A stretch of 64,000 bases of DNA, from NCBI GenBank assembly GCA_964633115.1, contig CAZWEO010000001.1, positions 78,162-142,161 on the forward strand, in the 5' to 3' direction. Under the pieces are notes generated by a model. That model saw only the letters and a list, made by a program, of their open reading frames with translations, had not been told where the DNA came from and searched no databases. How positions within the stretch are numbered: position 1 is the first letter of the stretch; each line of letters begins with the position of its first letter. Below are positions 1 through 64,000 of this stretch, one piece after another. Made by a program: the position numbers and the translations under genes. Source of the stretch: an uncultured Desulfobacterales bacterium (lineage in GTDB: Bacteria; Desulfobacterota; Desulfobacteria; Desulfobacterales; B30-G6).

Positions 1-252
1 GGCTTCAGCTACTTTTTTTAGTGTCGTATTAATATTTATCAACCCTTGCAGTATATTTTTTCGGAACAAATCGCTCAACTCAGTCTTTTCAAAGCCAAGT
101 TTAACGTTAAACGCATACAATTATGAGATTATGCTGTCAAGAAATATAATCATATAACAGATGGAAAATATTAGATGATTTCTCTCCTTTTTTTGTAAAT
201 AACTTAATGAGTCATATTTATTCGTTAATCAAAGAAAAAGAGTCGGAGAACC

Positions 253-1308
253 ATGGCGGTAATACTTGTGCGTCTAAGACAAAGAACATTTTTTAAGCCT
301 CTGTACATATTTGGTGTAATGTGGCTTCTCCTGGGTATGTCGGTTTTTTGTGGGGCCCTTTCCCTTACAGCCCATGCCGACCCTTGTTGCCGTAAACTCG
401 GGAGTGTTGACTCAACTCCGGTTTGGGTCGTGGGTCATCGCGGTGCCGCCGGTCTCAAGCCTGAAAATACCTTGAGCGGTTTTGTCAGGGCATTGGAACT
501 GGGCGTGGATGCCATCGAACTGGATGTTCTGATGACGGCTGACAATGTGTTGGTGGTTCACCATGATTTTAACCTGAAACCAGAAATAACCAGGAGATCG
601 GATGGATCGTGGTTGCCGCCACAAGCCATTCGGCCGATAATAGATATGACCGTTAAGCAGCTGCGGGCATTTGATGTGGGCCGTCTAAAACCCGGTACCC
701 GGTATGCATCCAGATACCCAGTGCAGATCCCTTCGGACGGCGAACCGATTCCCTTGCTGCGTGACGTTATTCAGCTGATTAAAGACTCAGATAATGCCGT
801 CGTTGAATTATGGATCGAAATCAAAACCACGCCGGAAAGCCCGGACATAACACCGTCGCCGGAAACCGTTGCCGAACACATTGTTGCCCTAATAAAAGAT
901 CAGCATTTCATGAAGCGGGTAAATATCCTATCTTTTGATTGGCGCTCGCTTATTCATATTCAAAAGCTAGCCCCATTCATCCCAACAGTCTATCTCACTT
1001 CGGACACCAAGCAATTTAAATCAGCCAGCTTCATGAATCCCTGGGATTCAGATTGGACCGCCAGTTTTAATATTGGTGATTACGATGGCTCGATACCCCG
1101 GACGATCGTATCAGCCGGCGGACGCTGGTGGGCCCCCAAGCACACCCAAATAAAGGCAAAGCAAGTCCAGGAAGCACATCGCTTGGGATTGTGTGTCGCT
1201 GTTTGGACACCGGATTCTGAAAAGGCCATCAAACATATGATCCAGATGGGGGTTGATGCCATCATATCCAACCGTCCGGATCGTGTTCACCAAATACTTG
1301 ATGAATAA
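253..1308 (+). CDS. Glycerophosphodiester phosphodiesterase (GDPD family), probably exported
   Basis: 351-aa ORF. Hydrophobic N-terminal signal-like segment. GDPD signature VVGHRGAAGLKPENTL...AIELDV. GGAGA RBS just upstream of the ATG. Confidence 0.8.
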   Translation: MAVILVRLRQRTFFKPLYIFGVMWLLLGMSVFCGALSLTAHADPCCRKLGSVDSTPVWVVGHRGAAGLKPENTLSGFVRALELGVDAIELDVLMTADNVLVVHHDFNLKPEITRRSDGSWLPPQAIRPIIDMTVKQLRAFDVGRLKPGTRYASRYPVQIPSDGEPIPLLRDVIQLIKDSDNAVVELWIEIKTTPESPDITPSPETVAEHIVALIKDQHFMKRVNILSFDWRSLIHIQKLAPFIPTVYLTSDTKQFKSASFMNPWDSDWTASFNIGDYDGSIPRTIVSAGGRWWAPKHTQIKAKQVQEAHRLGLCVAVWTPDSEKAIKHMIQMGVDAIISNRPDRVHQILDE

Positions 1309-1310
1309 AT

Positions 1311-1356
1311 AAATTTGAATTCATCCCGCGCTGCAAGCAACTGGGAATTCAAATTT
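1311..1356. terminator. Hairpin between convergent genes (possible bidirectional terminator)
   Basis: Perfect 12-bp arms AAATTTGAATTC (1311..1322) and GAATTCAAATTT (1345..1356), with an inner CCC/GGG extension. It sits between the stop of the GDPD gene and the stop of the ABC ATPase gene. AT-rich, so strength is uncertain. Confidence 0.4.
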
Positions 1357-2437
1357 AAAATAAGAGTTTACATTTTTGGGGATTCAAAAACAGGTAGATT
1401 TCCTGTCCTTCTTCCTGGGGCAGGTATTGCGATATCTGTACACGTATCTTTGTATCGTTCACATTTACAAAGAGGTACAGAAAGTTACCCAGATAGGCCT
1501 TATTGGCGATGATGCCCTTGAACACGTTTTGACTCTCCTGGGGCGGTTCTGCAAATACTTCCACATCCTCGGGGCGTATGGAGGCATAGGCTTTATCTCC
1601 AACTTTTGTTTCCCCTGCATGTGATATCATACACAACAGGTTCTCGCTGAATTCAGTTCGGACAGAGACCTGCCCTTTATCCTGAAATACCTGGGTGATT
1701 TCTCCGGAAATAAAGTTCATGGTGCCGATAAAATCGGCCACAAATCGATCCGCAGGCTGTTCGTATATTTCTTTTGCCGAACCGATCTGAACCACGTTGC
1801 CTGATTTCATGACCGCAATTCGGTCCGAAATCACCATAGCTTCGGCCTGATCGTGGGTGACATACACCGCTGTAATACCCATGCGTCTGACCAAGCTTTT
1901 GATTTCAAAACGCAGCTCTTCCCTGAGCTTGGCATCCAGGTTGCTCAAGGGCTCGTCCAACAGCAGGACCTTTGGATTTCTTACCAGGGCTCGGGCCAGA
2001 GCCACCCGTTGCTGCTGCCCCCCGCTCAGTTGTGAGGGGTATCTGTCTTCCAGACCACCTAAACCCACCAATTCCAGTACGTTATGCGTCTTATCGCGTA
2101 TCTCTTTTTTCGAGATTTTCAAAAGTTTCAAGCCATAGGCCACATTATTATAGACCTTCATGTGCGGCCAGACCGCATAGTTTTGGAACACCATGCCGAT
2201 ACCTCTTTTGGACGGTTGCACAAAGCCTTTTGATAGCAGGGGCTTTCCGTCGATGACGATGTCGCCTTCCTCAGGTTTCTCCAATCCGGCAATACAACGC
2301 AATGTGGTCGTCTTGCCACAACCGCTGGGTCCCAGCAGCGTCAGCATTTCTCCTTTTTCGATATCAAGCACGATACGATTCACCGCCACGACTTTTTTAT
2401 AACGCTTGAACAGGCTTTTGATTTCTATAAAGGCCAT
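1355..2437 (-). CDS. ABC importer ATP-binding protein (PotA/FbpC/MalK-like)
   Basis: 360 aa. Walker A GPSGCGKTT, signature LSGGQQQRVALARAL, Walker B LLLDEPLS. C-terminal regulatory extension typical of this importer class. Confidence 0.9.
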   Translation of the reverse strand: MAFIEIKSLFKRYKKVVAVNRIVLDIEKGEMLTLLGPSGCGKTTTLRCIAGLEKPEEGDIVIDGKPLLSKGFVQPSKRGIGMVFQNYAVWPHMKVYNNVAYGLKLLKISKKEIRDKTHNVLELVGLGGLEDRYPSQLSGGQQQRVALARALVRNPKVLLLDEPLSNLDAKLREELRFEIKSLVRRMGITAVYVTHDQAEAMVISDRIAVMKSGNVVQIGSAKEIYEQPADRFVADFIGTMNFISGEITQVFQDKGQVSVRTEFSENLLCMISHAGETKVGDKAYASIRPEDVEVFAEPPQESQNVFKGIIANKAYLGNFLYLFVNVNDTKIRVQISQYLPQEEGQEIYLFLNPQKCKLLF

Positions 2438-2512
2438 GAAGTCTGTCTCCTTCGGGTTTTACTCAATCTGCACAAGTATTCACAGGCGCACTCTTCCTGG
2501 ATACAAATCCAT

Positions 2513-4186
2513 TTAGTCTGCGGCACCCCAGGCCGCCTTTAGGACGCCCCCGCTGATTTTTGATATGATCAGGAGAAGGATGAATGTGATCACAATCATT
2601 AAAAAGGCCATGGCGGCCGCAATGCCAAACTCCATGCCGCGATGCCAGTTCAAATAGATACCGATGGGCAGGGTCTCCCACCCCCCCCGATAAAGAAATA
2701 CCGCCGTCGAGATCTCCTGGAACGCCATAATGAAAAACATCACCACGCCCACCATAACGCCTTTTAGCAGCAAGGGTAGCGAAATTTTAAAAAAAGTGCG
2801 GACTTTACCGGCCCCTGAAACTTCGGAAGCCTCTTCGAGTGATGGGTCCAGCTGTAAATAGGAGGAGTGTGCCATCCGCAAAAAATAGGGCAGGCGTCTT
2901 GCAAACAGGGCCAAGGGCATGATGATCCAATAGGTGGCAAGGGGGATCTTGTCCCAGAACGCCAAAAGATAACTAACACCAATGGCAATACCCGGAAAGG
3001 CCAGCATCAGGGTAATCACGAAATCCAGGGCATCTTTGCCCCGAACACGGGTTCTGACAATGATATAGGCTACGGGAAGCCCAAATGAAACCCCAAGAAT
3101 CAGGGCGATACCACTGAAGAGGAAGGAGTTTTTTATCATATCCGGACTTTGCAGCAGAATTACCCTGAAATTTTCAAGCGTCCAATAACTGGGAAACGCC
3201 TCAAAAACCCATCTTCTGGAAAAAGCGGCCAATCCTAAAACAATGGGAATCAGCAAGACCAGTATGGCGATAAAAATCATGTATACATAGGCGCATACCT
3301 TTATGACTGGGCCCGGGTTGATCACCCGGCCCTCTGACGTCGTGCCCTTGGAAAGACCGGTATACTTGCGCTTTTCAACCCACCAGCGGGCAAACAGAAA
3401 GAGGGTGATGCAGACAAGGGACGACACCATCACCGCCACGATGCCCATATATTTGCGGTGTATATCGGTAAAATGATAGGCAATGTTGATATACGACACC
3501 GAGGGCAGGATATCCACCTGTCCCAAAATAAGGGGTGTCAGCCAGTCTGTGAAAGGCCATAAAAATACCAGGACGGCACCAGCTAGATAACTGGGCGTAC
3601 ACAGCGGCAGGGATATGGTGAAAAACCGGCGAATTCCGCCGGCCCCTTCTACTTCGGCGGCTTCTTCAAAGGAGGGATCGATATTGGTGAAGCCTGCTGA
3701 TAGACCCAAAACGATAAAGGGCAGCATGTGCAGCGATTGGATGAATACCAGCCCGTGCAACCCATAAATAAAATTGATCGGTTCCTTAACCAGCCCTATC
3801 TCCATCAGGAGCAGATTAAGCGTGCCGTATTTCCCAAAGAAAATGATGAATGCAAAGACGCCGGCAAAGGCAGGCAGCACAATGGGTAACAGAATCAGAG
3901 CCGTAAATACGGTCTTGCCCCAATGCCGGTAGCGAGCAAGAATATAAGCTAGAGGCACCCCGAACACGGTGGTCGTTATCAACAATAAAGTACTGAGTAG
4001 CAGGGTGTTTCCAAAACACTTTAAGTAGTAGGTGTCCTGGAAGAATTCAAAATAGTTGCCCAGACCCCAGGCATCTGTTCCGGAAATCTTGAAGCTCTCC
4101 GCCACCAGAATAGACAAAGGGTAAATCACAAGAAAGGCAATCACCAGCCACAGGAATGCCGCTAGGTAGGTATGGCCGCGAAACAT
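2513..4186 (-). CDS. ABC importer permease, duplicated two-domain type (FbpB-like)
   Basis: 557 aa and highly hydrophobic. Two tandem permease modules. Lies in an operon with the ATPase and SBP genes. Confidence 0.85.
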   Translation of the reverse strand: MFRGHTYLAAFLWLVIAFLVIYPLSILVAESFKISGTDAWGLGNYFEFFQDTYYLKCFGNTLLLSTLLLITTTVFGVPLAYILARYRHWGKTVFTALILLPIVLPAFAGVFAFIIFFGKYGTLNLLLMEIGLVKEPINFIYGLHGLVFIQSLHMLPFIVLGLSAGFTNIDPSFEEAAEVEGAGGIRRFFTISLPLCTPSYLAGAVLVFLWPFTDWLTPLILGQVDILPSVSYINIAYHFTDIHRKYMGIVAVMVSSLVCITLFLFARWWVEKRKYTGLSKGTTSEGRVINPGPVIKVCAYVYMIFIAILVLLIPIVLGLAAFSRRWVFEAFPSYWTLENFRVILLQSPDMIKNSFLFSGIALILGVSFGLPVAYIIVRTRVRGKDALDFVITLMLAFPGIAIGVSYLLAFWDKIPLATYWIIMPLALFARRLPYFLRMAHSSYLQLDPSLEEASEVSGAGKVRTFFKISLPLLLKGVMVGVVMFFIMAFQEISTAVFLYRGGWETLPIGIYLNWHRGMEFGIAAAMAFLMIVITFILLLIISKISGGVLKAAWGAAD

Positions 4187-4280
4187 ATCACATCCTTAGG
4201 TATCAACAAAAATCTGCGTGGACAAAACCATGTTTGCCCACACAGATATATCGGATTAAGTACTTGGGTCTAATTAACCC

Positions 4281-5582
4281 TTACGGAGAGACCAGCAAAG
4301 CGCGTGCCTTTGCGGCAGCCAATCTTGCGGCTGCGTACTTACCCTCATATTCAAAGAGCTTTCTTGCTTCTTTTATTTTGGCCTCGGCTTTGGTTACATT
4401 CATGTTCTCCGCCTTGGCTGCATTTATTTCTTCCTCGACTTCTTCTATCAGGAACAGGCTGCTTTTTAGTTTGCCCCACTTTCGATAGATTTCATATTCA
4501 TATTTTTTATTGACCTCATCCCATCTTGAAGCCGCCAGATCCAGATCGTATTCGATGAAACCGACTTTTAGATCCCAAAATGAATCAACACCCAAAGCTT
4601 TCTTGGCGTGTTTGGCCATTTCGACGCCTTCCTTCTCCCACACGGAAAACTTGATATCCGTTCTGGCCGCAAAATAGCGCCCGTTCAAGACAGATTTTTG
4701 CCCGTCCATACTGAAAAGCCAGTCCAGAAAAATCTTTCCCATTTTTTCATTAGGTGCACCTTTTAACAAGGCCACCGCTTCCGGAACCAGAATGGTTTTT
4801 TCCGGCAACAAATCACGTACGGGATAGCCGTCCTTGCGTGCGGCCATGGCATTCATTTGCGGTTGGGCGATTCCAATGGGGGCTTCGCCGCGAGCAGTGA
4901 GCTGGGTCGTATCGGTGCTGCCGGTGGAAAAACGGGCCAATTGAGCGGCCAAAAGCCTTAGGTATCTCCAGGCTTCCTTCTCACCAAAGCCCTGAATAAG
5001 AATTTCAATGGCTTCATGCATGGTACCGGAAGCATACGGCAGCGTATGTACGATGTTTCCCCGGTATATGGGATTCAATAGGTCTCCCCAGGTTTTTGGT
5101 GGCGGCAGTCTCAGTTTTTTCAAAACTTTTTCGTTGTAAAGATTGGTGACAATCCAGGGTGCAAAACAGGTCCAGTAATCATCCTGATCCTTTACCTTCA
5201 TGCCGCCCCATTTAGCGGGTACCATATCCCAATCCTTGGGCCTGTAAGGTACGATCAAACCTTCCTTCTTGGCAATCTCATGCGCCGGAGCACCGGCACC
5301 TAAAAAAATGTCGGCATCCGGCTTACCGCCCCACAGCCTTACTTTATCAAGACAAACCGGCCAGCCACCCGGCTTCACAAACGTGATTTCTACATCCTTG
5401 CCGTAGGTCTTTTTGTAATATGCTTTAAATCCTCTCTCCAGACTTTCGGCCAGCTCCGTATAAACCGGACCGACCCAGCCGAGCTTGTCGGCCGCCTGCA
5501 CATCCTGCATGGGTACAGCCAGAAGCATTAGCGTCAGGGACAAGAAAACAAAAAAGATCTTTGCTGCGTTAATCATCCTCAT
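4281..5582 (-). CDS. ABC importer periplasmic substrate-binding protein with C-terminal helical extension
   Basis: The ORF track gives 4281..5609. I prefer the ATG at 5582 because GGAGG lies 5 nt upstream. Signal peptide MRMINAAKIFFVFLSLTLMLLAVPMQDVQA. Fe3+/polyamine-type SBP by operon context. Substrate not assignable. Confidence 0.8.
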   Translation of the reverse strand: MRMINAAKIFFVFLSLTLMLLAVPMQDVQAADKLGWVGPVYTELAESLERGFKAYYKKTYGKDVEITFVKPGGWPVCLDKVRLWGGKPDADIFLGAGAPAHEIAKKEGLIVPYRPKDWDMVPAKWGGMKVKDQDDYWTCFAPWIVTNLYNEKVLKKLRLPPPKTWGDLLNPIYRGNIVHTLPYASGTMHEAIEILIQGFGEKEAWRYLRLLAAQLARFSTGSTDTTQLTARGEAPIGIAQPQMNAMAARKDGYPVRDLLPEKTILVPEAVALLKGAPNEKMGKIFLDWLFSMDGQKSVLNGRYFAARTDIKFSVWEKEGVEMAKHAKKALGVDSFWDLKVGFIEYDLDLAASRWDEVNKKYEYEIYRKWGKLKSSLFLIEEVEEEINAAKAENMNVTKAEAKIKEARKLFEYEGKYAAARLAAAKARALLVSP

Positions 5583-6048
5583 AGTAACCTCCTTTTTTAG
5601 ATACCGCAATTCAGGAACAAAAAATGAGTCACGTTTTTATGACGTGAATAGGATTAAACCTATTAGGAAAATAAATTTCCCATATGGTTTAAAAACAGCT
5701 GCTCTGTAATAAGGATTAGAAAGTAAGCGTCTGCTAATTATAGCTGTGCGCGTTAAGAAATGGCCCGAAGATTGAAAAATCCCGAGTACATATTGACATC
5801 ATTTACTATACCCAGAGATGATTTTTTGTCAAATAAAAAAAGTAGATAGGTTTTTAATGCCGGTTCTGGCCGTTGACGTTTCAATATATCGACTCTTTCC
5901 CCAATCCGCTAATATTTTTCACCCTAAATTCACAACAGAAAGTAATAACCGGCTAGGTCCTAAAGTAGACAATCTGCTTGATTAATAGCAAATGTGTGCT
6001 ATGTGAATATAACTCGAAGAACGGCTTCTCTCAACTGGAGACATCAAC

Positions 6049-6441
6049 GTGCAATCCTATCGAACCGGAAGGCTTTTTTTTGAATCCATCCCCATTGATT
6101 CCGATCTGATTGCCTATATTAAAGCCCTTTGTCTGAACCAATCGATCCAAATTGCCAGGTTTAAGGTTATAGGGATTGTAGCTTCGGCCACGATTGGTGT
6201 ATATGATCTAAAGCAGCAAGTTTATGTAACCCATATCGAGAAGAAAGCCACCGAAGTGATATCCTGTATGGGCCATGTAAACTGGAATGAAGAAAAACCC
6301 CAGGTTGCCGCTAAAATAATTCTTGCTGACCAGCAAGGACAGGTGACCGGTGGGCATCTTTTCTCCCCCACGTTGGTCCAAGAATCTGAAATCGATCTAC
6401 AGGAACTGATAGATGTAAACTCTGAAATTGTCGTGTCATAA
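6049..6441 (+). CDS. PPC/DUF296 (PCC)-domain protein
   Basis: 130-aa ORF with GTG start and GGAGA RBS. The overall pattern resembles PPC-domain proteins. Weak family call. Confidence 0.55.
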   Translation: MQSYRTGRLFFESIPIDSDLIAYIKALCLNQSIQIARFKVIGIVASATIGVYDLKQQVYVTHIEKKATEVISCMGHVNWNEEKPQVAAKIILADQQGQVTGGHLFSPTLVQESEIDLQELIDVNSEIVVS

Positions 6442-6513
6442 GCAGCGATGTATGCCGCACACGCTAGATAATAACAAAAATCACAAAAAGGACCTATTTG
6501 AACGAAGGAGGAG

Positions 6514-7581
6514 ATGATGCAACTAACCAGCACCCAAGCCCAAACCCTCAAACCCAAGCCTGACGAAACCAATCTCGGCTTCGGAACCATATTCACCGAT
6601 CACATGTTCAATCTGGATTACAATCCTGAAAAAGGCTGGCACAATCCCAGGATAGAACCCTATGAATCGATTGCCATGGATCCGTCCACCATGGTTTTGC
6701 ATTATGGTCAGGGTGTATTTGAAGGATTGAAAGCCTACCGGACCGATGCGGGCGGCATCCAACTTTTTAGACCGCTAGACAACTTTAAACGCATGAACCG
6801 TTCTTCCCAGCTCCTTTGTATTCCCGGACACGATGAAGCCTTTGCTTTAGAAGCACTAAAACAATTGCTGACGCTTGAAAAAGATTGGGTACCTAGCGAA
6901 CCCGGAACGAGTTTATATATTCGTCCGACCATCGTGGCCACCGATCCCTTTTTGGGTGTACGCGCCTCGTTTACTTACCGTTTCTTCATTATCCTATCCC
7001 CTGTGGGCGCTTATTATCCCGAAGGGTTCAATCCCATTAAAATCCTGGTATCCAAAGATCATGTTCGTGCGGTCCGCGGCGGTGTGGGTGAGGCCAAAAC
7101 ACCGGGGAATTATGCCGCCAGCCTGCTGGCCGGTGACAAAGCCCATGAAGAAGGATATACCCAGGTTCTCTGGCTGGACGGCGTCGAGCAAAAATATATC
7201 GAAGAAGTCGGTTCCATGAACATCTTTTTCGTAATCGATAACGAGATTGTGACTCCCATGCTCACTGGCAGTATTCTTCCCGGGATTACCCGAAACTCAG
7301 TAATTCAACTGGCTCAGCACTGGGGCATGACGGTAAGCGAAAGAAAAATCAGTATCGATGAAGTCATGCAGGCCCAAACTTCGGGCAAGCTGACCGAAAT
7401 TTTCGGATCCGGAACGGCCGCCGTTGTTTCTCCGGTGGGCGAACTTAAATATGGTGATAAAATTATTACTGTTGGCGATGGGAATGTGGGTCCGGTGGCT
7501 CAGCGGCTATTTGATGCCATTCAGGATATCCAGTATGGCAAAGCAGAGGATCCGATGGGGTGGGTTGTTCCCGTCTGCTAA
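6514..7581 (+). CDS. ilvE: Branched-chain amino acid aminotransferase
   Basis: 355 aa. Class IV aminotransferase blocks GFGTIFTDHMF, LYIRPT, EEVGSMNIFFV, GITR. Confidence 0.9.
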   Translation: MMQLTSTQAQTLKPKPDETNLGFGTIFTDHMFNLDYNPEKGWHNPRIEPYESIAMDPSTMVLHYGQGVFEGLKAYRTDAGGIQLFRPLDNFKRMNRSSQLLCIPGHDEAFALEALKQLLTLEKDWVPSEPGTSLYIRPTIVATDPFLGVRASFTYRFFIILSPVGAYYPEGFNPIKILVSKDHVRAVRGGVGEAKTPGNYAASLLAGDKAHEEGYTQVLWLDGVEQKYIEEVGSMNIFFVIDNEIVTPMLTGSILPGITRNSVIQLAQHWGMTVSERKISIDEVMQAQTSGKLTEIFGSGTAAVVSPVGELKYGDKIITVGDGNVGPVAQRLFDAIQDIQYGKAEDPMGWVVPVC

Positions 7582-7608
7582 TAAAATCGTTAAAACTTTG
7601 ACTTGATT

Positions 7609-8982
7609 ATGACCAAGGCATTAAGTGCATTTGTGTTAAAAATGGAACGTGATGAGCTGCCGCCAACGGTAATTGATACCTTTTCGCATTATTACCGACA
7701 ACTGGCCGCCGGCGAATCCGGTCTGATTTCCGATACGGACATCCAACCGCTCACCCCGGATGACATTTTGGATGCAGCAAGCCTGGAAGCCTATACTGCT
7801 GCGGGGCAGGCAGCCATGTCAAAAGCCGTGGCGATTGTATTAAACGGCGGCTTGGGCACCAGCATGGGGCTTACCAAAGCAAAGTCCCTGATTCCGGTTA
7901 AAGCCGAACAAACCTTTCTGGATATCAAACTGAAGCAGGCTGAACACCGGGGCTCGCAGCTGGCGTTTATGAACAGTTTCAATACCCATTCCGATACAGT
8001 GGCGGCTGTATCGGCAGCTGCAACCAAACTGCAGCCGGCATTCTTTATTCAAAATAAGTTCCCCAAGGTGCTAACAAAAAATCTCGATCCGGTCGACTGG
8101 CCGGAGGATCCCAATCTGGAATGGAATCCACCCGGTCACGGCGATGTCTATGCTGCCCTATATGCATCTGGATTACTAAATCGCTTGCTTAAGAAGGGTA
8201 TAAAATACGCCTTTATCGCCAATTCCGATAACTTGGGCGCCTCCTTGGACAAAAGGCTTTTGGGTTATTTTGCGGATCATAACTTTCCATTTATGATGGA
8301 AGTGGCCCAAAGAACGCCCGCAGATCTGAAAGGCGGCCACCTGGCGCGGCACAAAAATGGAAACCTCGTATTGCGGGAAATCGCCCAGTGTCCCGAAGAT
8401 GAAATCGCCGCCTTTCAGGACATCGAGCGCTATCGATATTTCAACACCAATAGTCTGTGGGTCAATCTCACCTATCTGCAAGCCCTTTTTGAGGAAAAGG
8501 GGGCCCTATATCTACCCATGATCGTCAACCCCAAAACCGTGAATCCCAGATTGGCAGACAGCCCGGCTGTTTTCCAGATCGAATCTGCCATGGGTGCCGC
8601 CATTGCATTGTTTCCGGGGGCCAGCGCGGTTCAGGTGGGTGTTGACCGATTTATGCCGGTAAAAAAATGCCCCGAGCTTTTAGCTATCCGATCCGATTGT
8701 TACCATTTAACGGATAATTATGAGCTTATCCTGAATCCTGAACGTCAAATGCCGGCACCGCATATCACCCTCGATGTTCAATATTATGGTCATTTGGATG
8801 CATTTAATCAAAGATTTCAATGGATACCGAGTTTGGCGAATTGCCAATCTTTGACCATCCACGGAAACATATTTTTTGAAAAAGATGTTATCATCTCCGG
8901 TAATGTGACCATACGACATGATGGAGACGACCCCGCCATCATATCCGCAGGAAGCCGAATCGAATCGGATCTCAATATTTAA
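7609..8982 (+). CDS. UTP--hexose-1-phosphate uridylyltransferase, UDPGP (eukaryote-like) family
   Basis: The ORF begins at TTG 7603, and an in-frame ATG at 7609 is preferred. Motifs LNGGLGTSMG, NSDNLGA and the NPPGHGD region are typical of the UDPGP family rather than GalU. Confidence 0.75.
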   Translation: MTKALSAFVLKMERDELPPTVIDTFSHYYRQLAAGESGLISDTDIQPLTPDDILDAASLEAYTAAGQAAMSKAVAIVLNGGLGTSMGLTKAKSLIPVKAEQTFLDIKLKQAEHRGSQLAFMNSFNTHSDTVAAVSAAATKLQPAFFIQNKFPKVLTKNLDPVDWPEDPNLEWNPPGHGDVYAALYASGLLNRLLKKGIKYAFIANSDNLGASLDKRLLGYFADHNFPFMMEVAQRTPADLKGGHLARHKNGNLVLREIAQCPEDEIAAFQDIERYRYFNTNSLWVNLTYLQALFEEKGALYLPMIVNPKTVNPRLADSPAVFQIESAMGAAIALFPGASAVQVGVDRFMPVKKCPELLAIRSDCYHLTDNYELILNPERQMPAPHITLDVQYYGHLDAFNQRFQWIPSLANCQSLTIHGNIFFEKDVIISGNVTIRHDGDDPAIISAGSRIESDLNI

Positions 8983-9199
8983 CCTCCATAAATTATATGG
9001 ACATCTGATCCGAAAATGGATATGTTATTTAACATAACACGCCAATTGTAACGAAGCACAACTCGATCGAAAGCGAATCCACAGCACCTCTTGCTATTGA
9101 TGAACTCTTCTTTGTACGGCTCAATTCCGCTCTCCCTGTCCTGATAGTTTTTCTCTCATTTCAAAATGCATTTTGCATCCAAAAAAGAGGTGGCCTATC

Positions 9200-10111
9200 A
9201 TGAAAATCAACTTTAACAACATCTTGTGTGCTACCGACTTATCCGATCTATCCGGGGTAGCCATTTCTTCGGGAGTGGCTTTGGCCAGGGAATTCAATGC
9301 CAATCTATATCTCTGCCATATTGTAGACCTCAGCACGACCGCCGCTTATGGTGACATCATTTTCGCACCCCTAGAACTTCAAAATAAGTCCATAAGCTAT
9401 ACCCATGAACAACTCGAGCAAATCATGCAAGATCAGCAGCTCGAGTGGATACCCCTGGTCACGGCTGGTCATCCGCCAGACGAAATTTCAAAATTTGTGG
9501 CTGGGCACCAGATAGACCTCGTGGTTGCCGCAACCCACGGCCGCAGTGGTCTCAAACGGGTTTTTTTAGGATCGGTTACCGAACGCTTGATGAGAACGCT
9601 CGCTTGTCCTTTATTAATCGTCCGGAGTACGGAAGGCACTGATATTTTAAAGGGTAAAACAGCCATGTCATTCAAAAGAATACTGGTGGGATGTGATTTT
9701 TCGAGCTTTTCTAATCTGGCCTTTCAATACGGTCTCAGTCTGGCCCAAGATTTTGAATCAGAATTACATCTAATCCATGTTATCGAAACCCCCATTTACA
9801 AAGATATATTAAAAACCAGTGCAGCCTCCGGTAATTCAACGGAAGGAGCCCTATATGATCGTTTAAATGAAAAACTAGCCCAAAAGATACCAGATGAATC
9901 GGCCATATGGTGTCAGCCCAAAACGAGTCTTTTGGCAGGCAGGCCCTACGAGGAAATTATAAAATATGCGCTATTGAATTCGATTGACCTGATAATTCTG
10001 GGAATTCGGGGGCGCAACCTCATTGAAGCGTTGTTGACAGGATCCACAACCGACCGAATTGTGCGCCAGGGTCCCTGTCCTGTTTTGTCGGTTTGCCCAG
10101 TTACTAAATAA
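9200..10111 (+). CDS. Tandem universal stress protein (2x UspA domain)
   Basis: The ORF track starts at 9173. The ATG at 9200 has an AAGAGG RBS. Two Usp halves each carry an ATP-binding-type motif (THGRSGLKRVFLGSVTERL; GIRGRNLIEALLTGSTTDRIV). Confidence 0.85.
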   Translation: MKINFNNILCATDLSDLSGVAISSGVALAREFNANLYLCHIVDLSTTAAYGDIIFAPLELQNKSISYTHEQLEQIMQDQQLEWIPLVTAGHPPDEISKFVAGHQIDLVVAATHGRSGLKRVFLGSVTERLMRTLACPLLIVRSTEGTDILKGKTAMSFKRILVGCDFSSFSNLAFQYGLSLAQDFESELHLIHVIETPIYKDILKTSAASGNSTEGALYDRLNEKLAQKIPDESAIWCQPKTSLLAGRPYEEIIKYALLNSIDLIILGIRGRNLIEALLTGSTTDRIVRQGPCPVLSVCPVTK

Positions 10112-10198
10112 CAAAAGAGCCTTGTTTCTATTGTTTGCACGAGGCTCCGAATAATAAATCGAAAGGTATGCAGCACAGATTTTTTCTTTTACGGCATC

Positions 10199-11086
10199 TC
10201 AAGCATGCGTTATTTGCAACCATACGATGGAAGCCACCACCACCACGCCACCAAAGATCTGCAGCGGTGCCATCAACTCACCTAAAAAAATAGCCGCAAT
10301 GACCCCGGCGGCAATGGGCTCCAGCGTTGCAGTGATACTGGCATGGGTCGGTTTAATACGCTTAATGCCTTCAAAATAGAGGCCAAAGGGCACGATCGTT
10401 CCACCCAGACCAATAAACAGTATCCAAGACCACTGTTTCAGTGTATACGCCTGGCGAAAGGCTCCCATGGGCGGAAACAATACATGCCAAATCAGGGCCG
10501 CAAACAGCATGCCATATAGTACAACCGTCCAGGGTGTGTATTTTTTCATGCCATAGGCACTGAGAAGCGAATAGGCTGCAAAAGCCACCGCTGCCAAAAT
10601 TCCACCAATAATACCTACACGATTCAGCGCAAGCATCTCAAGATCATAGGCACCCACAACCAGATAGCTGCCCACCAGCGTCCCCACGATGGCAACCAGG
10701 GCTTTTGAGCCCATCCGTTGCTGTTGGATAAGAGCGGAATACAGAGCCACAAAGACAGGACCTGTATAATGTAGCAGTATGGCAGCGGCCACATTGATCT
10801 TGCTGATGGCAAATAAATAGAAAAACTGGGCTGCTCCGATTCCAAAAAATCCGAGGCAGATAAAATAGGGTAAATCGGTGAGTGATATTTTAAGCTGTCG
10901 AGGATATCTGATGGCCAGCCACACAATCAAGCCCACGAACGCCAATGTCGTTCTGAGTTGAATCAATTGGTAGGCTGTAATGCCTGCATTAAATAACGCT
11001 TTGGCACAGGCGCCCGAGATTGCAAATAAAATGGCGGCCAGCGCCACCAATAAATACCCTATCCGGTTTTCATTTTGGTTGTTCAT
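10199..11086 (-). CDS. EamA/DMT-family transporter
   Basis: 295 aa with about 10 hydrophobic helices in two repeated halves. Its start overlaps the stop of the upstream gene (ATGA). Confidence 0.85.
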   Translation of the reverse strand: MNNQNENRIGYLLVALAAILFAISGACAKALFNAGITAYQLIQLRTTLAFVGLIVWLAIRYPRQLKISLTDLPYFICLGFFGIGAAQFFYLFAISKINVAAAILLHYTGPVFVALYSALIQQQRMGSKALVAIVGTLVGSYLVVGAYDLEMLALNRVGIIGGILAAVAFAAYSLLSAYGMKKYTPWTVVLYGMLFAALIWHVLFPPMGAFRQAYTLKQWSWILFIGLGGTIVPFGLYFEGIKRIKPTHASITATLEPIAAGVIAAIFLGELMAPLQIFGGVVVVASIVWLQITHA

Positions 11087-11670
11087 GAGCTCTTTTTATA
11101 TAAATAGAAAAATTCCATCACTTTTTTGACATAGTTGCGGGTTTCCTCGATCGGTGGAATCGCTTTGTATTTTTCAACCATACTGGGGCCCGCATTATAG
11201 GCGGCCAGCGCCAAAGGCAGTTTACCATTAAAACGATCTATCATCGCTTTAAAATATCGGGCGCCCCCCATGATGTTTTCTTTGGGATCAAAAGGGTCGC
11301 TAATATATAACGATTTTAAATTATACGGCATTACCTGCATCAATCCCAGGGCGCCTTTGCGAGATACCGCTTTGGCATTAAAATTTGATTCAACTCTGAT
11401 TATGGCTTTTATCAATTGAAAAGATAAACCATACCGTAAGGATGCCTCCTTGATGATGGGATCATATACTTTGGTGGCTAGCGATGGTTTGGGACGTTCC
11501 TTGATATATAATTTGTACTGGGATGATGTGGGAGCATTGGTAAAATGGAGTACGCCTTCACTATCGATATACATGAATATATCGGCCAGGGCTGGCTCTG
11601 GTATCGCCGCTAAAAAACCAACAATCAAAACCAAAAGTAACCATCTGATTTTTTTAAATAAATAAACCAT
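11083..11670 (-). CDS. Lytic transglycosylase (SLT domain), exported
   Basis: 195 aa with a signal peptide. SLT motifs VESNFNAKAVSRKGALGLMQVMP and AAYNAGP. Confidence 0.8.
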   Translation of the reverse strand: MVYLFKKIRWLLLVLIVGFLAAIPEPALADIFMYIDSEGVLHFTNAPTSSQYKLYIKERPKPSLATKVYDPIIKEASLRYGLSFQLIKAIIRVESNFNAKAVSRKGALGLMQVMPYNLKSLYISDPFDPKENIMGGARYFKAMIDRFNGKLPLALAAYNAGPSMVEKYKAIPPIEETRNYVKKVMEFFYLYKKSS

Positions 11671-11677
11671 ATCCGAG

Positions 11678-14600
11678 TTAATCTGAGAATAAAGCCAACT
11701 GGGTTTGGCGATGACGCATGGTTTTATTGTCTGATGTCTGGTTCATCTGTTGTAGTTTCTGTTCCACATCGGTCACAAAGGGTGAAATGGATTGAATCCC
11801 AATCTTGCCATGGACTTTTCGTTTTTTTACATGGCTTAAATAGAGTTCTTGTTTGGCCCGGGTCATGGCCACGTAGAACAAGCGTCGTTCCTCCTGAATA
11901 TCCTGGTATTTATTTTCCTTGGGAATAAATGGAATCAAACCATTTTCACAACCTGTTATAAAAACTACAGGAAATTCCAGCCCTTTGGAGGCGTGCATGG
12001 TCATTAAACTGACCTTTTCCACGCGGGAATCGTACTGGTCTGTTTCTGTTTGCAATGCCAATCTGTTTAGAAATGTCGGTAGATCGCCATCAAAACCATA
12101 CGTTTTCTGTTTTAACTCTTCCAGTTGCTGCTGTTTTTGGGGATCATCTTTTACCGATATACCCAAAGACGTCTGTTCTAATATGGTGTTGATTGTTTTG
12201 CCAGGGTCTTTGGCAGAAATTTGGGATTGAACCGTTGCCAACGCCTTTGCCATGGCTGCCAATTTCGTTTGACTTCTTTTGGATAAAGTCGCAATGGGAT
12301 AGGTTAGCAGACTATTTAAGGCCTCATAAACATTTTGCCTATTCTGGTAAGCCCAAAATTTCCAGGAATCAAAGGATTTTTTACCGATGCCGGTTTGCAA
12401 GTAAGGTAAAATACGGTGGAGGTCACCATAGGATCCTTTACTTGAAAGCATTCTTAAAAATGATATCGTCGCCAGCACCCGGGGACAATATTGCCTATTT
12501 TTTTTAATGGCAACCTGAATCGGAATCCCAGCTGAAGATAGCATTTCAGCAATCACTTGGGATTGTTGGGCTGTTCGATATAGAATTACAAAATCTGAAA
12601 AGGATCGCTCCGTCTCTGATTCTGTTGCACTGGTTTTTCCAAAATCAATGGAGTAAAACCCCACCCCGCCAACCATCGACTCGATCATCTTGCCAATGGT
12701 TACAGCCTCATGTTTATCGTTTTTACAAGCGAGAATACCTACTTTTTGGGTCCCCTGATTTTCTGAATAAAGTTGCTGCCTCGGTATCCGGTCCGGTGTC
12801 TTTTGAATCATCTGCTGGGCAACATTCAAAATTGTTTGGGTCGAGCGGTAGTTTTGGTGCAACTGGATGCGCTCAGCGCCGGGATAATCTTCATGAAACC
12901 GATGAAAATAGTGCACATGTGATCCCCGGAACCCATAAATCGATTGATCTGGATCACCAATGACACATATTTCTGTCTCCGGCTGCGCCAGTTTTTTGAG
13001 CAAGCGATACTGTCCTGTATTGATATCCTGATATTCATCAACAAAAACATATGGATATTGCTTTTGAATGGCGGTGCGTACTGTAAGATCGTTTTCAAAA
13101 AGCCGGACCACATCACCGATCAAGTCCTCAAAATCCACTAATCCAAGGATTTTCAAAATCTGTTGATAGCATTGGTAGATAGCATTAACAGACTTTTTTT
13201 CAGCGGATGTAAGCTGGTCCAATTTGTCGGCATCCGCTTGGTACTCCTGTTTGATATAACGAATGGCATCCGCCAACTGTTCATGACGCAAGGACACATC
13301 CACACCAGAATCCCTTGCCATGGTTTTGGCGTCTTTGATGATTTCCAATTGCTCTCTGTCGTCAATTACGGCTGGGATTTGGTGTTGATCCCCGGTTTGT
13401 ATGCTTCTCAAACAAAAAGAATGAAACGTCGTCACCAACGGCAGTTCCATTTCTTGTGGTAATAACCGTCTCAGACGAACGAGCATTTCTCCGGCGGCCT
13501 GGTTCGTAAATGTCAGGCCCAGAATATTTGCGGCTGCAACTTGTCTTTTTTTTATTAGATGAGCGATTCGATGCGTCAGGGTAAAGGTTTTACCAGTGCC
13601 GGGTCCGGCCACAATAATATTTGCACCACCTGGATGGTGAACTACTTTGCTTTGGCTTTGATTCAGAACGAGCGGTCTGGTGGAATCTGTCTTTTCTAAA
13701 GACTGTTTTTGAGGTGCTGCACGTTTAGTTTTTGGAATCCTTTTTTGGCGTTTCTGAGGCACCATTGCTGCAGGTTGTACCGCGAACAATCTCTTTTGGG
13801 CACTCAATTTCTCCCTTTCCTGGCGAGAAAACAAACGGATGGTTCCAAATTGGCCATCAAACCCAGCATCGATATGAATTTTGCTTGCGCGAATGCGCTT
13901 AATCGCGTCGGCCAGTAAGGGAATATCTGTCTGATTTAATTTTTCGACCGGCAATTGATGCAATATATCAAACTCTGATCCTAAGCTCTGCAGGAGATCA
14001 TGATATGCCCGCTGAACTTTTTTGGAATTGGGTCCGACCCCCAATAATTCGGATAAGATGTCTATCAATGGAATGCTATGATAAAAAGGGTGGTTTTTTT
14101 CAGGCCGCTGTCCCTCGGGGCGATCGGCCAATTCTTCAACCCGATAAAGCACTCCCAGAGTCATGGGTTTCTGACACACCGGGCAGCGACCATCTTTTTG
14201 AATTGTTTCCCGGGGCCCAGAACGATAGTTGCATTTGCGATGTCCGTCAAAATGGTATTTACCTTCCTCGGGAAAAAACTCGATGGTGCCACAGAACTCT
14301 TGTGGGTCTCCGGTTTTAATAGCCTTCTTTATGGCGCCATAACTCAAATCGGTGTTAAAAATATTGGCCTCGCGGCCTACTTTTAGCGGAGAATGGGCAT
14401 CGGAGTTGGATATTAATGTGAGTCCATCCAGATTTTTAACCCGCCAATTCATTTGCGGATCCGACGAAAGACCTGTTTCTACAGCAAAAATATGGGGTGT
14501 CAGTTCCTCGAAGCAAGCTTCGATGGTATCAAATCCAGATTTGGAACCCAACATGGAAAACCAGGGTGTCCAGATATGCGCTGGCACTAAAAAATTTTTT

Positions 14601-15067
14601 GGGGATGTTTCCAGGCTTATTTCCAGTAGATGTTTGGCATCTAATCCCAAAATCGGCCTGCCATCCGAATGAATATTACCAATTTTATCAAGCGTCTGAT
14701 TGAATTTTTCTACCGACTCAAAAGAAGAAAAAAATACGAGATTATGATTCTTGCGGGTTTTATCCTGCTTTTTATAAATATTACTGATTTCGGTAACCAA
14801 TATAAAGCGCAAACGGCTCCGACAGATAGGTGGTATGTGTTGATCAACTGTCTTAGCGATATCCGGGTTTAATTTGAATAAACCCGGTTCTGCTGGAACC
14901 AATTTCTCCTTTATTTCTGAAAACCAAGCCGGATGGGTCACATCACCAGTACCCAAGACGGTGATGCCTTTTAGCTGGCCAGCAATATACAGATTTTCCA
15001 AATCAAGGTTCTTAGCTGTTGCTCTGGAATATTTTGAATGTACGTGAAAATCAGCAAAAAATTTCAT
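11678..15067 (-). CDS. Fusion protein: EndoQ-like PHP/Zn-ribbon nuclease (N-terminal ~430 aa) + UvrD/PcrA-type SF1 helicase (C-terminal ~650 aa)
   Basis: 1129 aa. N-terminal part: PHP metal motifs DFHVHSKYS, GTGD, PAHIWTPW, SNSDAHSP, then GKYHFDGHRKC...CPVCQKPMTLGVLYRVEELAD and GFDGQFGTIRL. Helicase part: GPGTGKT (I), TFTNQAAGEM (Ia), VFVDEYQD (II), GDPDQSIYGFRG (III), YRSTQ (IV), HASKGLEFPVVF (V), VAMTRAK (VI). Confidence 0.85.
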   Translation of the reverse strand: MKFFADFHVHSKYSRATAKNLDLENLYIAGQLKGITVLGTGDVTHPAWFSEIKEKLVPAEPGLFKLNPDIAKTVDQHIPPICRSRLRFILVTEISNIYKKQDKTRKNHNLVFFSSFESVEKFNQTLDKIGNIHSDGRPILGLDAKHLLEISLETSPKNFLVPAHIWTPWFSMLGSKSGFDTIEACFEELTPHIFAVETGLSSDPQMNWRVKNLDGLTLISNSDAHSPLKVGREANIFNTDLSYGAIKKAIKTGDPQEFCGTIEFFPEEGKYHFDGHRKCNYRSGPRETIQKDGRCPVCQKPMTLGVLYRVEELADRPEGQRPEKNHPFYHSIPLIDILSELLGVGPNSKKVQRAYHDLLQSLGSEFDILHQLPVEKLNQTDIPLLADAIKRIRASKIHIDAGFDGQFGTIRLFSRQEREKLSAQKRLFAVQPAAMVPQKRQKRIPKTKRAAPQKQSLEKTDSTRPLVLNQSQSKVVHHPGGANIIVAGPGTGKTFTLTHRIAHLIKKRQVAAANILGLTFTNQAAGEMLVRLRRLLPQEMELPLVTTFHSFCLRSIQTGDQHQIPAVIDDREQLEIIKDAKTMARDSGVDVSLRHEQLADAIRYIKQEYQADADKLDQLTSAEKKSVNAIYQCYQQILKILGLVDFEDLIGDVVRLFENDLTVRTAIQKQYPYVFVDEYQDINTGQYRLLKKLAQPETEICVIGDPDQSIYGFRGSHVHYFHRFHEDYPGAERIQLHQNYRSTQTILNVAQQMIQKTPDRIPRQQLYSENQGTQKVGILACKNDKHEAVTIGKMIESMVGGVGFYSIDFGKTSATESETERSFSDFVILYRTAQQSQVIAEMLSSAGIPIQVAIKKNRQYCPRVLATISFLRMLSSKGSYGDLHRILPYLQTGIGKKSFDSWKFWAYQNRQNVYEALNSLLTYPIATLSKRSQTKLAAMAKALATVQSQISAKDPGKTINTILEQTSLGISVKDDPQKQQQLEELKQKTYGFDGDLPTFLNRLALQTETDQYDSRVEKVSLMTMHASKGLEFPVVFITGCENGLIPFIPKENKYQDIQEERRLFYVAMTRAKQELYLSHVKKRKVHGKIGIQSISPFVTDVEQKLQQMNQTSDNKTMRHRQTQLALFSD

Positions 15068-15342
15068 CTTGTTTCGCTTGGCTATTCCAGCTATATGTAT
15101 ATAATAGTTTTATATTTATACACAATATGTTGTATTGGGTATTGATAAATTGTTCATAATTATCTATTTATGAACAATATTGAAACAGGTGTTAAAAACA
15201 GCCTTGTTTTAGACAGCCTATCAAGCCGTTATTGTCAAAGGATATTAACTAAAATAATAATAATATTAATTAATTAAGAACTTATTATATTTATCAACAA
15301 GCCTTATTATTACTTATTCTTATATTAAAGTAGGAAATACTT
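15068..15342. other. Candidate oriC / dnaN upstream region (AT-rich, DnaA-box-like motifs)
   Basis: 275 bp non-coding. DnaA-box-like 9-mers compared with TTATCCACA: TTATACACA at 15116..15124, TTATCAACA at 15291..15299, TTATGAACA at 15168..15176 with its inverted copy at 15151..15159, and TTATCAATA on the minus strand at 15140..15148. A very AT-rich stretch at 15241..15340 is a possible unwinding element. Confidence 0.45.
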
Positions 15343-18893
<3,551 letters not shown>

Positions 18894-18896
18894 AAT

Positions 18897-18932
18897 AAAA
18901 AAGTGATTTCGCTCAGGCAAAATCACTTTTTT
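18897..18932. terminator. Bidirectional intrinsic terminator between gyrB and the KAS III-like gene
   Basis: 13-bp arms AAAAAAGTGATTT / AAATCACTTTTTT around a 10-nt loop, with T-runs on both strands. The second arm overlaps the last codons of the minus-strand gene. Confidence 0.6.
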
Positions 18933-20458
18933 ATTTGGAGGAAGGAACTTCGGGTCATGCCGGCGCCTACAGAATCGTTTAGGATCACTTTGGCGGAACG
19001 CAATTTTGCCAGATTTTGATTAATGCGAAATCCTTGAATATTGTCAGCCGTAAGTTTTTTACCTTCCAAATCATAGGGTAGGCGTTGCATACAAACCACC
19101 GAACAATTGCCACGCGTGTGGATGTTGGTAATCATTTTATTGGACAGATAATCAACCACCTCCTTTTTCAAACCCGGTTGGCCATTGTCCAGGACTTTTT
19201 CGAGCATCATGGGTATCATGGCAAAATTGGCCTGGTGTTCAATCAGTAAATCAAGATCATAAACACTGAGTTGGTTTTGTTGCATCAGGTCGCTGAGATG
19301 TTCTTTGGCTCCACGTGTGGCATACAGGAAAACACCCTTTCCATTCATATCGCCAAAGACATCGTCTTCGGTGGGAACCGCCTGAATATAGTCCGCAAAA
19401 CAGCCATGGGTCCGCGTGTGCGTGTCCACAATCCCGCGGCGGGGTCTTTCAAAAGTAAAACCAGAACCGCGTTGAACGCTAATGTCGGCTGTTAAATCTT
19501 TTCGCAAATAGACACTGACGATGGAACGAAACTTACCGGATTGAATGTAAGCGCGGGCACAGTCATCGACCAGCTGGGGGGATTTGGACAGTGTCATGAT
19601 ATCATAGGCAAAGGCATCAATACGGCGATTATAAAAAGCCAGGTCGCTTTTAAACCCATTGGAGCGGCGGTTACCGAAATTTTCCGGAAACATAAGAACC
19701 GCCAATTCATGCTGCAATCTGGCGGCTGTGGCTGGTACGCGGAAATGCAGTTTGCCAAGCTGATTGTCGATGATAATGCCGTCGATTTTTTGATCACCAT
19801 TTATATCGAAAATCGCTTGCGCAAGCTCGGGGATAAAATCAGAAGCTAAGGAACATTGTGATTTTTCGGTCTGAATCTGGCCGTTGCGAGGGACGCAGGT
19901 GGCAGTTGTTTCGAATCCGGTTGCCAAGGCATCGTCACCAAAAATGATATTCGACGTGTCGAGCGGCACAAAGGCCTTGGCCCGATGAATATTTTCAGCC
20001 CCTACCACGACGGATACGTCACCTTGTTTTAAATAACCGGACAAAGTTAGCATAAATAGCAGTTCCACACTGACATTGTATCCTGGGCAGCCGGCATAAA
20101 GATCCAGAGCAATTGCTTCTGGACATTGGTTCTTAATAATTTTAAATGGATAGCGAACCAGTGGTCCAGGATCATATTTATCGTCGCCCACATTGGTTGC
20201 CCCGATAACTACTTTTATTCTTTTTGGTTCGATCTTTGCTGTGTCCAGCAGGTTTTGAATCGCGATGGTTCCGATGCGAACATCGTCCGGCGCCACCATC
20301 CGCGTGCGGATGCCAATCCGCTCCTCGATGGTCTTTAAATTGACCGGAATCTCTCCTTTGAAGAGCATGCCCTTATTTTCATATATGGTATTATCGGTCA
20401 GGGTACCACCATTCCAGGCGCCATATGCTTTAATTTCGAGAACGGATCCTTGGATCAC
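18923..20458 (-). CDS. KAS III (FabH)-like thiolase-fold condensing enzyme with large internal insertion
   Basis: 511 aa with GTG start. Cys-His-Asn triad context: YAGCPGYN (Cys124), IEHQANFAM (His408), TRGNCSV (Asn451). About 180 extra residues lie between the FGDDA block and the MNGKGVF block. Confidence 0.7.
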   Translation of the reverse strand: MIQGSVLEIKAYGAWNGGTLTDNTIYENKGMLFKGEIPVNLKTIEERIGIRTRMVAPDDVRIGTIAIQNLLDTAKIEPKRIKVVIGATNVGDDKYDPGPLVRYPFKIIKNQCPEAIALDLYAGCPGYNVSVELLFMLTLSGYLKQGDVSVVVGAENIHRAKAFVPLDTSNIIFGDDALATGFETTATCVPRNGQIQTEKSQCSLASDFIPELAQAIFDINGDQKIDGIIIDNQLGKLHFRVPATAARLQHELAVLMFPENFGNRRSNGFKSDLAFYNRRIDAFAYDIMTLSKSPQLVDDCARAYIQSGKFRSIVSVYLRKDLTADISVQRGSGFTFERPRRGIVDTHTRTHGCFADYIQAVPTEDDVFGDMNGKGVFLYATRGAKEHLSDLMQQNQLSVYDLDLLIEHQANFAMIPMMLEKVLDNGQPGLKKEVVDYLSNKMITNIHTRGNCSVVCMQRLPYDLEGKKLTADNIQGFRINQNLAKLRSAKVILNDSVGAGMTRSSFLQIKK

Positions 20459-20857
20459 TGTAAGCTCCAGATTGTCAGTATTTATATTTGAATTCCTTGC
20501 TGCAACACGACTTGAGCTCGGCTAAAGATTTGCTGACGGAATATGGATTTTTAATCTTTCGTATAAAAGCGACGTAGTCGCGCTCCATAAAATCGTGGGA
20601 CACGATTTTATTTTCTAAATTAATCGGGCCATTATCGTAAAAAAACCTATAACAGAAGTTTTTCGCTTTTCAATAGATGCAAGTGAGTATTTTGTACTTG
20701 ATTCAAAACTAGACAAATGTGATTAATAAGCAAATCAGCCAAAACTGGGCATAAAACGGCAATGTAAAAGTTTTGTAAAATCAAATCGCCTGGCGTTTTG
20801 ATTTATAGTAGCCTAGCCGCATTATTCTCTATTTGATTAGTTTAAATGAGGCGCTCA

Positions 20858-21652
20858 ATGAACATTCACACGATCACAGCAAGGGATTTGCCCGATTTAT
20901 GGTTTCAGGCAGTCCATGATATTTTAGACCATGGCAAACGGTTTAACATCGATAGAGGATCATATGCCGGGCAAACCCGATTGGAGTATGACTATTTTTT
21001 TGGTCAGGTCCTGCATCCATATAGCGAACCACTCCTGCCGGACATTCCACCGTCTTGCGGCATTCCTAACCCGGTTGAGGAGGCCTATATCTATGGTGGC
21101 GATGGATATGAACGCTCCTATATCGAGTATCTCATGACCGGTCATAAAGAACCAGGGGAATCCTATACCTATGGCGAACGTTTGACGCGAACGCCCATAA
21201 CCCGTAATAAATTGGAATGGTGGCAAAGCGGCAACGAGGAGATCATTGATAAAAAGGCAGTCGATGGCAAAATCGTATTTGAGGAAAATGGCACCCTGTA
21301 TTTAAATCAAATTGAGTGGATCATTGACACCTATAAAAAGTATGGCTACCGCAACAATCAGATGGTCCTGCAAATTGCGCACCCGTCCGATATGACTTTG
21401 ATTGACCCACCCTGCCTAAGGTCCATCGATACCCGTGTACAGGGCGACCAACTTAATTTCTTTGTTTATTTCCGATCTTGGGATCTGTGGGGCGGCTTAC
21501 CGGCCAACCTTGCCGGCATCCAAAATTTAAAGAGTTATATGGCAGCCGAAATCGGGGTAAAAGATGGTCAAATGGTGGTGGAAAGCAAGGGATTGCATTT
21601 ATACGGCTATGCTGAAGATTTGGCCAAGCTACGCTGTTTGCGAGAGGATTAG
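20858..21652 (+). CDS. Thymidylate synthase (ThyA)-fold protein, archaeal-like divergent type
   Basis: The ORF track starts at 20846. The ATG at 20858 has a GAGG RBS 6 nt upstream. ThyA-fold blocks: IDPPCLRSID (catalytic Cys context), FRSWDLWGGLPANL (compare QRSxD..G.PFN), KGLHLYGY. Substrate not assignable. Confidence 0.6.
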   Translation: MNIHTITARDLPDLWFQAVHDILDHGKRFNIDRGSYAGQTRLEYDYFFGQVLHPYSEPLLPDIPPSCGIPNPVEEAYIYGGDGYERSYIEYLMTGHKEPGESYTYGERLTRTPITRNKLEWWQSGNEEIIDKKAVDGKIVFEENGTLYLNQIEWIIDTYKKYGYRNNQMVLQIAHPSDMTLIDPPCLRSIDTRVQGDQLNFFVYFRSWDLWGGLPANLAGIQNLKSYMAAEIGVKDGQMVVESKGLHLYGYAEDLAKLRCLRED

Positions 21653-21679
21653 AACCTAAAACAAGATGAGGCGAAAACT

Positions 21680-22459
21680 GTGCTTTTGGCAATTGATATC
21701 AGTAACTCGACCATAAAGGCTGGAATTTTTAATCAAGAGAATTTAATCGCAAACTGGCAGTTCGCAACCGAAAGGCATAAAGTTGCCGATGATTATGCTA
21801 TGCTCATATTAAACCTTTTTAAGGCCAGCAATATCTCTTTGGACCAGATAACCGGAGTCTGTTTTTCCAGTGTCGTGCCACCACTGCGCGCAGTCTTCGC
21901 TCAAATTGCACGCCAGTACATCAAAACCGAGCCCATCATCGTAAGCCCTGCCGTCAAGACTGACGTGATCTTCAATATTGATACCCCGCGCGAACTTGGT
22001 GGAGATCGGATCGTCAATGCACTAGCGACGTACCGACTATATGGCGGGCCAGCCATCTCAATCGCATTCGGCACCGCAACTGTTTTTGACTGTATTTCTG
22101 ACCAGGGCGAATATCTGGGCGGCGCGATTGCCCCAGGTATGATCGGTGCCCTGGAATCGTTGACGCGATCGGCCGCCCAACTCTATCAGGTTGAAATAAA
22201 ACAACCCGACCAAGTAGTTGGCAAAAATACAATTCAGATGATGCAATCCGGACTTGTCCTGGGATATGTGGCTCTGGTGGAGGGCATGGTCGCTCGCTTA
22301 AAGCGCGAAATGCTGGCAGATACATCTGATTCGAAGTTTACGGTTATCGCCACGGGGGGGTTGGCCGAGATCATTGCACCGGAAACAAAAGCAATTGATG
22401 TGGTTGATCAGGAGCACTTATTGAAGGGATTGAGGCTTGTATACGAAATGAATAAATAG
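21680..22459 (+). CDS. coaX: Type III pantothenate kinase
   Basis: 259 aa with GTG start. N-terminal LLAIDISNSTIKAGIF and a GGDRIVNA block, typical of CoaX. Confidence 0.85.
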   Translation: MLLAIDISNSTIKAGIFNQENLIANWQFATERHKVADDYAMLILNLFKASNISLDQITGVCFSSVVPPLRAVFAQIARQYIKTEPIIVSPAVKTDVIFNIDTPRELGGDRIVNALATYRLYGGPAISIAFGTATVFDCISDQGEYLGGAIAPGMIGALESLTRSAAQLYQVEIKQPDQVVGKNTIQMMQSGLVLGYVALVEGMVARLKREMLADTSDSKFTVIATGGLAEIIAPETKAIDVVDQEHLLKGLRLVYEMNK

Positions 22460-22493
22460 AAGCCATTAAAAAAAGTAGGTTATATAAAGCAAG

Positions 22494-23471
22494 ATGGAAT
22501 CCGGTCAAAACAAAGTCATGGCATTATCAGACGCTGTTTCGCTATACGTGGTAAATGAATGCCATATTTCCATCGGCGGATTCACCATCAATCGGAACCC
22601 CATGGCCGCTGTATATGAAATCATTCGCCAAGGTATCAAAGGATTGCATGTTTATGCCCATTCCAATGGACAGGGGATTGACGAGTTGGTGGGGGCGGGG
22701 TGTGTGGCCAAGCTAGAAATAGCCTATGCCGGTAGTGGACGTTTCGCACCTACTTGTATCCGTTTTAGAAAAGCTGTGGAGAATGGATCCCTTGCGGTTG
22801 AGGATTATTCCAATTATCAAATGACGTTGCGGTTCTTGGCTGGCGCCATGGGCATCCCTTTTATGCCCACCCGATCCGGGCTTGGCTCAAGTATTGTTGA
22901 TACCTGGGGTTTTGATATACCCACGCGAAGGTCTGATTCCAGACTCCCGGATAAAAAAATAGTCATTATGGACAACCCATTTGGCGATTGGGCGGATGCC
23001 TCACGGCTGGTCCTGGTACCGGCCATTAATCCCGATGTCACCATAATCCACGTTCAACAAGCTGACCCGCATGGAAACTGCCATATTCAAGGATTAACGT
23101 TTGCCGATGTGGAACAGGCAAAAGCTGCAAAAAAAGTTATTGTTACCTGTGAAGAATTGGTGACCAGCGAACAGATCCGGTCACAATCAGACCAAAACCA
23201 GATCCCGTCTTTTTGTGTGGATGCTGTCGTGCCGATACCGTTTGGCGCTTACCCCACAGCCTGTTTTCATCATTATGATTATGATCCAATCCATTTAAAT
23301 ACCTACAAGCAGGCAGCCCAGGATGAGGATCGTTATCTAGCCTATTTGCAAAAATATATTTTTGGTTTGGACAACCATGAAGCGCTATTGAAGCTGGTGG
23401 GCACAGAACAACTTGTTAAAATTAAAGCGGATAAACGAACCGGCTATGCAATGGGACTCGATCGCCGCTAA
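22494..23471 (+). CDS. CoA-transferase subunit A (glutaconate CoA-transferase GctA-like)
   Basis: 325 aa. Family I CoA-transferase alpha-type blocks (ISIGGFTINRNPMA, EIAYAGSG, HVQQADPHGN). Confidence 0.8.
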   Translation: MESGQNKVMALSDAVSLYVVNECHISIGGFTINRNPMAAVYEIIRQGIKGLHVYAHSNGQGIDELVGAGCVAKLEIAYAGSGRFAPTCIRFRKAVENGSLAVEDYSNYQMTLRFLAGAMGIPFMPTRSGLGSSIVDTWGFDIPTRRSDSRLPDKKIVIMDNPFGDWADASRLVLVPAINPDVTIIHVQQADPHGNCHIQGLTFADVEQAKAAKKVIVTCEELVTSEQIRSQSDQNQIPSFCVDAVVPIPFGAYPTACFHHYDYDPIHLNTYKQAAQDEDRYLAYLQKYIFGLDNHEALLKLVGTEQLVKIKADKRTGYAMGLDRR

Positions 23472-23634
23472 TTACTTTCCAGGCATCTGTGTACATAATT
23501 TCTAAATTAGAAAGAGGGGGCGGTTTTGAAAAAGGTTTAAATTCAAGTGCGTGTGGCACAACACAGTCTGTCAGGCCATAGCTCGAAGAGCGACGGCTGA
23601 AAGTTGAGCCTTTTACGAAACCGTTTTTTTAATA

Positions 23635-24408
23635 ATGTCGGAAGAGTACAGCCTTAGAGAGATGATGGCCATTACTGCTGCCCGTCAAATTAAAGATGGG
23701 GATATTGTCTTTTGTGGCACCGGCATATCAATGCTGGCCGCCATGGCCGCCAAGCATATTAGCGCCCCCAAGAGCACAATTTTTTTTGAGACCGGCGCGA
23801 TTGATTCAATCCTCGAGGAGGTCCCGCTCGCCGTGGCTGATCCGCGGGTCATGTATGGGACTGCAGTTAACGGCAGCTTGGCAGACTCCTTTGCAACCAT
23901 GCAAAACAGGCGGACGGGCCGACGGGTAGTCGGAATTATGGGCGCAGCCCAGATAGACCGTTTTGGCAATTTAAATTCAACCGTTATCGGCAATTATCAA
24001 CAGCCCAAAGTCCGGTTCTCAGGAAGTGGTGGGGCCTGTGATGTGGCCTCTTTTGTGGGACGCACCATTATTTTCATGCAGCATGAGAAACGGAAATTTG
24101 TCCGACAAGTGGACTATTTAACCAGTCCGGGGTGGCTGGACGGACCCCGTAGGCGTGAAGAAATCGGCCTCAAGCCGGGAGGGCCGTCAGCGGTGATAAC
24201 CAACATGGCGATTTTGGGGTTTGACAGCAAAACCAAAGAGATGTTTTTAGAAGGCTTTTTCCCAGGTATATCGCCTGTCAAAATTCTAGAACACATGTCG
24301 TTTGAAGTGGATATATCGCGGGCAGTTGAGGTACCAGCACCCAGCAATGAAGAGTTGCAAATTTTAAGAGATGTGTGTGACCCTCAGCGACTTATTTTGG
24401 GCGTATAA
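23635..24408 (+). CDS. CoA-transferase subunit B (GctB-like)
   Basis: 257 aa. Beta-subunit blocks (FCGTGISMLAA, FETGAID, GAAQIDRFGNLNST, SGSGGA). Separated from subunit A by an unusually long 163-bp spacer. Confidence 0.8.
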   Translation: MSEEYSLREMMAITAARQIKDGDIVFCGTGISMLAAMAAKHISAPKSTIFFETGAIDSILEEVPLAVADPRVMYGTAVNGSLADSFATMQNRRTGRRVVGIMGAAQIDRFGNLNSTVIGNYQQPKVRFSGSGGACDVASFVGRTIIFMQHEKRKFVRQVDYLTSPGWLDGPRRREEIGLKPGGPSAVITNMAILGFDSKTKEMFLEGFFPGISPVKILEHMSFEVDISRAVEVPAPSNEELQILRDVCDPQRLILGV

Positions 24409-26393
24409 AATTTTTGCAGTAAAATGACACCCACCAAAAGCATCAATCCGGTAGCATCGGCCCAATACGCCGGCCAAAATAGACCTGCAGCCGCAAGCCA
24501 GAAAAGGATTGTCTCCAACCAGGTAGCCCGTCGTAAAAAGTATCTTTCCAAGCCAGAGGCAAAGGCCACCAATCCCAAGGAGGTGACAGCCATGGTTAGT
24601 ATGACCTCCCAATTGAATAAATCGTAATTTGGGCCAACACCCAGCAGCGGGCGATAGGCCATGATGATCGGAATAATATAGAGGCCTTTGGCCAGTTTCC
24701 AGGAAGTGAAGGCCGTTTGCATGGGATTGGCTCCGGCAACACCAGCACCTGCAAAGCTTGCCAGGCTAACCGGGGGTGTCACGTTGGCATCTTGAGAATA
24801 CCAAAACACAATCATATGTGAAACCATGATAGGTACGCCCATGTCCAAGAGCGCCGGCCCAGCCAGCGTGGCCAGAACAATATAGCTGGCCGTCACTGGC
24901 AGACCCATACCTAGGACTAAGGAAGCACCACCGATTAACAAGATCGCCAGGGCCTTAATGCCGAAACTGAGATCCAGTACCAGGCTGGAAAATTTAAGTC
25001 CCATGCCAGTAAGCGTGACCATACCCACAATGATGCCAGCGGCGGCACAAGCCACCGAAACCATTACAGCGCTTTTGGCACCTTTTTCTAAGGCGCCAAT
25101 TATGGTTTTAAACTCGCGCAGACAAAACGTGGCCAACGATTCGCGATTGGCAGCATCTGCGGAGGGTTGCGCTGCTTGCACGCCCCAGCGGACTGCGTTG
25201 GCGATGAGACTAGCCGCCAGCGTACTCATAACTGCCACAAAACCGGCCATCATCGGAGAGTAATTGGAAACCAATACATAAATGAGTATGACCACCGGTA
25301 TGATGAAATGGAGTCCTTCCTTGATGACATTCCATACTCTGGGAAGATTTTCCTTGGGTTGACCTTCCAGACCATATTTCTTGGCCTCATAGTGAACAAA
25401 AAATAGGACGGTTACATAGTACATAATGGCAGGAACCAGGGCCACTTTGATAATGGTAAGGTAACTGGTGCTGGTAAATTCAGCCATCAAAAATGCACCG
25501 GCACCCATGATGGGCGGCATCAGTTGGCCTCCGGTTGAGGCCGCCGCTTCGATGGCACCGGCAACATGCGGGCGATACCCCACTTTTTTCATCATCGGAA
25601 TGGTAAATGAGCCTGTTGCGACCACATTGCCAACGGCCGAGCCTGATACCGATCCCATAAATCCGGAAGCCACCACGGACGTCTTGGCGGGTCCACCGGA
25701 AAAGCGTCCCGTGAGCGCATAAGCCAGATTGATGAAAAAATTGCCGCCACCGGTATATTCTAAAAAAGCGCCGAAAAGTACGAAAACAAAAACAAAAGTT
25801 GCGGCTACCCCGATGGGTAGTCCGAAGATGCCCTCCGTGGTTAACCACAGGGTCGTGGTTATACGTTCGATGCTGTAGCCTTTGTGAATAATCAGTTCAG
25901 GCATATAGGGTCCGAAAAAGGCGTATAAAATGGCCGTTAAGCAAATCCCTGTCATGATGAAGCCAATGACGCGCCGGCAAGCCTCAAGCACCAACAAGGT
26001 CCCAATAATACTGACAACCAGATCGCTGGGCAACCAGTCACCCTGGCGCTCGAATATATCGGTTAAGTTGGTACAGATATAATAAGTGCAATAGATAGCC
26101 GCCAGTGCCAAGAACCAATCCATAATGACCCAGCCATTCAGTTTATCTTTGCGAGCGCGTTTATAAATAGGATTGAGTAGAAACGTGAGGCATAGGATTG
26201 CGCCCAGGTGAATCGAGCGCTGCACCAGCGCTGTCAGTGCTGTGATCCCGGCGGTGTATAGTTGATACAGGCTGAGGCCAACCGCGATAACCATTACAAC
26301 ACGGGCAGTTGCTGCGACAAGCATTAGGTTGCTATCAGATGGAGGCCTTAGGGGCGATTCTGTTTGCCTCTTAGCGCTAGTTTGATCGGTCAT
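24384..26393 (-). CDS. TAXI-type TRAP transporter fused permease
   Basis: The ORF track starts at 26417. The ATG at 26393 has an AGGAG RBS. About 670 aa and very hydrophobic, with fused small/large TRAP membrane modules. Confidence 0.9.
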   Translation of the reverse strand: MTDQTSAKRQTESPLRPPSDSNLMLVAATARVVMVIAVGLSLYQLYTAGITALTALVQRSIHLGAILCLTFLLNPIYKRARKDKLNGWVIMDWFLALAAIYCTYYICTNLTDIFERQGDWLPSDLVVSIIGTLLVLEACRRVIGFIMTGICLTAILYAFFGPYMPELIIHKGYSIERITTTLWLTTEGIFGLPIGVAATFVFVFVLFGAFLEYTGGGNFFINLAYALTGRFSGGPAKTSVVASGFMGSVSGSAVGNVVATGSFTIPMMKKVGYRPHVAGAIEAAASTGGQLMPPIMGAGAFLMAEFTSTSYLTIIKVALVPAIMYYVTVLFFVHYEAKKYGLEGQPKENLPRVWNVIKEGLHFIIPVVILIYVLVSNYSPMMAGFVAVMSTLAASLIANAVRWGVQAAQPSADAANRESLATFCLREFKTIIGALEKGAKSAVMVSVACAAAGIIVGMVTLTGMGLKFSSLVLDLSFGIKALAILLIGGASLVLGMGLPVTASYIVLATLAGPALLDMGVPIMVSHMIVFWYSQDANVTPPVSLASFAGAGVAGANPMQTAFTSWKLAKGLYIIPIIMAYRPLLGVGPNYDLFNWEVILTMAVTSLGLVAFASGLERYFLRRATWLETILFWLAAAGLFWPAYWADATGLMLLVGVILLQKFYTPKISR

Positions 26394-26422
26394 TCTACAC
26401 TCCTGGTATAGATCCAACCCCT

Positions 26423-26968
26423 TTATGGCGATTGCGGCTTGGGTGTAGCAGGATGCGGTAAAAGCAGTTGTTTTAGTCGGTACAGCAGGCTTATGGAGCG
26501 GGCAGAGAACTGGACCGCCACATGTGCAGCTACACGGGAAAGATTGGTTCGAGTTTCCCGCCAGATAATCGTGTGGTCAACACCGGGGCTGCCAATCCTC
26601 AGAATAAAATTTCCGGTGGGCATATGCATGTCTTCGATTACTTCAAATGGTGCGCGATACACCATGCGGCCTACACCTGGCATGCGCCCCATGCCAGCAC
26701 CGAATTTGAGATAACGTTCTTCTTCGATGTAAATTCGCCCGGTTTTATCAAGGCTGTGTTCTTCCCAAATGGGCGCGTTTTCCACGGAGTGATAGTAATG
26801 CAATGTAAAACGCTCACCCGGCTGCATAGGCAGAACCAGCACGGGAGGCCCCCCTTTTACGGGTTGAATGGTTAATTCAAGGCCTCCCGGTAATAAAACT
26901 AAAATGATTAACAGCGTCAAAAGTAAGCCGGCGATTGAGCCAATGCATATACGTGCCAGCCTGCTCAA
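26423..26968 (-). CDS. DUF1850 protein (TAXI-TRAP associated)
   Basis: 181 aa with an N-terminal TM anchor. Conserved FTLHYYHSVENAPIWE block. Its position between the TAXI receptor and the permease is typical. Confidence 0.8.
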   Translation of the reverse strand: MSRLARICIGSIAGLLLTLLIILVLLPGGLELTIQPVKGGPPVLVLPMQPGERFTLHYYHSVENAPIWEEHSLDKTGRIYIEEERYLKFGAGMGRMPGVGRMVYRAPFEVIEDMHMPTGNFILRIGSPGVDHTIIWRETRTNLSRVAAHVAVQFSARSISLLYRLKQLLLPHPATPKPQSP

Positions 26969-26978
26969 GGTTTTTCCT

Positions 26979-27944
26979 TTAAGGCACTAGGTTTGCCGGT
27001 ACTGCAATACCCTTTTCCTCCAGGTATTTGATGGTTCCCGGATGCAGCGGAATCGGTGAATATTTTACGGCATTTTCAGGTGTGGTGTAGGCGGCCGAAG
27101 GATGTATTTTCATCAAATAGCCGTTTCTCTCGAAAAGGACCTTCGCCAGGCTGTAAACCAAATCCGTATCCAAAGAAGCCTGGCAGATCATGACATTCCA
27201 GACACCAATGGTGGCAACCGGATTGTCTGCCCCGCGGTAGACTCCACCAGATAGCTCAACCGATGAATATTTAGAATTGGCAGCCAGAATTTTCTGGGTT
27301 TGCTCAGGTGTAAAGGCGATAATGTGAATATCATGGGTTGTGGACAAATCCAAAATGGAGCTGGTGCCGGGACCAACAGACCAAACACCCACATCGATGG
27401 TTCCATCGCGAAGTGCGTTGGCGCTTTCGGTAAAAGACAGGCGGCTATCTTTGTAGGAATCCAAAGGAATACCCAAGGCCTTGAAGACAACTTCAGCCAT
27501 GAAGTTCGTCCCGCTGCCGGGGCTGCCGCTACTAATATTGCGTCCTTTGATCTGTTCGATGTTGGTAATACCACTTTTTTTCAAGGTGACCACTTGCAGC
27601 AGGTTCGGATACATGATGGCCATGGAAAGAATATCATGTTTTTTACCTTTGAACTTTCCGGTACCATTCAAACCGGCATCGGCCACATCACCCATAACCT
27701 CGCCGATAACGGTTTCACCCTTGTGGGCTAGTTTGACATTTTCGACACTGGCCCCGGTAACTTCGGCCACAGCTCTTACGCCTTTGACATATTTGGACCA
27801 GATTTCAGCAACACCGCCGCCATAGGGATAATAAATGCCGCCGGTACCACCCGTTCCGATACTAATAAAGGTTGTTTTTGCGGCGACCGGCCCGGCGAGA
27901 GCCAAAACCAAACAAAGCGTCAGGATAACACTGGCTTTTTTCAT
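26979..27944 (-). CDS. TAXI-family TRAP solute receptor
   Basis: 321 aa with signal peptide MKKASVILTLCLVLALAGPVAA. Conserved GTGGTGGIYYPYGGG block. Confidence 0.9.
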   Translation of the reverse strand: MKKASVILTLCLVLALAGPVAAKTTFISIGTGGTGGIYYPYGGGVAEIWSKYVKGVRAVAEVTGASVENVKLAHKGETVIGEVMGDVADAGLNGTGKFKGKKHDILSMAIMYPNLLQVVTLKKSGITNIEQIKGRNISSGSPGSGTNFMAEVVFKALGIPLDSYKDSRLSFTESANALRDGTIDVGVWSVGPGTSSILDLSTTHDIHIIAFTPEQTQKILAANSKYSSVELSGGVYRGADNPVATIGVWNVMICQASLDTDLVYSLAKVLFERNGYLMKIHPSAAYTTPENAVKYSPIPLHPGTIKYLEEKGIAVPANLVP

Positions 27945-27982
27945 ATGCTTAAACCTCCCTTACTCGTTGTAACGTATACAGA

Positions 27983-28417
27983 CTATTCAACTGTACGGAT
28001 TTTTAGAATAACTTCCTTGGGCTGCTTGGTAACCCCTTTGACCGGATAGGTGAATGCGGCCTCTGCTCCCGGCGCAACTAAACCCTTTTTAGTTTTCCTG
28101 GGTATCAGACCGCCCACGGCCTTACCATTGTCCAAGAAGATATTGACTTTAAAACGTTTGGGCTCGGCGGCTAAGTTCTTAACGACAACCTTGAAGTGCA
28201 GGGTTTCAGCACCCTCCCATTTTTTAAAGGAACAGGAAAAGTCTCTCACCTGGGCTACATCAGCCACATCCATGAGAACGTTGTTATTGATCGCACACAA
28301 AAATTCGCTCGGTGCATCTTTGGGTGTGTGGCCTTTGGTGGCGCAACCGGCAAAAGCCAATACAACGGCAAGCGTAATCAGGATTGACCGAACAGAGAGC
28401 CATTTTGAATGCTTCAT
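27983..28417 (-). CDS. Small lipoprotein, unknown function
   Basis: The ORF track starts at 28492. The ATG at 28417 has an AGGAGGG RBS. Lipobox LAFAGC. First gene of the TAXI-TRAP operon. Confidence 0.6.
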   Translation of the reverse strand: MKHSKWLSVRSILITLAVVLAFAGCATKGHTPKDAPSEFLCAINNNVLMDVADVAQVRDFSCSFKKWEGAETLHFKVVVKNLAAEPKRFKVNIFLDNGKAVGGLIPRKTKKGLVAPGAEAAFTYPVKGVTKQPKEVILKIRTVE

Positions 28418-28831
28418 ATTTCCCTCCTTTGGTTGTTTGGTTGAGAGCGAGTTTAACTGGATAGTCTTACGTTTAACTGACCATAACACCAATGGATTGT
28501 CAACTCTAATGCCCTGGAATAAACTATTGTAAAAAGCCTATTAGACTACAACCTGTCTTAAAATTAAAAAATTGGTCCTCTGGCATGGGACTGGAAAAAG
28601 AGAAAGTGGAGCATCATCGTAATATATGCGCATTTTGAACCGCTTTGCTATGCCGTCAGAAGGAATTAGAGTATTTTGGGATAGCTTGTAGTTGTTAAAA
28701 AGATGTTCCGATTCAAGACGACAGTAAAGGAGCACGACTCACATTTTGCTTGAGTAATATCTTTGCGAGATGTTAGGGAATCTCATTTGTTGGCAAATAG
28801 TTTGAAATAAATTCCATTGTAAAGAATCATT

Positions 28832-30031
28832 ATGTATTATGATGTCATCATCATCGGCGGCGGAATCGTGGGATTGTCAACCGCCTGGCAACTTAAGCAG
28901 CGCTTTCCGGACCAGCAGATTCTGGTTCTAGAAAAAGAATCGCAACTGGCCTACCATCAAACCGGGCATAATAGTGGTGTCATTCATGCGGGTGTCTATT
29001 ATCAACCTGGCAGTTTAAAAGCCCAGTTTTGTAAACGCGGTGCCGCGCAAACCATCGATTTTTGCAAAGCGCACCATCTGCCCTATGAGCAGTGCGGTAA
29101 ACTTCTGGTGGCAACCGATGCCCTGGAATATGAACGCATGGCGGCACTTGAAACCCGATGCCGTCAAAACGATATTGAAACCCAGCGTCTGACCGCGGCT
29201 GAACTCATAAAACATGAACCGGCCATTTATGGACACGGGGCCATATTCGTACCAGCCACCGGCATCACTGACTATACAGCCATCACCAACAAAATAGCCG
29301 AGCAATTTTCGGATCTTGGGGGCCACCTGCGACTGGGCAGCGAAGTTATGGCCATTCATGAATATGCTGATCGGATCGATATAACGCTGAATTCTGAAAC
29401 GGTTGCCGGCCGCCATATGGTTGTCTGCGGCGGACTGATGGCCGATCGTTTGGCTCGGATGATGCACATCGATATTAATTTTGGCATTATTCCTTTTCGG
29501 GGTGAATACTACAAGCTAGCTGCAAAGCATAATCATATCATTAAGCACTTGGTCTATCCGATCCCGGATCCGGAGTTGCCTTTTTTGGGTGTGCATTTAA
29601 CCCGCATGATCGACGGCGCCATAACCGTGGGCCCCAATGCTGTCCTGGGGTGGAAACGGGAAGGGTACGCAAAGATAAATTTTGATGTGAGGGACGTACG
29701 CGAAATGGTCTCATTTCCAGGGTTTTGGAAAGTTCTGCGGTCAAACCTCAAATCCGGAATGGACGAGTTCCGGGACTCTTTATACAAACAGGGCTATCTG
29801 CAGCGAGTTCAAAAATACTGTCCGCAGATACAGCGATCAGACCTAAAACCCTATCCGGCCGGCATTCGAGCCCAGGCAGTCATGCAAGACGGCAGCCTGG
29901 TACACGATTTTCTGTTTGCCGAAAGCGAACGTTCGCTGCATGTCTGCAATGCCCCGTCCCCAGCGGCGACATCAGCCATACCCATTGGTGAATATCTATG
30001 CATGAAGCTGGTTGATAAATTTGATTTCTAA
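28832..30031 (+). CDS. lhgO: L-2-hydroxyglutarate oxidase/dehydrogenase
   Basis: 399 aa. FAD fold YDVIIIGGGIVGLSTA followed by HQTGHNSGVIHAGVYY, characteristic of LhgO/YgaF. Confidence 0.85.
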   Translation: MYYDVIIIGGGIVGLSTAWQLKQRFPDQQILVLEKESQLAYHQTGHNSGVIHAGVYYQPGSLKAQFCKRGAAQTIDFCKAHHLPYEQCGKLLVATDALEYERMAALETRCRQNDIETQRLTAAELIKHEPAIYGHGAIFVPATGITDYTAITNKIAEQFSDLGGHLRLGSEVMAIHEYADRIDITLNSETVAGRHMVVCGGLMADRLARMMHIDINFGIIPFRGEYYKLAAKHNHIIKHLVYPIPDPELPFLGVHLTRMIDGAITVGPNAVLGWKREGYAKINFDVRDVREMVSFPGFWKVLRSNLKSGMDEFRDSLYKQGYLQRVQKYCPQIQRSDLKPYPAGIRAQAVMQDGSLVHDFLFAESERSLHVCNAPSPAATSAIPIGEYLCMKLVDKFDF

Positions 30032-30033
30032 TT

Positions 30034-31416
30034 TTAGAATTCGATGTTATTTGGTGTCCGGGGAAAAGGGATCACATCGCGGATGTTGGTAATCCCGGTC
30101 AACAGCATCAAAAGTCGTTCAAAGCCCAGACCAAAGCCACTATGAGGCACACTGCCGTAACGGCGGGAATCAAGATACCACCAGTAGGCTTCTTTGGGTA
30201 GGCCCGCCTCATCAATACGCCGATCCAATACCTCGTAGCGCTCCTCACGCTGGGAACCGCCAATAATTTCACCGATATTGGGAACGAGCACATCCATGGC
30301 CGCCACGGTTTGGTCATCATCGTTGAGGCGCATATAAAAGGCTTTGATTTCTTTGGGGTAATCATAGACGATGACCGGCTTTTTAAAGTGTTTTTCGGTT
30401 AAGTAGCGTTCATGTTCAGACTGCAAATCCTTGCCAAAACCGACTTCATATTCAAAAGTTGTTTTAGATTTAGCGAGAATATCCACGGCATCGGCATAGG
30501 GCAGGCGCACAAAATCGGATTCGATAATTGTCGTTAATGTAGCCATGAGGTTTTTATCCACAAATCGGGCGAAAAGCTCAATGTCTTCCTGACAGGTTTC
30601 AAGGATATGGGCGGTTAAATAGCGGATCATTTCCTCACCCAGATCCATGTTGCCGTTTAGATCGCAAAATGCCATCTCGGGTTCAATCATCCAGAACTCA
30701 GCCACATGCCGGCGTGTATTGGAATTTTCCGCCCGAAAGGTGGGACCGAATGTGTACACATCGCCCAGCGAGAGCGCAAACATCTCAACGGCCAGCTGGC
30801 CGGAAACGGTCAAATTGGCCTCTTTGCCAAAAAAATCTTGTTCATAATCCGGCTTGCCATCTTTGTCGGGTACGTGGCTTAAATCAAAAGCGGTTACACG
30901 AAACAGTTCGCCCGCGCCTTCACAGTCAGATCCGGTTAATATCGGTGTGTGGATGTACAGAAAGCTGCGTTCTTTGAAAAATTTATGGATCGCATAAGCC
31001 AACTCGGAACGAATTCGGAAAGTTGCACCATATTTATTGGTGCGGGGTCGCAGGTGCGCGATGGTTCTCAAAAACTCATCGGTGTGCCGCTTTTTTTGGA
31101 GCGGAAAATCTTCCGGCGCAAGACTGACCACCTCAACAAGCAAGGCAGATAGTTCCCATTTTTGCCCCTTGCCTTGGGAAGGTATCAAGTTGCCTCGGAC
31201 GGCCACCGCAGAACCAGTGGTGAGGCGCTTTACCCCCTCGTATGTCGGTAGCGAATTATCCGCAATGATTTGGAGATTTTTTAAGCAGGAACCATCGTTG
31301 ATTTCCAAAAAGGAAAAGGCTTTGGCGTCTCGCTTGGTTCGCACCCATCCTTTTACCAGGACATCGTCCCTGGGCTCTTCTGATTTCAGCAACTCGTTGA
31401 TCTTAATTCGTGGCAT
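30034..31416 (-). CDS. asnS: Asparagine--tRNA ligase
   Basis: 460 aa. N-terminal OB fold, class II motifs (FRAENSNTRRHVAEFWMIEPE; GSVPHSGFGLGFERL). Confidence 0.95.
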   Translation of the reverse strand: MPRIKINELLKSEEPRDDVLVKGWVRTKRDAKAFSFLEINDGSCLKNLQIIADNSLPTYEGVKRLTTGSAVAVRGNLIPSQGKGQKWELSALLVEVVSLAPEDFPLQKKRHTDEFLRTIAHLRPRTNKYGATFRIRSELAYAIHKFFKERSFLYIHTPILTGSDCEGAGELFRVTAFDLSHVPDKDGKPDYEQDFFGKEANLTVSGQLAVEMFALSLGDVYTFGPTFRAENSNTRRHVAEFWMIEPEMAFCDLNGNMDLGEEMIRYLTAHILETCQEDIELFARFVDKNLMATLTTIIESDFVRLPYADAVDILAKSKTTFEYEVGFGKDLQSEHERYLTEKHFKKPVIVYDYPKEIKAFYMRLNDDDQTVAAMDVLVPNIGEIIGGSQREERYEVLDRRIDEAGLPKEAYWWYLDSRRYGSVPHSGFGLGFERLLMLLTGITNIRDVIPFPRTPNNIEF

Positions 31417-31454
31417 AGCAACTTTCCTTTTTGGTTCTTCAATAAATTTCTGGG

Positions 31455-31483
31455 AATGTATTTTGCTGGTATTAAGGGTTCAA
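31455..31483 (-). promoter_or_regulatory. Putative sigma-70 promoter of asnS
   Basis: On the minus strand: TTGAAC (31483..31478), a 17-nt spacer, then TACATT (31460..31455), about 40 nt upstream of the asnS ATG. The -35 lies inside the first of two tandem 16-mers. Confidence 0.45.
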
Positions 31484-31555
31484 GGATTCCAGGGTCCAAG
31501 GATTCAAGCGATTGTTTCAGAGCAAATTTATATTAAGTTGAATTTTTTCCGGGTG

Positions 31556-31674
31556 TTTCACGGAGCAAGATTGCTGCAGCCGCAAGGCGTCGGACTATGA
31601 GGCCGTAGTATACTAATGTGAATGGTCCGCAACACCGCGGATGCGGTGATATTGCTTCGCCCGTAAGGGTGAAA
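31556..31674. other. Structured ~120-nt element (candidate ncRNA or long imperfect hairpin)
   Basis: Nested complementarity: TTTCAC/GTGAAA (ends), CGGAC/GTCCG (31591..31595 / 31625..31629), GCAGCCGC/GCGGATGC. Local plus-strand hairpins capped by GNRA loops: GCC-GCAA-GGC (31579..31588) and TTCGCCC-GTAA-GGGTGAA (31656..31673). Also CACCGC-GGAT-GCGGTG (31633..31648). Confidence 0.3.
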
Positions 31675-31760
31675 ATTGATGAGAAGAAACGATTCGGTCC
31701 ATTCCCTCTATTTTGTCAATATTTTTAATACTATCTCCTCAACAATTTTCATGAAACAAG

Positions 31761-33152
31761 TTATAGTTTTACGGTGATGTAGTACCCCTGCCCCCCCCGC
31801 TGCACCAGTACCACCAAGCTTTTTTTATGGCGACTCTTGATGATGGCCTTTGTAAAATCTCGCGTGTCCGAAATTTTCTGATCATCTAGCTGGCGAATGA
31901 CATCGCCAACTTCAACACCGATTTCGGCCAATTGAGAATTAGGATCGATTTCAGATATCATTACACCGGTTTTGGCGGAGATTCGATTGCGCTGGCGGTT
32001 GCGAACAGAAAGATTTTTAACCGATATGCCTAATACGCGTGAAATTAATTCAGGCGCCCGTTTTTCTGGAAAAACCCTCGTTACCAGTGAAACCATTTTT
32101 TGTTGGGTGCCGCGTTGAATATTTATCTTGATTGTAGAACCCACAGAAAAATTCTTAAGCGCCTGATGGTAATCTTCCATAGAACGGATGGGAATCTCGT
32201 TCATGGACAATATGATATCCTCCTTGCGGATTCCGGACCTGATCGCCGGGCTGTCGGATTCAATCTGCTTGACCATCACCCCCTTACCCTGGGGAACCTT
32301 TAGATAATAGGCCAGTCCTTCATCGAGATTTTGCAGGATCAGTCCGGTCCAGGAAAGCACCACTTCGCCATATTGAATTAAATCGGTGACAATCCGCTGG
32401 GCCTTGTTGATGGGGATGGCAAAGCCGATACCTTGGGCTTTGGCGTAAATTGCTGTGTTGATTCCGATTAAATCACCGTGGATATTTAGCAAGGGGCCGC
32501 CGCTATTTCCGGGGTTGATGGATGCATCGGTTTGAATAAAATCACGATAGACAACATCCTCTGTCCGGACACTTCGGTTAAGCGCACTGATGACACCGGT
32601 CGTGACGGTATGCGAAAATCCAAATGGATTGCCGATGGCAATCACAGTTTCACCAATCATGAGGTCTTGGGAATCGCCCATTTCAATGGCTGGCAGATCT
32701 TCTGCAGCATCGAGCTTTAGTACAGCTAAATCAGAATCAAGATCAATACCGATGATTTGGGCCTGAAATTCACGTTCATCCTTGAGTACCACGGATACGG
32801 CTTGGGCATGTGTAACCACATGCGCGTTTGTGAGAATGAACCCGCGTTTACCATCGATGATGACGCCCGAGCCGAGGCTAGAGCGTTTTTGGCGACGGTC
32901 ATAACCAGGATCAAAAAAATCTTTAAAAAAGGAATCGAAAAAAGGATCCATTCCAAAGCCCGAAAAAGGGCTGGTTCGAGAGCGAACCTGATATTCGGAA
33001 TTGATATTGACCACCGCCGGAGCGACCTTTTGAATGGCTTCTACAACCGCGTCACGACGATCCAGCTCATGGGCGCCGAGGGCCAAGGGTAAACCCCCGA
33101 CCAGGATCCCTATCCAGATAAACAGTTTGAAATTTAACGCTAATTTTTGCAT
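31761..33152 (-). CDS. degP: Periplasmic serine endoprotease, DegP/HtrA family (2 PDZ)
   Basis: 463 aa with a signal peptide. Catalytic blocks TNAHVV, DLAVLK, GNSGGPL. Two PDZ-like C-terminal domains. Confidence 0.9.
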   Translation of the reverse strand: MQKLALNFKLFIWIGILVGGLPLALGAHELDRRDAVVEAIQKVAPAVVNINSEYQVRSRTSPFSGFGMDPFFDSFFKDFFDPGYDRRQKRSSLGSGVIIDGKRGFILTNAHVVTHAQAVSVVLKDEREFQAQIIGIDLDSDLAVLKLDAAEDLPAIEMGDSQDLMIGETVIAIGNPFGFSHTVTTGVISALNRSVRTEDVVYRDFIQTDASINPGNSGGPLLNIHGDLIGINTAIYAKAQGIGFAIPINKAQRIVTDLIQYGEVVLSWTGLILQNLDEGLAYYLKVPQGKGVMVKQIESDSPAIRSGIRKEDIILSMNEIPIRSMEDYHQALKNFSVGSTIKINIQRGTQQKMVSLVTRVFPEKRAPELISRVLGISVKNLSVRNRQRNRISAKTGVMISEIDPNSQLAEIGVEVGDVIRQLDDQKISDTRDFTKAIIKSRHKKSLVVLVQRGGQGYYITVKL

Positions 33153-33346
33153 AATTCCGATTCGTGAATAAATATTGCCCCCAAGGGGTTAATATTTATG
33201 TATCCCTTTGCAGGGACCTGGTTACCTTTCCTCTAATGAAAACAATTTGATCAGTATAATTGACTATTTACATTTTGAGCTCTAGGTTATGCCCGATAAT
33301 TTTGCAACAATTTTACTATAAGTACGTTTTGATCAAATAACATACC

Positions 33347-35878
33347 ATGGCCATAAAAAGCATACAAGATATCTTGCCGCTGGTGGATCATCCCAGTCGC
33401 TACTTGGGTACAGAGGTCAACACCCAGCCCAAAGATCTGGCCGAGAGCCAAATAAAAATAGCCTTGGCCTTTCCAGATCTTTATGAAATCGGCACCTCTC
33501 ACTTTGGCTTGCAGATTCTGTATCATATCTTGAACCAGCAGCCAGAAATTGCCGCTGAAAGAGTTTATGCGCCAGCCGAGGATATGGAATCCAAGCTGCG
33601 TACATCGGGTTTGCCCTTGGTTTCACTGGAGTCGCGCCATCCACTTAACCAATTTGATATTATTGGTTTTAGTCTGCTTTACGAGTTGAATTTTACCAAT
33701 ATGCTGAACATGTTGGATCTGGCGGGGATCCCCCTGCGCGCCTCTCAAAGGACAGATTCGAATCCGATCATTATTGCTGGTGGTCCCTGTGTCAGCAATC
33801 CTGAACCGATAAGCGCATTTTTCGATGCCATTGTGATTGGGGAAGGGGAGCAGGTCATCCTGGAGATGACCGATATTTGGAAGCAATTAAGCCAAGGCCA
33901 TAAACCCGTTAAACAGGCGCTTCTAGAAAAATGGTCACAAATCGAAAGTGTCTACGTGCCCTCGCTTTACAATGTTTCCTATGATGCTAATGGCCTCCAG
34001 CGTACTCAGCCCATGAATATCGGTCCATATCAGCAAAAGGCGCCGGATAAAATCAAGCGTGCGATTGTCAGTGATCTCAACCTTGCTGCGTTTCCGGATC
34101 GGCCTTTGGTTCCGTTTGGTAAGCCAGTTCATGATCGTTTGCGTTTAGAGATCGCCCGAGGATGCACCCGTGGATGCCGATTTTGCCAGGCAGGCATGAT
34201 TTACCGCCCGGTCCGGGAACGTTCCATGAACAACCTGCTGGAACTATCGTCGCGATGCTTGCGGCAGACCGGCTATGAGGATCTGTCGTTGCTCTCCTTG
34301 AGTACCAGCGACTACAGTCAGATTTCCCCCTTGATACACGCCTTGATGCAGCGCTATTCATCAGATCACATATCCGTCTCATTGCCATCCTTTAGAGCGG
34401 GTACCTTGGCACCCGAACTGATGCAAGCCATACAAAAAGTTCGCAAAACCGGATTTACCATCGCACCCGAAGCCGGCACCCAGCGTTTAAGAGATGTTAT
34501 CAATAAAAATATCAACGCTCAAGAAATCGAATCAACGGTTCAGAATGCTTTTGCGGCAGGCTGGCGGGTCATCAAACTCTATTTTATGGTGGGGCTACCA
34601 ACTGAAACCCAAGCAGACGTTCAGGGGATTGTGGATCTGGTCAAACATCTCAGGAAACTAAAGAGAGCCAATGGAAGCTATGGCAAATTGAACGTGAGTG
34701 TGGCCACATTTATACCCAAACCGCATACCCCTTTTCAGTGGGCCAAGCAACTTTCGCTTGAAGAATCCAGAGCCCGCATTGATTGGCTGCGGAACCGATT
34801 ACGACTACCGGGCGTACAGTTCAAGTGGCAAAATCCGGAGGTCAGCTTTCTGGAGGGCCTATGGGCCCGTGGTGAGCGACGACTTTCAGATTTATTGATG
34901 TGCGCTTTTAAAAATGGATGTCGATTTGATGGATGGAGCGACCGGTTTGAATTTGCCAAGTGGCAACAATCGTTTAGGGATGCAAATATCGATGTGGATT
35001 TTTATATGCGCCGCCAAAAAGAGCTAACAGAACCGTTGCCATGGGACCATATTGATGTGCGTGTTGATAAATCTTTTTTAATTGACGAGTGGCATCGGGC
35101 CCGCGACGGTCACCAGACCGATGATTGTCGCGAGGGCGACTGTCAACAATGCGGCGTCTGTGATTTTGAGACACTTGCTCCTAATATTTCAGAGCCCACC
35201 GGTCAATTGACGCAAGCTTCTAAGTCGCAAAATCCAGCATCGAAGCAACCAACATTTAAACTTAAATTAGTTTACCGCAAATCCGGACAAGCCAGATTTT
35301 TTGGTCATTTGGAATTAGCAAACATCATGACGCGCGCTTTCAGGCGGGCGGATATCCCTTTGGCCTATTCAAAGGGATTTCATCCCCTGCCCAAGCTTTC
35401 CTTTGCAGATCCATTGCCAATTGGAATGGTGGGGCTTGATGAGGTTTTGTTTGTGCTTATTCGTACCGAGATGTCTTGTGACGAGGTGGTCAGGCGTATG
35501 AATCAGGAACTACCAGATGGGTTGTCCATAAATGCATGTAAGTTCGTAGCGGATAAACATGCTATGCCAAGATCGGATGTGGATAATTATACCGTTATAT
35601 TGACGCAAGGCGAATTTAGTCAACAGCGACTCGATCGATTCTTGCAAAGCGAGCAAATGGAATTCCAGTATACCAATAAAAAGGGCGTATCCAAGCGTTT
35701 AGATTTAAAACGTGCTGTTTTAAGTATTGATTTAATTGAACCAAACAGATTACAATTATCAATTCGAAATCATGGAGGAAAACGAGTTCGACCCGCGATG
35801 GTGTTGCAACATGTTTTTGTTTTGCCGGAGGATCAAATCAGACAGGCATCCATAATCAAAGGGGATCACCATGTATAA
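33347..35878 (+). CDS. Radical SAM protein (B12-binding-like N-domain + radical SAM + DUF2344-like C-domain)
   Basis: 843 aa. CxxxCxxC in ARGCTRGCRFCQAGM. This long fused architecture is commonly found directly upstream of rng/rne. Confidence 0.85.
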   Translation: MAIKSIQDILPLVDHPSRYLGTEVNTQPKDLAESQIKIALAFPDLYEIGTSHFGLQILYHILNQQPEIAAERVYAPAEDMESKLRTSGLPLVSLESRHPLNQFDIIGFSLLYELNFTNMLNMLDLAGIPLRASQRTDSNPIIIAGGPCVSNPEPISAFFDAIVIGEGEQVILEMTDIWKQLSQGHKPVKQALLEKWSQIESVYVPSLYNVSYDANGLQRTQPMNIGPYQQKAPDKIKRAIVSDLNLAAFPDRPLVPFGKPVHDRLRLEIARGCTRGCRFCQAGMIYRPVRERSMNNLLELSSRCLRQTGYEDLSLLSLSTSDYSQISPLIHALMQRYSSDHISVSLPSFRAGTLAPELMQAIQKVRKTGFTIAPEAGTQRLRDVINKNINAQEIESTVQNAFAAGWRVIKLYFMVGLPTETQADVQGIVDLVKHLRKLKRANGSYGKLNVSVATFIPKPHTPFQWAKQLSLEESRARIDWLRNRLRLPGVQFKWQNPEVSFLEGLWARGERRLSDLLMCAFKNGCRFDGWSDRFEFAKWQQSFRDANIDVDFYMRRQKELTEPLPWDHIDVRVDKSFLIDEWHRARDGHQTDDCREGDCQQCGVCDFETLAPNISEPTGQLTQASKSQNPASKQPTFKLKLVYRKSGQARFFGHLELANIMTRAFRRADIPLAYSKGFHPLPKLSFADPLPIGMVGLDEVLFVLIRTEMSCDEVVRRMNQELPDGLSINACKFVADKHAMPRSDVDNYTVILTQGEFSQQRLDRFLQSEQMEFQYTNKKGVSKRLDLKRAVLSIDLIEPNRLQLSIRNHGGKRVRPAMVLQHVFVLPEDQIRQASIIKGDHHV

Positions 35879-37409
35879 ACAGATTGTCATCAACGTAGCC
35901 GAGCATGAAACACGGGTGGCGCTTCTGGAAGATGGGACCATTGCCGAGCTATTTATCGAACGAAACGATGGTCTCGATATTACCGGAAATGTTTACAAGG
36001 GACGCGTTCAGCGCGTATTGCCTGGCATGCAAGCAGCCTTTGTTGATATCGGCCTGGATCAGGCGGCCTTTATATACGTGGACGATGTTTTGAGTGACAA
36101 CCTAAAGGAAATGGAGCGCTATTTTAACGAACCGGGTACTGATGCTGGTGATGATGCGGACGAATTGGAGCATGAAGCCATAGATAGTAGCTATGCGCCC
36201 AAAACCTCAAATATCGAAGAGCTTATTACGGAAGGTCAGGAATTGCTGGTTCAGGTGGTTAAATCGCCCCTAGGAACCAAAGGCGCACGCATCTCCTCGC
36301 ATATATCATTACCGGGCCGCTTCTTGGTGTTGATGTCAACATCCAACCATATTGGGATTTCGAGACGGATTGAGGATCCGATTGAAAGAGAGCGTCTCAA
36401 AGAAATGGTGAGTGAGCTCAGAATTGACAATCTGGGCTATATCGTTCGAACAGCAGCTGAAGGCATTCAACAGGAAAAGCTATCCAACGAGATGAGTTTT
36501 CTGCGCAATATCTGGGAAGGTATCAAGAAAAAATACGAAACGGCTGCCTGCCCCAGTCTGATTCATCAGGAGCTATCGGTGAGCTTGCGGGCCGTGCGGG
36601 ATCTGTTGATTCAAGAAGCGGAAAAACTCGTGATTGATTCCAGGGAAGGGTATGAGTCGATTCTTTCTTTTTTGAATACTTTTATGCCCAGCTTGAAGGA
36701 ATCGGTAGAATGCTATGATGGCATGGAATCGATTTTTGAGGCCTACAATCTGGAGGGTGATATATCACGCGCCCTAAAACGTAAAGTGTGGTTAAAATCG
36801 GGTGGTTATATTGTCATTGAGCATACTGAAGCCCTGGTTGCTATTGACGTGAACACGGGACGATACGTTGGGAAATACAATCTGGAAGAGACCATTACCA
36901 AAACCAATCTGGAAGCTGTAAAAGAAATCGCCTATCAGGTTCGATTGCGGGATATCGGCGGCATCATCATTATCGATTTTATCGATATGGAAAAAACATC
37001 CAACCAGGAAAAAGTGTTTAATGCCTTGCAGGAGGCCCTCAAAAAAGATCGCAGCAAAACCCATATCTTACCCATGTCCGAAATGGGTCTTATTCAGATG
37101 ACACGGAAACGTGTGCGCAAACCACTGACGCGGTTACTCTGTGAACCCTGCAGTTATTGTGATGGAGAAGGCTACCTGGTATCGCGTAAAACCATTAGCT
37201 ATAATATATATCGCTCTGTGTTGAAGGAAGCTGCCAATATGGTTGGCAACCGTTTTACCGTAAGAGTTAATCCAGAGATCGCCGAATTACTGTACGGTGA
37301 AGAAAACTCACTGATCGGATCTCTTGAAAAGAAAATCGGAAAACGGGTGGTCATATACCCCAACCCCAAATTCCACATGGAAGAGTATGATATCTTGGAA
37401 AGTATGTAG
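35871..37409 (+). CDS. rng: Ribonuclease G/E family endoribonuclease
   Basis: 512 aa. S1 domain (GNVYKGRVQRVLPGMQAAFVDIG), catalytic core (AIDVNTG, IIIDFIDM), and a CPxCxGxG-like Zn-link motif CEPCSYCDGEG. Confidence 0.9.
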   Translation: MYKQIVINVAEHETRVALLEDGTIAELFIERNDGLDITGNVYKGRVQRVLPGMQAAFVDIGLDQAAFIYVDDVLSDNLKEMERYFNEPGTDAGDDADELEHEAIDSSYAPKTSNIEELITEGQELLVQVVKSPLGTKGARISSHISLPGRFLVLMSTSNHIGISRRIEDPIERERLKEMVSELRIDNLGYIVRTAAEGIQQEKLSNEMSFLRNIWEGIKKKYETAACPSLIHQELSVSLRAVRDLLIQEAEKLVIDSREGYESILSFLNTFMPSLKESVECYDGMESIFEAYNLEGDISRALKRKVWLKSGGYIVIEHTEALVAIDVNTGRYVGKYNLEETITKTNLEAVKEIAYQVRLRDIGGIIIIDFIDMEKTSNQEKVFNALQEALKKDRSKTHILPMSEMGLIQMTRKRVRKPLTRLLCEPCSYCDGEGYLVSRKTISYNIYRSVLKEAANMVGNRFTVRVNPEIAELLYGEENSLIGSLEKKIGKRVVIYPNPKFHMEEYDILESM

Positions 37410-37612
37410 GCAAAAAAGTTGTGTTGACAAATATTAAAAGATATGATTCTGTTTTTTGGTTAAACATATTGACAATAAACGTTGCATGACTTTATGAGTT
37501 AAAAAAAGAATATCGGTGTAAATACAGGCCGATACATGACTTGGACCTAGGCCCGATTTTGAGGGTTGCCTCCGAGTCGAAAAAATAAAAAATATAATAG
37601 AGGTAATTACCA

Positions 37613-37747
37613 ATGAAGCGAACATTTCAGCCAAGCAATACAAAGCGTGCCAGAAAGCATGGCTTTTTAAAAAGGATGTCCACAAAGGCAGGCAGAAGAA
37701 TTATTAACAGAAGACGACAAAAAGGTAGAAAGCGGCTGGCAGTTTAG
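37613..37747 (+). CDS. rpmH: 50S ribosomal protein L34
   Basis: Absent from the ORF track (44 codons). Translation [44 protein letters not shown] is a near-consensus L34. Sits upstream of rnpA as usual. Confidence 0.95.
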
Positions 37748-37853
37748 ACGCTATCCAGCGTACGTATCAACGATTTGTCAGAAAGGATTGATCACCAGGG
37801 AAACAGCTTGTTTGGCGGAATAAGAACTCCGATGGGTTACGGGAATATTTCTG

Positions 37854-38210
37854 TTGAGCAACTACGCATATACCAAGACGGATAGGCTACGAAAGCGAAC
37901 TGAATATTTACATGTTTCTCAACATGGAAAAAAAGTGCAGAATCGACACTTTTTGGCCTACTACAGTCCCAATAATGAGAACGCATCACGTCTTGGTATC
38001 ACCGTAACAAAGCGGATCGGAAACGCGGTCACAAGGAACAGAATCAAAAGAATAGTTCGCGAGTACTTCCGGCTGAACCAAAAAGAGGCGCAGCCATCTC
38101 TTGATATAAATGTCATCGCGAAAAAACATGCCGTAGCAACAACATCAGCAAGTTTATTCTATTCCTTGAGCGACCTGTTTGATAAGATTAAAAGGGATTG
38201 CCGTCATTAG
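37854..38210 (+). CDS. rnpA: Ribonuclease P protein component
   Basis: 118 aa with TTG start. RnpA blocks [25 protein letters not shown]. Confidence 0.9.
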
Positions 38211-38415
38211 GTATTTTTTGTTATTTATTATAAAGAGCTACCAATATAGCCTTTCACCGATTTTGGGACTACAATGCCGGTTTTGGCCGAGTTGCTCTGC
38301 ATATTCTTATGAGGCCATTGATCGATACGGCAGCTTCAAAGGTCTATCCCTTTCAATCAAACGCATATTGAAATGCCATCCGTATCATCCTGGCGGCTAT
38401 GATCCCGTACCATGA
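38179..38415 (+). CDS. yidD: Membrane protein insertion efficiency factor YidD
   Basis: 78 aa. YQYSLSP...[15 protein letters not shown]...[13 protein letters not shown]. Start codon uncertain (TTG 38179 overlaps rnpA). Confidence 0.85.
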
Positions 38416-38552
38416 TCGAGCCATCGGTTTGACGGTACTCATCCGCTCCCTCGGTGCCATTCTGCAATATACTTCCCTAATCCAATCTGTCGCTGACACG
38501 TCAACTGGTGTTGCTTGCGCTTGAGGCCAGTAACACCCATTAGGAGATAATC

Positions 38553-40223
38553 ATGGAGCAAGCTCGTGTATTGATTGCAATCGTGCTTTCATTTGCAGTG
38601 TTTTTTGTGTGGAATTTATTCTTTACGGAGGACTCGCCCCCCAAGGAACCGGCAACTGAACCGGCAATACAGGAGACCAAAAAAGGGACCACAACACCCA
38701 TCGAAACACCGGCGCCGGAAATTAAAACCGCCGAGCCGCCAGTGGTTGTTCAACCCGTCGTGCCCACCGTGACCACGGGTTCGGAGTCACGCGTTCTTCA
38801 GGTGGAATCTCCTTTGTACTCAATTGCCATTAATGAACGCGGTGCAGTCTTTCAAAGCTACGTTCTTAAGCAATATCGTGAAGAAATGGCTGCGGATGCA
38901 CCGTATAAGGAGCTTATAGACTCGTCCGCCAGCCAAGATATGTTGGGTTTGTCATTGGTTGGGAATAGCATTCTTGGGTTAGACCAGGCCGTGTTTGCGG
39001 CCGTGGAGACAGCTGACAAACTAGATGTATTCGAAGACGAAAAGCAGCTTACCTTTCTGTGGGCTTCAGAATCAGGCGTTCAAATCGAAAAAAAATATAC
39101 ATTTCAGCCGGATAGTTATCTGATTCAAATGGCGGTGGCGATCCGCAATGGATCCGGTCAGGCAATTGTCGACAAGCTCGTGCTGGGCATGAAAAATGAC
39201 GCGGCGTCAGAAAAAGCCGGATATTCATTCAGTGGCCCCAGTGCAATGATTGACAATAAACTGGAGCAAGTTAAAGAAAAGAAAATAAAGGATCAAAGCG
39301 AATATCCTGGTAATATCAAGTGGTTAGCCATTGTGGATCGCTACTTTATGAAAGGGATAATGCCCAAAGAAGAAACCCAGGGCGCCATGAAACTTTCCTT
39401 GGACGACAAGGGTGTGTTGGGTTGTCGCTTTATCGGTCCCGACCGGACTATCCAGCCAGGCACACAAGCTACATACGAATATGAAATCTTTTTCGGGCCA
39501 AAAAGCATGGCGGTCTTGAAGGAAGCTGGCCATGATCTTAACAGGGCGCTTGATTTCGGAATGTTTGATTTTATCGCCAAGCCACTCCTGTGGTTCATGA
39601 ACTTTATCTACAGCCTGATTCCCAACTATGGCATTGCCATTATTATGTTGACCATATTGACCAAAATTGTCTTATGGCCACTGGGATCCAAGAGCTATAA
39701 GTCCATGAGCGAAATGAAGCGCTTGCAGCCATTAATGGGCGAGATCCGTGAAAAATACAAAAACGACAAAAAGCAGATGAATCAGGAGATTATGTCCCTG
39801 TACCGAACCTACAAGATCAATCCCATGGGCGGGTGCCTTCCCATGGTTATGCAGATTCCGGTCTTTTTTGCTTTGTATCGCATGCTATACCAGGCCATCG
39901 AGCTTCGGCATGCGCCTTTCTTTTTATGGATAAACGATTTGTCGGCTCCGGACCGCTTATTTAATTTTGGTTTCTCGATACCTTTTATGCAGCCGCCTTA
40001 TGGGTTCCCCGTGTTGACGGTCATTATGGGTGCAACCATGCTGCTGCAGCAAAAAATGTCACCCCCCCCCGGAGACCCGACCCAGGCGAAAATGATGATG
40101 CTCATGCCAATCGTTTTCACCTTTATTTTTATCAATTTTTCGTCGGGGCTTGTACTCTACTGGCTAATCAACAATGTTCTATCCATTGGTCAGCAATTTT
40201 ACATTCAGAAAAAGTATGCATAA
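38553..40223 (+). CDS. yidC: Membrane protein insertase YidC
   Basis: 556 aa with an N-terminal anchor, a large periplasmic domain, and the conserved C-terminal 5-TM core (GCLPMVMQIPVFFALY, SGLVLYW). Confidence 0.95.
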   Translation: MEQARVLIAIVLSFAVFFVWNLFFTEDSPPKEPATEPAIQETKKGTTTPIETPAPEIKTAEPPVVVQPVVPTVTTGSESRVLQVESPLYSIAINERGAVFQSYVLKQYREEMAADAPYKELIDSSASQDMLGLSLVGNSILGLDQAVFAAVETADKLDVFEDEKQLTFLWASESGVQIEKKYTFQPDSYLIQMAVAIRNGSGQAIVDKLVLGMKNDAASEKAGYSFSGPSAMIDNKLEQVKEKKIKDQSEYPGNIKWLAIVDRYFMKGIMPKEETQGAMKLSLDDKGVLGCRFIGPDRTIQPGTQATYEYEIFFGPKSMAVLKEAGHDLNRALDFGMFDFIAKPLLWFMNFIYSLIPNYGIAIIMLTILTKIVLWPLGSKSYKSMSEMKRLQPLMGEIREKYKNDKKQMNQEIMSLYRTYKINPMGGCLPMVMQIPVFFALYRMLYQAIELRHAPFFLWINDLSAPDRLFNFGFSIPFMQPPYGFPVLTVIMGATMLLQQKMSPPPGDPTQAKMMMLMPIVFTFIFINFSSGLVLYWLINNVLSIGQQFYIQKKYA

Positions 40224-40238
40224 CAATGGAGGCAGACC

Positions 40239-41015
40239 ATGTCCCCTGTATTGGAATTCGAAGACAAAAGCGTGGAGAAGGCCATTCAGAAGGCCAGCCA
40301 GAAGCTGGATATTCCAGCCAACAAACTTGAACATGACGTCATTTCGCATGGCTCCAGCGGCATTTTTGGCCTGGTTGGATCAAAAAAGGCCAAGATTCGG
40401 GTTGTCGTACCGGAGGAACATTCGGATAGTCCCAGAATCCCAGAGACCAACGACATATCGGAAACAGAGGATCAAGGCGTGGATTCCATTGTAGACGAGG
40501 CTTTTGGAAAGGTGTCCACTACCAATATATCTGATACGGATCTTAATCTGGGGAAAGACGTTTTGCAAAAGATGGTCGATCTGATCACAACAGATGCGAC
40601 AATTAGCATGCAAACGGCAAACGGTAAGATTCTATACGAAGTCAAAGGCGGCAATGCTGCGGTTCTGATCGGTAAACGGGGCCAAACTCTCGAAGCCATG
40701 CAATATTTGGTGGAAAAGATTATCAATAAACAGAACCAAAAACGTATTCGCGTTGAAGTGGATGTGGAAGGATATTTGCAGAATCGACGCGAGCGGCTGG
40801 AAAGTTTGGCTTTACGTTTTAGCGCCAAAGTGAAAAAAACCGGCCGACCACTAACCGCGGGTCAATTCAATGCCCATGATCGCCGTATCATCCATATCAC
40901 CTTGAAAGAGGACCGCGACGTACGAACCCACAGCGTAGGCGAAGGATATTATCGCAAGCTTAAAATTTATCCAAAAAAGAAACGACGGAAAAAATCCAAC
41001 CCAAATAGCACCTAG
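40239..41015 (+). CDS. jag: Jag/KhpB RNA-binding protein (Jag_N + KH + R3H)
   Basis: 258 aa. LIGKRGQTLEAMQYL (KH) and the HDRRIIHITL region (R3H). Conserved position after yidC. Confidence 0.85.
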   Translation: MSPVLEFEDKSVEKAIQKASQKLDIPANKLEHDVISHGSSGIFGLVGSKKAKIRVVVPEEHSDSPRIPETNDISETEDQGVDSIVDEAFGKVSTTNISDTDLNLGKDVLQKMVDLITTDATISMQTANGKILYEVKGGNAAVLIGKRGQTLEAMQYLVEKIINKQNQKRIRVEVDVEGYLQNRRERLESLALRFSAKVKKTGRPLTAGQFNAHDRRIIHITLKEDRDVRTHSVGEGYYRKLKIYPKKKRRKKSNPNST

Positions 41016-41022
41016 CGCATCC

Positions 41023-42426
41023 ATGACTAAAACAACCATAGCGGCCATCTCCACGCCTTATGGCTCCGGCGGCATCGGTATTATTCGCGTATCAGGGGAT
41101 CAATCTATTCAAATTCTGGAAGCGTTATTTGAAAAAAGCGGTTGCAGAGATGGTGACACCGTCCCTGTAATCGATCGTCTGGAATCACACCGCTTTTACC
41201 ATGGATATATTCGGGACTCACAAACAGGGCAACGCGTTGATGAAGTTCTGGTGGTGGCCATGCTGGGACCGCGATCCTATACGCGTGAGGATGTTGTTGA
41301 AATCCATTCTCATTCCGGTCCGGTTGTGTTGGGCAAAATCTTTGAACAGGTGATTAATCGAGGGGCCGCCATTGCCGAACCGGGTGAATTTACCAAGCGG
41401 GCCTTTCTCAACGGTCGTATCGATTTAACCCAGGCCGAAGCGGTAATCGATATTATCCAAGCCAAATCCGAGACAGCCCTACAGATAGCCAATCATCAAT
41501 TAGCAGGCGGGTTAACCCAAAAAATAGATCCAATTAGAGAGGCTCTGCAATCGATTCGGGTGTTAGTTGAAGCAGCCATTGATTTTCCTGAAGACATCGA
41601 AGAAAGTGTAAAAACCCAATCGATTCAGGACGAGCTGGAACTTGATGTCATCGCCAAGATTGATCAGATTTTGGGCGACTATAAGGCGGATCATTATTTC
41701 CGGGATGGCGTTAAAATGGCCGTTATTGGGCGGCCGAATGTAGGCAAGTCCAGCTTAATGAATCGCTTGATTGATCGCGATCGGGCGATTGTAACCGCCA
41801 TACCGGGAACCACGCGCGATGTTATTGAAGAAGTCATTCATATTAAGGGGCTTCCCATTGTGATCATGGATACCGCTGGATTGCATACCGCCAGCGGTGA
41901 GGTTGAAAAGATCGGTATGCAAAAGACACAGCAATCTATTCAGGATGCGGATATCGTCCTTTTTATGATTGATGCCAGTATGGATATTTCGTCAGAAGAT
42001 AATGAGATATATGTGCAAATTGAAAATAAAAAACATTTAATCGTTTACAATAAGATCGATTTGATCCTGGCTGATCAAGAGCAGATCATTTCAACCATGT
42101 GGAAGGATCATGCCGTTGTACGTATTTCGGCACTTAATGGAACCAATCTGGACCAGCTCAAAAGGAAACTATGGTCCCTGGTGGTAGGCAAAACAGGACT
42201 CGACCGAGAAATTGGGGTCGTACCCAACATGCGGCACAAAAAGCAACTGGAAACCTGTTTGGCCGCTGCTAAAAGAGCCAGACGCGCGATTAAAGAAGAG
42301 TTGCCAGCAGAATTGATTGCAACCGACATCATGGACGCCATCAAAACTTTGGGGGCTATTCTTGGCGAACAGTATCCATCGGATTTGCTGGATCAGATTT
42401 TCAGTCGATTCTGCATTGGGAAATAA
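41023..42426 (+). CDS. mnmE: tRNA modification GTPase MnmE
   Basis: 467 aa. TIAAISTP N-terminus, G domain [12 protein letters not shown] / DTAG, C-terminal FCIGK. Confidence 0.95.
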
Positions 42427-42455
42427 TGTTCCACGTGGAACAAAAGGAGCAAGCT

Positions 42456-43154
42456 ATGAATTTAGAACCTTATTTTGAAAAATATGAGGCCTTGTTGAAA
42501 ACAGCTGATGAGCTATTTAAGCAAGTTGCCGAAAAACATCCGCAGGAGGTTAAGTGTAAGCAGGGCTGTGCGGATTGCTGTTATGCGCTTTTTGATTTAA
42601 CCTTGGTGGAGGCCCTCTACATGAAGCATCACTTTGACCGCTGCTTTGAGGGCTTGGAGCGTGAGAAACGATTGGAGATTGCAAATCGCGTTGATCGCCA
42701 ATTATATAAGATAAAACGAAAGGCCTACAAAGAACTGGAAGCAGGCCGGTCGGAAGAAGATATTTTAAATGACTTGGCTCAAGAAAAAGTTCGCTGTCCC
42801 TTGCTGAATGAACAGGATTCTTGTGATCTGTATGCCCATCGACCGATAACCTGTCGTTTTTATGGTATCCCTACATCCATAGCTGGTAAGGGCCATACAT
42901 GTGGATTGTCGGGGTTTGTGGAGGGCGAGGCTTATCCCACGGTTAAATTGGAGATAATACAAAATAAGCTTTATGAAATTTCCGCTGAGATCGTGCAGAA
43001 CATAAAATCGCACTACGCCCGAATGGGAGAGATGCTCGTACCGCTCTCCATGGCCCTGTTGACGGAATATGATGAAGAATATTTGGGTGTCAAAAGTGCA
43101 ACGGCCGAATCGGATGCAGACAAATCAGAAGAAACAGATCAAGCAAAAGAATAA
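42456..43154 (+). CDS. YkgJ-family Cys-cluster (CxxCxxCC) zinc/iron-chelating protein
   Basis: The ORF track starts at 42426. The ATG at 42456 has an AAGGAG RBS. Motif CKQGCADCC plus downstream C..C residues. Acidic C-terminal tail. Confidence 0.7.
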   Translation: MNLEPYFEKYEALLKTADELFKQVAEKHPQEVKCKQGCADCCYALFDLTLVEALYMKHHFDRCFEGLEREKRLEIANRVDRQLYKIKRKAYKELEAGRSEEDILNDLAQEKVRCPLLNEQDSCDLYAHRPITCRFYGIPTSIAGKGHTCGLSGFVEGEAYPTVKLEIIQNKLYEISAEIVQNIKSHYARMGEMLVPLSMALLTEYDEEYLGVKSATAESDADKSEETDQAKE

Positions 43155-43173
43155 GATAGTTTAGGAGCAAGCT

Positions 43174-43521
43174 ATGGGGTCAACGCCTGAACAGGAAAAG
43201 CAAAGAAAAAAAGCCATATTTGATGCCATGTCTTCGCGTCGTCAGCGCCATATTTTAAAAAAGGGTTATGACCGCTGGGATCCGTTTCAGGAGCCCAAAG
43301 ACCCCATCGATATCCGCAAAGATAAAAGTAAGCGCACGACGCAGATGTTGGTACGGGAATTCCTCCAGGAAAAGGATGCCGATAGCTATAGTTCCGCCTA
43401 TGGCCGCGGCGTATTGGAAATTGCGCTGGGAATAGTGAACAATGAGGACCAATTTACCGGCATGTATGAATTTTCGGTTTGGTATCGTGATTTGCTGGTC
43501 CGCGAGGGACACGAAAAGTAA
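43174..43521 (+). CDS. Hypothetical protein (115 aa, basic N-terminus)
   Basis: ORF with an AGGAG RBS identical in context to the preceding gene. No recognisable family. Confidence 0.5.
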   Translation: MGSTPEQEKQRKKAIFDAMSSRRQRHILKKGYDRWDPFQEPKDPIDIRKDKSKRTTQMLVREFLQEKDADSYSSAYGRGVLEIALGIVNNEDQFTGMYEFSVWYRDLLVREGHEK

Positions 43522-43592
43522 ATTGCTCTGTCGAGCTGAAAAAAATTGGCGTCTCGCTTTTACGTCGAATCGAAACTTTATTATGACGATCG

Positions 43593-44507
43593 CTATAGTG
43601 ACGCAACAAAATCACAAATGGCCTCAGCGGTTTCTTGGGGCCTTTCCATGGGCACGAAATGGCTGGTATCCTTAAAGCAACGTAGTATAGCCTGGGGGAC
43701 CTGGGCTTGAAACCGTTTGGCGGCAGGCGCTAAAAAGGTATCGGATTTGTCGCCATAAAGGACCAAAACCGGTTGCGTGATTTTGGGAATATAATGCCAG
43801 AGATCATGCGGGTAAGCGGAAAAGCAGCGCGCTTCCCAAGCAGGCTCACAGGCCAAACGGATGCTGCCGTCATTTGTTTTGTGGGCCCCATCTTCGATAT
43901 AACCTTCTAAAAAACCTTCGCGCCATGCTTTAAACATACTTTTTGATTGGTATGTTCGCAAGATTGTCTCCCGATCGGGCCATGCTGGATTTCGTTTAGC
44001 AGCCCTGGCTGCAATGGGATAAAATCGGCTTAAAAGGCTCAGCCGGGCAAAATAAACAAACCACGTGTAATAGGCCGGTAGGATGGTTGGGTCGATCAAG
44101 ACTAAAGCCCGTACGCGTTCGGGTTTACGCAATGCCAGCAGCATGCTAGCAACAGCACCCCGGGAATGACCCATGGCGATGATGGGCTGATCAATCAGCG
44201 TAAATAATCCCTCCAGATCATCCACGAAAATATCCCAATTTTTTAGTTTGTGAACGTCTGCAAGAACGGTGGTTTTACCGTGTCCGCGATCGTCCATACC
44301 AACAACATGCATCCTGGGCTGTAGTAACTTGACAAGCGGTGTATAGGCAGCGGCGCAAAGTCCGGTGGCATGCGCCAAATGGGCCATGGGACCGGCGCCA
44401 CCCCAATCAATATAATGAAACAGGCCGTCCGTTGCGGGGTAATAAAGATCTTGGTTTAATTGTTCTGCAGCCATTGTTTCATCAGAGGAACCAATTCCTG
44501 AGACCAT
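43593..44507 (-). CDS. Alpha/beta-fold hydrolase
   Basis: 304 aa. HG oxyanion region (AHATGL), nucleophile elbow GHSRG, C-terminal DTSHF (His). Start uncertain (44507 or 44474). Confidence 0.8.
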   Translation of the reverse strand: MVSGIGSSDETMAAEQLNQDLYYPATDGLFHYIDWGGAGPMAHLAHATGLCAAAYTPLVKLLQPRMHVVGMDDRGHGKTTVLADVHKLKNWDIFVDDLEGLFTLIDQPIIAMGHSRGAVASMLLALRKPERVRALVLIDPTILPAYYTWFVYFARLSLLSRFYPIAARAAKRNPAWPDRETILRTYQSKSMFKAWREGFLEGYIEDGAHKTNDGSIRLACEPAWEARCFSAYPHDLWHYIPKITQPVLVLYGDKSDTFLAPAAKRFQAQVPQAILRCFKDTSHFVPMERPQETAEAICDFVASL

Positions 44508-44983
44508 TGATTAGATACCCTTAGGTTCAGAAACTTTTCAAATAAGATGTCAATATACGTGTGGATCTGTTCCAATAAATAGACCTTTTCCAGCACGGCA
44601 GCTTCAATTTCTTCATCGTTTTCAATCGGACCCAGGCTGGAAATACGCATATTGGCAACCGCTAGGCTTTCACCCTTAAGGTTGAATTCCCAGGTAGTTT
44701 CTTTGGACTTTGCTTCCAGTGAAATCTCTGTGACCAAGGCGCCTTGCTGAAGCGGTAGAAACCCGGTTTCAAAATTGGAATAACCGCCTTTAATCGTGAT
44801 GGTTTCAGCATGATTCTCACGCGGGTTCTCCAGGACCATGCGCTTACCCATGGCCAATGCCATGGCGGGTAAATCCGAATGCCTTAAAACAGCATCGTCC
44901 TTTTCAATGAGGTACCAAAGCCATGTCAGGAACTCATGGCCAATAAATTTAAAGCGGTTGTAAGCAGTTGCGGTATCGAGCAT
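44456..44983 (-). CDS. RdgC-like protein, C-terminal-half equivalent
   Basis: ATG at 44983, with GAGG 8 nt upstream. It begins 4 nt after the stop of the upstream ORF. Reads MLDTATAYNRFKFIGHEFLTWLWY..., collinear by eye with the C-terminal half of E. coli RdgC. Confidence 0.5.
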   Translation of the reverse strand: MLDTATAYNRFKFIGHEFLTWLWYLIEKDDAVLRHSDLPAMALAMGKRMVLENPRENHAETITIKGGYSNFETGFLPLQQGALVTEISLEAKSKETTWEFNLKGESLAVANMRISSLGPIENDEEIEAAVLEKVYLLEQIHTYIDILFEKFLNLRVSNQWSQELVPLMKQWLQNN

Positions 44984-44987
44984 GGAT

Positions 44988-45602
44988 TTACCTCTGAAAT
45001 GTTGTGGGTGATAGGCTGAGCAGTTGATCGCGGTCAAATGCAGACATATTGGGATTTGATTCAGCAAAGCTGAAAGGGAAGATCCGCTTGAGGGTCAATC
45101 CGAATGAAGTTTTAAAAAGTGTTTCCACTATTTCATTGGGTCCCTTCAGGTGCGTAAAGAACCAAACCAGCGAGGATTCATAATTCCAAAGAACGTTGTA
45201 GATATTTGGCGTGGCGGGAATTCGTAGGTATAAAAGATTAACAACATGTTCTTTGATCATCTGTTTTTCATTCTTGGACAAAAATTCACGGCCGCTAGCC
45301 GCACATTTTTTGGCGATTTCTATGGCCATATATTTCTGAATGAGTTTGGAAGGGATCGTTTTTTTATCGATTCGTAAAGAAAACAGAAAATAGCTGCCGT
45401 ACACGAATGAGAACCCCTCAAAATTGGGAGTGTAAGGGTCTTGGAATGAGGTCCAGCCGGATGATAGGGCTGTCTCAACGTCATCAATATCCGGTATGCG
45501 GTTGTTATCTAGTCCGGTATAGACGGTTTCTGTAATGGGGTTTTCAAGTTTTTCCAGTACATGGTAGCGCGTAATGGATGTGGCACTTGCAAGTAAGCTC
45601 AT
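44988..45602 (-). CDS. RdgC-like protein, N-terminal-half equivalent
   Basis: 204 aa. Collinear by eye with the first ~160 aa of RdgC: ITRYHV, SGWTSF, SLRIDKKTIPSKLIQK, EKQMIKEHVVNLLYLRIPATP.... Confidence 0.55.
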   Translation of the reverse strand: MSLLASATSITRYHVLEKLENPITETVYTGLDNNRIPDIDDVETALSSGWTSFQDPYTPNFEGFSFVYGSYFLFSLRIDKKTIPSKLIQKYMAIEIAKKCAASGREFLSKNEKQMIKEHVVNLLYLRIPATPNIYNVLWNYESSLVWFFTHLKGPNEIVETLFKTSFGLTLKRIFPFSFAESNPNMSAFDRDQLLSLSPTTFQR

Positions 45603-45694
45603 TAAGTATCCTTTATCTGGTTGTAATTTTGTTTAGAATCAATCTTAATCGGGCATAGACTTAAGGTAAATATTGTAATTTCAAATGGTTATAT

Positions 45695-45724
45695 TAAAAA
45701 GACGCGGGAATCCCATTCTCCCCG
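45695..45724 (-). terminator. Putative intrinsic terminator downstream of the ABM gene
   Basis: On the minus strand: GCGGG...CCCGC stem followed by GTCTTTTTAATAT. Confidence 0.4.
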
Positions 45725-45850
45725 CATGGGAACGGAAGGCTATATTCGAAAAGGCTAGAGATAAGGATGGAAAATGTGAAATGCTGTGTAATCCTAAATG
45801 GTTATGATCTATGCCCCTTAAAGTGTTCGAGGCCAGACCATTACCGCGGT

Positions 45851-46153
45851 TTACCCGGATTGCTTGAAACCCACGACATATTCTTGGAATTCCGTTGGTT
45901 TTTGCTGATAAATATCGAGCATGGCCTCCAGGTTATTACGCTCTGCATTTGCCTTCCAGGCCTGCCAATTTTCAAGGTTTTGCCAGGTGCTGATCACCAT
46001 CATGTTGTTGGCATCGTCGGGTGCTGACATGGTCAGACCCGATACATACCCAGGCTGCTGCATGGCGATGGACCTGAGTTTGTTGAGAAGGTTGAGAATC
46101 TCCCTCTCATTTCCAGGTTTAAATTGCCTGTTGATCAGTATTTTTGCGAGCAT
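45851..46153 (-). CDS. Antibiotic-biosynthesis-monooxygenase (ABM/Dabb) domain protein
   Basis: The ORF track starts at 46198, inside the upstream gene. The ATG at 46153 has a GGGAGG RBS. About 100 aa with a ferredoxin-like ABM pattern (...VISTWQNLENWQAW...). Confidence 0.75.
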   Translation of the reverse strand: MLAKILINRQFKPGNEREILNLLNKLRSIAMQQPGYVSGLTMSAPDDANNMMVISTWQNLENWQAWKANAERNNLEAMLDIYQQKPTEFQEYVVGFKQSG

Positions 46154-46164
46154 GGGAACCTCCC

Positions 46165-47292
46165 TTAAACCATAAAGCTCCATAATATACCGGCACAAAT
46201 GGCCGATCCGATAACGCCGGATGAATTGCAGGCCATGGCATGCATCAGTAAATAATTGCTGGGATCTTCTTTTTGCCCCTGGAGATGTACCTCGCGAGCG
46301 GAACCCGGAACGGCCGACACACCGGCGGCGCCTAGTAAGGGATTGATTTTGTCTTTCATAAACAGGTTCATCAGTTTGGCGAATAGAACGCCGGATGCCG
46401 TTGCAATGCTAAAGGCCACGGCCCCCAAAAAGAAAATACCCACTGATTTTGGCGTCAGAAAAACATCGCCCTGGGTACTGGCGCCAACTGTAAACCCCAG
46501 AAAGATGGTGGCCGTGTCGATAATAGAGGATGCGGCGGTCTTGGCCAGTCGATCCACAACACCAGACACTTTCATGAGATTGCCAAAGAAAAAGGGTCCT
46601 AAAAGCGGTATCGAAGCCGGTGCCAAATAACAACAAAGGACCACACCAATTACAGGAAAAAGAAGCAACTCTTTGCGTGAAACTGTTCTATCGGTATCGG
46701 GCATCTTGATGAGCCGCTCTTCCTTGGTGGTCAGCAGTCGCATGATGGGTGGCTGAATGATGGGGATTAAGGCCATGTAGGAGTAAGCGGCAATTGCTAC
46801 GGGCCCAATCAGATGCGGCGCCAGCTTGGCAGTCAGGAAGATGGATGTGGGCCCGTCCGCGCCGCCGATAATGGCGATGGATCCGGCTTCCTTGGGCATG
46901 AAACCCAGCGCCAAGGCACTCAACAGCGTGAAATAAATACCCATTTGAGCGGCAGCCCCCAACAGCATGAGCTTGGGGCGTGTCAACAGGGAGGAGAAAT
47001 CGGTCATGGCGCCCAAACCCAAAAAGACAATCGACGGATACAGACCCGAGGTCACGCCAAAATAGAGATAATGGAGGACGCTGTTGGATTCGTAAATGCC
47101 CAGGCCGAAGCCTTTGAAAAATGGAATGTTGCCGATAATGACGCCAAACCCAATGGGCAGCAGCAGCAGCGGTTCGTATTCCTTGGCGATGGCCAAATAT
47201 ACAAAGGTGCAGCCGACCGCCATCATAATCAGGTAGCGGTAGTCGGTCAGGAAGAAACCCGTGTTTGTTATAAACTGTAAAAATAATTCCAT
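46165..47292 (-). CDS. Na+-translocating decarboxylase beta subunit (OadB/GcdB/MmdB family)
   Basis: 375 aa polytopic membrane protein with family blocks (EYEPLLLLPIGFG, IIGGADGPT, GAAGVSAVP). Confidence 0.9.
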   Translation of the reverse strand: MELFLQFITNTGFFLTDYRYLIMMAVGCTFVYLAIAKEYEPLLLLPIGFGVIIGNIPFFKGFGLGIYESNSVLHYLYFGVTSGLYPSIVFLGLGAMTDFSSLLTRPKLMLLGAAAQMGIYFTLLSALALGFMPKEAGSIAIIGGADGPTSIFLTAKLAPHLIGPVAIAAYSYMALIPIIQPPIMRLLTTKEERLIKMPDTDRTVSRKELLLFPVIGVVLCCYLAPASIPLLGPFFFGNLMKVSGVVDRLAKTAASSIIDTATIFLGFTVGASTQGDVFLTPKSVGIFFLGAVAFSIATASGVLFAKLMNLFMKDKINPLLGAAGVSAVPGSAREVHLQGQKEDPSNYLLMHAMACNSSGVIGSAICAGILWSFMV

Positions 47293-47316
47293 GTTGTATT
47301 AACCTTTAAGGCCTTT

Positions 47317-47724
47317 CTATTGACGTTTCCAGCTAAAGCGTCCCTCTTCGGCTGCCACCAGATAGCCTTGTTCACGCAATGAGCGAATGGTCAGATGGGG
47401 GTGCGGATCGTCGTTTTGAATAAAAATCTGATGAAGGGTGGCCAGATCGAACGAATCGCCGGTATCCGTCGTCATCAATGAGAATCGTTCTACGGATGGG
47501 CCCATGTCCGATAGGGTTGCCGGCGCCGGCTGGATACCGGTTACGAAGGCCGGCTCCTCAGCGGCCGGCGTCTTTTTGTTTCCGCGGTTCTCCAGAAAAT
47601 CGACTATTCGGTGCAACTGAGAGATTATGGCCGACAGCACCGTCAGTCCGGTCATAACGATAATTGCGCCGGTGATGGCCATGGCCCAACCGTTATGGGC
47701 ATTGATTGCTTCAAGTCCGTACAA
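47317..47724 (-). CDS. OadG-like small membrane subunit with extra soluble C-terminal domain
   Basis: The ORF track starts at ATG 47754, which has no RBS. The TTG at 47724 lies 6 nt after a perfect AAGGAGG. A single N-terminal TM helix (WAMAITGAIIVMTGLTVLSAIISQL) resembles decarboxylase gamma subunits. The C-terminal ~80 aa are unassigned. Confidence 0.5.
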   Translation of the reverse strand: MYGLEAINAHNGWAMAITGAIIVMTGLTVLSAIISQLHRIVDFLENRGNKKTPAAEEPAFVTGIQPAPATLSDMGPSVERFSLMTTDTGDSFDLATLHQIFIQNDDPHPHLTIRSLREQGYLVAAEEGRFSWKRQ

Positions 47725-47940
47725 AGCGTACCTCCTTGTTTTGTATGCGTACATTCTCTTTGGGAAGAATTACACCGCTATATTTTGCTCTGTCAACAAC
47801 AAAGCATGAAAAGGTTGATTGGGTTTCATCAAGTGGTTGACTTAGGCCGGAAGTCTATCGTATGAAAAACCTTTAACTCTTCGGTTCAGATTTCTTGAGG
47901 AAAATTGAATTTATTCGAAACCATTGGAAAGGAGTGTAAA

Positions 47941-49095
47941 ATGAAACGTTTTTATTGTCTGTTGGCTGTCTGCCTTTGCGTACTGCTTGCTACCGGTGTT
48001 GCTACCGCCGAAGCCAAAAAACTGAAAGCTGGTTTTGTCTATGTAGGACCCGTGGGAGATTATGGCTGGTCGCATGCCCACGATGTGGGCCGCAAGTACG
48101 CGATGGAAAAACTGCCCTGGTTGGAAACCGTTTATATTGAATCCGTGGCCGAGGCAGATTCCGCACGAATTGTAGACCGTTTTATCCAGGAGCAAAAATG
48201 TGATGTGGTTTTCACCACGTCATTCGGCTACATGGATGATACCATTAAGGCCGGTATGAAATATCCAGACAAACATTTCATGCATTGCTCCGGGTTCAAA
48301 CAGAGTAAAAATGTGGGCACCTATTTTGCTGACCTCTATCAAACCTATTACCTGAACGGACTCATGGCCGGCGCCATGACCAAAACAGACAAAATCGGTT
48401 ATGTGGCCGCATTTCCGATTCCCGAACTGGTGCGGCATATTAATGCCTTTGCCCTGGGAATCAAAGATGCCAACCCGAAAGCCGAGGTTCACGTCAAGTG
48501 GATCTATGCCTGGTACGGCCCGGACAAAGCCAAGGAGGCATCTGAGGCCCTGATAGCCGAAGGTTGTGACACGTTGGCTTTTACCGAGGACACCCCCGCC
48601 GTAATCGAAGTCGGTCAGGAACATTCTGAAAAAGGCAAACAGATCTACACCTACAGTCACTACAGTCCCATGCAGGCTTACGGAAAGGACTCCGTGGTAT
48701 CGGGCCAATTGTGTGACTGGGGCGTCATGTATGTCAAGATTCTCCAAGATTTGTATGACGGTTCCTGGACCAACAAAGACTATTGGTGGCTGATGAAGGA
48801 AAAGGCCGTTATACTGGGTGGTGATTACAACAGTATCGTCAATCCAAAGTTTGCACCTGAGTTGAAGTCCACCATGCTCAGCACCAAGGATTTCGGCAGA
48901 CTATCTGTCTACGACCTGGTGGTCAAGCGATACGGGCAGATGCAACAAGGGCAAGACGTTTTCGATCCGTACGAGGGGCCCATCTATGACAATACCGGTC
49001 AACTTAAGATAAAAGCCGGAACGCGGGCTTCCAAAGGGGATCTGCTCGGCATCATGTATTATGTGGACAATGTGGCTGGCAGTATTCCCAAATAA
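47941..49095 (+). CDS. BMP-family (PnrA/Med-like) ABC substrate-binding lipoprotein/periplasmic protein
   Basis: The ORF track starts at 47905. The ATG at 47941 has a GGAAAGGAG RBS. Signal peptide, then GFVYVGPVGDYGWSHAH, typical of the BMP family. Confidence 0.85.
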   Translation: MKRFYCLLAVCLCVLLATGVATAEAKKLKAGFVYVGPVGDYGWSHAHDVGRKYAMEKLPWLETVYIESVAEADSARIVDRFIQEQKCDVVFTTSFGYMDDTIKAGMKYPDKHFMHCSGFKQSKNVGTYFADLYQTYYLNGLMAGAMTKTDKIGYVAAFPIPELVRHINAFALGIKDANPKAEVHVKWIYAWYGPDKAKEASEALIAEGCDTLAFTEDTPAVIEVGQEHSEKGKQIYTYSHYSPMQAYGKDSVVSGQLCDWGVMYVKILQDLYDGSWTNKDYWWLMKEKAVILGGDYNSIVNPKFAPELKSTMLSTKDFGRLSVYDLVVKRYGQMQQGQDVFDPYEGPIYDNTGQLKIKAGTRASKGDLLGIMYYVDNVAGSIPK

Positions 49096-49115
49096 TATAT
49101 AATCTCAAACGCAAA

Positions 49116-49147
49116 GGGGGTGTCTCCGGACACCCCCCTTATTTTTC
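49116..49147 (+). terminator. Intrinsic terminator/attenuator between SBP and ATPase genes
   Basis: GGGGGTGTC-tccg-GACACCCCC followed by CTTATTTTT. Ends 4 nt before the next ATG. Confidence 0.6.
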
Positions 49148-49150
49148 CAT

Positions 49151-50677
49151 ATGAAAAAAATCACCCAGCTTGAGATGGTCGGCATATCCAAGGCGTTCCA
49201 TGGTGTTCCGGCCAATGATCAAATTAATCTTGCGGTTCAATCCGGGGAAATTTTAGGCTTGTTGGGTGAAAACGGCGCGGGTAAAACCACGCTGATGAAT
49301 ATTTTGTATGGCTTGTATCAGCCCGATGCAGGAGAAATCCGCATCAATGGCAAAGCCGTGAAGATTCGCACACCCCTGGAATCGATTCAGGTGGGCATCG
49401 GCATGGTGCATCAGCATTTCATGCTGATTCAAAACCATAGTGCCGCCGAAAATATTGCCCTGGGCTATAAAAATACCCCCTTTTTGTTCCCTCAAAAAAA
49501 AATCAACGACAGCATCATCCAGTTTTCCAAGAAGTTCAATTTTATCATCGATCCCCAAAAAAAAGTTTGGCAGCTATCCGCCGGCGAACAGCAACGCATC
49601 GAAATTATCAAAGCGCTTATCAATGGGGCCGATCTGCTGATTTTGGATGAACCCACCTCGGTTCTGACGCCCCAGGAAATCAAGGATCTGTTTGTGATCC
49701 TCAATCAGATGAAAGCCGATGGTCATATGATCATTCTGATCAGCCACAAGCTGGATGAAATCATGGATCTTTGTGACCGCGTGACGGTATTGAGCAAAGG
49801 AACTGTGGTGGGACATGCCCAAACCAGTGAGGTCGACAAAAAGGCTCTGGCACGGATGATGATTGGACGCGATGTTATATTTAATATCGAAAAAGAGGAG
49901 ATCCCTAGGGAAAAAGAAGTCCTGACAGTGGAACATCTTTCAGTAACCGGAGACAAAGGCATCTCCATGGTCAAGGATATGTCCTTTAGTATTTATAAAA
50001 ACGAAATATTTGGCATCGCTGGTGTCTCCGGAAACGGCCAAAGAGAGCTGGTGGAAGCCATTACCGGACTCAGAAAAAGTGATAGCGGAACGATTCAGAT
50101 CAACGGGGTCGACATCACCAATGTGTCTCCGCGGATGGTCTATGATCAAGGCATTTCACATGTGCCTGAAGAACGGATTAAGTTCGGCATCGCTCCGGGA
50201 TTGTATCTTTATGAAAATTCTATTTTAAAACAACATCACCTGGATAAATATACACGCCATAAATTTCTGACTTATAAAAATATTAAAGAGCACGCTAACC
50301 AATTGGTAAAGGCCTTTCAGGTCAAGACACCCTCCATTCAGATAGAAACCAAGAACTTGTCCGGCGGGAATATTCAAAAACTCATTCTGGGACGGGAAAT
50401 CAGCGAGTCACCACCGCTTTTGGTGGCCTCACATCCCACCTACGGTCTGGACGTGGGTGCCACAGAGTACCTTCGGAAACAACTCCTGCAAAGACGGAAG
50501 GAAGGTGGTGCCGTCTTGCTGGTCTCGGAAGATTTAGAAGAAATTTTTGAACTCTGCGACCGCATCGCCGTGATATTTCAAGGTGAATTCATGGGAGTCC
50601 TGGAGGCCGATGATTCGCGCCTGTGCGATATCGGTATGATGATGGCGGGTTCCACACGACTGGATCCATCATGTTAA
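49151..50677 (+). CDS. ABC transporter ATP-binding protein, duplicated ATPase (sugar/nucleoside type)
   Basis: 508 aa. First half has GENGAGKTT, LSAGEQQRIEI, ILDEPTS. Second half is a degenerate cassette (GVSGNGQ, LSGGNIQK). Confidence 0.9.
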   Translation: MKKITQLEMVGISKAFHGVPANDQINLAVQSGEILGLLGENGAGKTTLMNILYGLYQPDAGEIRINGKAVKIRTPLESIQVGIGMVHQHFMLIQNHSAAENIALGYKNTPFLFPQKKINDSIIQFSKKFNFIIDPQKKVWQLSAGEQQRIEIIKALINGADLLILDEPTSVLTPQEIKDLFVILNQMKADGHMIILISHKLDEIMDLCDRVTVLSKGTVVGHAQTSEVDKKALARMMIGRDVIFNIEKEEIPREKEVLTVEHLSVTGDKGISMVKDMSFSIYKNEIFGIAGVSGNGQRELVEAITGLRKSDSGTIQINGVDITNVSPRMVYDQGISHVPEERIKFGIAPGLYLYENSILKQHHLDKYTRHKFLTYKNIKEHANQLVKAFQVKTPSIQIETKNLSGGNIQKLILGREISESPPLLVASHPTYGLDVGATEYLRKQLLQRRKEGGAVLLVSEDLEEIFELCDRIAVIFQGEFMGVLEADDSRLCDIGMMMAGSTRLDPSC

Positions 50678-51747
50678 AGATAAACGTTACCGACCGAATT
50701 AAAGTCACACCCAGAACGACTTTGCTCACCTTGATGTTCTCTTTGCTGGCAGGGCTTTTTACCATTGGGCTGATTTTTCTGTTTTCCGGTGTAAATCCAT
50801 TATTTGCGTTTTATAAGATCTTCTCCGGGTCATTTGGTTCTACCTACGGGATCAAAGAGACTATCACCAAAGCGATTCCCCTGATTCTCATCGGAGGCGG
50901 ACTGGCCATGGCTTTCAGGGCCAAGTTCTGGAACATTGGGGCTGAGAGTCAGTTACTCATGGGTGCTATTTTCGGCACCTGGATGGGGCTTGCTTGGGGA
51001 CCCAATCTACCGTCTTATGTGATTGTGCCCTTGATGTTTTTGGCGGGATTTTTCGGCGGTGCCTTGTGGGGCGTTATCCCGGCGATTTTGAAAATAAAAT
51101 TCGCCATCAATGAAGTTATCTCCACCTTGATGATGAATTATATTTGCGCCGAATTTATGATCTTTCTGATTGTGGGACCCTGGAAGGGCAAAACAAAATT
51201 CGGCTTTCCCTACACGGACGACTTGCCGGCATCAGCGATCTTGGGCCTTATCCCGGGCTCTCGTATTCATTATATTACGCTCATGGTCGCTTTAATCTCC
51301 GCTGTTGTGCTGGCCCTGATCATGTATAAAACCCGATTCGGTTATGAGGTTCGGGTGATCGGCGAAAATCCGGAAGCCGGCAAATATGCCGGCATCGATT
51401 TTTTCAAGACAACTGTCATAATAATGGCCATCAGCGGTGGTGTGGCTGGGCTGGCCGGTGTGGGCGAAGCGGCCGGCATTCATCATTACCTGAGTTACCC
51501 CGCCACCATATCATCTGGTTATGGATTTACCGCCATAATCGTGGCCTGGCTGGCGAAGCTGAACCCGTTATTTGTGATTGTATCCGGACTTTTTTTCGCC
51601 GGTATTCTGGTGGGGGGTGATGCCATCCAGATATCTTTGGGCCTACCGGCTGCGTCGGTGGCAGTATTTAACGGAACATTGTTGGTGTTCCTAATTATGG
51701 GGGATTACTTTTTAAAACATAGGGTTCGTATCGCCTGGCGAAGCTAA
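50671..51747 (+). CDS. ABC transporter permease
   Basis: The ORF track starts at 50623. The ATG at 50671 overlaps the upstream stop (ATGTTAA). Polytopic. Confidence 0.85.
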   Translation: MLKINVTDRIKVTPRTTLLTLMFSLLAGLFTIGLIFLFSGVNPLFAFYKIFSGSFGSTYGIKETITKAIPLILIGGGLAMAFRAKFWNIGAESQLLMGAIFGTWMGLAWGPNLPSYVIVPLMFLAGFFGGALWGVIPAILKIKFAINEVISTLMMNYICAEFMIFLIVGPWKGKTKFGFPYTDDLPASAILGLIPGSRIHYITLMVALISAVVLALIMYKTRFGYEVRVIGENPEAGKYAGIDFFKTTVIIMAISGGVAGLAGVGEAAGIHHYLSYPATISSGYGFTAIIVAWLAKLNPLFVIVSGLFFAGILVGGDAIQISLGLPAASVAVFNGTLLVFLIMGDYFLKHRVRIAWRS

Positions 51748-51766
51748 GGTTTATAGGACAGCATAT

Positions 51767-52687
51767 ATGGAAGATATCATTATATCAGTTTTGAAACGAA
51801 CATTGATAGCCGGAACCCCCTTGCTGTTGGGCACCATCGGCGAAGTTATCTGCGAACGTTCCGGCATATTGAATTTAGGCGTTGAAGGTGTCATGGCCAT
51901 CGGCGCGGTTACAGCCTTCATCGTCACTTTCTATACGCAGAGCCCCTGGATGGGTCTTTATGCGGCGATACTGGCCGGGGTGGTGATATCGATGGTGCAT
52001 GCCTTTGCATCCATAACATTGCAATCGAACCAGGTTGTTTCCGGCCTGGCTTTGACCATGTTGGGATTGGGCATTTCCGGGTTGGTGGGAAAACCCTATG
52101 TGGGCAAACCTTTGGAAGTAAAAATGCAAACATTAGCCTTACCGATTCTCTCTGATATTCCCTATGTGGGTCAGATTTTTTTTGATCAAAGTCCCTTTTT
52201 CTATATGGCAATTATACTCGGGATTGCGGCCTGGTTTACACTCGAGCATACGCGCGTGGGCATTAAAATTCGGTCCGCTGGTGAAAATCCCAAAGCAACC
52301 GAAGCACAGGGAATTCGGGTTTCCTGGGTTCGCTATGCTTGTGTTCTGGCCGGCGGCGCCTTTTCCGGTTTGGCCGGTGCCCATCTGTCGATATCTTACA
52401 GCAGGTCCTGGATTGAAGGCATGACTGCCGGCCGGGGCTGGATCGTAATTGCCTTGACGATCTTTGCTCTCTGGAATCCCATGCGGGCCATGGTCGGCGC
52501 TTTTCTGTTCGGCGGCATTTTTGTTCTCCAGTACCTACTGCAGCCCTTGGGCATATCGCCCAACTTTCTAGCCATGCTGCCCTACCTGGCAACCCTGGTG
52601 GTGCTCCTGATAGTCGGATTGGGAGATCACCGCAAGCTGACTGCACCGGCGATGCTGGCGGAGCCTTACAAGCGTGGCGAACGCTAG
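51767..52687 (+). CDS. ABC transporter permease
   Basis: 306 aa, polytopic. Paralogous to the preceding permease. Confidence 0.85.
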   Translation: MEDIIISVLKRTLIAGTPLLLGTIGEVICERSGILNLGVEGVMAIGAVTAFIVTFYTQSPWMGLYAAILAGVVISMVHAFASITLQSNQVVSGLALTMLGLGISGLVGKPYVGKPLEVKMQTLALPILSDIPYVGQIFFDQSPFFYMAIILGIAAWFTLEHTRVGIKIRSAGENPKATEAQGIRVSWVRYACVLAGGAFSGLAGAHLSISYSRSWIEGMTAGRGWIVIALTIFALWNPMRAMVGAFLFGGIFVLQYLLQPLGISPNFLAMLPYLATLVVLLIVGLGDHRKLTAPAMLAEPYKRGER

Positions 52688-53299
52688 CCCGAAAATTTCA
52701 TTAACTTAACGAGAAATTCATTGGAATTCTCGGCATTCCAATGAAAGGCTAAACACTTTTATCGGCATGGTACGTATAAAACCACTTCTGCCTCGTACTT
52801 TCCATATTCACACGTTGCGCGCCATCTGAGGTTTTGAGACCATTTCTGCCTTGTCCCTTCCCATCCCTCGTTTTTCGATACTTAAAAGGCGTCCGTGTTT
52901 TTTCCTCAATATCAAGGCATTGAAGTAAGTTCTGGCTTCTGGGTATAGGAATATGAAACTTTAAGGTAAGGGGGGCAGATTGCCAAAGAACACCATTACC
53001 CATGAATTATTGTTCATGCGTTGTCGGAATTGGAATACACTGCAGTGCCCGCATCTGAAAAATGCTGTTATGGCTCTTGCAGCCATCAATCAGGAACATC
53101 TGTTTCTTTTAGCGGATGAGACCGTGGCAAAATTAAGGAAATTGTGTCGCTTATGTCCGGATTTCCAGAGAAAGTGAGCTAGACGAAACTAAAGAAATTG
53201 TGCGATTTTTAGCTTAGCCATTGCAATTAGATTGGTTTTTGGCTATGTCACGGGGCCGGATGTAGCAAGGTTCACGAAATCTCCAGAAAAGAAGGTACC

Positions 53300-53552
53300 A
53301 TGCTGGGAACCATCGTCAACACCGTGGCAATTATCGTCGGTAGCCTGCTTGGCTTTTTGCTCAAGGGCAGCATCGGCTTTAAAACCTTACCTGATTCCAG
53401 CCGTGGTGGCCCAAATGTCGGCCGTAGGCGGATTATTAATTCTGGCAATCGGACTTAACCTACTAGACATAAAAAAACTTAAAATTGGCAACATGCTGCC
53501 GGCGATTTTCCTGCCTCTCTTATATCATCTGATCTTGACCTTCTTAAAATAA
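53300..53552 (+). pseudogene. DUF554 (YdfK/YqgA-like) membrane protein remnant with large internal deletion and frameshift
   Basis: The ATG at 53300 gives MLGTIVNTVAIIVGSLLGFLLKGSIG, a family N-terminus. Another frame (ORF-track 53232..53552) ends ...VAQMSAVGGLLILAIGLNLLDIKKLKIGNMLPAIFLPLL, a family C-terminus. The central part of the protein is missing. Confidence 0.6.
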
Positions 53553-53619
53553 TATATGGGCTGCTAAACTCTGTTTTTCTTCGGTACATAATTTTGATAT
53601 CTTAAATAGCCGGGGAGTT

Positions 53620-54990
53620 TCACTTTGCGTTATAACTGGCAAGCTTACGCCTGAGCGTGTTAAGTCCAATACCTAAAATGCGGGCGGCTTGGGATTTGTT
53701 ATGATTTAGCTGATGATATACTTGCATGATGTGGGTTTTTTCAACCTCTGCCAGGGGAGCCAAAGGAGCTGCACCATCAGGAAGTTTTACCTTCTTGGCG
53801 GGCTTTGGGTTACCTAACGACCTGGGTAGGAACCGAGGGGCAATGGGCAAACCCTGGGCAAGGTTTACCGCGGACTCAACCATGGCCTTGAGCTCCCGAA
53901 TATTACCGGGGAAATCATAATTCATTAAAAGTTGCAGTGCTTCAGGTGTAATGAAATTTCCTTTTTCAAGATCGTAATGAGTGGCTAAAAAGGCTCTAAC
54001 CAAAAGGGGGATATCGATCTTGCGATCCCTTAAGGGCGGTAGATGCAGCCAGCCACCCCGGATACGGTAGTAGAGATCCTTCCGAAAACGGCCACGTCGC
54101 ATCCGTTTTTCTAAATCGGTGTTGGTGGCGGCCACAAAACGGACATCCGCAATTTGATCGGTGCTGGTACCCAGTTTGATATAACGGCCGTCCTGAATAA
54201 ATCGAAGCAGTTTTCCTTGCACCTCCATGGGCAACAACCCGATTTCATCCAGAAAAAGGGTGCCCTGGTCGGTATATTCCAAATAGCCCGCTCGGTTGCT
54301 CTCTGCACCGGTATAGGCCCCCTTGGCATGTCCAAAAAACTCAGCATCGAACAGATTACTATTGAGGGACGCCATGTTGATGGCCGTAAACGGATGCTTT
54401 TTTCTAGGGCTGGCCTGATGGATGGCGCGTGCCAATAGCTCTTTTCCGGTGCCACTTTCACCGGTAATGAGTATGGGAACATTGCTGGCAGCATGCAATT
54501 CGGCTTCTTTGAGAACCCGCAGCACACGATTGGATGTGGTGTTGAAGGCTTTAAAGGCGGCCTTGTTTTTTAATCGCGGGGCGGTCTGTTGCTTGGCAAT
54601 ATCTCGAATGTCCAGTAGCCGTTTGTGTTCCAAAGCGCGATGAACCGATAAGGCTAAATCCTGCCTAGAAACCGGCTTGAGCAGATAATCATAAGCACCG
54701 AGTTGTAAACAGGTCACTGCTGTGCGGGCTTCATTGACCGCTGTAATGATGATGCATTCAGTTAATGGGCTATGGTTTTTAATGATATCGAGCAATTCCA
54801 AACCGGTCATGCCCGGCATGGTCATGTCCAGCAAGGCCAGATCAAACTGTTTGCCTGACTCAATTCGTTCGGCCGCCTTTAAGGGATCATCTTCCAGAGT
54901 GATTCGCCGGAACTTATTTTTGCGTAAATGCTGTTTTTGGATATCCAGAAAATCACGGTCATCATCCACAATCAAAATTCGAGGCTCCAT
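53620..54990 (-). CDS. Sigma-54-dependent response regulator (receiver + AAA+ + Fis-type HTH; NtrC/AtoC family)
   Basis: The ORF track extends to 55146. The ATG at 54990 has an AGGAGA RBS and gives MEPRILIVDDD. Walker A GESGTGKE, GAYTGA (a GAFTGA variant), C-terminal HTH SQAARILGIGLNTLRRKL. Confidence 0.9.
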   Translation of the reverse strand: MEPRILIVDDDRDFLDIQKQHLRKNKFRRITLEDDPLKAAERIESGKQFDLALLDMTMPGMTGLELLDIIKNHSPLTECIIITAVNEARTAVTCLQLGAYDYLLKPVSRQDLALSVHRALEHKRLLDIRDIAKQQTAPRLKNKAAFKAFNTTSNRVLRVLKEAELHAASNVPILITGESGTGKELLARAIHQASPRKKHPFTAINMASLNSNLFDAEFFGHAKGAYTGAESNRAGYLEYTDQGTLFLDEIGLLPMEVQGKLLRFIQDGRYIKLGTSTDQIADVRFVAATNTDLEKRMRRGRFRKDLYYRIRGGWLHLPPLRDRKIDIPLLVRAFLATHYDLEKGNFITPEALQLLMNYDFPGNIRELKAMVESAVNLAQGLPIAPRFLPRSLGNPKPAKKVKLPDGAAPLAPLAEVEKTHIMQVYHQLNHNKSQAARILGIGLNTLRRKLASYNAK

Positions 54991-55116
54991 CGTCGGTCTC
55001 CTGAAGGGACATGCGATTGTCCGAGCCCGAACCTTTTTTTCCACGAAACGGAACGTTATCCTGACAATCATTAAGAATCTTCGGCAAGCAGCTTCACTAG
55101 CATTCATTTCGGCGTT

Positions 55117-55205
55117 GTGCCAAATTGGCCTATGCCAATTTGGCACATATCATCTTGCTTGCTGAAAACACAACCAAAAACCTGCTCCATATGCCAAAAT
55201 GGCAT
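55117..55205. promoter_or_regulatory. Three TGCCA-N3-TGGCA palindromes (candidate enhancer/UAS sites)
   Basis: gTGCCAAATTGGCc at 55117..55130, TGCCAATTTGGCA at 55133..55145, aTGCCAAAATGGCAt at 55191..55205. They lie in the divergent intergenic region, roughly 110-200 bp upstream of the -24/-12 promoter. Confidence 0.5.
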
Positions 55206-55244
55206 AATGTAATCTGCCCAAGAAATTTTGGGCAGATTACATTA
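55205..55244. repeat. 40-bp palindrome with perfect 16-bp arms
   Basis: TAATGTAATCTGCCCA (55205..55220) / TGGGCAGATTACATTA (55229..55244), with a mostly self-complementary 8-nt centre agaaattt. Confidence 0.6.
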
Positions 55245-55315
55245 ATAGGTAATAAGTTAATATATCTATCTAATATATTTGGAAATTAATCATCGGGGCA
55301 ACTGGAATAGAATCT

Positions 55316-55331
55316 TGGCACACTCATTGCG
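55316..55331 (+). promoter_or_regulatory. Sigma-54 (-24/-12) promoter of the metF-like/hdr cluster
   Basis: TGGCACactcaTTGCg. The GG and GC are separated by exactly 10 nt as in the consensus TGGCACG-N4-TTGCW. It lies 114 nt upstream of the ATG at 55445, with an AT-rich bendable stretch between it and the palindromes. Confidence 0.7.
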
Positions 55332-55444
55332 AAGATCTTTGTGTTAGCGGTCAGGAAATTACTTTTCCTGCCTCTGCTTTCATTTCGCCCCAAAAAATAA
55401 ATAGTACAATAAAATCGAAAAGATGTCTTAGTGGGAGGTAGACC

Positions 55445-56314
55445 ATGGGTCTGAAACAGAAACTAGATGCAGGGGAATTCGTTATACTGGCAGAAATGGA
55501 ACCCCCCAAAGGAGCCGATGCGTCGGCCATGCTTGCCAATGCGAAAAAGGTTAAAGGAAGTGTGGACGCCTTTGTTGTTCCCGAGATGAGTAACGCCGTC
55601 ATGCGTATGAGTTCCCTCGGTGGTGGTATGATTTTGCAGGCCAGCGGTATGGATGTGGTTTTTCAGGTTAACTGTCGGGATCGCAACCGCATTGCCATAC
55701 AAGCAGATCTCTTGGCCGCAAATGGTTGCGGGATTTTTAATATCATGGCTGTTAAAGGAGAGGATCCCAGCTTTGGCGACCATCATCAGGCACGTGCTGT
55801 GTACGACATCGATTTAGCAGAGTTGTTGGCGGCGATCCAAGGGCTCCAACAAGGGCGGGATATGGCCGGGATCGAACTTAAAGGTGCACCGTCATTTTTA
55901 GTGGGAACAACCGTGGATGCCGGTGCCCGGGATAAATCTCCGGAACTGATTCGGGAAGAGATGGATCAGAAAAAGGATGCCGGCGCGCAGTTTTTCATTA
56001 CACCCCCTTTGTTTGATATGGCCACCATCGAACCGTTTATCAAAGGTGTTGATCCCACCGAAACCAGAATCATACCCACAGTCCTGCTACTGAAATCTTT
56101 GGGCATGGCTCGCTACATTTCGCGTAATGTCAGCAATACATTCATCCCGGATGCATTAATTCAGCAGCTCCAGAAAGCGCCGGACAAGGTTAATGCGTGT
56201 ATCAAAATCGCTTCGGAAATGGTCAAAACATTAAAAAAGGAAGGTTTTTGCGGTGTGCAGCTTTCCACAATCGGATGGGAGGATAAGCTCCCGGCAATAT
56301 TGAAAGGGGTTTGA
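55445..56314 (+). CDS. Methylenetetrahydrofolate reductase-like protein (MetF paralogue 1, no adjacent MetV)
   Basis: 289 aa. MTHFR-fold blocks (FQVNCRDRNRIAIQADLLAA, FFITPPLFD). GGGAGG RBS. Confidence 0.75.
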   Translation: MGLKQKLDAGEFVILAEMEPPKGADASAMLANAKKVKGSVDAFVVPEMSNAVMRMSSLGGGMILQASGMDVVFQVNCRDRNRIAIQADLLAANGCGIFNIMAVKGEDPSFGDHHQARAVYDIDLAELLAAIQGLQQGRDMAGIELKGAPSFLVGTTVDAGARDKSPELIREEMDQKKDAGAQFFITPPLFDMATIEPFIKGVDPTETRIIPTVLLLKSLGMARYISRNVSNTFIPDALIQQLQKAPDKVNACIKIASEMVKTLKKEGFCGVQLSTIGWEDKLPAILKGV

Positions 56315-56324
56315 GGAATAAAAA

Positions 56325-59300
56325 ATGACAAAGCAATCAGGTGAGCACAAATCGGATTTGGTCGGTTCAGTCATGGTCGTCGGCGGCGGCATCACAGGCA
56401 TGCAGTCGGCCCTGGATCTTGCCAATTCAGGCTATTATGTTTATATGCTCGAGTCCTCTTCTGCCATTGGTGGACTCATGTCTCAGTTGGACAAGACATT
56501 TCCCACCAACGACTGTGCCATGTGAATTATTTCACCCAAACTGGTCGAGGTCGGCCGGCATCTCAACATCGAGCTTCTTACGAACACCGAATTGATTTCC
56601 TTAAACGGCGAACCAGGTAATTTTAGCGCCAACATTCGTCAGAAACCTCGCTTTATTGATTTAGATAAATGTACCAGTTGCGGGGAATGTGAAAAGGTCT
56701 GCCCCGTATCCCTGCCCAGTGAATACAATGAAGGCCTTGCAGACAAAAAAGCGGCATTCAAGCAATATCCCCAGGCAATTCCGGGGGCGTTTGCAATCGA
56801 TAAAAAAGGTTCGGCGCCCTGTAAGGTAAGTTGCCCGGCCCACGTGAGTGTTCAGGGTTTCATAGCCTTGATCCAGCAGGGGAAATACGAAGAAGCTCTA
56901 AAACTTTTCAAACAGGATCACCCCCTTCCGGGCGTCTGTGGACGGGTGTGCCATCATCCTTGTGAAGGTGCCTGCACACGCAATCAGGTAGATGATACTT
57001 TGTCGATCCAGTATCTGCACCGATTTCTGGCAGACAAGGATCTTGAAAGCGGCAAACCGTTTTTGCCCGAAAAGAAAGCCGAACGATCTGAAAAGATTGC
57101 TATCATCGGCGCCGGACCGGCCGGATTAACCTGCGCCTATTATCTGGCCATTGAGGGATATCAGGTAACCGTTTTTGAGAAGCTTCCGGTCCTGGGCGGC
57201 ATGCTGACAGTCGGGATTCCTTCCTATCGCCTGCCGCGGGATATTATTGAAAGTGAAATTCAGACCATCAAGGATTTGGGCGTCAAGTTTAAAACCGGCG
57301 TAGAGTTGGGCAAGGATATTACGGTGGCCCAACTGCGGGAAGAGGGTTTTAAGGCCTTTTTCATGGGCATTGGCTCGCATGAATGCAAGGTTTTGGGTAT
57401 CGAAGGAGAGGATTTGGAAGGGGTGTACCCGGGCATCGATTTTCTGCGAGAAGTCAACCTGGGCAATCGTGTTCAACTGGGTGAACGTGTGGCCGTGGTC
57501 GGAGGCGGCAACGTCGCCATGGATTCGGTCCGTACGGCCCTACGAACAGGCTCTAAAAAACCATTTGTAATTTACCGCCGCAGCTATGAAGAAATGCCGG
57601 CCAACGATGTGGAAATCGAAGAGTGTGGCGAAGAAGGCGTCGATATCATGACTCTGACCAACCCAATACGTGTGATCGGTGAAAACGGGAAGGTTCAGGC
57701 CATTGAATGTATCAAAATGGAGCTGGGGGAGCCGGATGCCAGTGGTAGACGGCGGCCCGTCCCCATTGAGGGCTCCGAATTTACCATGGAGGTGGATGCA
57801 GTCATTCCGGCAATCGGTCAGGAGAGCGACTGGGCCTGTCTGACAGACGAATGCGCCTGCACCTTGAGCGACTGGGGCACCATGCATGTGGACCCGGTAA
57901 CCCTCCAGTCAAGCGATCCAGATATTTTCTCGGGTGGCGATGCTGTGACCGGTCCGGCGACAGTTGTGGAGGCCGTGGAAGCCGGTAAGCAAGCCGCCAT
58001 CTCCATCGACCGTTTTGTGGAAGGTCAAGATTTGGCTGAGGGACGTGAAAAGCAATGGGTGACGGTGGATGACATTCCCTTGGATGATGCCGTTAATCAA
58101 CCCAAAGAAAAGATGCCGACCCTGGACGCCCAGGAGCGAATTTCAAATTTTAACGAAGTCCAGCTGGGTTTTGACGAGGGCATCTCCCAAAAAGAATCCG
58201 ATCGCTGTCTATCCTGCGGCATTTGCTCGGAATGTTACCAATGTGTGGAGGCCTGTCTGGCTGGTGCTGTGGAACATGAACAGGTGGTTGAAGAAAGACA
58301 GATTCCAGTGGGGTCGGTGGTACTGTCCACGGGCGCACGGCCCTATGATCCTGGCCATTTAGAACGGTATTATCACTATGGCACCAATCCCAATGTGATG
58401 ACGAGTCTGGAATTCGAGCGTATGCTGAGTGCATCCGGACCCACCATGGGACACCTTATTAAGCCATCGGATGAAACCGAACCCAAGCGGATCGCTTGGT
58501 TGCAGTGCATCGGTTCCCGCGATAACAACCAATGTGGCAATGGATACTGTTCTTCGGTTTGCTGTATGTATGCAATCAAGGATGCCATGGTGGCCAAGGA
58601 ACATTCTAAGGCAGACCTGGATTGTACTATTTTTAATATGGACATCCGAACCTTTGGGAAGGATTTTGAAAAGTACTATGTCCGGGCCAAAGACCAGGAA
58701 GGCGTGAATTTCGTCAAAGCACGCGTGCACACTATTGACGAAGTAGGCAAGGATAAGGATTTACGCATCCGCTACGCCGATGAGGCTGGTGAGCTGCAGG
58801 AAGAAATTTTCGACATGGTCGTGCTATCTGTGGGTTTGCAAGTATCGGAGCAGACCATCGATCTGGCTAAACGCCTAGACGTTGAGATGGATCCATATAA
58901 TTTTGCTGTAACCCAACCGTTTTCCCCAGTAGAGACCTCACGTCCGGGGATTTATGTCAGCGGATCTTTTCAGGAAGCCAAAGATATTCCCAGCTCGGTC
59001 TCGGAGGCCTCGGCTGCGGCTTGTGCCGCCGGCGCACGCCTGGCCGCAGTCCGCAATACCTTGACCCGAACGGTGGAACTGCCCCAAGAGCTCGATGTGA
59101 GTGAGGAAGAACCCCGTATCGGCGTCTTTGTTTGTAATTGCGGTATTAACATCGCCGGGGTTGTGGATGTGGCCGCTGTGGAGGAATATGCTAAGACCCT
59201 GCCCTATGTCACCTATGTTACCCAGAACCTGTTTACCTGCTCCCAGGATTCCCAGGACCAGATGAAGGATATTATCAAGGAACAGAATCTTAACCGGATT

Positions 59301-60779
59301 GTGGTGGCTGCCTGTACCCCCAAGACGCATGAAGCCATCTTTATGGATACGATCCGCGAATGCGGCCTCAACAAGTACCTATTTGAAATGGCCAATATCC
59401 GTAACCAAGGCTCTTGGGTCCATGCCAAAGAGGCTGATGAGGCAACTGAAAAATCAAAGGATTTGGTCCGCATGGCCGTGGCCAGATCAGCCACACTCAA
59501 TCCCTTGGGCGAAAAAACCATACCTGTCAATCAAAAGGCCCTGGTGGTGGGTGGTGGTATTGCCGGCATGAATGCGGCCCTGGGTCTTGCTGACCAGGGA
59601 TATGAGGTCTTTTTAGTGGAGAAGGAGAATCAACTGGGCGGTATGGCCAACAACCTAAAGGCCACCATTGAAGGTGCCCAAATTCAGCCCTATCTGACAG
59701 AGCTCCGGGAGCGAATCGGTTCGAATGAAAAGATTCAGGTGCTGACCCAATCGCTCATCGTAGGCTTCTCTGGCTTCAAAGGCAATTTCACAACCGAAGT
59801 ATTAGTGGGGCCTGGCATGTACGAGCGTAAGATCGAACACGGCGTCGTCATCCTGGCCACCGGCGCCAATGAATACCAGCCCAAAGAGTATTTGTACGGT
59901 GAAGACAAACGCGTGATGACCCAGGTGGAGCTGACCCAACATATGGAGAACCTGAAGTCGGGCTCATTGAATCAGGTGGTCATGATCCAATGCGTAGGCT
60001 CACGCAATGAAGAAAATCCAAATTGCTCGCGGATATGCTGCCAGAATGCAATCAAGAATGCTCTCCATATCCGCGAAGAACACCCGGATGCCAATATTTA
60101 TGTGTTGTATCGCGATATCCGGACCTACGGATTGTTGGAGGAGTACTATAAAGAAGCTCGAAAACAAGGCATTTTGTTCTTCCGCTATACACCGGATAAT
60201 CCACCCCAGGTGGAATCTTCAAAAGATGGGGTGAATGTCACCTTTCATGATCATGTGCTCAATCGACCCTTGCAGGTCAGCGCCGATGTACTGGCCCTGA
60301 GTGCCGGCATGGTGCCAGAGGATACGGCCGAGCTTGCTTCAATTGTAAAGCTGGCCAGAACCCCCGAGGGCTTTTTCATGGAAGCCCATGTCAAACTGCG
60401 ACCCGTGGATATGGCCACCGAGGGTATTTTTGTATGTGGCACTGCTCACAGCCCCAAACTGATTTCTGAAACCATATCTCAAGCCAATGCGGCGGCATCG
60501 CGGGCCATCACTTTCCTATCCCAATCGGAACTGACCCTGTCTGCCATTACGGCCGAGGTCAAACAGGACATGTGTGCCTCCTGCCTTGTTTGTGTGCGTT
60601 CCTGTCCCTATGATGTTCCCAAGATCAATGCCGATGGCGTCAGCGAAATTGATGAGGCCCTATGCCATGGATGCGGTGTATGTGCGGCCGAATGCCCGGC
60701 CAAGGCGATTGAGCTTAACTGGTATGAAGACGATCAATTGATTTGCAAGATTGAATCCTTGCTGGAGGGAGTCCTATGA
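56325..60779 (+). CDS. Giant HdrA-like flavoprotein (HdrL-type: HdrA module with inserted GltD/NfnB-like NAD(P)H module + second complete HdrA module), selenocysteine at UGA 56523..56525
   Basis: ORF-track pieces 56325..56525 and 56592..60779 share one frame, and the only stop between them is that TGA. Context [29 protein letters not shown] matches the HdrA Cys/Sec site. GltD-like [16 protein letters not shown]...[14 protein letters not shown]. Second module [29 protein letters not shown]-terminal 2x[4Fe-4S] CxxCxxCxxxCP. Confidence 0.85.
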
Positions 60780-61207
60780 GTCAAACATTTGAGCCGATTA
60801 TTATCGCCTTTTGTTGTAATTTCTGAGGGTATACGGCCGCGGACCTGGCAGGTTCCATGCGACTGACGTATCCGACCAATATTAAAATTATCCGGGTACC
60901 CTGCACCGGTAAGGTGGATATCCTGCATATCCTCAAATCCTTTGAAAAAGGAGCCGACGGTGTTTATGCGGTGGGGTGTATGGAAGGCGATTGCCACTAC
61001 ACCGGTGGTAATTTTAGAGCCCGTAAACGGGTCGAACAGGCCAAAAAGATTTTGGATACGGTAGGTGTGGGCGGAGAACGGGTGGAAATGTTCAATATGG
61101 CCTCCAGCGAAGGCCCCATGTTTGCAGAGGTGGCTGTGGATATGGTGAAAAGGATCAAGGCGCTGGGGCCCAATCCCATCAAGCTACCCAAGAAGGATGC
61201 AGCCTAA
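60776..61207 (+). CDS. mvhD: MvhD-like [2Fe-2S] protein, selenocysteine at UGA 60824..60826
   Basis: The ATG at 60776 overlaps the upstream stop (ATGA), and GGAGGGAG is the RBS. Translation [32 protein letters not shown]... continues in frame into ORF-track 60857..61207. The motif corresponds to the FxCNWC-xY-xxADLAG block of MvhD/VhuD. Confidence 0.85.
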
Positions 61208-61313
61208 TCGCGCTGGAAGCGCTCAGTTCGCTGCTGTGACACCATGAAATATAACTGGTTACGATGTTAACCAATAACCGATTTGAAATGACCCAATCAA
61301 AGAGGATGAAATT

Positions 61314-61982
61314 ATGATTGTTGCTGACAAGAAGCCAATTGAAGAGATTATTGAGGACATCAAGGATCACCAAAAGATACTGGTTCTGGGTTGCAATGAG
61401 TGTGTCACGGTGTGTGAGGCCGGCGGAAAAAAGGAGGTTGGCATCCTGGCATCGGCACTACGCATGTATTTCCTAAATCAGGGCAAGGAAAAGAAGATCG
61501 ATGAACGCACGCTCGAGCGCCAATGCGATCATGAATATCTAGAGGAGATCCGCAATGATATCGATCAGTACGATGCCGTTGTGTCGATTGCTTGTGGCGT
61601 CGGTGTCCAGTTTACAGCCGAAAAGTATCTGGCCATGCCCGTTTATCCCGGTGTCAATACCTGCTTTATGGGTGCCACCGAGGAACGTGGTCTCTGGACC
61701 GAACGATGTCAGGGGTGTGGGCAATGTATCTTATCCCGTACGGGTGGGATCTGCCCGGTTTCACGGTGTGCCAAACGGGTCATGAATGGGCCCTGCGGTG
61801 GATCCACCAAGGGAATGTGCGAAATCAACAAAGAGTTGCTGTGTGCTTGGCAACTGATTGTCGAACGTCTCAAAGCCCTGGATAGATTTGCTGAGTATGA
61901 GGAGCTGAGTCCGATTAAAGATTGGTCCACCGACCGGGCAGGAGGACCCCGAAAAGTTGTGAGGGAGGATGTGCAGTCATGA
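61314..61982 (+). CDS. metV: MetV (MTHFR-associated Cys-rich Fe-S/zinc-ribbon subunit)
   Basis: 222 aa and Cys-rich (LGCNECVTVCEAGG; CQGCGQC; CPVSRCAKRVMNGPCGG). ATGA overlap with the downstream metF. Confidence 0.8.
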   Translation: MIVADKKPIEEIIEDIKDHQKILVLGCNECVTVCEAGGKKEVGILASALRMYFLNQGKEKKIDERTLERQCDHEYLEEIRNDIDQYDAVVSIACGVGVQFTAEKYLAMPVYPGVNTCFMGATEERGLWTERCQGCGQCILSRTGGICPVSRCAKRVMNGPCGGSTKGMCEINKELLCAWQLIVERLKALDRFAEYEELSPIKDWSTDRAGGPRKVVREDVQS

Positions 61983-62908
61983 AAACAAATACGCCGAGTC
62001 GCTTGGAAAAGGTATTAGCTGCCGGTCAGATGGCCGTAACCTCAGAGTGTGGTCCGCCAAGAGGTAGTGATCCGGATGCCATTACCAAGAAAGCAGAGCT
62101 GATCAAGGACCATGTAGATGCCATCAATATCACCGATAATCAGACGTCAGTTACACGTATGTGCAGCCTGGCGGCCTGTATCCGCATCAAATTGATGGGA
62201 CTGGATCCGGTGTTACAGATGGTAACGCGCGATCGGAATCGGATTGCCTTGCAGAGTGATATTTTAGGCGCCGCATCCTATGATATCGCCAATATTCTGT
62301 GTCTCTCCGGCGATCATCAAAGTTTTGGTGACTGCGCCCAGGGCCAAAATGTGCATGATCTCGATTCCATGCAACTGGTTCAGACCGCTCGCCATATGCG
62401 CGATGAAGGTAAATTCTTGGGGGGTGACGATATCAAGCGGCCGCCTCAGATGTTTGTGGGTGCCGCAGCCAACCCTTTTGCCGATCCATTTGAGATACGC
62501 GTGCCAAGATTGGCCAAAAAAATCAAGGCCGGGGCCGAATTTATCCAAACTCAATGTATCTATAACCTGGATAAATTTGAAGAATGGATGAAGCTAACCC
62601 GGGATCGGGGTTTGCATGAACAGGTCTATATCCTAGCCGGCATGACACCTATGAAGTCGGCCGGTATGGCCAAATATATGAAGAATCGCGTACCCGGCAT
62701 GGATGTGCCCGATGAGTTGGTTAAACGCTTGTCGGATACGCCCAAGGAAAAGCAGGCCGAAGAGGGTATCAAGATATGTATTGAAGACATTCAACGATTG
62801 AAAGAAGTGGAAGGCGTGAGTGGTTTTCATGTCATGGCCATCGAGTGGGAAGAAATGGTACCTGAAATCGTGGAAGCGGCGGGTTTGTATCCTCGGCCCA
62901 CCGTGTGA
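61979..62908 (+). CDS. metF: Methylenetetrahydrofolate reductase (MetF paralogue 2, MetV-coupled)
   Basis: The ORF track starts at 61922. The ATG at 61979 overlaps the metV stop. 309 aa with blocks QMVTRDRNRIALQSDILGA and EFIQTQCIYN. Confidence 0.85.
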   Translation: MKTNTPSRLEKVLAAGQMAVTSECGPPRGSDPDAITKKAELIKDHVDAINITDNQTSVTRMCSLAACIRIKLMGLDPVLQMVTRDRNRIALQSDILGAASYDIANILCLSGDHQSFGDCAQGQNVHDLDSMQLVQTARHMRDEGKFLGGDDIKRPPQMFVGAAANPFADPFEIRVPRLAKKIKAGAEFIQTQCIYNLDKFEEWMKLTRDRGLHEQVYILAGMTPMKSAGMAKYMKNRVPGMDVPDELVKRLSDTPKEKQAEEGIKICIEDIQRLKEVEGVSGFHVMAIEWEEMVPEIVEAAGLYPRPTV

Positions 62909-62959
62909 ATTATTTAACCACTTAATAATCATCATTTTGGAACAGATAGGAGGTTTACC

Positions 62960-63349
62960 ATGACGGACAAAAAAAGAATTCTCGTAGTAGATGACGAGCC
63001 TGACTTCTGCTCCATCGTTCAGGGGCAGCTTGAAAAAGAAGGATTTGAAGTTGACTTGGCTTATAATGGGGTGGAGGGCATGGAGAAAGTTCAGGCCAAC
63101 CCCCCCGATGCGATTGTGCTCGATGTGATGATGCCCGAAAAAGACGGCTATGAAATGTGTAAGGAACTCAAATCAGATAGCAATTTATGTGAAATTCCAG
63201 TGCTTCTTTTGACCGCCGTGGCATCGCACGTAACATCGACCCGATATTCTCACGCCGATGGTATGAGCACCGAGGCTGATGATTATATCGCCAAACCCGC
63301 TTCGGCCGAGGAAATTTCACAAAGCATCCGTTTGATGCTGGGCATGTAG
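62960..63349 (+). CDS. Stand-alone response-regulator receiver (CheY-like)
   Basis: 129 aa. ILVVDDEPD, phospho-acceptor context VLDVMMPEKDG, and a Lys in the YIAKP block. Confidence 0.85.
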   Translation: MTDKKRILVVDDEPDFCSIVQGQLEKEGFEVDLAYNGVEGMEKVQANPPDAIVLDVMMPEKDGYEMCKELKSDSNLCEIPVLLLTAVASHVTSTRYSHADGMSTEADDYIAKPASAEEISQSIRLMLGM

Positions 63350-63424
63350 TCCATTTGGATTCAATCTATGCCTGTCAGATCAGGATGAGTATTTTCAAGT
63401 GGCTGTAATTGCGAGGAGTCAACC

Positions 63425-64000
63425 ATGTCATTGCCGGTTTTAAAGCTAGATAAGAAAAAAAGTGTGTTCAAAGAAGAGGTCATGAAAATCTTGCCCGAGG
63501 GGGGTAATCTAAATCTTTGTCTGACATGTGGGCTGTGCTCTTCGGGATGCCCGGCAACCGGGTTAGAGGACATGGACCCCCGAAAATTTTTAAGAATGGC
63601 TTCACTGGGGCTGGATGAGGAGGTGCTGAGTTCAAAGTGGGCCTGGATGTGTACCATGTGTCAACGCTGTATCATCGCCTGCCCCATGAAGATCGATATC
63701 CCGGCTCTGGTTTTCAATGTCCGTAATCGTTGGCCGGTAGAAGATCGACCCAAAGGTATTCATAGCTCATGTGAAATGGCCTTTAAAAATGATACCTGCA
63801 GCGCCATGGGTGCCACGGTAGAGGATTTTCGATTTGTCGTCGAGGATGTGCTGGAGGAGTATCAGGAGGAACAGCCTGAATTTAAGGATATGCAGGCGCC
63901 CATCGACAAACATGGGTCCGAGTTTTTCTTGAACCAGAACTCGCGCGAACCAGTGACGGAACCGGATGAAATGGTACCGTTATGGAAAATTTTGCACACG
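63425..64000 (+). CDS. HdrC/HdrD-like iron-sulfur protein (5' part; runs off the window)
   Basis: Not in the ORF track because there is no stop within the window. The ATG at 63425 is open for 192 codons. Two ferredoxin motifs, CLTCGLCSSGCP and CTMCQRCIIACP. The antisense ORF 63361..63657 is judged spurious. Confidence 0.75.
   Translation, partial: MSLPVLKLDKKKSVFKEEVMKILPEGGNLNLCLTCGLCSSGCPATGLEDMDPRKFLRMASLGLDEEVLSSKWAWMCTMCQRCIIACPMKIDIPALVFNVRNRWPVEDRPKGIHSSCEMAFKNDTCSAMGATVEDFRFVVEDVLEEYQEEQPEFKDMQAPIDKHGSEFFLNQNSREPVTEPDEMVPLWKILHT

Follow-up and report, generated by a model that had tools for sequence, protein, structure and literature searches.

Through a C-terminal PIP box, archaeal endonuclease Q (EndoQ) binds to PCNA and is stimulated by it (PMC4858679), and a helicase step after its incision was postulated in 2015 (PMC4357722, Fig. 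10 legend); the steps that follow incision by EndoQ (and by EndoV) are still called unclear in the literature. In the accessible parts of the published accounts, 5' incision has been demonstrated only for archaeal and B. pumilus enzymes (PMC6202378, PMC5961232), and a three-family EndoQ classification 'by domain organization' (Shiraishi 2017) is cited in PMC5961232. In addition, Shiraishi et al. 2016 (Sci Rep 6:25532, Suppl. Fig. S1) lists bacterial EndoQ homologs of ~1000-1240 aa with C-terminal clamp motifs, including those of Desulfobacterium autotrophicum (WP_015906045, 1156 aa), Desulfobacter curvatus (1088 aa), Geobacter metallireducens (1075 aa), Sorangium cellulosum (1089 aa) and Caldilinea aerophila (1134 aa).

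Here, we analysed a stretch of 64,000 nt from an uncultured Desulfobacterales bacterium (the window), in which one ATG-start ORF encodes a fusion protein of 1129 aa (Table 1). The sequence-only reading of this DNA had described a single polypeptide that joins an EndoQ-like nuclease to a UvrD helicase, and this is borne out by an intact ORF in which every quoted motif was located (DFHVH at residue 6, PAHIWTPW at 162, SNSDAHSP at 220, GHRKC at 275, CPVCQ at 295, GFDGQFG at 402, GPGTGKT at 488 and DEYQD at 677). Judged by the accessible part of the 2016 list, the long EndoQ homologs share with the window protein their length class, the surveyed taxa and a C-terminal QLxLF, and the window protein almost certainly belongs to this set. 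The same part of the list names the long forms as EndoQ homologs only, with no mention of a helicase, and we saw in it no description of an internal QxxLF, of split-gene variants or of a His zinc ligand (see below). The earlier reading had left open whether the fusion had been studied; long homologs were catalogued in 2016, and our literature search found no biochemical work or activity data for any long-form EndoQ. The EndoQ-UvrD family is widespread in bacteria and not new; it has appeared in print and carries database annotation, and the window gene adds one more member to it.

Table 1. Features of the EndoQ-UvrD locus, in window coordinates.
Feature	Coordinates	Strand	Basis
EndoQ-UvrD fusion, complete ORF (1129 aa + stop)	11678..15067	-	full-length homologs; identical protein on 23 contigs
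EndoQ PHP nuclease domain, residues ~1-265	14273..15067	-	PfuEndoQ residue mapping; predicted fold
EndoQ Zn-binding domain, residues ~266-332	14072..14272	-	ligands H276, C279, C295, C298
EndoQ C-terminal helical domain, residues ~333-414	13826..14071	-	K349; GFDGQFG beta-hairpin block; PF27218; predicted fold
Internal clamp-binding-like motif Q424-K-R-L-F428	13784..13798	-	Q424, L427, F428 invariant
Basic low-complexity disordered linker, residues 429-465	13673..13783	-	pLDDT < 50
SF1A helicase core, residues 466-1105	11753..13672	-	Pfam, PcrA alignment, invariant motifs
C-terminal beta-clamp-binding motif Q1123-L-A-L-F1127	11687..11701	-	disordered basic tail, residues 1107-1129
SLT-domain lytic transglycosylase gene, downstream	11083..11670	-	Pfam SLT; starts 8 nt past fusion stop codon
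dnaN (beta sliding clamp), divergent, predicted docking partner	15343..16461	+	DNA_pol3_beta domains

Residues 5-414 aligned end to end with the P. furiosus enzyme PfuEndoQ (5zb8/7k30, residues 5-384; E 2e-47). An AlphaFold model of the module (pLDDT 86, pTM 0.85) had the same structures as its top Foldseek matches (E 6e-36, target-normalised TM 0.88-0.90), with all three EndoQ domains matched (PHP barrel, Zn-binding and C-terminal helical), whereas generic PHP phosphoesterases reached E 1e-6, 30 orders of magnitude weaker. The metal ligands H8, H10, E93, H108, H164, D223 and H225, which map to H8, H10, E76, H84, H139 and D193 (and H195) of PfuEndoQ, are invariant in 119/119 homologs. The lesion-pocket residues H164, T167, E197, T198, G199, L200, S201, N221 and D223 are likewise invariant, and they are identical to H139, T142, E167, L168, G169, L170, S171, N191 and D193 of PfuEndoQ save for L168->T198, a position at which main-chain atoms of the archaeal enzyme are said to contribute to the pocket (PMC5961232). 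W169, the equivalent of Pfu W144, and K349, the equivalent of Pfu K320, are also invariant in the 119 homologs (residue roles from PMC5961232 and PMC8307549). The Zn-ribbon-like segment noted earlier is present with all four ligand positions filled; its type is H-x2-C...C-x2-C, a predicted zinc site (H-C-C-C) in which His replaces the first Cys of the archaeal C4 finger. His is the first ligand in 146 of 150 cross-phylum representatives of the clade, and the Bacillales short form retains Cys.

Profile searches of the N-terminus differed in outcome. The precomputed Pfam model PF27218 (MJ0043_C) matched, the generic PHP model PF02811 did not detect the N-terminus, and TIGR00375 matched residues 99-410 only, with 158.7 bits against a curated cut-off of 326.6. 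Since PF02811 was silent and TIGR00375 stayed below its cut-off, the EndoQ assignment rests on the solved-structure match and not on those two HMMs. Taken together, the structure match, predicted fold and conserved residues confirm residues 1-414, at the level of sequence and model, as a complete EndoQ module, which by analogy probably cuts immediately 5' of dU, dI, dX or AP sites.

The claim of a complete SF1 UvrD helicase with motifs I-VI also held. Residues 468-1105 aligned with PcrA (1pjr; E 1e-86, 294 bits), and Pfam UvrD-helicase (235 bits, cut-off 23) and UvrD_C (165 bits, cut-off 25.6) scored far over their cut-offs. Residues are invariant among homologs in motifs Q (Q472), I (AGPGTGKT, 487-494), Ia (TFTNQAA, 519-525), II (DEYQD, 677-681), III (GDPDQSIYGFRG, 704-715), IV (NYRS, 739-742), V (HASKGLEF, 1025-1032) and VI (EERRLFYVAMTRA, 1059-1071). 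These sequence matches confirm residues 466-1105 as a complete UvrD/PcrA-type SF1A helicase, for which ATP-dependent 3'->5' unwinding is predicted from its homologs. Its scores fell below the NCBIfam equivalog cut-offs for PcrA (440 vs 911 bits), Rep (370 vs 951) and UvrD (340 vs 1144), and by sequence the module is a subfamily distinct from all three. The ~80-aa C-terminal domain of PcrA and UvrD, which mediates contact with RNA polymerase, is missing: the alignment stops at residue 645 of 724 in PcrA and 1105 of 1129 in the query, and the final 24 residues after the helicase core are disordered and bear a clamp motif.

This C-terminal motif resembles the published beta-clamp consensus QL(S/D)LF (PMC9690074). 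The pattern Q[LIVM]x[LIVM]F lies within the last 15 aa in 118/119 close homologs and in 54/64 across phyla, compared to 0/437 control ORFs. The internal QKRLF site lies where standalone short EndoQ forms terminate; 110/119 homologs and 68 of 113 cross-phylum long forms have QxxLF exactly 15 residues past the GYDG block. In split loci, each separate gene has its own clamp motif, and the split-gene EndoQs end in QxxLF. On this pattern, QLALF and QKRLF are predicted docking motifs for DnaN. Neither QxxLF motif had been noticed in the sequence-only reading. Between the modules, pLDDT is < 50 across residues 429-465 in the model of the EndoQ module and across residues 423-465 in the full-length model, and linker length ranges between about 50 and 160 aa from locus to locus.

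The taxonomic survey showed that the fusion is conserved across phyla. The fused architecture was found at 64/80 species-level genome loci in about ten phyla and the modules as adjacent separate genes at six more loci, which supports functional coupling of the two modules as judged from gene arrangement. At two loci (L032 and L085), the EndoQ of this clade lacks a clamp motif and has no helicase within 2.2-4.5 kb. The helicase-linked clade spans at least 549 species genomes and is common in Desulfobacterota, Myxococcota, Actinomycetota, Planctomycetota, Chloroflexota, Acidobacteriota and others, so that the published view of EndoQ in 'a few bacterial genera' only is outdated. Proteins in the best 150 of 1,046 clusters (50% identity; E <= 1e-30) are mostly 1000-1370 aa long. 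Across phyla, identity is 31-42% in the helicase module and 54-69% in the EndoQ module; the quicker divergence of the helicase may reflect a role that is looser, or only accessory.

In the window, the neighbours are dnaN, gyrB, SLT, EamA and Usp genes. dnaN lies 0.3-3.3 kb upstream in loci L007-L010 and L012-L017, and both this adjacency and the dnaN-gyrB synteny hold within Desulfobacterales and not beyond. No matches were found in phages or among 2.9 M viral contigs, and plasmid records gave a single match; these results, together with the Desulfobacterales synteny, argue for a housekeeping and not a mobile character. The copy in Desulfonema magnum lies in a variable region among small toxin-antitoxin, HNH and Vsr ORFs. 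The gene had been placed next to a candidate origin, which is weakly supported: a GC-skew minimum is close by, but DnaA boxes are not enriched. An operon with the SLT and EamA genes had also been suggested, and the SLT gene does follow closely here. However, SLT adjacency is conserved only in Desulfobacterales-type loci and the EamA neighbour is not conserved, so this is not a general functional operon, and the SLT gene probably lies outside the system.

We consider it rather probable, from sequence and analogy, that the protein is a clamp-recruited, two-module "nick-then-unwind" enzyme that would repair uracil, hypoxanthine and abasic sites with no need for a glycosylase. Beta clamps (DnaN) that stay on DNA after replication or repair synthesis would recruit the protein via the QLxLF tail, as modelled on the binding and stimulation of archaeal EndoQ by PCNA through the PIP box. 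The EndoQ module would then flip out the lesion (uracil, hypoxanthine, xanthine or an abasic sugar) and cut the phosphodiester bond immediately 5' of it, producing a 3'-OH and a 5'-phosphate end that bears the lesion. Loading at this nick, the tethered helicase would move 3'->5' on the intact strand and peel off the lesion-bearing 5' end; a polymerase would then extend the 3'-OH, and repair would be completed by a ligase together with a flap nuclease or exonuclease. Overall, this would be a nucleotide-incision or alternative-excision route with incision and strand displacement hard-wired. For the long form, the substrates, the polarity of the helicase and the binding to the clamp are extrapolated here from homologs. 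A self-contained alternative-excision machine had been proposed before; its nuclease-helicase part is supported, but "self-contained" is overstated because the clamp motifs imply a need for the beta-clamp, and polymerase, flap nuclease or exonuclease and ligase are still required. A direct hand-off of the nick between modules lacks structural support, since the full-length model (pTM 0.52) gives no confident inter-module geometry.

The helicase may instead serve as a motor for lesion search or roadblock clearance. Members of the Rep/PcrA/UvrD family act as accessory replicative helicases, and a clamp-tethered translocase or accessory replicative helicase of the Rep/PcrA type could move EndoQ along DNA at or behind forks, with excision finished by other enzymes. 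The two clamp-binding-type motifs and the divergently adjacent dnaN-gyrB near the GC-skew minimum in Desulfobacterales fit such a role, as does the ability of EndoQ to cut ssDNA substrates too (PMC6202378). We regard it as unlikely: the dnaN synteny is confined to Desulfobacterales and the helicase has only 24 residues where PcrA has a C-terminal domain of about 80. The sequence data themselves do not tell scanning from post-nick unwinding.

UvrD-family helicase-nuclease fusions such as AddA, RecB and AdnB match the helicase part, and PHP domains elsewhere are exonucleases or phosphoesterases (PMC3820547), so the PHP module might act as an exonuclease or 3'-phosphoesterase on helicase-exposed ends, as in AddA/RecB or PHP proofreading domains. 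This is quite improbable. In addition to PHP, the module carries the EndoQ-specific Zn-binding and helical DNA-clamping domains; its invariant pocket (H164, G199, L200, S201 and others) has as its sole known role the reading of flipped-out U or Hx; and generic PHP structures match far worse, as shown above.

A role in anti-phage or anti-plasmid defence, with the nuclease-helicase destroying invading DNA that contains uracil or other non-canonical bases, appears very doubtful. The PADLOC GajB and DRT-helicase models match the helicase part, an antiviral role has been proposed in a review for bacterial (Bacillus) EndoQ (PMC8307549), and the D. magnum copy has toxin-antitoxin, HNH and Vsr genes around it. 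However, the PADLOC matches are limited to the generic UvrD core and score lower than PcrA (294 vs 440 bits). For a Gabija-type system, GajB would be joined by an adjacent GajA or other defence partner at a mobile or defence-island location; no GajA or other partner was found nearby, and the locus has conserved housekeeping neighbours in Desulfobacterales. The absence from phages and viral contigs and near-absence from plasmids also speak against defence, and the conserved beta-clamp motifs indicate host DNA transactions. An artefactual merge of two genes by assembly error or frameshift, which the separate-gene loci might suggest, is refuted by the identical protein on 23 independent metagenome contigs, the in-frame fusion in 64 species-level genomes and the 119 full-length homologs (the 120 best database homologs are 1120-1175 aa with 98-100% coverage, except for one 790-aa partial), and its probability is negligible.

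Taken together, the conserved, occasionally split fusion with a clamp motif per module provides strong genomic evidence that nick unwinding would be the step after EndoQ incision. More tentatively, nick-then-unwind repair might form a widespread clamp-dependent pathway for deaminated and abasic bases that favours clamp-marked (newly replicated) DNA, in which a single polypeptide, through the QxxLF motif on each module, could occupy the two pockets of the beta-clamp dimer or pass from the nuclease to the helicase. If true, bacteria would have a counterpart to the PCNA-EndoQ 'repairsome', and the downstream step long missing from EndoQ-initiated repair would be filled. Culturable and genetically tractable hosts include Geobacter, Desulfovibrio, Sorangium and Saccharopolyspora.

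Among known systems, archaeal EndoQ (P. furiosus PF1551; PDB 5ZB8, 7K30-33) shares the three domains, the catalytic residues, the pocket bar the one substitution and about 33% identity over its full length, and in both proteins a clamp-docking motif ends the EndoQ unit. The archaeal enzyme is standalone and about 420 aa long, has a C4 zinc finger and binds PCNA via a PIP box, whereas the window protein has His as first Zn ligand, beta-clamp-type motifs and an added 640-aa helicase. The active Bacillales short EndoQ (B. pumilus) is also bacterial, with 5' incision at U, Hx and AP sites reported in the accessible accounts (PMC5961232, PMC6202378). This short form, exemplified by Brevibacillus WP_031414379 ('endonuclease Q family protein'), is 27% identical to the window module, has a C4 finger and no terminal clamp motif, and lies in a NUDIX-EndoQ-spoIIM-fur-xerD context with no helicase neighbour; by sequence it is a bacterial clade other than that of the window. 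PcrA, UvrD and Rep (PDB 1PJR, 2IS1, 9DCI) have the same four-subdomain core with all motifs, and UvrD follows a nick in both NER and mismatch repair; compared to them, the window protein lacks the C-terminal domain and gains an N-terminal nuclease and a C-terminal clamp motif. The well-known helicase-nuclease fusions AddA, RecB and AdnB likewise combine a UvrD-family motor and a nuclease in one polypeptide. Their nuclease is a C-terminal PD-(D/E)XK domain and they act on double-strand ends, whereas the window protein has an N-terminal nuclease of PHP/EndoQ type for which lesion specificity is predicted.

The fusion gene had been read from sequence alone as a single polypeptide that joins an EndoQ-like nuclease to a UvrD/PcrA helicase, and all of the motifs quoted in that reading were found in the ORF at the expected places. 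The identical protein is present on 23 contigs from independent metagenomes, and the best 120 database homologs are 1120-1175 aa long with 98-100% coverage, except for one partial fragment, which shows that the fusion is real and is not a merged gene pair. A frameshift artefact merging two genes was thus ruled out, as in-frame fusions were also found across the genome loci that we surveyed. The earlier observation is therefore confirmed and, as regards domain identity, its interpretation is supported.

Features of the window and of the surveyed genome loci
Feature	Location	Strand	Description
EndoQ-UvrD fusion gene	11678..15067	-	single uninterrupted ATG-initiated ORF, 1129 aa
Internal clamp-binding-like motif QKRLF	residues 424-428, window 13784-13798	-	EndoQ/linker boundary
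511-aa conserved ORF	18923-20458	-	beside gyrB
Thymidylate-synthase-like ORF	20846-21652	+	268 aa; PF00303 over residues 146-261 only, E 7e-11
Split EndoQ and helicase genes	loci L067, L068, L070		Planctomycetales
Split EndoQ and helicase genes	loci L037, L040, L046		Myxococcales MAG (L037), Omnitrophota MAG (L040), Ca. Aceula lacicola (L046)

When solved structures were searched, residues 5-414 matched Pyrococcus furiosus endonuclease Q (PfuEndoQ; PDB 5zb8/7k30, residues 5-384) end to end with an E value of 2e-47. When residues 1-465 were modelled with AlphaFold (pLDDT 86, pTM 0.85), PfuEndoQ gave the top four Foldseek matches (E 6e-36 to 8e-34, 423-431 aligned columns, TM 0.88-0.90 normalised to the target), and the next matches were generic PHP proteins at E 1e-6, with the barrel alone covered. 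We also took the functional residues published in PMC5961232 and PMC8307549 and located them in aligned full-length homologs (119 sequences). The metal ligands (H8, H10, E93, H108, H164, D223 and H225 of the fusion protein), the pocket residues T167, E197, G199, L200, S201 and N221, and W169 and K349 (W144 and K320 in PfuEndoQ) were invariant in all 119, and the sole pocket difference is T198 in place of L168 of PfuEndoQ; at this position, the reported contribution comes from main-chain atoms. The structure match, the Foldseek ranking and the retention of EndoQ-specific residues show that the N-terminus is an EndoQ and is not better aligned to generic PHP phosphoesterases. Since Pfam PHP (PF02811) gave no match to residues 1-465 even at E <= 10, and TIGR00375 covers residues 99-410 alone with a score under its curated cut-off, this assignment rests on the PDB sequence and fold matches; PHP_C matched the same residues weakly (E 0.021), and the precomputed annotation of the fusion protein lists a newer Pfam family, PF27218 'MJ0043_C'. 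PF02811 and TIGR00375 were both among the checks suggested in the sequence-only reading, and their negative outcome is uninformative. In the zinc finger (H276/C279/C295/C298), His replaces the first Cys, as it does in 146 of the 150 representatives compared across phyla; a short EndoQ from Bacillales keeps a C4 zinc finger. The His ligand marks the clade of the fusion protein. Within ORF residues 66-106 (window about 14750-14872), the bacterial clade also has a 17-residue insertion relative to PfuEndoQ (residues ~67-83) and, adjoining the catalytic Glu, a basic beta-hairpin that is extended and invariant (E93-ISNIYKK-100 ... R105-K106). This region may provide an extra DNA contact.

The helicase module (residues 468-1105) matched PcrA (1pjr) with an E value of 1e-86 among solved structures, which also included UvrD1, UvrD and Rep as matches, and the Pfam families UvrD-helicase (468-729) and UvrD_C (734-1081) scored far over threshold. 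The module has the helicase motifs Q, I, Ia, II, III, IV, V and VI, each of them invariant across homologs. PcrA gave the top score, and the scores were well below the equivalog cut-offs of PcrA, UvrD and Rep, so the module forms a separate SF1A subfamily. The PcrA alignment ends at residue 645 of 724 and is followed in the fusion by only 24 residues that are predicted to be disordered; therefore, the PcrA/UvrD C-terminal domain is absent. A full-length AlphaFold model (pTM 0.52, linker disordered), made to look for a docked geometry of nuclease and helicase, was uninformative about a hand-off between them.

Two clamp-binding motifs had been missed in the sequence-only reading. The protein terminates in ...RQTQLALFSD, in which QLALF matches the bacterial beta-clamp-binding consensus QL(S/D)LF (PMC9690074) and is a predicted docking motif. 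The pattern Q[LIVM]x[LIVM]F is found within the last 15 residues of 118 of 119 close homologs (at the extreme C-terminus in 98 of these) and in 54 of 64 complete C-termini across phyla, with actinomycetes having QLxLL. As a negative control, the pattern was counted in 0 of 437 unrelated ORFs from the same DNA. The internal motif lies 15 residues past the GFDGQFG block and is invariant in close homologs; QxxLF is kept at the exact 15-residue offset in 110 of 119 close homologs and, more loosely, in 68 of 113 cross-phylum long forms. The predicted clamp-motif peptides are RHRQTQLALFSD and, for the internal motif, SAQKRLFAVQP. The position of the internal QxxLF is the end point of the short standalone EndoQs of the same clade, and at the six split-gene loci the ~430-aa EndoQ gene terminates in QxxLF, while the downstream helicase gene terminates in its own QLxLF at all but the Omnitrophota locus, where the C-terminus is off the contig. 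Thus, the fusion looks like an EndoQ with its motif joined to a helicase with its motif. Archaeal EndoQ binds PCNA via a C-terminal PIP box and its activity is stimulated by PCNA (PMC4858679); by this analogy, recruitment by a clamp seems to be ancestral in the EndoQ family.

Relatives of the EndoQ module were found in at least 549 genomes when one genome per species was scanned. The best 80 of these show 54-69% identity in this module, which is much more conserved than the helicase (31-42%), and come from Desulfobacterales, Myxococcota (Sorangium), Actinomycetes (Saccharopolyspora, Actinopolyspora, Micromonospora, Kutzneria), Planctomycetota, Chloroflexota, Acidobacteriota, Binatia, Fibrobacterota, Proteobacteria, Nitrospirota and others. 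Among these best 80 loci, the helicase is in frame with EndoQ at 64, which bears out the fusion across taxa, and is directly downstream but out of frame at nine, comprising six true split genes and three loci (L021, L039 and L048) that by appearance are probable assembly frameshifts of fused genes. At two of the 80, in a Gammaproteobacteria MAG (L032, EndoQ of 418 aa) and a Gemmatimonadetes MAG (L085, ~410 aa), no helicase was found within 2.2-4.5 kb downstream, and the EndoQ ends (...IKLFRKNELK and ...VRVFEEGEI, respectively) have no clamp motif; at the remaining five, the contigs were too short to judge linkage. In a 50%-identity representative library, 1,046 clusters matched the module (E <= 1e-30); the best 150 of these are mostly 1000-1370 aa. 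Plasmid matches were limited to one record, a 733-kb Brevibacillus replicon. In contrast to the window protein, its product is 394 aa, 27% identical and annotated 'endonuclease Q family protein', and lies in the context NUDIX-EndoQ-spoIIM-fur-xerD without a helicase nearby and without a clamp motif.

In the window, the fusion gene is divergent from dnaN-gyrB (dnaN at 15343-16461) across a 275-bp AT-rich spacer (15068-15342), and an SLT transglycosylase gene begins 8 nt past it, followed by an EamA transporter gene. An operon with these two genes had been proposed. The arrangement with dnaN upstream and SLT downstream recurs among Desulfobacterales but is missing from Desulfonema magnum and from other phyla, and EamA shows no conservation. 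We regarded these neighbours as synteny of the lineage rather than as components of the system. The adjacency to dnaN, the gene of the predicted docking partner, is noteworthy. The gene had also been placed next to a candidate origin. The cumulative GC-skew minimum is nearby (about 12-14 kb), but DnaA boxes are not enriched in the window (24 matches compared to 17.4 expected, with 24 reached in 8 of 100 shuffles), and the spacer has two one-mismatch boxes only, at 15116 and 15291; the claim of an origin is only weakly supported. gyrB directly follows dnaN without recF between them, and there is no adjacent dnaA.

In the complete genome of D. magnum (locus L005; CP061800, 2333726-2349163), a 50%-identical ortholog is not beside dnaN, and its neighbours are many small ORFs including Vsr, HicB-like, BrnT, HNH and Tox-ART-HYD1 genes, a setting that looks like a variable or defence-island neighbourhood. 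Beside gyrB in the window, the 511-aa ORF had no Pfam match at E <= 1e-4, nor did its 523-aa counterpart at L007, the locus of a 60%-identical relative; its Cys/His/Asn blocks AGCPGY, EHQAN and GNCS are, by eye, reminiscent of FabH-like condensing enzymes. The thymidylate-synthase-like ORF lies ~6 kb from the fusion gene, a placement kept at L007; this may be coincidence, but the synthesis of thymidylate is relevant to dUTP and to uracil in DNA.

Bacterial EndoQ homologs were noted in Bacillus and Desulfovibrio by Shiraishi et al. (2015), and their C-termini were reported to carry beta-clamp-binding consensus sequences by Shiraishi et al. (2016). Supplementary Fig. S1 of the latter has short forms (405-464 aa) alongside long forms whose motif lies at residues ~941-1244. 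Among the long forms are those of Desulfobacter, Desulfobacterium, Geobacter metallireducens, Desulfovibrio, Sorangium, Saccharopolyspora, Caldilinea and Rhodothermus, which agree in taxon and length with the proteins recovered in our survey. Miyazono et al. (2018) mention a division of EndoQ into three families 'based on the domain organization', two of them bacterial (PMC5961232), and database labels of the homologs are 'UvrD-helicase domain-containing protein' or 'TIGR00375 family'. A literature search for EndoQ fused to a helicase or UvrD, with Shiraishi 2017 outside its reach, turned up no study in which the fusion is assayed or explicitly discussed; thus, the window gene joins a known, catalogued kind. 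Four points appear to be absent from the accessible literature and are modest additions: a second clamp motif inside the protein, split genes whose two products each carry a motif, a zinc-binding His that marks the clade, and a spread far beyond 'a few bacterial genera'. The fusion would be no surprise to EndoQ specialists, but it makes the steps that follow EndoQ incision open to study in a tractable way.

Taken together, these results establish that the EndoQ and the SF1A motor are both intact, that the linker is flexible, that there are two clamp-type motifs and that the linkage of the modules is conserved. A clamp-recruited nick-then-unwind mechanism is plausible, and we lean towards it. 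With characterised homologs as the guide, the beta clamp would recruit the protein, and the EndoQ module would flip out the lesion (U, Hx, X or an AP site) and incise the strand directly on its 5' side. The helicase would then load at the nick and travel 3'->5' along the intact strand, thereby displacing the 5' end that bears the lesion, and polymerase, flap nuclease or exonuclease, and ligase would complete the repair. Less probable alternatives are a clamp-tethered scanning or accessory replicative helicase and a generic end-processing nuclease-helicase. A role in defence is disfavoured and was rejected as the main reading, since PADLOC matches were to a generic helicase only and the EndoQ module had 0 matches in 50,697 INPHARED phage genomes, none in IMG/VR viral contigs and only the one match on a plasmid record. 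The nick-then-unwind mechanism would parallel that of UvrD, which acts at MutH or UvrC nicks. It also agrees with Fig. 10 of PMC4357722, where a helicase step in archaeal repair by EndoQ/EndoV was put forward as a hypothesis.

Follow-up and report, generated by a model that had tools for sequence, protein, structure and literature searches.

A predicted Desulfobacterales version of the Moorella-type methylene-THF reductase/heterodisulfide-reductase operon with an additional MetF

We analyzed a 64,000-nucleotide stretch of DNA (hereafter the window) from an uncultured Desulfobacterales bacterium and identified a seven-gene operon that appears to be the Desulfobacterales version of the Moorella-type methylene-THF reductase/heterodisulfide-reductase complex, under putative sigma-54 control. 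An earlier note on this DNA had recognized a kinship with the MetFV-HdrABC-MvhD reductase of Moorella, and both the subunit set and the domain order of HdrA bear this out. As read from its genes, the operon adds to the known type an extra MetV-less MetF (MetF1), a fused selenocysteine HdrD and an embedded receiver, whereas its NAD(P)H module, judged by published descriptions, is a feature already known in the family.

Gene order, conservation and predicted control

The order metF1, hdrA, mvhD, metV, metF2, receiver and HdrC/D-like gene was confirmed, with all seven genes on the + strand at the positions that the earlier note had given them. Stop and start codons overlap (ATGA, read in the sequence) between hdrA and mvhD and again between metV and metF2, an arrangement that fits co-translation and argues against independent transcription of the genes. 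Two PAS histidine kinases are encoded downstream of the operon, and the 64-kb window contains no other Wood-Ljungdahl genes.

The mvhD gene (60776..61207, +; 143 aa; PF02662, E 4e-48) has VhuD as its best NCBIfam match (E 9e-53) and a Sec codon at position 17 (TGA, 60824-60826). The metV gene (61314..61982, +; 222 aa; PF12225, E 1e-35), with an NGPCGG motif in its translation, encodes the predicted Fe-S/Zn partner of MetF2. MetF2 itself (61979..62908, +; 309 aa; PF02219, E 3e-35) is a catalytic subunit of canonical MetFV type, which keeps the equivalents of Glu28, Asp120 and Gln183 and has a dN/dS of 0.02. The single-domain receiver inside the operon (62960..63349, +; 129 aa; PF00072, E 3e-25), in which D11, D12, D55, T85 and K112 can be read, also has a dN/dS of 0.02, indicating strong purifying selection.

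The arrangement is no rarity; a synteny comparison revealed that the order is conserved across Desulfobacterales: 42 of 48 informative species-level genomes keep it through metF2, and it extends through the receiver in 38 of 45 informative loci and through hdrD in 29 of 41. A MetF1 relative is encoded in at least 327 species-level genomes. This operon type is thus widespread among uncultured sulfate reducers, although we found no biochemical characterization of it in the searchable literature.

The proposed sigma-54/EBP control is backed by an activator, a promoter and a palindrome that are conserved across dozens of genomes. A divergent sigma-54 activator (53620..54990, -) combines a receiver (PF00072), an AAA+ sigma-54 interaction domain (PF00158, E 2e-60) and a Fis-type HTH (PF02954), and almost every related locus has its orthologue (56-89% identity) immediately upstream of metF1. 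Likely binding sites of the activator are three TGCCAA-N3-TGGCA-type inverted repeats, read from the sequence at 55119..55204. In 44 of 75 loci, the palindrome TGCCAAnnnTGGCA precedes the -24 element by about 125 nt; its density is 1.42 per kb upstream versus 0.07 per kb in downstream coding sequence. A candidate -24/-12 promoter, TGGCACactcaTTGC (TGGCAC-N5-TTGC), was read at 55316..55330 (+); in 62 of 75 loci, the 500 nt preceding metF1 contain a relaxed form of this motif, which is about 28-fold denser there than in downstream sequence, so that upstream enrichment of the two elements is 20- to 28-fold. Together, the receiver, the activator and the two PAS kinases would make expression, and possibly also activity, depend on a sensed signal.

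The HdrA giant and the HdrD-like selenoprotein

The second gene encodes, in one reading frame, an HdrL-type HdrA giant of 1,484 aa (56325..60779, +) with a Sec codon at position 67 (TGA, 56523-56525). Four of its stretches have counterparts in solved HdrA structures (E 1e-175), and another matches NfnB. This last stretch, an NfnB/GltD-like NAD(P)H-FAD module (residues 164-574; 56814..58046, +; PF14691, PF07992), is inserted in the first HdrA half and reaches E 2e-97 to NfnB 5jca_L and E 7e-97 to 4ylf_B. The second half (residues 924-1484; 59094..60776, +), delimited by alignment to HdrA, consists of an N-terminal cluster domain, a thioredoxin-reductase-like domain without an inserted ferredoxin domain, and a C-terminal ferredoxin domain; its residues 924-1106 align to HdrA 1-188 and residues 1305-1480 to HdrA 467-653. 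The two halves also align to one another, and E/K pairs are found at 698/752 and 1202/1244. By published description rather than by alignment, the giant matches the HdrA of M. thermoacetica, a 1,487-aa protein with an extra thioredoxin-reductase-like domain broken up by a GltD domain to which FAD and NAD(P)H bind, a second half beginning at residue 922, and two E/K pairs (696/750 and 1204/1246) (PMC9430772).

The operon contains three conserved Sec codons, each followed by a hairpin: TGA is kept in 72 of 72 hdrA orthologues, in 53 of 54 for mvhD (TGT in the other) and in 35 of 35 for hdrD. After the hdrA UGA, a putative SECIS hairpin (56526..56563, +) forms CUGGUCGAGGUCGGCCGG in the minimum-energy fold. 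Nucleotides downstream of this TGA are invariant among the 72 orthologues, and the 23-nt core AAACTGGTCGAGGTCGGCCGGCA is near-invariant among the loci listed (a single A-to-G change, in locus L029), while flanking third codon positions vary.

The last gene (63425..64000, +) runs off the window; its 5' part encodes a Fer4_8 domain with two CX2CX2CX3CP motifs and matches the HdrC model TIGR03290 (E 8e-16). An identical metagenome contig, L001, completes the gene (437 aa, L001:10466-11779), adding an in-frame TGA (Sec codon 243) followed by a hairpin, as well as a C-terminal CCG domain, the only one detectable, which makes the product HdrD-like. Its best NCBIfam matches, all below the cut-offs, are HmcF (1e-50), TmcB (9e-49) and DsrK (6e-35). 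The earlier observation that separate hdrB and hdrC genes are lacking held. One HdrD-type fusion follows the receiver gene; by its domains, a single HmcF/TmcB/DsrK-like selenoprotein appears to replace HdrB and HdrC here. Four otherwise complete loci (L030, L057, L082 and L085) lack hdrD, which suggests that HdrD may not be an obligate subunit.

MetF1 and the proposed mechanism

MetF1 (55445..56314, +; 289 aa; PF02219, E 5e-28) is an MTHFR-fold protein without a MetV partner and is 32% identical to MetF2 over its full length. Its AlphaFold model has a pLDDT of 87, and the best PDB folds are all MTHFR (TM 0.77-0.79). With this confidently predicted fold and a dN/dS of 0.07, MetF1 is not a decayed copy or degenerate duplicate, even though the folate-contacting Gln183 equivalent is missing. 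This position is Pro in MetF1 and in 99% of its orthologues, and is conserved nowhere in the clade. The Glu28 equivalent is kept, and GED stands in place of GD, which shifts the acidic residue by one position. Given the lost Gln183 equivalent and the shifted acidic residue, MetF1 may not act on folate at all. The earlier proposal that it is a true divergent paralogue was supported; it falls in a separate MetV-less clade of about 25 of 115 representatives, in which [TS]Q is kept in only 2 and GD in only 4. Both paralogues share the MetFV-lineage residues RDRNR, with Gln and Trp at the His88 and Arg279 sites, respectively. Clade members usually adjoin Hdr genes: metF1 always lies directly upstream of hdrA, and five of seven more distant members adjoin HdrA-, HdrC- or HdrB-like genes, while one (on a 1.7-kb contig) is next to a receiver of 69% identity and another stands by itself.

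The operon's product is probably a Desulfobacterales form of type IV ("6S", Moorella-type) methylene-THF reductase, in which a MetFV module is wired to an Hdr/MvhD electron-transfer core working as follows. The steps on NAD(P)H, flavin and the two electron paths are inferred by analogy with the enzymes of Moorella and Sporomusa and with solved structures of archaeal HdrABC. NAD(P)H would be oxidized, or NAD(P)+ reduced, at the NfnB/GltD-like insertion of HdrA, and the first HdrA flavin, with its E/K signature and adjacent Sec, would be where electrons meet. One path would lead through the MvhD [2Fe-2S] cluster and the MetV [4Fe-4S] clusters to methylene-THF reduction or methyl-THF oxidation at the MetF2 flavin. 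The other would lead to the HdrD-like selenoprotein; its closest named relatives belong to the Hmc, Tmc and Dsr complexes as cytoplasmic subunits, which points toward a thiol/disulfide partner, for example DsrC. In sulfate reducers that fully oxidize acetyl-CoA, the complex would mostly run in reverse, with electrons from methyl-THF (about -200 mV) splitting between an uphill route to NAD(P)+ and a downhill route to the disulfide side. MetF1 would be functional, a flavin-type subunit with the MTHFR fold from a clade whose members work with Hdr proteins in the absence of MetV, and would most likely attach directly to HdrA or HdrD, providing a second terminal site.

What this second site does can be read in two ways. 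It is possible, and we suggest it tentatively, that MetF1 is another methylene-THF reductase site, the fused two-half HdrA serving two catalytic MetF subunits and no new substrate. Its high-confidence predicted fold, the retained Glu28 equivalent and an acidic residue in the G-x-D motif, the residues shared with MetF2 and the fixed position before hdrA are consistent with this, but the Pro at the Gln183 site is not; moreover, MetV, a strong stimulator of MetF activity in known enzymes (PMC8760232), has no second copy, and clade members also occur with HdrC/B alone, on short contigs where no MetV or MetF2 was seen. A more doubtful reading makes MetF1 the entry or exit for a second substrate of type-IV-like complexes, as an MTHFR-fold flavoprotein with a remodeled pocket in which HdrC/B-type clusters replace MetV. 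The distinct clade with its rarely kept motifs, its recurrence beside HdrC, HdrB or HdrA genes and the strong purifying selection on MetF1 would suit such a role, and the second acceptor of the Moorella enzyme is not yet identified (PMC8760232). However, the sequence names no candidate substrate, MetF1 persists in loci without HdrD, and Moorella, per the cited descriptions, poses the same second-acceptor question without a MetF1.

Two further readings concern the Hdr part. As proposed for Sporomusa ovata, it could link MetFV to the membrane and quinone pool without bifurcation; HdrD's docking site would then be a membrane cytochrome b or a DsrM-like protein whose gene lies elsewhere. In S. ovata, the HdrCBA-MvhD-MetVF complex is membrane-attached and works in an H2-to-methylene-THF chain (PMC9430772), and HmcF, TmcB and DsrK, the closest named relatives of HdrD, are the cytoplasmic parts of membrane complexes; yet no membrane subunit gene lies in or beside the operon in any locus, the E/K signature tied to bifurcating flavins is kept in both HdrA halves, and the NAD(P)H module is present, making this reading unlikely. 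Least probable by far is the earlier idea that the operon encodes a self-contained NAD(P)H-linked bifurcating unit of a new kind, which HdrA's acquisition of a pyridine-nucleotide module would separate from the Moorella type. The NfnB/GltD-like module is truly present, and for Desulfobacterium autotrophicum the giant was formerly treated as a class of its own under the name HdrL (PMC2702500). Nevertheless, Moorella HdrA is described with the same GltD insertion, near-same length, second-half start and E/K pairs (PMC9430772), and HdrA is the experimentally assigned NADH site of the Moorella complex (PMC8760232). The module would therefore represent the known NADH site of the family rather than a new unit.

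Comparison with known systems

The Moorella thermoacetica complex (Mock et al. 2014) is taken here as summarized in PMC8760232, PMC8515935 and PMC9430772. By these summaries, the window operon shares with the type IV/6S enzyme the overlapping metV-metF pair and the NGPCGG MetV (PMC8515935), MvhD, the placement of all genes in one cluster, and an HdrA of some 1,485 aa that contains a GltD/NfnB insertion, an E/K pair in each of its two thioredoxin-reductase-like halves, a second half without an inserted ferredoxin domain and a C-terminal ferredoxin domain. Set against the same summaries, the window operon differs in having one HdrD-type fusion (with a single detectable CCG domain) for HdrB and HdrC, located after the receiver gene and not beside hdrA; in being headed by an extra MetV-less MetF; in the selenoprotein nature of HdrA, MvhD and HdrD; in its predicted sigma-54 activator; and in its host, a sulfate reducer in which the pathway may run oxidatively.

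HmcF, TmcB and DsrK (NCBIfam NF045711, NF045724 and NF045796) resemble the HdrD-like protein in having a two-cluster ferredoxin domain at the N terminus and a CCG domain at the C terminus, and are its best-scoring named families, at 121-173 bits, far below cut-offs of 400-750. Unlike them, the window protein has no membrane partner gene nearby and carries Sec before the CCG domain. The HdrL-MvhD loci of D. autotrophicum HRM2 (PMC2702500), from the same bacterial order, likewise have a large HdrA/glutamate-synthase fusion followed by mvhD, with Sec in HdrL, MvhD and an HdrD paralogue. However, that paper connects these loci with dsrABC and fdh genes and with the oxidation of NADH to reduce sulfite, and no hdrL locus with metF or metV is described there. 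The S. ovata complex (PMC9430772) also joins MetVF to MvhD and Hdr-like proteins, with the same layout of the second HdrA half; in contrast to the window, its HdrA (101 kDa) lacks the GltD module, HdrB and HdrC are separate, there is no extra MetF, and the complex is attached to the membrane.

In Seep-SRB1g partners of methane-oxidizing archaea, Desulfobacterota with a Wood-Ljungdahl pathway and predicted bifurcation, metF adjoins HdrABC (PMC10553843). The passages of that paper on this gene pair note it from synteny only and do not describe a two-MetF operon, a giant HdrA, a receiver or a Sec-HdrD. Even so, it is probably the same broad MetF1-like/Hdr association.

Gene order, distribution and control of the operon

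All seven genes that the earlier note had placed at 55445-64000 on the plus strand are present as described. The operon opens with metF1 (55445-56314; 289 aa; PF02219, E 5e-28), the first of two MetF paralogues, and continues after a gap of 10 nt with the gene for the HdrA giant (56325-60779), a single 1,484-codon frame whose sole interruption is a TGA at 56523-56525. The hdrA stop and the mvhD start overlap (ATGA), and mvhD (60776-61207; PF02662, E 4e-48) has a TGA at 60824-60826. Then come metV (61314-61982; PF12225, with an NGPCGG motif), which lies upstream of metF2 and overlaps it by 4 nt (ATGA), metF2 itself (61979-62908; 309 aa; PF02219, E 3e-35), a gene for a 129-aa receiver (62960-63349) and the 5' part of hdrD (from 63425), which encodes two CX2CX2CX3CP motifs and is truncated by the window end. 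Promoter- and terminator-like matches within the cluster are no commoner than in shuffled sequence and hence uninformative. The receiver keeps all of its phosphorylation residues (D11, D12, D55, T85 and K112). Its T85-K112 segment is longer and conserved (ASHVTSTRYSHADGMSTEADDY). It lies on what is commonly the output face of receivers, and it is likewise preserved in a receiver of 69% identity beside a MetF1-like gene on another contig (L089).

We searched with a profile of MetF1 orthologues and mapped the window proteins by tblastn onto the best 80 loci (63-92% identity) of relatives in 327 species-level genomes. These 80 loci all come from metagenome-assembled or similar genomes and are nearly all labelled Desulfobacterales or "delta proteobacterium", with Olavius symbionts and Candidatus Desulfatibia among them. 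Among loci long enough to show it, the order is kept through metF2 in 42 of 48, through the receiver in 38 of 45, through hdrD in 29 of 41 and through an aroE-like gene in 33 of 40. A gene order both widespread and already characterised biochemically had been named beforehand as grounds for refutation; the order is indeed widespread, and no biochemical characterisation of it was found in the open-access literature. Exceptions through metF2 include four loci (L028, L037, L049 and L054) with an extra HdrA-like and MvhD pair inserted, and one (L050) in which tblastn found no metV or metF2 match after mvhD. L021 was rejected as a true exception, a run of N (an assembly gap) lying inside its hdrA. 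Four loci (L030, L057, L082 and L085) pass straight from the receiver to the aroE-like gene without hdrD, and two (L076 and L085) hold a second, divergent cluster, hdrA'-mvhD-hdrD-metV-metF, without MetF1. This second cluster adjoins the main operon (L076:1-7475, L085:1-9571, minus strand).

Control of the operon by sigma-54 and an activator, as proposed earlier, is well supported by sequence conservation across the loci. The metF1 start is preceded, at a distance of about 115 nt, by a -24/-12 element (TGGCACactcaTTGC, 55316-55330, plus strand). Three palindromes of the TGCCAA-N3-TGGCA type (55119-55204) lie upstream of this promoter, and a REC-AAA+-HTH activator gene (53620-54990) is divergently oriented. 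The activator lies directly upstream in related loci (56-89% identity). Of 75 loci, 62 have the -24/-12 motif and 44 the palindrome, which as a rule precedes the -24 element by about 125 nt; the upstream density of both motifs exceeds that in downstream sequence 20- to 28-fold. Both features expected of sigma-54 control are thus found, namely a correctly spaced -24 GG/-12 GC element before the first gene and an activator with putative sites upstream. The predicted 5' leader between promoter and metF1 also contains a 7-bp hairpin with a T-rich tail (55352-55370), and an inverted repeat (CTGCCCAAGAAATTTTGGGCAG, 55214-55235) lies between the palindromes and the promoter. Rfam at the gathering threshold gave no riboswitch or other RNA in the whole window, and no Rfam family matches either the hairpin or the repeat.

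Elsewhere in the window, the sign of the GC skew flips near 12-16 kb, and G+C falls to 0.40 at 14-16 kb (within about 12000-19000). This change adjoins gyrB (16461-18893) and a 372-aa ORF (15343-16461) that is possibly dnaN; yidC (38553-40223) and mnmE (41023-42426) also lie in the window, which is probably situated at the chromosomal replication origin. On the minus strand, a 511-aa ORF (18923-20458) has no Pfam match at E 1e-5, and a UvrD-type helicase (11678-15067) carries an N-terminal extension of about 460 residues without a Pfam match.

The giant HdrA, the HdrD-like protein and selenocysteine

Matches to solved structures define how the HdrA giant is split. Residues 25-160 correspond to HdrA 152-287 (the FAD domain and the start of the inserted ferredoxin domain), 164-574 to NfnB/GltD (E 2e-97 to 5jca_L), 633-853 to HdrA 289-510, 924-1106 to HdrA 1-188 (the N-terminal cluster domain and the start of a second Rossmann fold) and 1305-1480 to HdrA 467-653, which takes in the C-terminal ferredoxin domain. 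The first half can be aligned with the second, which is devoid of the FPTNDC segment and of the inserted ferredoxin domain, and each E/K pair is identifiable (E698/K752 and E1202/K1244). The NAD(P)H module had been taken as a distinguishing feature of this operon, a claim that does not survive comparison with the HdrA of Moorella thermoacetica as described by Kremp, Roth and Müller (PMC9430772). That protein (162.8 kDa, 1,487 aa) has a GltD domain, binding FAD and NAD(P)H, that interrupts its N-terminal extra ferredoxin/thioredoxin-reductase-like domains, a second half (residues 922-1487) without the inserted ferredoxin domain, and E/K pairs at 696/750 and 1204/1246 (PMC9430772). Experiment has assigned the NADH site of the Moorella complex to HdrA (PMC8760232), and the protein class was named HdrL as early as 2009 (PMC2702500). 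Because the window protein matches this description and HdrA is the Moorella NADH site, the NAD(P)H module, as read from sequence and from the published description of Moth_1194 (the Moorella giant HdrA), is a trait common to the family. Recognising it as shared corrects a tempting misreading of such loci.

The truncated last gene could be followed on other contigs. The receiver protein was found on 23 public contigs, one of which, L001 (186 kb), matches the cluster without a difference and extends past the window. There, hdrD is a single 437-codon frame with an in-frame TGA (LNTE-U-GHEFF). Such an extension had been suggested as a check for CCG domains, and one is present at the C-terminus (PF02754, E 2e-13), so that the absence of separate hdrB and hdrC genes stands, with one fused 437-aa HdrD-like protein in their place. 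Pfam recognises no second CCG domain in the N-terminal CCG-like region of this protein, and none around its Sec even at E 10. Its N-terminus matches solved HdrC (E 8e-14), and the best named families over the whole protein are HmcF (1e-50), TmcB (9e-49) and DsrK (6e-35), all far below their cut-offs. Given the HdrC-like N-terminus, the CCG domain, the family matches and the in-frame TGA, the last ORF is predicted to encode an HdrD-type fusion of HdrC and HdrB, as in sulfate reducers, and a selenoprotein.

Downstream of hdrD on L001 lie a shikimate-dehydrogenase-like gene and then, on the other strand, two genes for PAS histidine kinases. The former (L001:11814-12632) begins just past the window end after a 34-nt gap; its position is kept in 33/40 related loci, and it directly follows the receiver where hdrD is missing. 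It scores 185 and 176 bits in NCBIfam against aroE cut-offs of 252 and 200, and it may therefore not be a standard AroE. The kinase genes (L001:12645-15621, minus strand) converge on the operon end, and one kinase carries a receiver domain. In many loci the first kinase gene keeps this place (62-89% identity). The two kinases probably act as sensors for the sigma-54 activator, for the embedded receiver, or for both.

The in-frame TGA codons are conserved among orthologues at the related loci: hdrA has TGA in 72/72, mvhD in 53/54 (the remaining one TGT) and hdrD in 35/35. In the alignment with solved HdrA structures, the HdrA Sec falls on the Cys of FPTNDC-x-x-C. Each TGA is followed by a nearly invariant nucleotide block that spans synonymous sites (for example AAACTGGTCGAGGTCGGCCGGCA after the hdrA UGA), and minimum-energy folding turns these blocks into hairpins. 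As evidence for SECIS hairpins the folding energy is weak by itself, with z-scores of -1.4 (hdrA), +0.45 (mvhD) and -2.25 (hdrD). Both hallmarks of a selenoprotein gene are found, a conserved in-frame UGA at a Cys position of homologues and a downstream hairpin. Selenocysteine in HdrA/HdrL, MvhD and an HdrD was reported earlier for Desulfobacterium autotrophicum (PMC2702500).

The MetF1 lineage

Our most distinctive result concerns MetF1, which is 32% identical to MetF2 over its full length. To compare residues, we aligned 81 MetF1 and 45 MetF2 orthologues with an E. coli MetF sequence that agrees with the known positions E28, T59, Y60, H88, D120, A177, Q183 and F223. The equivalent of the general acid Glu28 is kept in both families, MetF1 E17 being invariant in the 81 orthologues, and both share MetFV-lineage residues (RDRNR, Gln at the His88 site and Trp at the Arg279 site). 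MetF2 retains Asp120 (GD) and Gln183 (TQ). At the Asp120 motif, which lies beside flavin and pterin, MetF1 has G105-E106-D107; G-x-D with an acidic third residue occurs in 16/20 representatives of its clade and may be a one-residue shift of the motif. The equivalent of Gln183, a residue that contacts folate and NADH, is lost, with Pro187 in 99% of MetF1 orthologues.

The alternative named in the earlier note, that MetF1 is a degenerate duplicate, is rejected in view of more than 100 invariant positions in its orthologues, a confident predicted fold and a median dN/dS of 0.07 (MetF2 0.02, receiver 0.02), values that are rough because dS is near saturation. MetF1 is under strong purifying selection. 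Its AlphaFold model (pLDDT 87, pTM 0.87) places it in the MTHFR TIM-barrel fold, with the top 50 PDB matches all MTHFR (TM 0.77-0.79), and the only poorly predicted segment is the loop right after the GED motif. By sequence, MetF1 has no match in the PDB and MetF2 matches only E. coli, Thermus and eukaryotic types (E ~1e-8); we found no MetFV-type structure there for residue mapping.

Scanning 1.84 billion representatives in full with HMMER gave 3,443 relatives. Among 115 full-length representatives placed in a neighbour-joining tree, MetF1 sits in a group of about 25, in which [TS]Q is kept in only 2 and GD in only 4, most members having G-x-D with an acidic third residue; the rest of the tree, including MetF2-like sequences, is almost uniformly GD...TQ. 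Seven more distant members of the group reveal the company these proteins keep. P0242 (52% identical to MetF1) lies in the same operon, P0249 (42%) beside a 1,013-aa HdrA-like gene and P0258 (38%) after hdrA-mvhD-metV-metF. P0260 (37%) is followed by HdrC- and HdrB-like genes, P0261 (37%) by an HdrC-like gene and P0250 (41%) by a receiver 69% identical to that of the window, and P0245 (45%) stands alone. Because of these neighbourhoods, MetF1 is assigned to a lineage of predicted MTHFR-fold proteins that travel with Hdr genes and have no MetV of their own. The earlier view of MetF1 as a divergent paralogue without a MetV partner is supported. The pairing may be the metF/Hdr association mentioned in passing for Seep-SRB1g (PMC10553843).

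Possible mechanism and relation to known systems

Desulfobacterales that fully oxidise acetate play a major part in the turnover of carbon in marine sediments, and the operon bears on how they handle the methyl-THF/methylene-THF step (~-200 mV). The second electron acceptor of the Moorella enzyme has been sought since 2014. The operon, in hundreds of species-level genomes, offers two leads on the acceptor: an HdrD akin to DsrK, TmcB and HmcF, suggestive of DsrC-like thiols, and a conserved second MetF with a remodelled pocket. The analysis itself establishes which subunits are encoded, the order of their domains, their conservation and the regulatory signals. By analogy with the Moorella and Sporomusa enzymes and the archaeal HdrABC-MvhAGD structures, NAD(P)(H) would react at the NfnB-like insertion of HdrA, whose first flavin (with its E/K signature and adjacent Sec) would be the junction between a folate arm of MvhD, MetV and MetF2 and a thiol/disulfide arm formed by HdrD. 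The direction in vivo, DsrC as a partner and the role of MetF1 are speculative; MetF1 might bind folate at a second site, act on some other substrate, or be a flavoprotein without catalytic function. A membrane-linked mode as in S. ovata is possible, but no membrane subunit is encoded nearby.

One reading, which we put forward as an outside chance, is that the complex is a methyl-THF-driven bifurcating enzyme of completely oxidising sulfate reducers. Methyl-THF (~-200 mV) would be oxidised at MetF2/MetV, which would stand where the hydrogenase stands as donor in archaeal Mvh-Hdr. From the HdrA flavin, one electron pair would go uphill to NAD(P)+ via the NfnB-like module and the other downhill to a DsrC-type disulfide at Sec-HdrD. 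MetF1-type proteins would constitute a class of their own among MTHFR-fold reductases, working with Hdr proteins on a different substrate, without MetV. If the methyl-THF-driven reading were true, the second partner of type IV MTHFRs, sought for so long, would have a name, and the coupling of the reverse Wood-Ljungdahl pathway's hardest oxidation step to sulfate respiration would be explained. The family is known and the operon widespread; the MetF1 clade and the DsrK-like Sec-HdrD are testable handles on anaerobic energy metabolism.

Among known systems, the cluster most resembles type IV MTHFR, the Moorella-type MetFV-HdrABC-MvhD enzyme. It shares MetF (PF02219) beside MetV (PF12225, NGPCGG) with metV upstream, an MvhD-like [2Fe-2S] subunit, and an HdrA with a GltD insertion and two thioredoxin-reductase-like domains with E/K pairs, the last compared with Moth_1194 by description. 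Type IV has a separate HdrB, with two CCG domains, and HdrC, whereas the window encodes a fused HdrD-like protein with one Pfam CCG domain. Since every sequence-level criterion except separate HdrB and HdrC fits, we file the system as a predicted type IV variant. The interpretation in the earlier note is upheld in part. The giant HdrA also fits the HdrL class of Desulfobacterium autotrophicum, in which HdrA is joined to an NAD(P)H domain like the glutamate synthase small chain and mvhD follows (PMC2702500). We found no description of a two-MetF/giant-HdrA operon in the open-access literature, and an earlier mention elsewhere is possible. The published MTHFR types comprise MetF alone, MetFV, MetFV-RnfC2, MetFV-HdrABC-MvhD and a NuoEFG-linked type in Desulfobacterales (PMC8515935; PMC8760232); two MetFs, a fused Sec-HdrD and an embedded receiver are each absent from all of these.

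Follow-up and report, generated by a model that had tools for sequence, protein, structure and literature searches.

A probable selenocysteine-containing HdrL-type flavoprotein in a metF-metV gene cluster of an uncultured Desulfobacterales bacterium

HdrL was described by Strittmatter et al. in 2009 from Desulfobacterium autotrophicum HRM2 as an HdrA/glutamate-synthase fusion whose gene is followed by mvhD; in this organism selenocysteine (Sec) occurs in HdrL1 and HdrL3 as well as in a number of MvhD paralogues, and HdrL was called unique to its genome (PMC2702500). HdrA and FrhD/MvhD are established selenoprotein families of bacteria, and their Sec-containing bacterial members were published in 2006. 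In HdrA, a C-x-x-C/U motif lies in the thioredoxin-reductase-like FAD domain, and its last residue, number 197, is Sec in Methanococcus maripaludis (PMC13518236). [quoted passage not shown] A further relevant system is the MetFV-HdrABC-MvhD methylene-tetrahydrofolate (methylene-THF) reductase of Moorella thermoacetica (Mock et al. 2014; reviewed in PMC5861303). Lists of selenoproteins include its HdrA and FrhD (MvhD), and its HdrA obeys the complementarity rule relating Cys197 to the N-domain (PMC9012536).

The gene discussed here, hdrL, was found in a 64-kb stretch of DNA from a Desulfobacterales bacterium (hereafter the window). Going by the published description, its product is like HdrL1 and HdrL3 of D. 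autotrophicum: a large soluble fusion of HdrA with a glutamate-synthase-type part that includes an NAD(P)H site, encoded next to mvhD in a Desulfobacterales host. The likeness to HdrL proposed in the sequence-only reading agrees with the definition in PMC2702500, which includes the fusion, the adjoining mvhD and Sec. It differs from HdrL1, whose gene has dsrABC downstream of it, and from HdrL3, which carries a fumarate-reductase-like region, in that the present hdrL sits in a metF-metV cluster. Against the claim of uniqueness, homologues of HdrL number in the thousands. The gene belongs to a selenoprotein family known from publications of 2006-2009, and current concepts are unchanged, because Sec-HdrA, Sec-MvhD and HdrL have all been published.

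Reading frame and the codon at 56523

The gene and its internal UGA are as follows.

56325..60779, + strand: hdrL, a single predicted 1484-codon gene read through UGA 56523 (frame, homologues, TGA/TGY column, domain map)
56523..56525, + strand: predicted Sec codon for residue U67, motif C64-A-M-U67 (homologue column, Cys197 of 5ODC HdrA)

A ribosome-binding site, GAGGA, lies 8 nt 5' of ATG 56325, from which one frame of 1484 residues runs to TGA 60779 with TGA 56523-56525 as its sole interruption. The frame comprises a 66-aa ORF (56325..56525, starting with ATG) and a 1395-aa ORF (56592..60779, starting with TTG), and the sequence-only reading, which had placed both in the same frame with this TGA as the only stop between them, proved exact to the nucleotide.

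Conservation extends at the protein level to both sides of the UGA: tblastn alignments spanning residues 1-342 cross it at 62-97% identity, and the 22 codons that separate the TGA from the TTG, earlier proposed to be coding, match both the Cys homologues and solved HdrA. The codon at the U67 column was TGA in 36, TGC in 28 and TGT in 10 of the 74 homologous sites in the fetched loci, with neither a gap nor any other codon at a single site. Cys occupies this column in the full-length homologues P0096, P0098, P0114, P0115 and P0117, and U67 aligns with Cys197 of HdrA in PDB 5ODC, as had been predicted for a Sec at the HdrA Cys position. Taken together, these data indicate that TGA 56523-56525 is very probably decoded as Sec inside one gene for a 1484-residue HdrL-type flavoprotein.

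The simplest alternative, that UGA 56523 is a genuine stop separating a 66-residue FAD-fold fragment from a 1395-residue protein begun at TTG 56592, is exactly what gene callers annotate, and it draws further support from the lack of visible Sec machinery in the window. NCBIfam did not find selA, selB or selD in 30 other long ORFs of the window outside 43593-47292, where it returned only housekeeping functions (dnaN, gyrB, yidC, jag, mnmE, asnS, transporters); ARAGORN found no tRNA in the 64 kb, and hence no tRNA-Sec; and selA, selB, selC and selD are absent among the called genes of the syntenic locus L083. However, the 22 codons past the TGA encode a conserved HdrA block, the U67 column alternates with Cys codons only, a 66-residue piece would cut the Rossmann FAD fold, and an 18-nt block 3' of the UGA is constrained at the nucleotide level only in TGA genes (see below). 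Two separate products were rejected on these grounds and are highly improbable.

Insertion of Cys or Trp at the UGA, through near-cognate decoding or a reassigned code, would fit the presence of Cys at the U67 column in half of the homologues. Yet UGA ends 7 of the 37 long ORFs of the window, hdrL itself included, which argues that there is no genome-wide reassignment, and that version was discarded. Non-Sec read-through is also at odds with the documented selenoprotein family and with the three UGAs of the cluster that are followed by conserved GG-loop hairpins at equal spacing; it appears very unlikely. Least probable of all, to the point of being negligible, is a pseudogene or a one-base assembly or sequencing error at the TGA, given that this codon recurs in independent assemblies, at 36 homologous sites that comprise 32 distinct sequences, and that the frame is intact over 1484 codons.

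The expectation that automated callers would split or truncate such a gene was borne out. JGI gives 66 aa and 1395 aa on the same contig, and among the 120 matches listed those with at least 67% identity are all N-terminally truncated. The HdrL family is thus systematically mis-annotated, and the truncation removes both the start of the FAD-binding fold and the redox-active C-x-x-U; domain-based reconstructions of the metabolism of sulfate reducers are distorted as a result. The identical HdrL protein was present on 12 contigs, and a plasmid megablast with the hdrL gene returned no match.

Candidate SECIS hairpins

A known form of bacterial SECIS is the E. coli fdhF type, in which SelB binds G23/U24 of the apical loop and the minimal hairpin lies about 11 nt past the UGA. 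Two overlapping, mutually exclusive hairpins were considered for hdrL, and a third belongs to the adjoining mvhD.

56541..56558, + strand: best SECIS candidate, CUGGUCG-AGGU-CGGCCGG, 7 bp, loop AGGU at 56548-56551
56547..56564, + strand: earlier-proposed hairpin, GAGGU-N8-AUCUC, 5 bp, 8-nt loop, -3.5 kcal/mol
60841..60855, + strand: mvhD SECIS candidate, GGACCU-GGC-AGGUUC (fold and sequence conservation)

The hairpin at 56541-56558 begins 15 nt past the UGA, with its loop at +26 to +29, and is the MFE hairpin of short folds (-10.2 kcal/mol). Positions 56540-56557 (18 nt) are invariant across the 32 distinct TGA-type sequences, including six wobble sites, all of which vary in the 37 Cys-type sequences. 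Counted over the hairpin block, wobble variation affects 1 of 7 sites inside versus 14 of 14 outside in TGA-type genes (Fisher p = 1.3e-4), and 7 of 7 sites inside in Cys genes. The full set of seven pairs forms in 28 of the 32 Sec sequences and in 0 of the 37 Cys sequences, and pairing is kept in 98% of cells. Within the window, an in-frame TGA between long open frames followed by a GG-loop hairpin at such spacing occurs only at the hdrL site. Because the element is invariant, this hairpin shows no covariation and covariation counts lend support to neither hairpin, so the RNA structure is a prediction from synonymous-site constraint and energy.

The sequence-only reading had offered the GAGGU/AUCUC hairpin as a weak SECIS candidate. 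This hairpin exists at 56547-56564, and Sec insertion might depend on it or on a larger structure containing it: its inner four pairs, one of which shows a change from G-U to G-C, are retained in 28 of 31 sequences, and it has the invariant GGU in common with 56541-56558. Its outer pair, however, fails in 22 of the 31, three sequences lose more pairs uncompensated, and its energy compares poorly with that of its competitor. Moreover, its 3' arm consists of His-Leu codons that are conserved at the protein level, in Cys genes too; it leaves the invariance of 56540-56546 unexplained; and the hairpins of mvhD and the HdrD-like gene resemble the 56541-56558 type. That the functional SECIS resides here is therefore unlikely, and by conservation and energy 56541-56558 appears to be the better candidate. 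Folding of the region 3' of the UGA, which had been suggested as a check, yielded this candidate, while the shuffle z-scores of the folds (about -0.9 to +0.3) were uninformative, the folding energy of the region being not unusual (z from -0.9 to +0.1). Rfam reported no SECIS or other RNA family, either in the whole window at the gathering threshold or in 56480-56640 at a permissive one.

Like the fdhF element, the hairpin at 56541-56558 is located inside the ORF, directly 3' of the UGA, with GGU in its apical loop; unlike it, the stem is shorter (7 bp), has no bulged U, and its sequence is lineage-specific without a match to an Rfam model. We propose that this mRNA hairpin would hold a SelB-type factor with Sec-tRNA(Sec), and that the ribosome would therefore insert Sec at UGA 56523 and go on to TGA 60779, producing one 1484-residue HdrL.

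Two other genes of the cluster show the same arrangement. The mvhD gene has its own predicted Sec codon, U17, at 60824-60826, a column that holds TGA in 26 and TGC or TGT in 15 of the homologous loci, and its positions 60839-60855 (17 nt) are invariant in 22 distinct TGA-type sequences while the wobble sites vary in 15 Cys-type ones. The HdrD-like gene has an in-frame TGA about 151 nt past the end of the window (L083:17560-17562). At both sites a stem of 6-7 bp starts at +18 to +20 and carries a GG loop of 3-5 nt, like 56541-56558. As far as sequence can tell, three UGAs with conserved GG-loop hairpins at the same spacing are a signature of SelB-dependent recoding, and the invariant candidate SECIS blocks of 17-18 nt are usable as search patterns for such genes.

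Domain architecture of HdrL

Two segments of the protein are listed separately from the overall map.

56814..58046, + strand: NfnB/GltD-like module, residues 164-574 (Pfam Fer4_20 and Pyr_redox_2; phmmer)
59112..60776, + strand: HdrA module 2, residues 930-1484 (residue matches to HdrA)

Residues 25-160 correspond without gaps to HdrA 152-287 and residues 633-839 to HdrA 289-492, which together form module 1; this contains VVGGGITG and C64-A-M-U67, the latter aligned to residues 194-197 of 5ODC, but has no N-domain, and nothing in it matches the C-terminal ferredoxin domain. [quoted passage not shown] The absence of DCxMC from this second module, claimed earlier, is confirmed by the translation and the domain map. 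Because the HdrA domains are divided between two modules, HdrL is an HdrA-derived fusion and not a canonical HdrA.

The module at residues 164-574 possesses Fer4_20 and sites for FAD and NAD(P)H, and sits inside the inserted-ferredoxin domain of module 1; Pfam and residue matches agree on this GltD/NfnB-like insertion, which had also been recognized from the sequence. By phmmer it matches NfnI 5JCA (1.9e-97), 4YLF and GltD 6S6S. The likeness to NfnB, the large subunit of NfnI (5JCA/4YLF), and to the GltD small subunit extends over its full length and includes Fer4_20 with two [4Fe-4S] clusters and the FAD and NAD(P)H sites; unlike these proteins, it is an insertion in HdrA and not a free subunit, and it has no NfnA partner.

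The C-x-x-C/U motif is shared with the Sec197 HdrA of M. maripaludis and Methanocaldococcus jannaschii and with the Cys197 HdrA of Methanothermococcus thermolithotrophicus (5ODC). The archaeal protein, however, is a 650-residue subunit that forms homodimers and whose archaeal SECIS is in the 3'-UTR, whereas HdrL has two fused complementary modules, the NfnB-like insertion and a bacterial in-ORF SECIS candidate. By the domain map, HdrL joins two HdrA modules in one chain as a pseudo-heterodimer. Module 1 opens with the FAD fold, has C64-x-x-U67 as its Cys194/Cys197 site, and is split in its inserted-ferredoxin domain by the NfnB/GltD-like module, which brings two [4Fe-4S] clusters besides the sites for NAD(P)H and FAD. 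The N-terminal [4Fe-4S] domain and the C-terminal di-cluster ferredoxin domain both come from module 2, together with another FAD fold. If HdrA homodimers are a guide, U67 may reach across to the N-domain cluster of module 2, where it would serve either as a ligand of that cluster or in a Cys-Sec relay towards FAD.

The gene cluster and a possible complex

The remaining features of the locus are given below.

55316..55330, + strand: candidate sigma-54 -24/-12 promoter TGGCACACTCATTGC (fits TGGCAC-N5-TTGC)
55445..56314, + strand: metF-like gene 1 (MTHFR, 289 aa; Pfam PF02219, E 4.7e-28)
60776..61207, + strand: mvhD, 143 codons (Pfam FlpD, 2.1e-37, for the downstream part)
61314..61982, + strand: metV (DUF5981, MTHFR-associated Fe-S protein; Pfam PF12225, 9.9e-36)
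61922..62908, + strand: metF-like gene 2 (MTHFR; Pfam PF02219, 3.3e-35)
63425..64000, + strand: 5' part of an HdrD/GlpC-like gene (Fer4 and CCG domains), continuing past the window

The mvhD ATG overlaps the hdrL stop (ATGA), and the order metF-hdrL-mvhD-metV-metF-RR-hdrD-like is kept in L083 and L084. The cluster resembles the Moorella complex in that metF, metV and mvhD are grouped with a double HdrA showing the Cys197/N-domain complementarity. It differs from it in the NfnB/GltD insertion, in having two metF copies, and in having no separate hdrB/hdrC, with an HdrD/GlpC-like Fer4 and CCG gene two genes downstream. In addition, the module order of HdrL seems reversed relative to the ANME HdrA3/4 fusions, which PMC9012536 likens to Moorella HdrA.

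From this context, the cluster most likely encodes a Moorella-type MetFV-Hdr-MvhD methylene-THF reductase. HdrL, Sec-MvhD, MetV, the two MetF paralogues and the downstream Sec-containing HdrD-like protein may form one complex that is linked to NAD(P)H and bifurcates or confurcates electrons at a flavin; in Desulfobacterales of the complete-oxidising kind, its direction would be that of methyl-THF oxidation. Gene context and homologues are what suggest the MTHFR link, the bifurcation and the role of U67. Such a predicted methylene-THF reductase/Hdr complex would contain three selenocysteines and would link selenium supply to acetyl-CoA oxidation, at its C1 branch, in the abundant Desulfobacterales of marine and sediment habitats.

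A more specific reading, which we put forward as a tentative and rather doubtful one, is that HdrL is an asymmetric single-chain HdrA dimer that, in the reverse Wood-Ljungdahl pathway of Desulfobacterales, makes the methyl-THF/methylene-THF step selenium-dependent and electron-confurcating. It would have a single residue-197 site, occupied by Sec, and a single N-domain cluster; its ferredoxin exit would lead instead to the NfnB-like NAD(P)H module, and Sec-MvhD and the Sec-HdrD-like subunit would take part with it. If true, HdrL would offer a clean system for the role of Sec197/Cys197 in HdrA, ligand versus relay.

At the borders of the cluster, the JGI start of metF-like gene 2 in L083 equals 61979, and metF-like gene 1 has the same position in the syntenic loci L083 and L084. 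The candidate sigma-54 promoter lies upstream of the operon, 115 nt before the metF ATG, and next to a sigma-54 activator gene that runs divergently on the minus strand (53620-55146). It is assigned by position only, since the window has the loose pattern 14 times against 11 expected, which is no enrichment.

The UGA codon within hdrL

The hdrL frame extends from an ATG at 56325, preceded by GAGGA, to a TGA at 60777-60779 and contains one internal stop, the TGA at 56523-56525. The mechanical ORF list divides it into two pieces sharing that frame, 56325..56525 (66 aa) and 56592..60779 (1395 aa, starting with TTG), and reading through gives a product of 1484 residues, so that both coordinates and translation agree with the sequence-only reading, which had joined the two ORFs across this single stop.

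For comparison, 80 genomic loci were fetched that code for the HdrL N-terminus (342 residues), mostly from Desulfobacterales MAGs, the closest of which (97%) is labelled "uncultured Desulfobacterales bacterium". The window corresponds to contig Ga0118727_1000114 of JGI metagenome 3300009128. At the 74 sites having the DKTFPTNDC(A/S/T)M block, the codon that follows is TGA (36), TGC (28) or TGT (10) and no other; the non-Cys residue that had been named beforehand as evidence against selenocysteine (Sec) is absent from this column. This strict alternation of Sec and Cys, together with tblastn matches of 62-97% identity that cross the TGA, rules out a genuine stop at 56523, a pseudogene and an assembly error. 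Reassignment of UGA in this organism is likewise excluded, because UGA ends 7 of the 37 long ORFs in the window, hdrL itself included. The locus is very probably a Sec-encoding HdrL gene; the original observation is confirmed, and its interpretation is supported except for the exact hairpin. A tRNA search of the 64-kb window and a scan of 30 of its other long ORFs revealed no selA, selB, selD or tRNA-Sec.

A search of the protein collection with HdrL returned thousands of relatives. Among the best 120, all those at 67-100% identity are 1250-1418 residues long, cover 84-95% of the query and are N-terminally truncated in the same manner as this locus. A coverage of 98-99% is reached by five of the 120 (database matches P0096, P0098, P0114, P0115 and P0117, 64-65% identity), which read the 22-residue block continuously across the site of the Sec codon, U67. 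The expectation that gene callers split or truncate such genes is thus borne out both by the 66- and 1395-aa calls here and by the truncated relatives, and it is documented here that public gene calls for the HdrL family are almost always truncated.

The hairpin downstream of the UGA

Two overlapping, mutually exclusive hairpins lie downstream of the UGA:

56541-56558, forward strand: SECIS candidate CUGGUCG-AGGU-CGGCCGG, 7 bp, loop AGGU, beginning 15 nt past the UGA
56547-56564: GAGGU-N8-AUCUC, the element proposed by the sequence-only reading

The downstream sequence distinguishes TGA genes from Cys genes. In 32 distinct TGA-type sequences, 18 nt (56540-56557, A CUG GUC GAG GUC GGC CG) are invariant, six wobble positions included. 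Over 56538-56558, a stretch that takes in the whole hairpin, one of seven wobble sites varies in these sequences, as against 14 of 14 in the flanking codons (Fisher p = 1.3e-4), whereas the same seven sites all vary in 37 distinct Cys-type sequences. The hairpin at 56541-56558 is the minimum-energy hairpin of short folds (-10.2 kcal/mol), and its seven pairs are complete in 28 of the 32 Sec sequences, with none of the 37 Cys sequences forming them all; no covariation was seen within it, because the element never varies. The alternative at 56547-56564 reaches -3.5 kcal/mol, its outer pair is broken in 22 of 31 sequences, and its 3' arm consists of His-Leu codons that are conserved also in Cys genes. 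As a functional SECIS it is disfavoured rather than excluded, because its inner four pairs are retained in 28 of the 31. Of the two, 56541-56558 is the favoured SECIS candidate.

Shuffle z-scores of RNA folds in this region were unremarkable, and an Rfam search of the window and the hairpin region matched no model. A crude scan of both window strands for long open frames separated by an in-frame TGA, with a GG-loop hairpin at the same spacing, returned the hdrL site only.

Some Cys-type hdrL genes, e.g., at the homologous loci L067 and L069, keep a near-SECIS sequence, which may be a fossil element. Another locus, L046, has a pair of TGA-type HdrA blocks separated by about 5 kb (L046:6175 and L046:11368); the invariant SECIS core is identical in the two, which look like tandem Sec-HdrA/HdrL paralogues. 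TGA-type hdrL genes of 70% identity with a Desulfobacterales-type SECIS also occur in MAGs labelled Anaerolineales and Bacteroidales (L020, L023); these contigs are short, of low coverage and binned to unrelated phyla, and mis-binning is a likelier explanation than horizontal transfer.

Domain architecture and the position of U67

Pfam and PDB comparisons gave the following domain map (HdrL residues, then counterpart):

25-160: HdrA 152-287, FAD fold, C-x-x-C block and first half of the inserted ferredoxin domain
164-574: NfnB/GltD, full length, with Fer4_20 and FAD and NAD(P)H sites
633-839: HdrA 289-492
930-1106: HdrA 1-177, N-terminal cluster domain and start of the second FAD fold
1305-1480: HdrA 467-642, C-terminal ferredoxin domain

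The map reproduces the architecture first described, an NfnB/GltD insert in one HdrA module followed by a second module without DCxMC; in translation and domain map alike, the second module lacks the DKTFPTxDCxMC block and the inserted ferredoxin domain.

Aligned without gaps, U67 falls on residue 197 of HdrA from Methanothermococcus thermolithotrophicus (PDB 5ODC). In HdrA, Cys197 of one protomer completes a [4Fe-4S] cluster in the N-terminal domain of its partner, and in fused or tandem HdrAs, including that of Moorella MetFV-HdrABC-MvhD, Cys197 and the N-domain are lost complementarily (PMC9012536). HdrL fits this pseudo-heterodimer rule, since the residue-197 equivalent (Sec) occurs only in module 1, which is without the N-domain, and the N-domain only in module 2, which is without that residue; U67 would contact the N-domain cluster of module 2. 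HdrA of Methanococcus maripaludis has Sec197 here; this residue and a Cys lie between the A3 cluster and FAD, and it may serve as a selenylsulfide relay, a role that the paper leaves unsettled (PMC13518236).

Probable Sec codons and setting of the gene cluster

The gene order is metF, hdrL, mvhD, metV, metF, response regulator and HdrD-like, and a 4.24-Mb contig of a different sample shows it too. The features are:

53620-55146, reverse strand: divergent sigma-54 activator gene with a response-regulator receiver domain, beyond the sigma-54 motif
55316-55330, forward strand: candidate sigma-54 promoter, -24/-12 motif TGGCACACTCATTGC, 115 nt upstream of the first metF
55445-56314: first metF
60776-61207: mvhD, its ATG at 60776 overlapping the hdrL stop (ATGA), preceded by GGAGGG
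60824-60826: in-frame TGA of mvhD
61314-61982: metV (DUF5981)
ending at 62908: second metF
63425 to past the window end: HdrD/GlpC-like gene (Fer4+CCG), L083:16834-18147 on the longer contig copy (locus L083)
L083:17560-17562, about 151 nt past the window end: in-frame TGA of this gene (LNTE-U-GHEFF)

Callers begin mvhD at 60857 and lose its first 27 codons. Across homologous loci its Sec column holds TGA in 26 and TGC/TGT in 15, and a 17-nt run (60839-60855, GCGGACCUGGCAGGUUC), invariant in the TGA genes only, folds as GGACCU-GGC-AGGUUC (60841-60855). The HdrD/GlpC-like gene is one frame that callers split into 242 and 157 aa; its TGA is followed in L083 by the hairpin CAGUCCG-GGU-CGGACUG, and the column is TGA in nine other loci and TGC in one. 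The cluster thus totals three UGA sites (hdrL, mvhD and HdrD-like), all Cys-aligned and each followed by an apical loop, rich in G, at +24 to +29. Together they are strong, if indirect, evidence for Sec decoding in this organism. Sec/Cys status changes independently per gene across genomes, Cys-HdrL being combined with Sec-MvhD in L019, L038, L056, L062 and L075, and with Sec-HdrD-like in L028-L030, L033, L035, L037, L040 and L064.

HdrL, to which the sequence-only reading had likened the product, was defined in 2009 in Desulfobacterium autotrophicum as an HdrA/glutamate-synthase fusion with mvhD downstream of it, and that paper counted HdrL1, HdrL3 and four paralogues of MvhD as selenoproteins (PMC2702500). 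A 2006 catalogue of selenoprotein families in bacteria already listed HdrA and FrhD (MvhD), as well as fusions of hdrA in Deltaproteobacteria, and HdrL proteins have been discussed in Syntrophobacter and Desulfurivibrio. Sec-HdrA, Sec-MvhD and HdrL are already published, and the present hdrL was correctly identified as belonging there. The additions made here are modest: the probable correct SECIS of hdrL with its 18-nt invariant core, the complementarity of the HdrL modules, and recognition of the whole cluster as carrying three Sec codons.

The gene set parallels that of MetFV-HdrABC-MvhD, the methylene-THF reductase of Moorella, a complex whose second electron acceptor the review leaves open (PMC5861303). 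From this parallel, it is tentatively proposed that the cluster encodes a methylene-THF/methyl-THF oxidoreductase that is linked to NAD(P)H and bifurcates or confurcates electrons, with chances at best about even. The presence of both dnaN-gyrB and yidC-jag-mnmE (15343-18893 and 38553-42426) places the window on the part of the chromosome near the replication origin; dnaA was not noted among the scanned window ORFs. The sigma-54 motif and the adjacent activator with its receiver domain suggest that the operon is under two-component control that depends on sigma-54. Some 90 nt upstream of the motif is a perfect inverted repeat of 12 bp, TAATCTGCCCAA-N6-TTGGGCAGATTA (55210-55239), a position typical of an enhancer-binding-protein site.

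Follow-up and report, generated by a model that had tools for sequence, protein, structure and literature searches.

A gene at positions 60776 to 61207 of the 64,000-nucleotide stretch of Desulfobacterales DNA analysed here (the window) encodes a protein of the MvhD/VhuD/FlpD family (PF02662), and the UGA that interrupts its reading frame almost certainly encodes selenocysteine (Sec). We consider it very probable that the product is a complete MvhD of 143 residues, with codon 17 read as Sec through a hairpin in the coding region, and that it serves, coupled to HdrA, as the adaptor of an Hdr-type methylene-tetrahydrofolate reductase (MTHFR). The features on which this reading draws are as follows.

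55445..56314, + strand: second MTHFR-like gene, directly 5' of hdrA (PF02219, 4.7e-28)
56325..60779, + strand: hdrA-type gene, an HdrA/GltD-like fusion of the "HdrL" or Moorella type, about 1484 codons (translation, Pfam domains)
56523-56525, + strand: putative Sec-UGA of hdrA (TGA in 33 and Cys in 23 distinct sequences)
56538..56558, + strand: candidate SECIS of hdrA, with invariant codons +5 to +10 (56538-55) and hairpin CUGGUCG-AGGU-CGGCCGG at 56541-56558
60764..60771, + strand: Shine-Dalgarno-like GGAGGGAG, read from the sequence, 4 nt 5' of the ATG at 60776
60776..61207, + strand: full-length mvhD coding sequence, 143 codons including the proposed Sec17, with stop TAA at 61205-61207
60824..60826, + strand: UGA read as Sec (residue 17, motif CCNF-U), from the Sec/Cys alignment and orthologous loci
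60827..60873, + strand: possible extended lower SECIS stem, weakly supported by the minimum free energy (MFE) structure of the window there (-16.2 kcal/mol)
60839..60855, + strand: invariant 17-nt block GCGGACCUGGCAGGUUC containing the candidate SECIS hairpin (alignment A2, codon entropy)
61314..61982, + strand: metV, zinc-finger/Fe-S partner of MetF (PF12225, 9.9e-36), 3' of mvhD in 76 of 80 loci
61979..62908, + strand: metF, methylene-tetrahydrofolate reductase (PF02219, 3.3e-35), its start overlapping the metV stop

The ATG of mvhD (60776-60778) overlaps the stop codon of the HdrA-like gene (60777-60779) as ATGA, and the in-frame TGA at 60824-60826 is followed, in the same frame, by a listed open reading frame of 116 codons (60857..61207). 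A first-pass annotation had described this arrangement, with its ribosome-binding site and its translation, and all of its coordinates were confirmed. It had also assigned the product to MvhD/VhuD, and family models bear this out. Read through the UGA, the protein matches PF02662 over positions 1-123 of 123 with a score of 162.8 bits, where the curated cut-off is 22.3; the 116-residue product matches only positions 21-123, with 128.3 bits. Read-through of the UGA is needed for the full-length match; the truncated form loses positions 1-20 of the model and 34 bits. Solved VhuD and MvhD chains align to the product with E-values from 3.7e-43 to 7.8e-35. The cysteine set of the family (C14, C/U17, C43, C68 and C73) is complete in the window protein; alignment A1 shows no change at C43, C68 or C73, and C14 and position 17, the latter as Cys or TGA, are kept in the orthologous loci and in the PDB chains. 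From homology to those chains, the product is predicted to carry a [2Fe-2S] cluster.

Orthologous loci were found in 80 cases, labelled as Desulfobacterales, Desulfobulbales, Syntrophobacterales and Desulfarculales-type metagenome-assembled genomes, and in every one the C-terminus of hdrA lies directly 5' of mvhD. Codon 17 is TGA in 63 of the 80 and TGC or TGT in the remaining 17. The N-terminal block is in frame in all 80; a search for orthologues lacking the CC-N-x-C block or the UGA context, either of which would have spoken against the original proposal, turned up no locus without the upstream block and the UGA context in 63. The UGA occupies the last Cys position of the CCxxC block, as had been claimed. 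Cys stands there in Cys-type homologues (CCHYC-AYTAADLAGS) and in the solved MvhD chain 5odc_D (CCNWC), and in VhuD chain 9sfi_K the aligned residue is X, which we read as the first Sec of VhuD. MvhD/VhuD itself is listed among the selenoprotein families, with the motif CxxU (PMC13188914). Around the UGA, codons -10 to -3, +2, +4 and +12 onwards vary synonymously with the amino acid kept: Tyr +2 is TAC in 34 sequences and TAT in 30, and Ala +4 uses four different codons yet is Ala in 64 of 64. Codons between the UGA and Met28 that change in this manner must be translated in frame. The protein from this gene presumably does contain selenium.

A hairpin downstream of the UGA had been noted as GGACCUGGCAGGUUCC at 60841-60856, with a bulged U, and likened loosely to the fdhF-type SECIS. 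The hairpin is present there, at a spacing of 14 nt rather than fifteen (it starts at +15, and its apical loop lies 20 nt after the UGA), but the bulged U is not conserved. The register with the bulge requires C60856, a base found in no more than roughly half of the orthologues (TCC in 34 of 64, TCG in 30 of 64). All sequences can form a plain 6-bp helix, which includes a G.U pair and closes on a GGC loop: GGACCU-GGC-AGGUUC at 60841-60855, with 60841-60846 paired to 60850-60855 and loop 60847-60849. Alignment A2 shows no variation over columns 16-32 among 61 distinct sequences, barring one loop change (in L059), and the six base pairs of this upper stem form in 61 of 61. Third-position entropy at codons +5 to +9 is 0 in 64 distinct Sec-type sequences, against 1.0-1.57 bits in 14 Cys-type sequences, and these codons are the sole zero-entropy sites among the 54 conserved degenerate codons of mvhD. 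Within the window the 15-nt core is found a single time, and across 790 kb of loci it appears solely 3' of the Sec-UGAs of mvhD; two out-of-sample loci have it as well. Judged by these codon comparisons, the mvhD hairpin is under selection at the RNA level, and in UGA-bearing loci only.

Published limits for a bacterial SECIS (PMC13188914) are a loop of 3-9 nt, a stem of 4-16 bp, a G in the first two loop positions, a distance of 16-37 nt from the UGA and an MFE of -7.5 kcal/mol or lower. The mvhD element satisfies all four constraints, with its 3-nt GGC loop, 6 bp, 20-nt spacing and MFE of -16.2 to -17.4 kcal/mol. In this respect the comparison with fdhF holds; similarity to fdhF in sequence was not found. 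Shuffled sequences fold about as well as the element (z = -0.1 to -0.8), and because folding energy does not discriminate, support for the mvhD SECIS comes from the comparative data and not from thermodynamics. Covariation, which had been proposed as a check along with folding, is uninformative for the core, since a hairpin that never varies offers zero compensatory changes. In the possible lower stem, 78.8% of cells pair across orthologues and double changes occur at three pairs; the covariation beats shuffles marginally (4 of 500), a margin that related sequences can reach without any structure. Rfam returned nothing relevant, either for the whole window at the gathering threshold or for 60760-60920 at E <= 10.

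The upstream hdrA gene repeats the pattern. Third-position entropy at its codons +5 to +10 is 0 in 33 Sec-type sequences and 1.0-1.7 bits in 23 Cys-type sequences, and its hairpin has a folding energy of -9.5 kcal/mol (z = -2.4). As far as alignments can tell, the hdrA UGA is an independent replicate of the Sec-versus-Cys signature of mvhD; the earlier suggestion that Sec codons in adjacent genes support each other fits these results well, the hdrA UGA being real and carrying the same signature. Sec is kept in mvhD in 16 loci with a Cys-type HdrA, and the opposite combination occurs in none of the loci. In such mixed loci, HdrA either reverted to Cys or stayed Cys.

Three other readings of the UGA have to be weighed. 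Were it a true stop, a 16-residue leader would end there, and re-initiation at AUG 60857 through an AGG Shine-Dalgarno would yield the 116-residue protein. The AUG comes directly after the conserved block, with AGGU 3 nt 5' of it, gene callers take this AUG on all public contigs, and a signal for re-initiation would likewise be specific to TGA-bearing loci. Yet the ten codons from UGA to AUG correspond by homology to MvhD residues 18-27 and change synonymously with their amino acids kept, a Shine-Dalgarno needs fewer than 17 invariant nucleotides, and the shortened product would be without the CCxxC/U block found in every solved MvhD/VhuD, at the cost of the 34 bits noted above. We regard re-initiation as very improbable. 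Little more can be granted to decoding of the UGA as a standard residue (Cys, Trp or Gly), by near-cognate suppression or under a reassigned code, which we hold to be quite unlikely. Several ENA entries (P0001, P0004-P0007) do show Trp at the UGA position, and the Sec machinery is absent from the 64-kb window: a tRNA scan and family scans of 38 further open reading frames found no selA, selB, selD or tRNA-Sec, although linkage of these genes to mvhD is not expected. However, TGA ends 9 of the 39 family-supported genes of the window, including hdrA, metV and metF, and this rules out codes 4 and 25; the Trp calls are therefore artefacts of translation tables. In alignments the position pairs with Cys or Sec, never with Trp or Gly, and a hairpin that fits the SECIS model is under selection solely in loci that have the UGA. 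The genes selABD are known from cultured relatives that share this gene: Desulfobacterium autotrophicum HRM2 encodes selABCD (PMC2702500) and Desulfococcus multivorans selA, selB and selD (PMC5109826).

Either a decayed gene or a sequencing or assembly error could produce a lone in-frame stop in one sequence. The same TGA recurs in 63 independent genomes, however, the truncated product is identical on at least 24 metagenome contigs, and purifying selection at the protein level is evident on both flanks of the UGA. The comparative data refute this explanation, to which we attach practically no credence.

Under the preferred reading, with Sec at codon 17, the mRNA hairpin at 60841-60855, lying within the coding sequence, would direct recoding of the UGA. 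By analogy with the systems of E. coli and Moorella, it would bring SelB.GTP.Sec-tRNA(Sec) to the ribosome, and SelB would bind at the mvhD hairpin itself. The gene is translationally coupled to that of the large, Sec-containing HdrA upstream. Sec17 would provide a redox-active selenol beside the [2Fe-2S] cluster, forming a selenenylsulfide instead of a disulfide; this chemical role is likely by analogy, given what a preprint states of Sec19 in BamF and of methanogenic MvhD. [quoted passage not shown] The likeness of Sec19 to Sec17 is one of description; BamF exceeds the window MvhD by more than 100 residues, has extra domains and acts in the reduction of aromatic rings, not in C1 metabolism.

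The genes hdrA, mvhD, metV and metF follow one another on the + strand as one transcriptional unit, contiguous or overlapping, and their order is conserved across loci. Desulfobacterium sp. N47 and strain NaphS2 are among the cultured bacteria that have this operon. On public contigs metF encodes 309 amino acids; it is present in 67 of the 80 loci and cut off by contig ends in the rest. Given the coupling to hdrA and the metV-metF pair downstream, MvhD is therefore most likely the adaptor of an Hdr-type MTHFR module resembling that of Moorella, in which it would pass single electrons between the partner module and the HdrA flavin. We infer that this would be the physiological reaction of an HdrA-MvhD-MetVF complex. 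Moorella thermoacetica and Sporomusa ovata share the order hdrA-mvhD-metV-metF with the window (within HdrCBA-MvhD-MetVF), and the large Moorella HdrA contains an inserted GltD-like NAD(P)H/FAD module (PMC9430772, PMC5736913), as does the window HdrA by its Pfam domains. These accounts of the acetogen enzyme do not report selenocysteine, and the word is absent from the Sporomusa paper. A further difference is that separate hdrC or hdrB genes adjoining hdrA were not found; the upstream genes are the additional MTHFR-like gene and a divergent sigma-54 activator, and a fused Fer4+CCG (HdrD/GlpC-like) gene lies downstream, past a response-regulator gene. Since hdrB and hdrC do not adjoin hdrA, the window complex is not a strict copy of that in Moorella. 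The additional MTHFR-like gene is found at this place in just the closest relatives (L001-L008 and L074) and, with about 52% identity, in L023, L024 and L026. In L001, a locus 97% identical to that of the window, the Fer4+CCG gene is interrupted by a TGA with a hairpin, making a third gene with this combination.

[quoted passage not shown] VhuD is a [2Fe-2S] adaptor from which the flavin of HdrA receives electrons (PMC13518236). It works with a [NiFeSe] hydrogenase or Fdh, not with MetVF, the predicted partner in the window, and archaeal SECIS elements lie in the 3' UTR (PMC13188914), unlike the element here, which is in the coding sequence. With the E. coli fdhF-type SECIS and the bSECISearch consensus, the mvhD element shares an in-frame hairpin just 3' of the UGA and a G-G opening to a small loop, and its stem length, spacing and energy fall inside the bSECISearch limits; it lacks the bulged U typical of fdhF and appears as a minimal 15-nt hairpin, frozen by protein and RNA constraints together.

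MvhD with Sec, encoded directly after an HdrA with Sec, is already documented. D. autotrophicum HRM2 has four Sec-mvhD genes (mvhD1, 2, 3 and 5) after hdrA/hdrL (PMC2702500), and D. multivorans has one (dmul_C28840/50; PMC5109826). Likened to the window gene by description, these Desulfobacteraceae genes belong to PF02662 and to the same order-level group, stand directly after a Sec-containing hdrA/hdrL (an HdrA/glutamate-synthase fusion) and have a SECIS in the coding sequence; adjacency to metVF, seen in the window, is not stated in either paper. Because the arrangement is documented, the window gene is an annotation fix, not a discovery: one further orthologue in a selenoprotein family known from Desulfobacteraceae genomes since at least 2009, which will not surprise specialists.

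Standard gene callers split or truncate mvhD and its two neighbours, and the identical 116-residue product, along with an HdrA truncated to 1395 residues, is what has been called on those 24 or more public metagenome contigs. As a result of such calls, and of the spurious Trp residues in ENA, full-length MvhD is under-represented in protein databases, which also conceal that the operon depends on selenium. The corrected call brings back the conserved CCxxU block beside the [2Fe-2S] cluster, and the invariant core GGACCTGGCAGGTTC offers a simple and specific marker for Sec-type mvhD in Thermodesulfobacteriota. A broader proposal, which we advance tentatively and think rather doubtful as a general rule, is that the Hdr-type MTHFR of Thermodesulfobacteriota may be a multi-selenoprotein enzyme, with Sec in HdrA, in MvhD and in an HdrD/GlpC-like subunit encoded downstream, the Sec of MvhD being the most persistent and its 15-nt SECIS frozen across orders.

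The mvhD gene of the window contains an in-frame UGA at which comparative sequence analysis makes it very likely that selenocysteine (Sec17) is inserted, giving a Sec-containing MvhD. The first-pass annotation had read the gene in this way, and both its observation and its interpretation proved right: the ribosome-binding site, the ATGA overlap, the TGA and the uninterrupted frame into the listed 116-aa ORF (60857..61207, starting at the internal Met28) all match the sequence. The relevant features are as follows.

55445-56314, + strand: methylene-tetrahydrofolate reductase (MTHFR)-like gene
56325-60779, + strand: large HdrA with a GltD-like NAD(P)H/FAD insert; true start ATG 56325, reading through TGA 56523-56525
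56541-56558, + strand: hdrA hairpin CUGGUCG-AGGU-CGGCCGG (-9.5 kcal/mol, z = -2.4)
60764-60771, + strand: Shine-Dalgarno-like sequence GGAGGGAG
60776-61207, + strand: full-length mvhD, its ATG at 60776 overlapping the upstream HdrA-like stop (ATGA)
60824-60826, + strand: in-frame TGA of the mvhD reading frame
60839-60855, + strand: invariant 17-nt block GCGGACCUGGCAGGUUC (61 distinct sequences)
60841-60856, + strand: hairpin stretch GGACCUGGCAGGUUCC
61314-61982, + strand: MetV
61979-62908, + strand: MetF
62960-63349, + strand: response regulator (stand-alone receiver domain), between metF and the Fer4/CCG gene
63425 onwards, off the window end: Fer4/CCG gene

With UGA translated as Cys for the comparison, the 143-aa product aligns to the whole of Pfam model PF02662 (FlpD/MvhD; positions 1-123 of 123, 162.8 bits), whereas the listed shorter ORF reaches positions 21-123 only (128.3 bits); only the read-through product covers the family in full, and the ORF track had indeed truncated an MvhD homolog. 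The top matches among solved structures are VhuD/MvhD chains, led by 9sfi_K (E = 3.7e-43), the VhuD of a Methanococcus Hdr-Vhu-Fwd assembly, followed by 9sw2_D, 7bkb_F and 5odc_D. The 9sfi_K residue opposite the window UGA is printed X (AFVCYQ-X-GYGAADLAG), which we read as selenocysteine. In Cys-type chains the last Cys of CCNWC occupies that position, the very Cys that Sec had been proposed to replace. A second X in 9sfi_K lies opposite Cys68 of the window protein, which differs in having Cys there and so would contain one Sec rather than two.

A scan that took a single genome for each species gave 80 loci, with TGA at the Sec codon in 63 (Sec-type) and TGC or TGT in the remaining 17 (Cys-type), so that the UGA is conserved or exchanged only for Cys codons. 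The TGA loci, among them Desulfobacterium sp. N47 and strain NaphS2, have labels of Desulfobacterales, Desulfobulbales, Syntrophobacterales and Desulfarculales type; most Cys-type loci come from MAGs labelled Dehalococcoidia, Myxococcales, Thermoplasmata or Actinomycetota, and a few from deltaproteobacterial MAGs. The FEPxIxAFCCxx block 5' of the Sec codon is kept in frame in all 80 loci, and no ortholog was found to lack this Cys block. Three loci have tandem mvhD duplicates (L041 at 3178 and 3644, L044 at 2691 and 3458, L055 at 1667 and 2131), both copies carrying TGA and the same hairpin core.

In a protein search, length went with relatedness. Every one of the closest relatives (81-91% identity) is 115-116 aa long and starts at the same internal Met, as though translation terminated at the UGA and re-initiated at Met28; farther relatives are full-length, with CCHYC-AYTAADLAGS. 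However, the codons flanking the UGA vary synonymously with the amino acid kept, and these include Tyr +2 and Ala +4 (counted downstream from the UGA), which lie before Met28. That interval is therefore translated, which excludes termination and re-initiation. Five ENA entries (P0001, P0004-P0007) read CCNF-W-GYTAADLAG, the Trp arising from translation of TGA under a TGA=Trp table. An altered code is ruled out, since TGA is the stop of 9 of the 39 family-supported genes of the window, hdrA, metV and metF among them; the code is thus standard and the Trp an artefact. Sequencing error or a pseudogene is likewise ruled out: 63 genomes share the TGA, as do at least 24 public metagenome contigs (including L081-L084), where the 116-aa product accompanies an HdrA shortened to 1395 aa. 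Selenocysteine insertion at the UGA is the reading that we retain.

The putative SECIS, the hairpin that directs Sec insertion, lies where it had been placed, although 14 nt rather than 15 from the UGA. The bulged-U register described for it needs C60856, which is kept in only about half of the orthologs. The consensus fold is a 6-bp helix, GGACCU with AGGUUC, closed by a GGC loop and paired in 61 of 61 distinct sequences. Across these, GCGGACCUGGCAGGUUC is identical save for one loop change: L059 (6043-6099), the sole Sec-type sequence altered inside the block, has GUC, not GGC, through a GCA to TCA change that turns Ala into Ser; this is still in keeping with the G[G|U] pattern that the bacterial SECIS model requires of the loop. 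Fold energy is indistinguishable from that of shuffled sequence (z = -0.10 to -0.82), so the folding check gave no support by energy. Because the helix never varies, covariation is impossible, and evidence comes instead from synonymous sites. In 64 distinct Sec-type sequences, third-position entropy is zero at codons +5 to +9 (GCG GAC CTG GCA GGT) and 1.7-2.0 bits at flanking four-fold codons; in 14 Cys-type homologs, codons +5 to +9 have 1.0-1.57 bits. Among 54 conserved degenerate mvhD codons only these reach zero, the minimum elsewhere being 0.62 bits. The 15-nt core, found also in L065 and L067, two TGA loci outside the original set, has a single copy in the window; 790 kb of loci contain 65 copies, in line with the number of mvhD Sec-UGA sites. 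A loose likeness to a bacterial SECIS had been suggested; the hairpin agrees with all four constraints of a published model (PMC13188914), in apical loop (3 nt, GGC; limit 3-9 nt), upper stem (6 bp; 4-16 bp), UGA-to-loop spacing (20 nt; 16-37 nt) and MFE (-16.2 to -17.4 kcal/mol; <= -7.5 kcal/mol). For a longer predicted lower stem, 78.8% of cells are paired across orthologs and the covariation score is barely above shuffles, hinting faintly that this stem is real.

The adjacent HdrA-like gene also bears out its proposed Sec UGA. The listed hdrA ORF (TTG 56592) is a truncation; the site is TGA in 33 distinct sequences and Cys in 23, and codons +5 to +10, variable in the Cys-type, are nucleotide-invariant in the TGA sequences only; these codons form the hairpin listed above. 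Sixteen loci (L025, L029, L031, L032, L035, L038, L039, L046, L050, L052, L057, L059, L064, L066, L068 and L069) combine MvhD-TGA with HdrA-Cys and none has the opposite combination; the two recoding events are thus separable, and Sec is retained more widely in MvhD than in HdrA. The Fer4_8/Fer4_17 gene at 63425-64000 is cut by the window end. Its counterpart in L001, a 97% identical locus (8684-9991), reads in frame through TGA 9410-9412 (KVWLNTE-U-GHEFF) into a CCG domain, and a hairpin, CAGUCC-GGGUC-GGACUG, follows the TGA with 22 nt between it and the loop; the TGA projects to window position ~64151, beyond base 64000. This gene is probably a third, HdrD/GlpC-like, selenoprotein of the cluster.

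Scans for tRNA genes and protein families found no tRNA-Sec or selA/B/D within the 64-kb window; the genes for Sec machinery can lie elsewhere in a genome than those for selenoproteins. The cultured relatives D. autotrophicum HRM2 and D. multivorans have both Sec-mvhD and Sec machinery (PMC2702500, PMC5109826).

The order hdrA-mvhD-metV-metF is kept in essentially all 80 loci. The Hdr-type methylene-THF reductase of Moorella and Sporomusa has the same arrangement, including a large HdrA (PMC9430772, PMC5736913), but the window operon, unlike that type, has no separate hdrCB genes beside hdrA. From the [2Fe-2S] cluster of MvhD/VhuD, the flavin of HdrA receives electrons one at a time (PMC6019823, PMC13518236). 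A 2026 preprint (10.64898/2026.04.10.717634) states that a Cys close to this cluster takes part in a redox-active disulfide in methanogenic MvhD, and that the Geobacter homolog BamF has Sec19 in its place, suggesting a selenenylsulfide; judged by motif position, Sec17 is probably the same residue. The second MTHFR-family gene, directly upstream of hdrA at 55445-56314, has a counterpart at the same position only in the closest relatives (L001-L008 and L074, 73-92% identity), and at ~52% identity in L023, L024 and L026. A divergent sigma-54-dependent response-regulator/activator gene (53620-55146, - strand) lies upstream of the operon and, with the receiver-domain gene, may place the cluster under two-component, sigma-54 control. 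Elsewhere in the window, dnaN-gyrB (15343-18893) and yidC-jag-mnmE (38553-42426), both usually near the replication origin, lie ~20 kb apart; the gene before dnaN is a large UvrD/PcrA-type helicase on the opposite strand, not dnaA.

The MvhD/VhuD family (PF02662, CxxU motif) is already listed among the selenoproteins verified by experiment, and hdrA, frhD/mvhD and GlpC-like selenoprotein genes cluster in Deltaproteobacteria (PMC13188914). The 2009 HRM2 genome paper reported four Sec-mvhD genes, each behind hdrA or an HdrA-glutamate-synthase fusion, 'hdrL' (PMC2702500), and the D. multivorans Sec-mvhD was annotated as two split ORFs (PMC5109826). Family and arrangement being known, the window gene is a further ortholog of a known selenoprotein, and Sec-MvhD is ordinary for this lineage. 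The value of the finding is as an annotation correction, mvhD being subject to a systematic database artefact in which it is shortened to 116 aa or given Trp at the Sec position. Less documented than any other aspect is that, across Thermodesulfobacteriota, the Hdr-type MTHFR operon appears from the loci compared to include as many as three selenoprotein genes, of which the predicted MvhD-Sec is the most persistent, its putative SECIS frozen at the nucleotide level.
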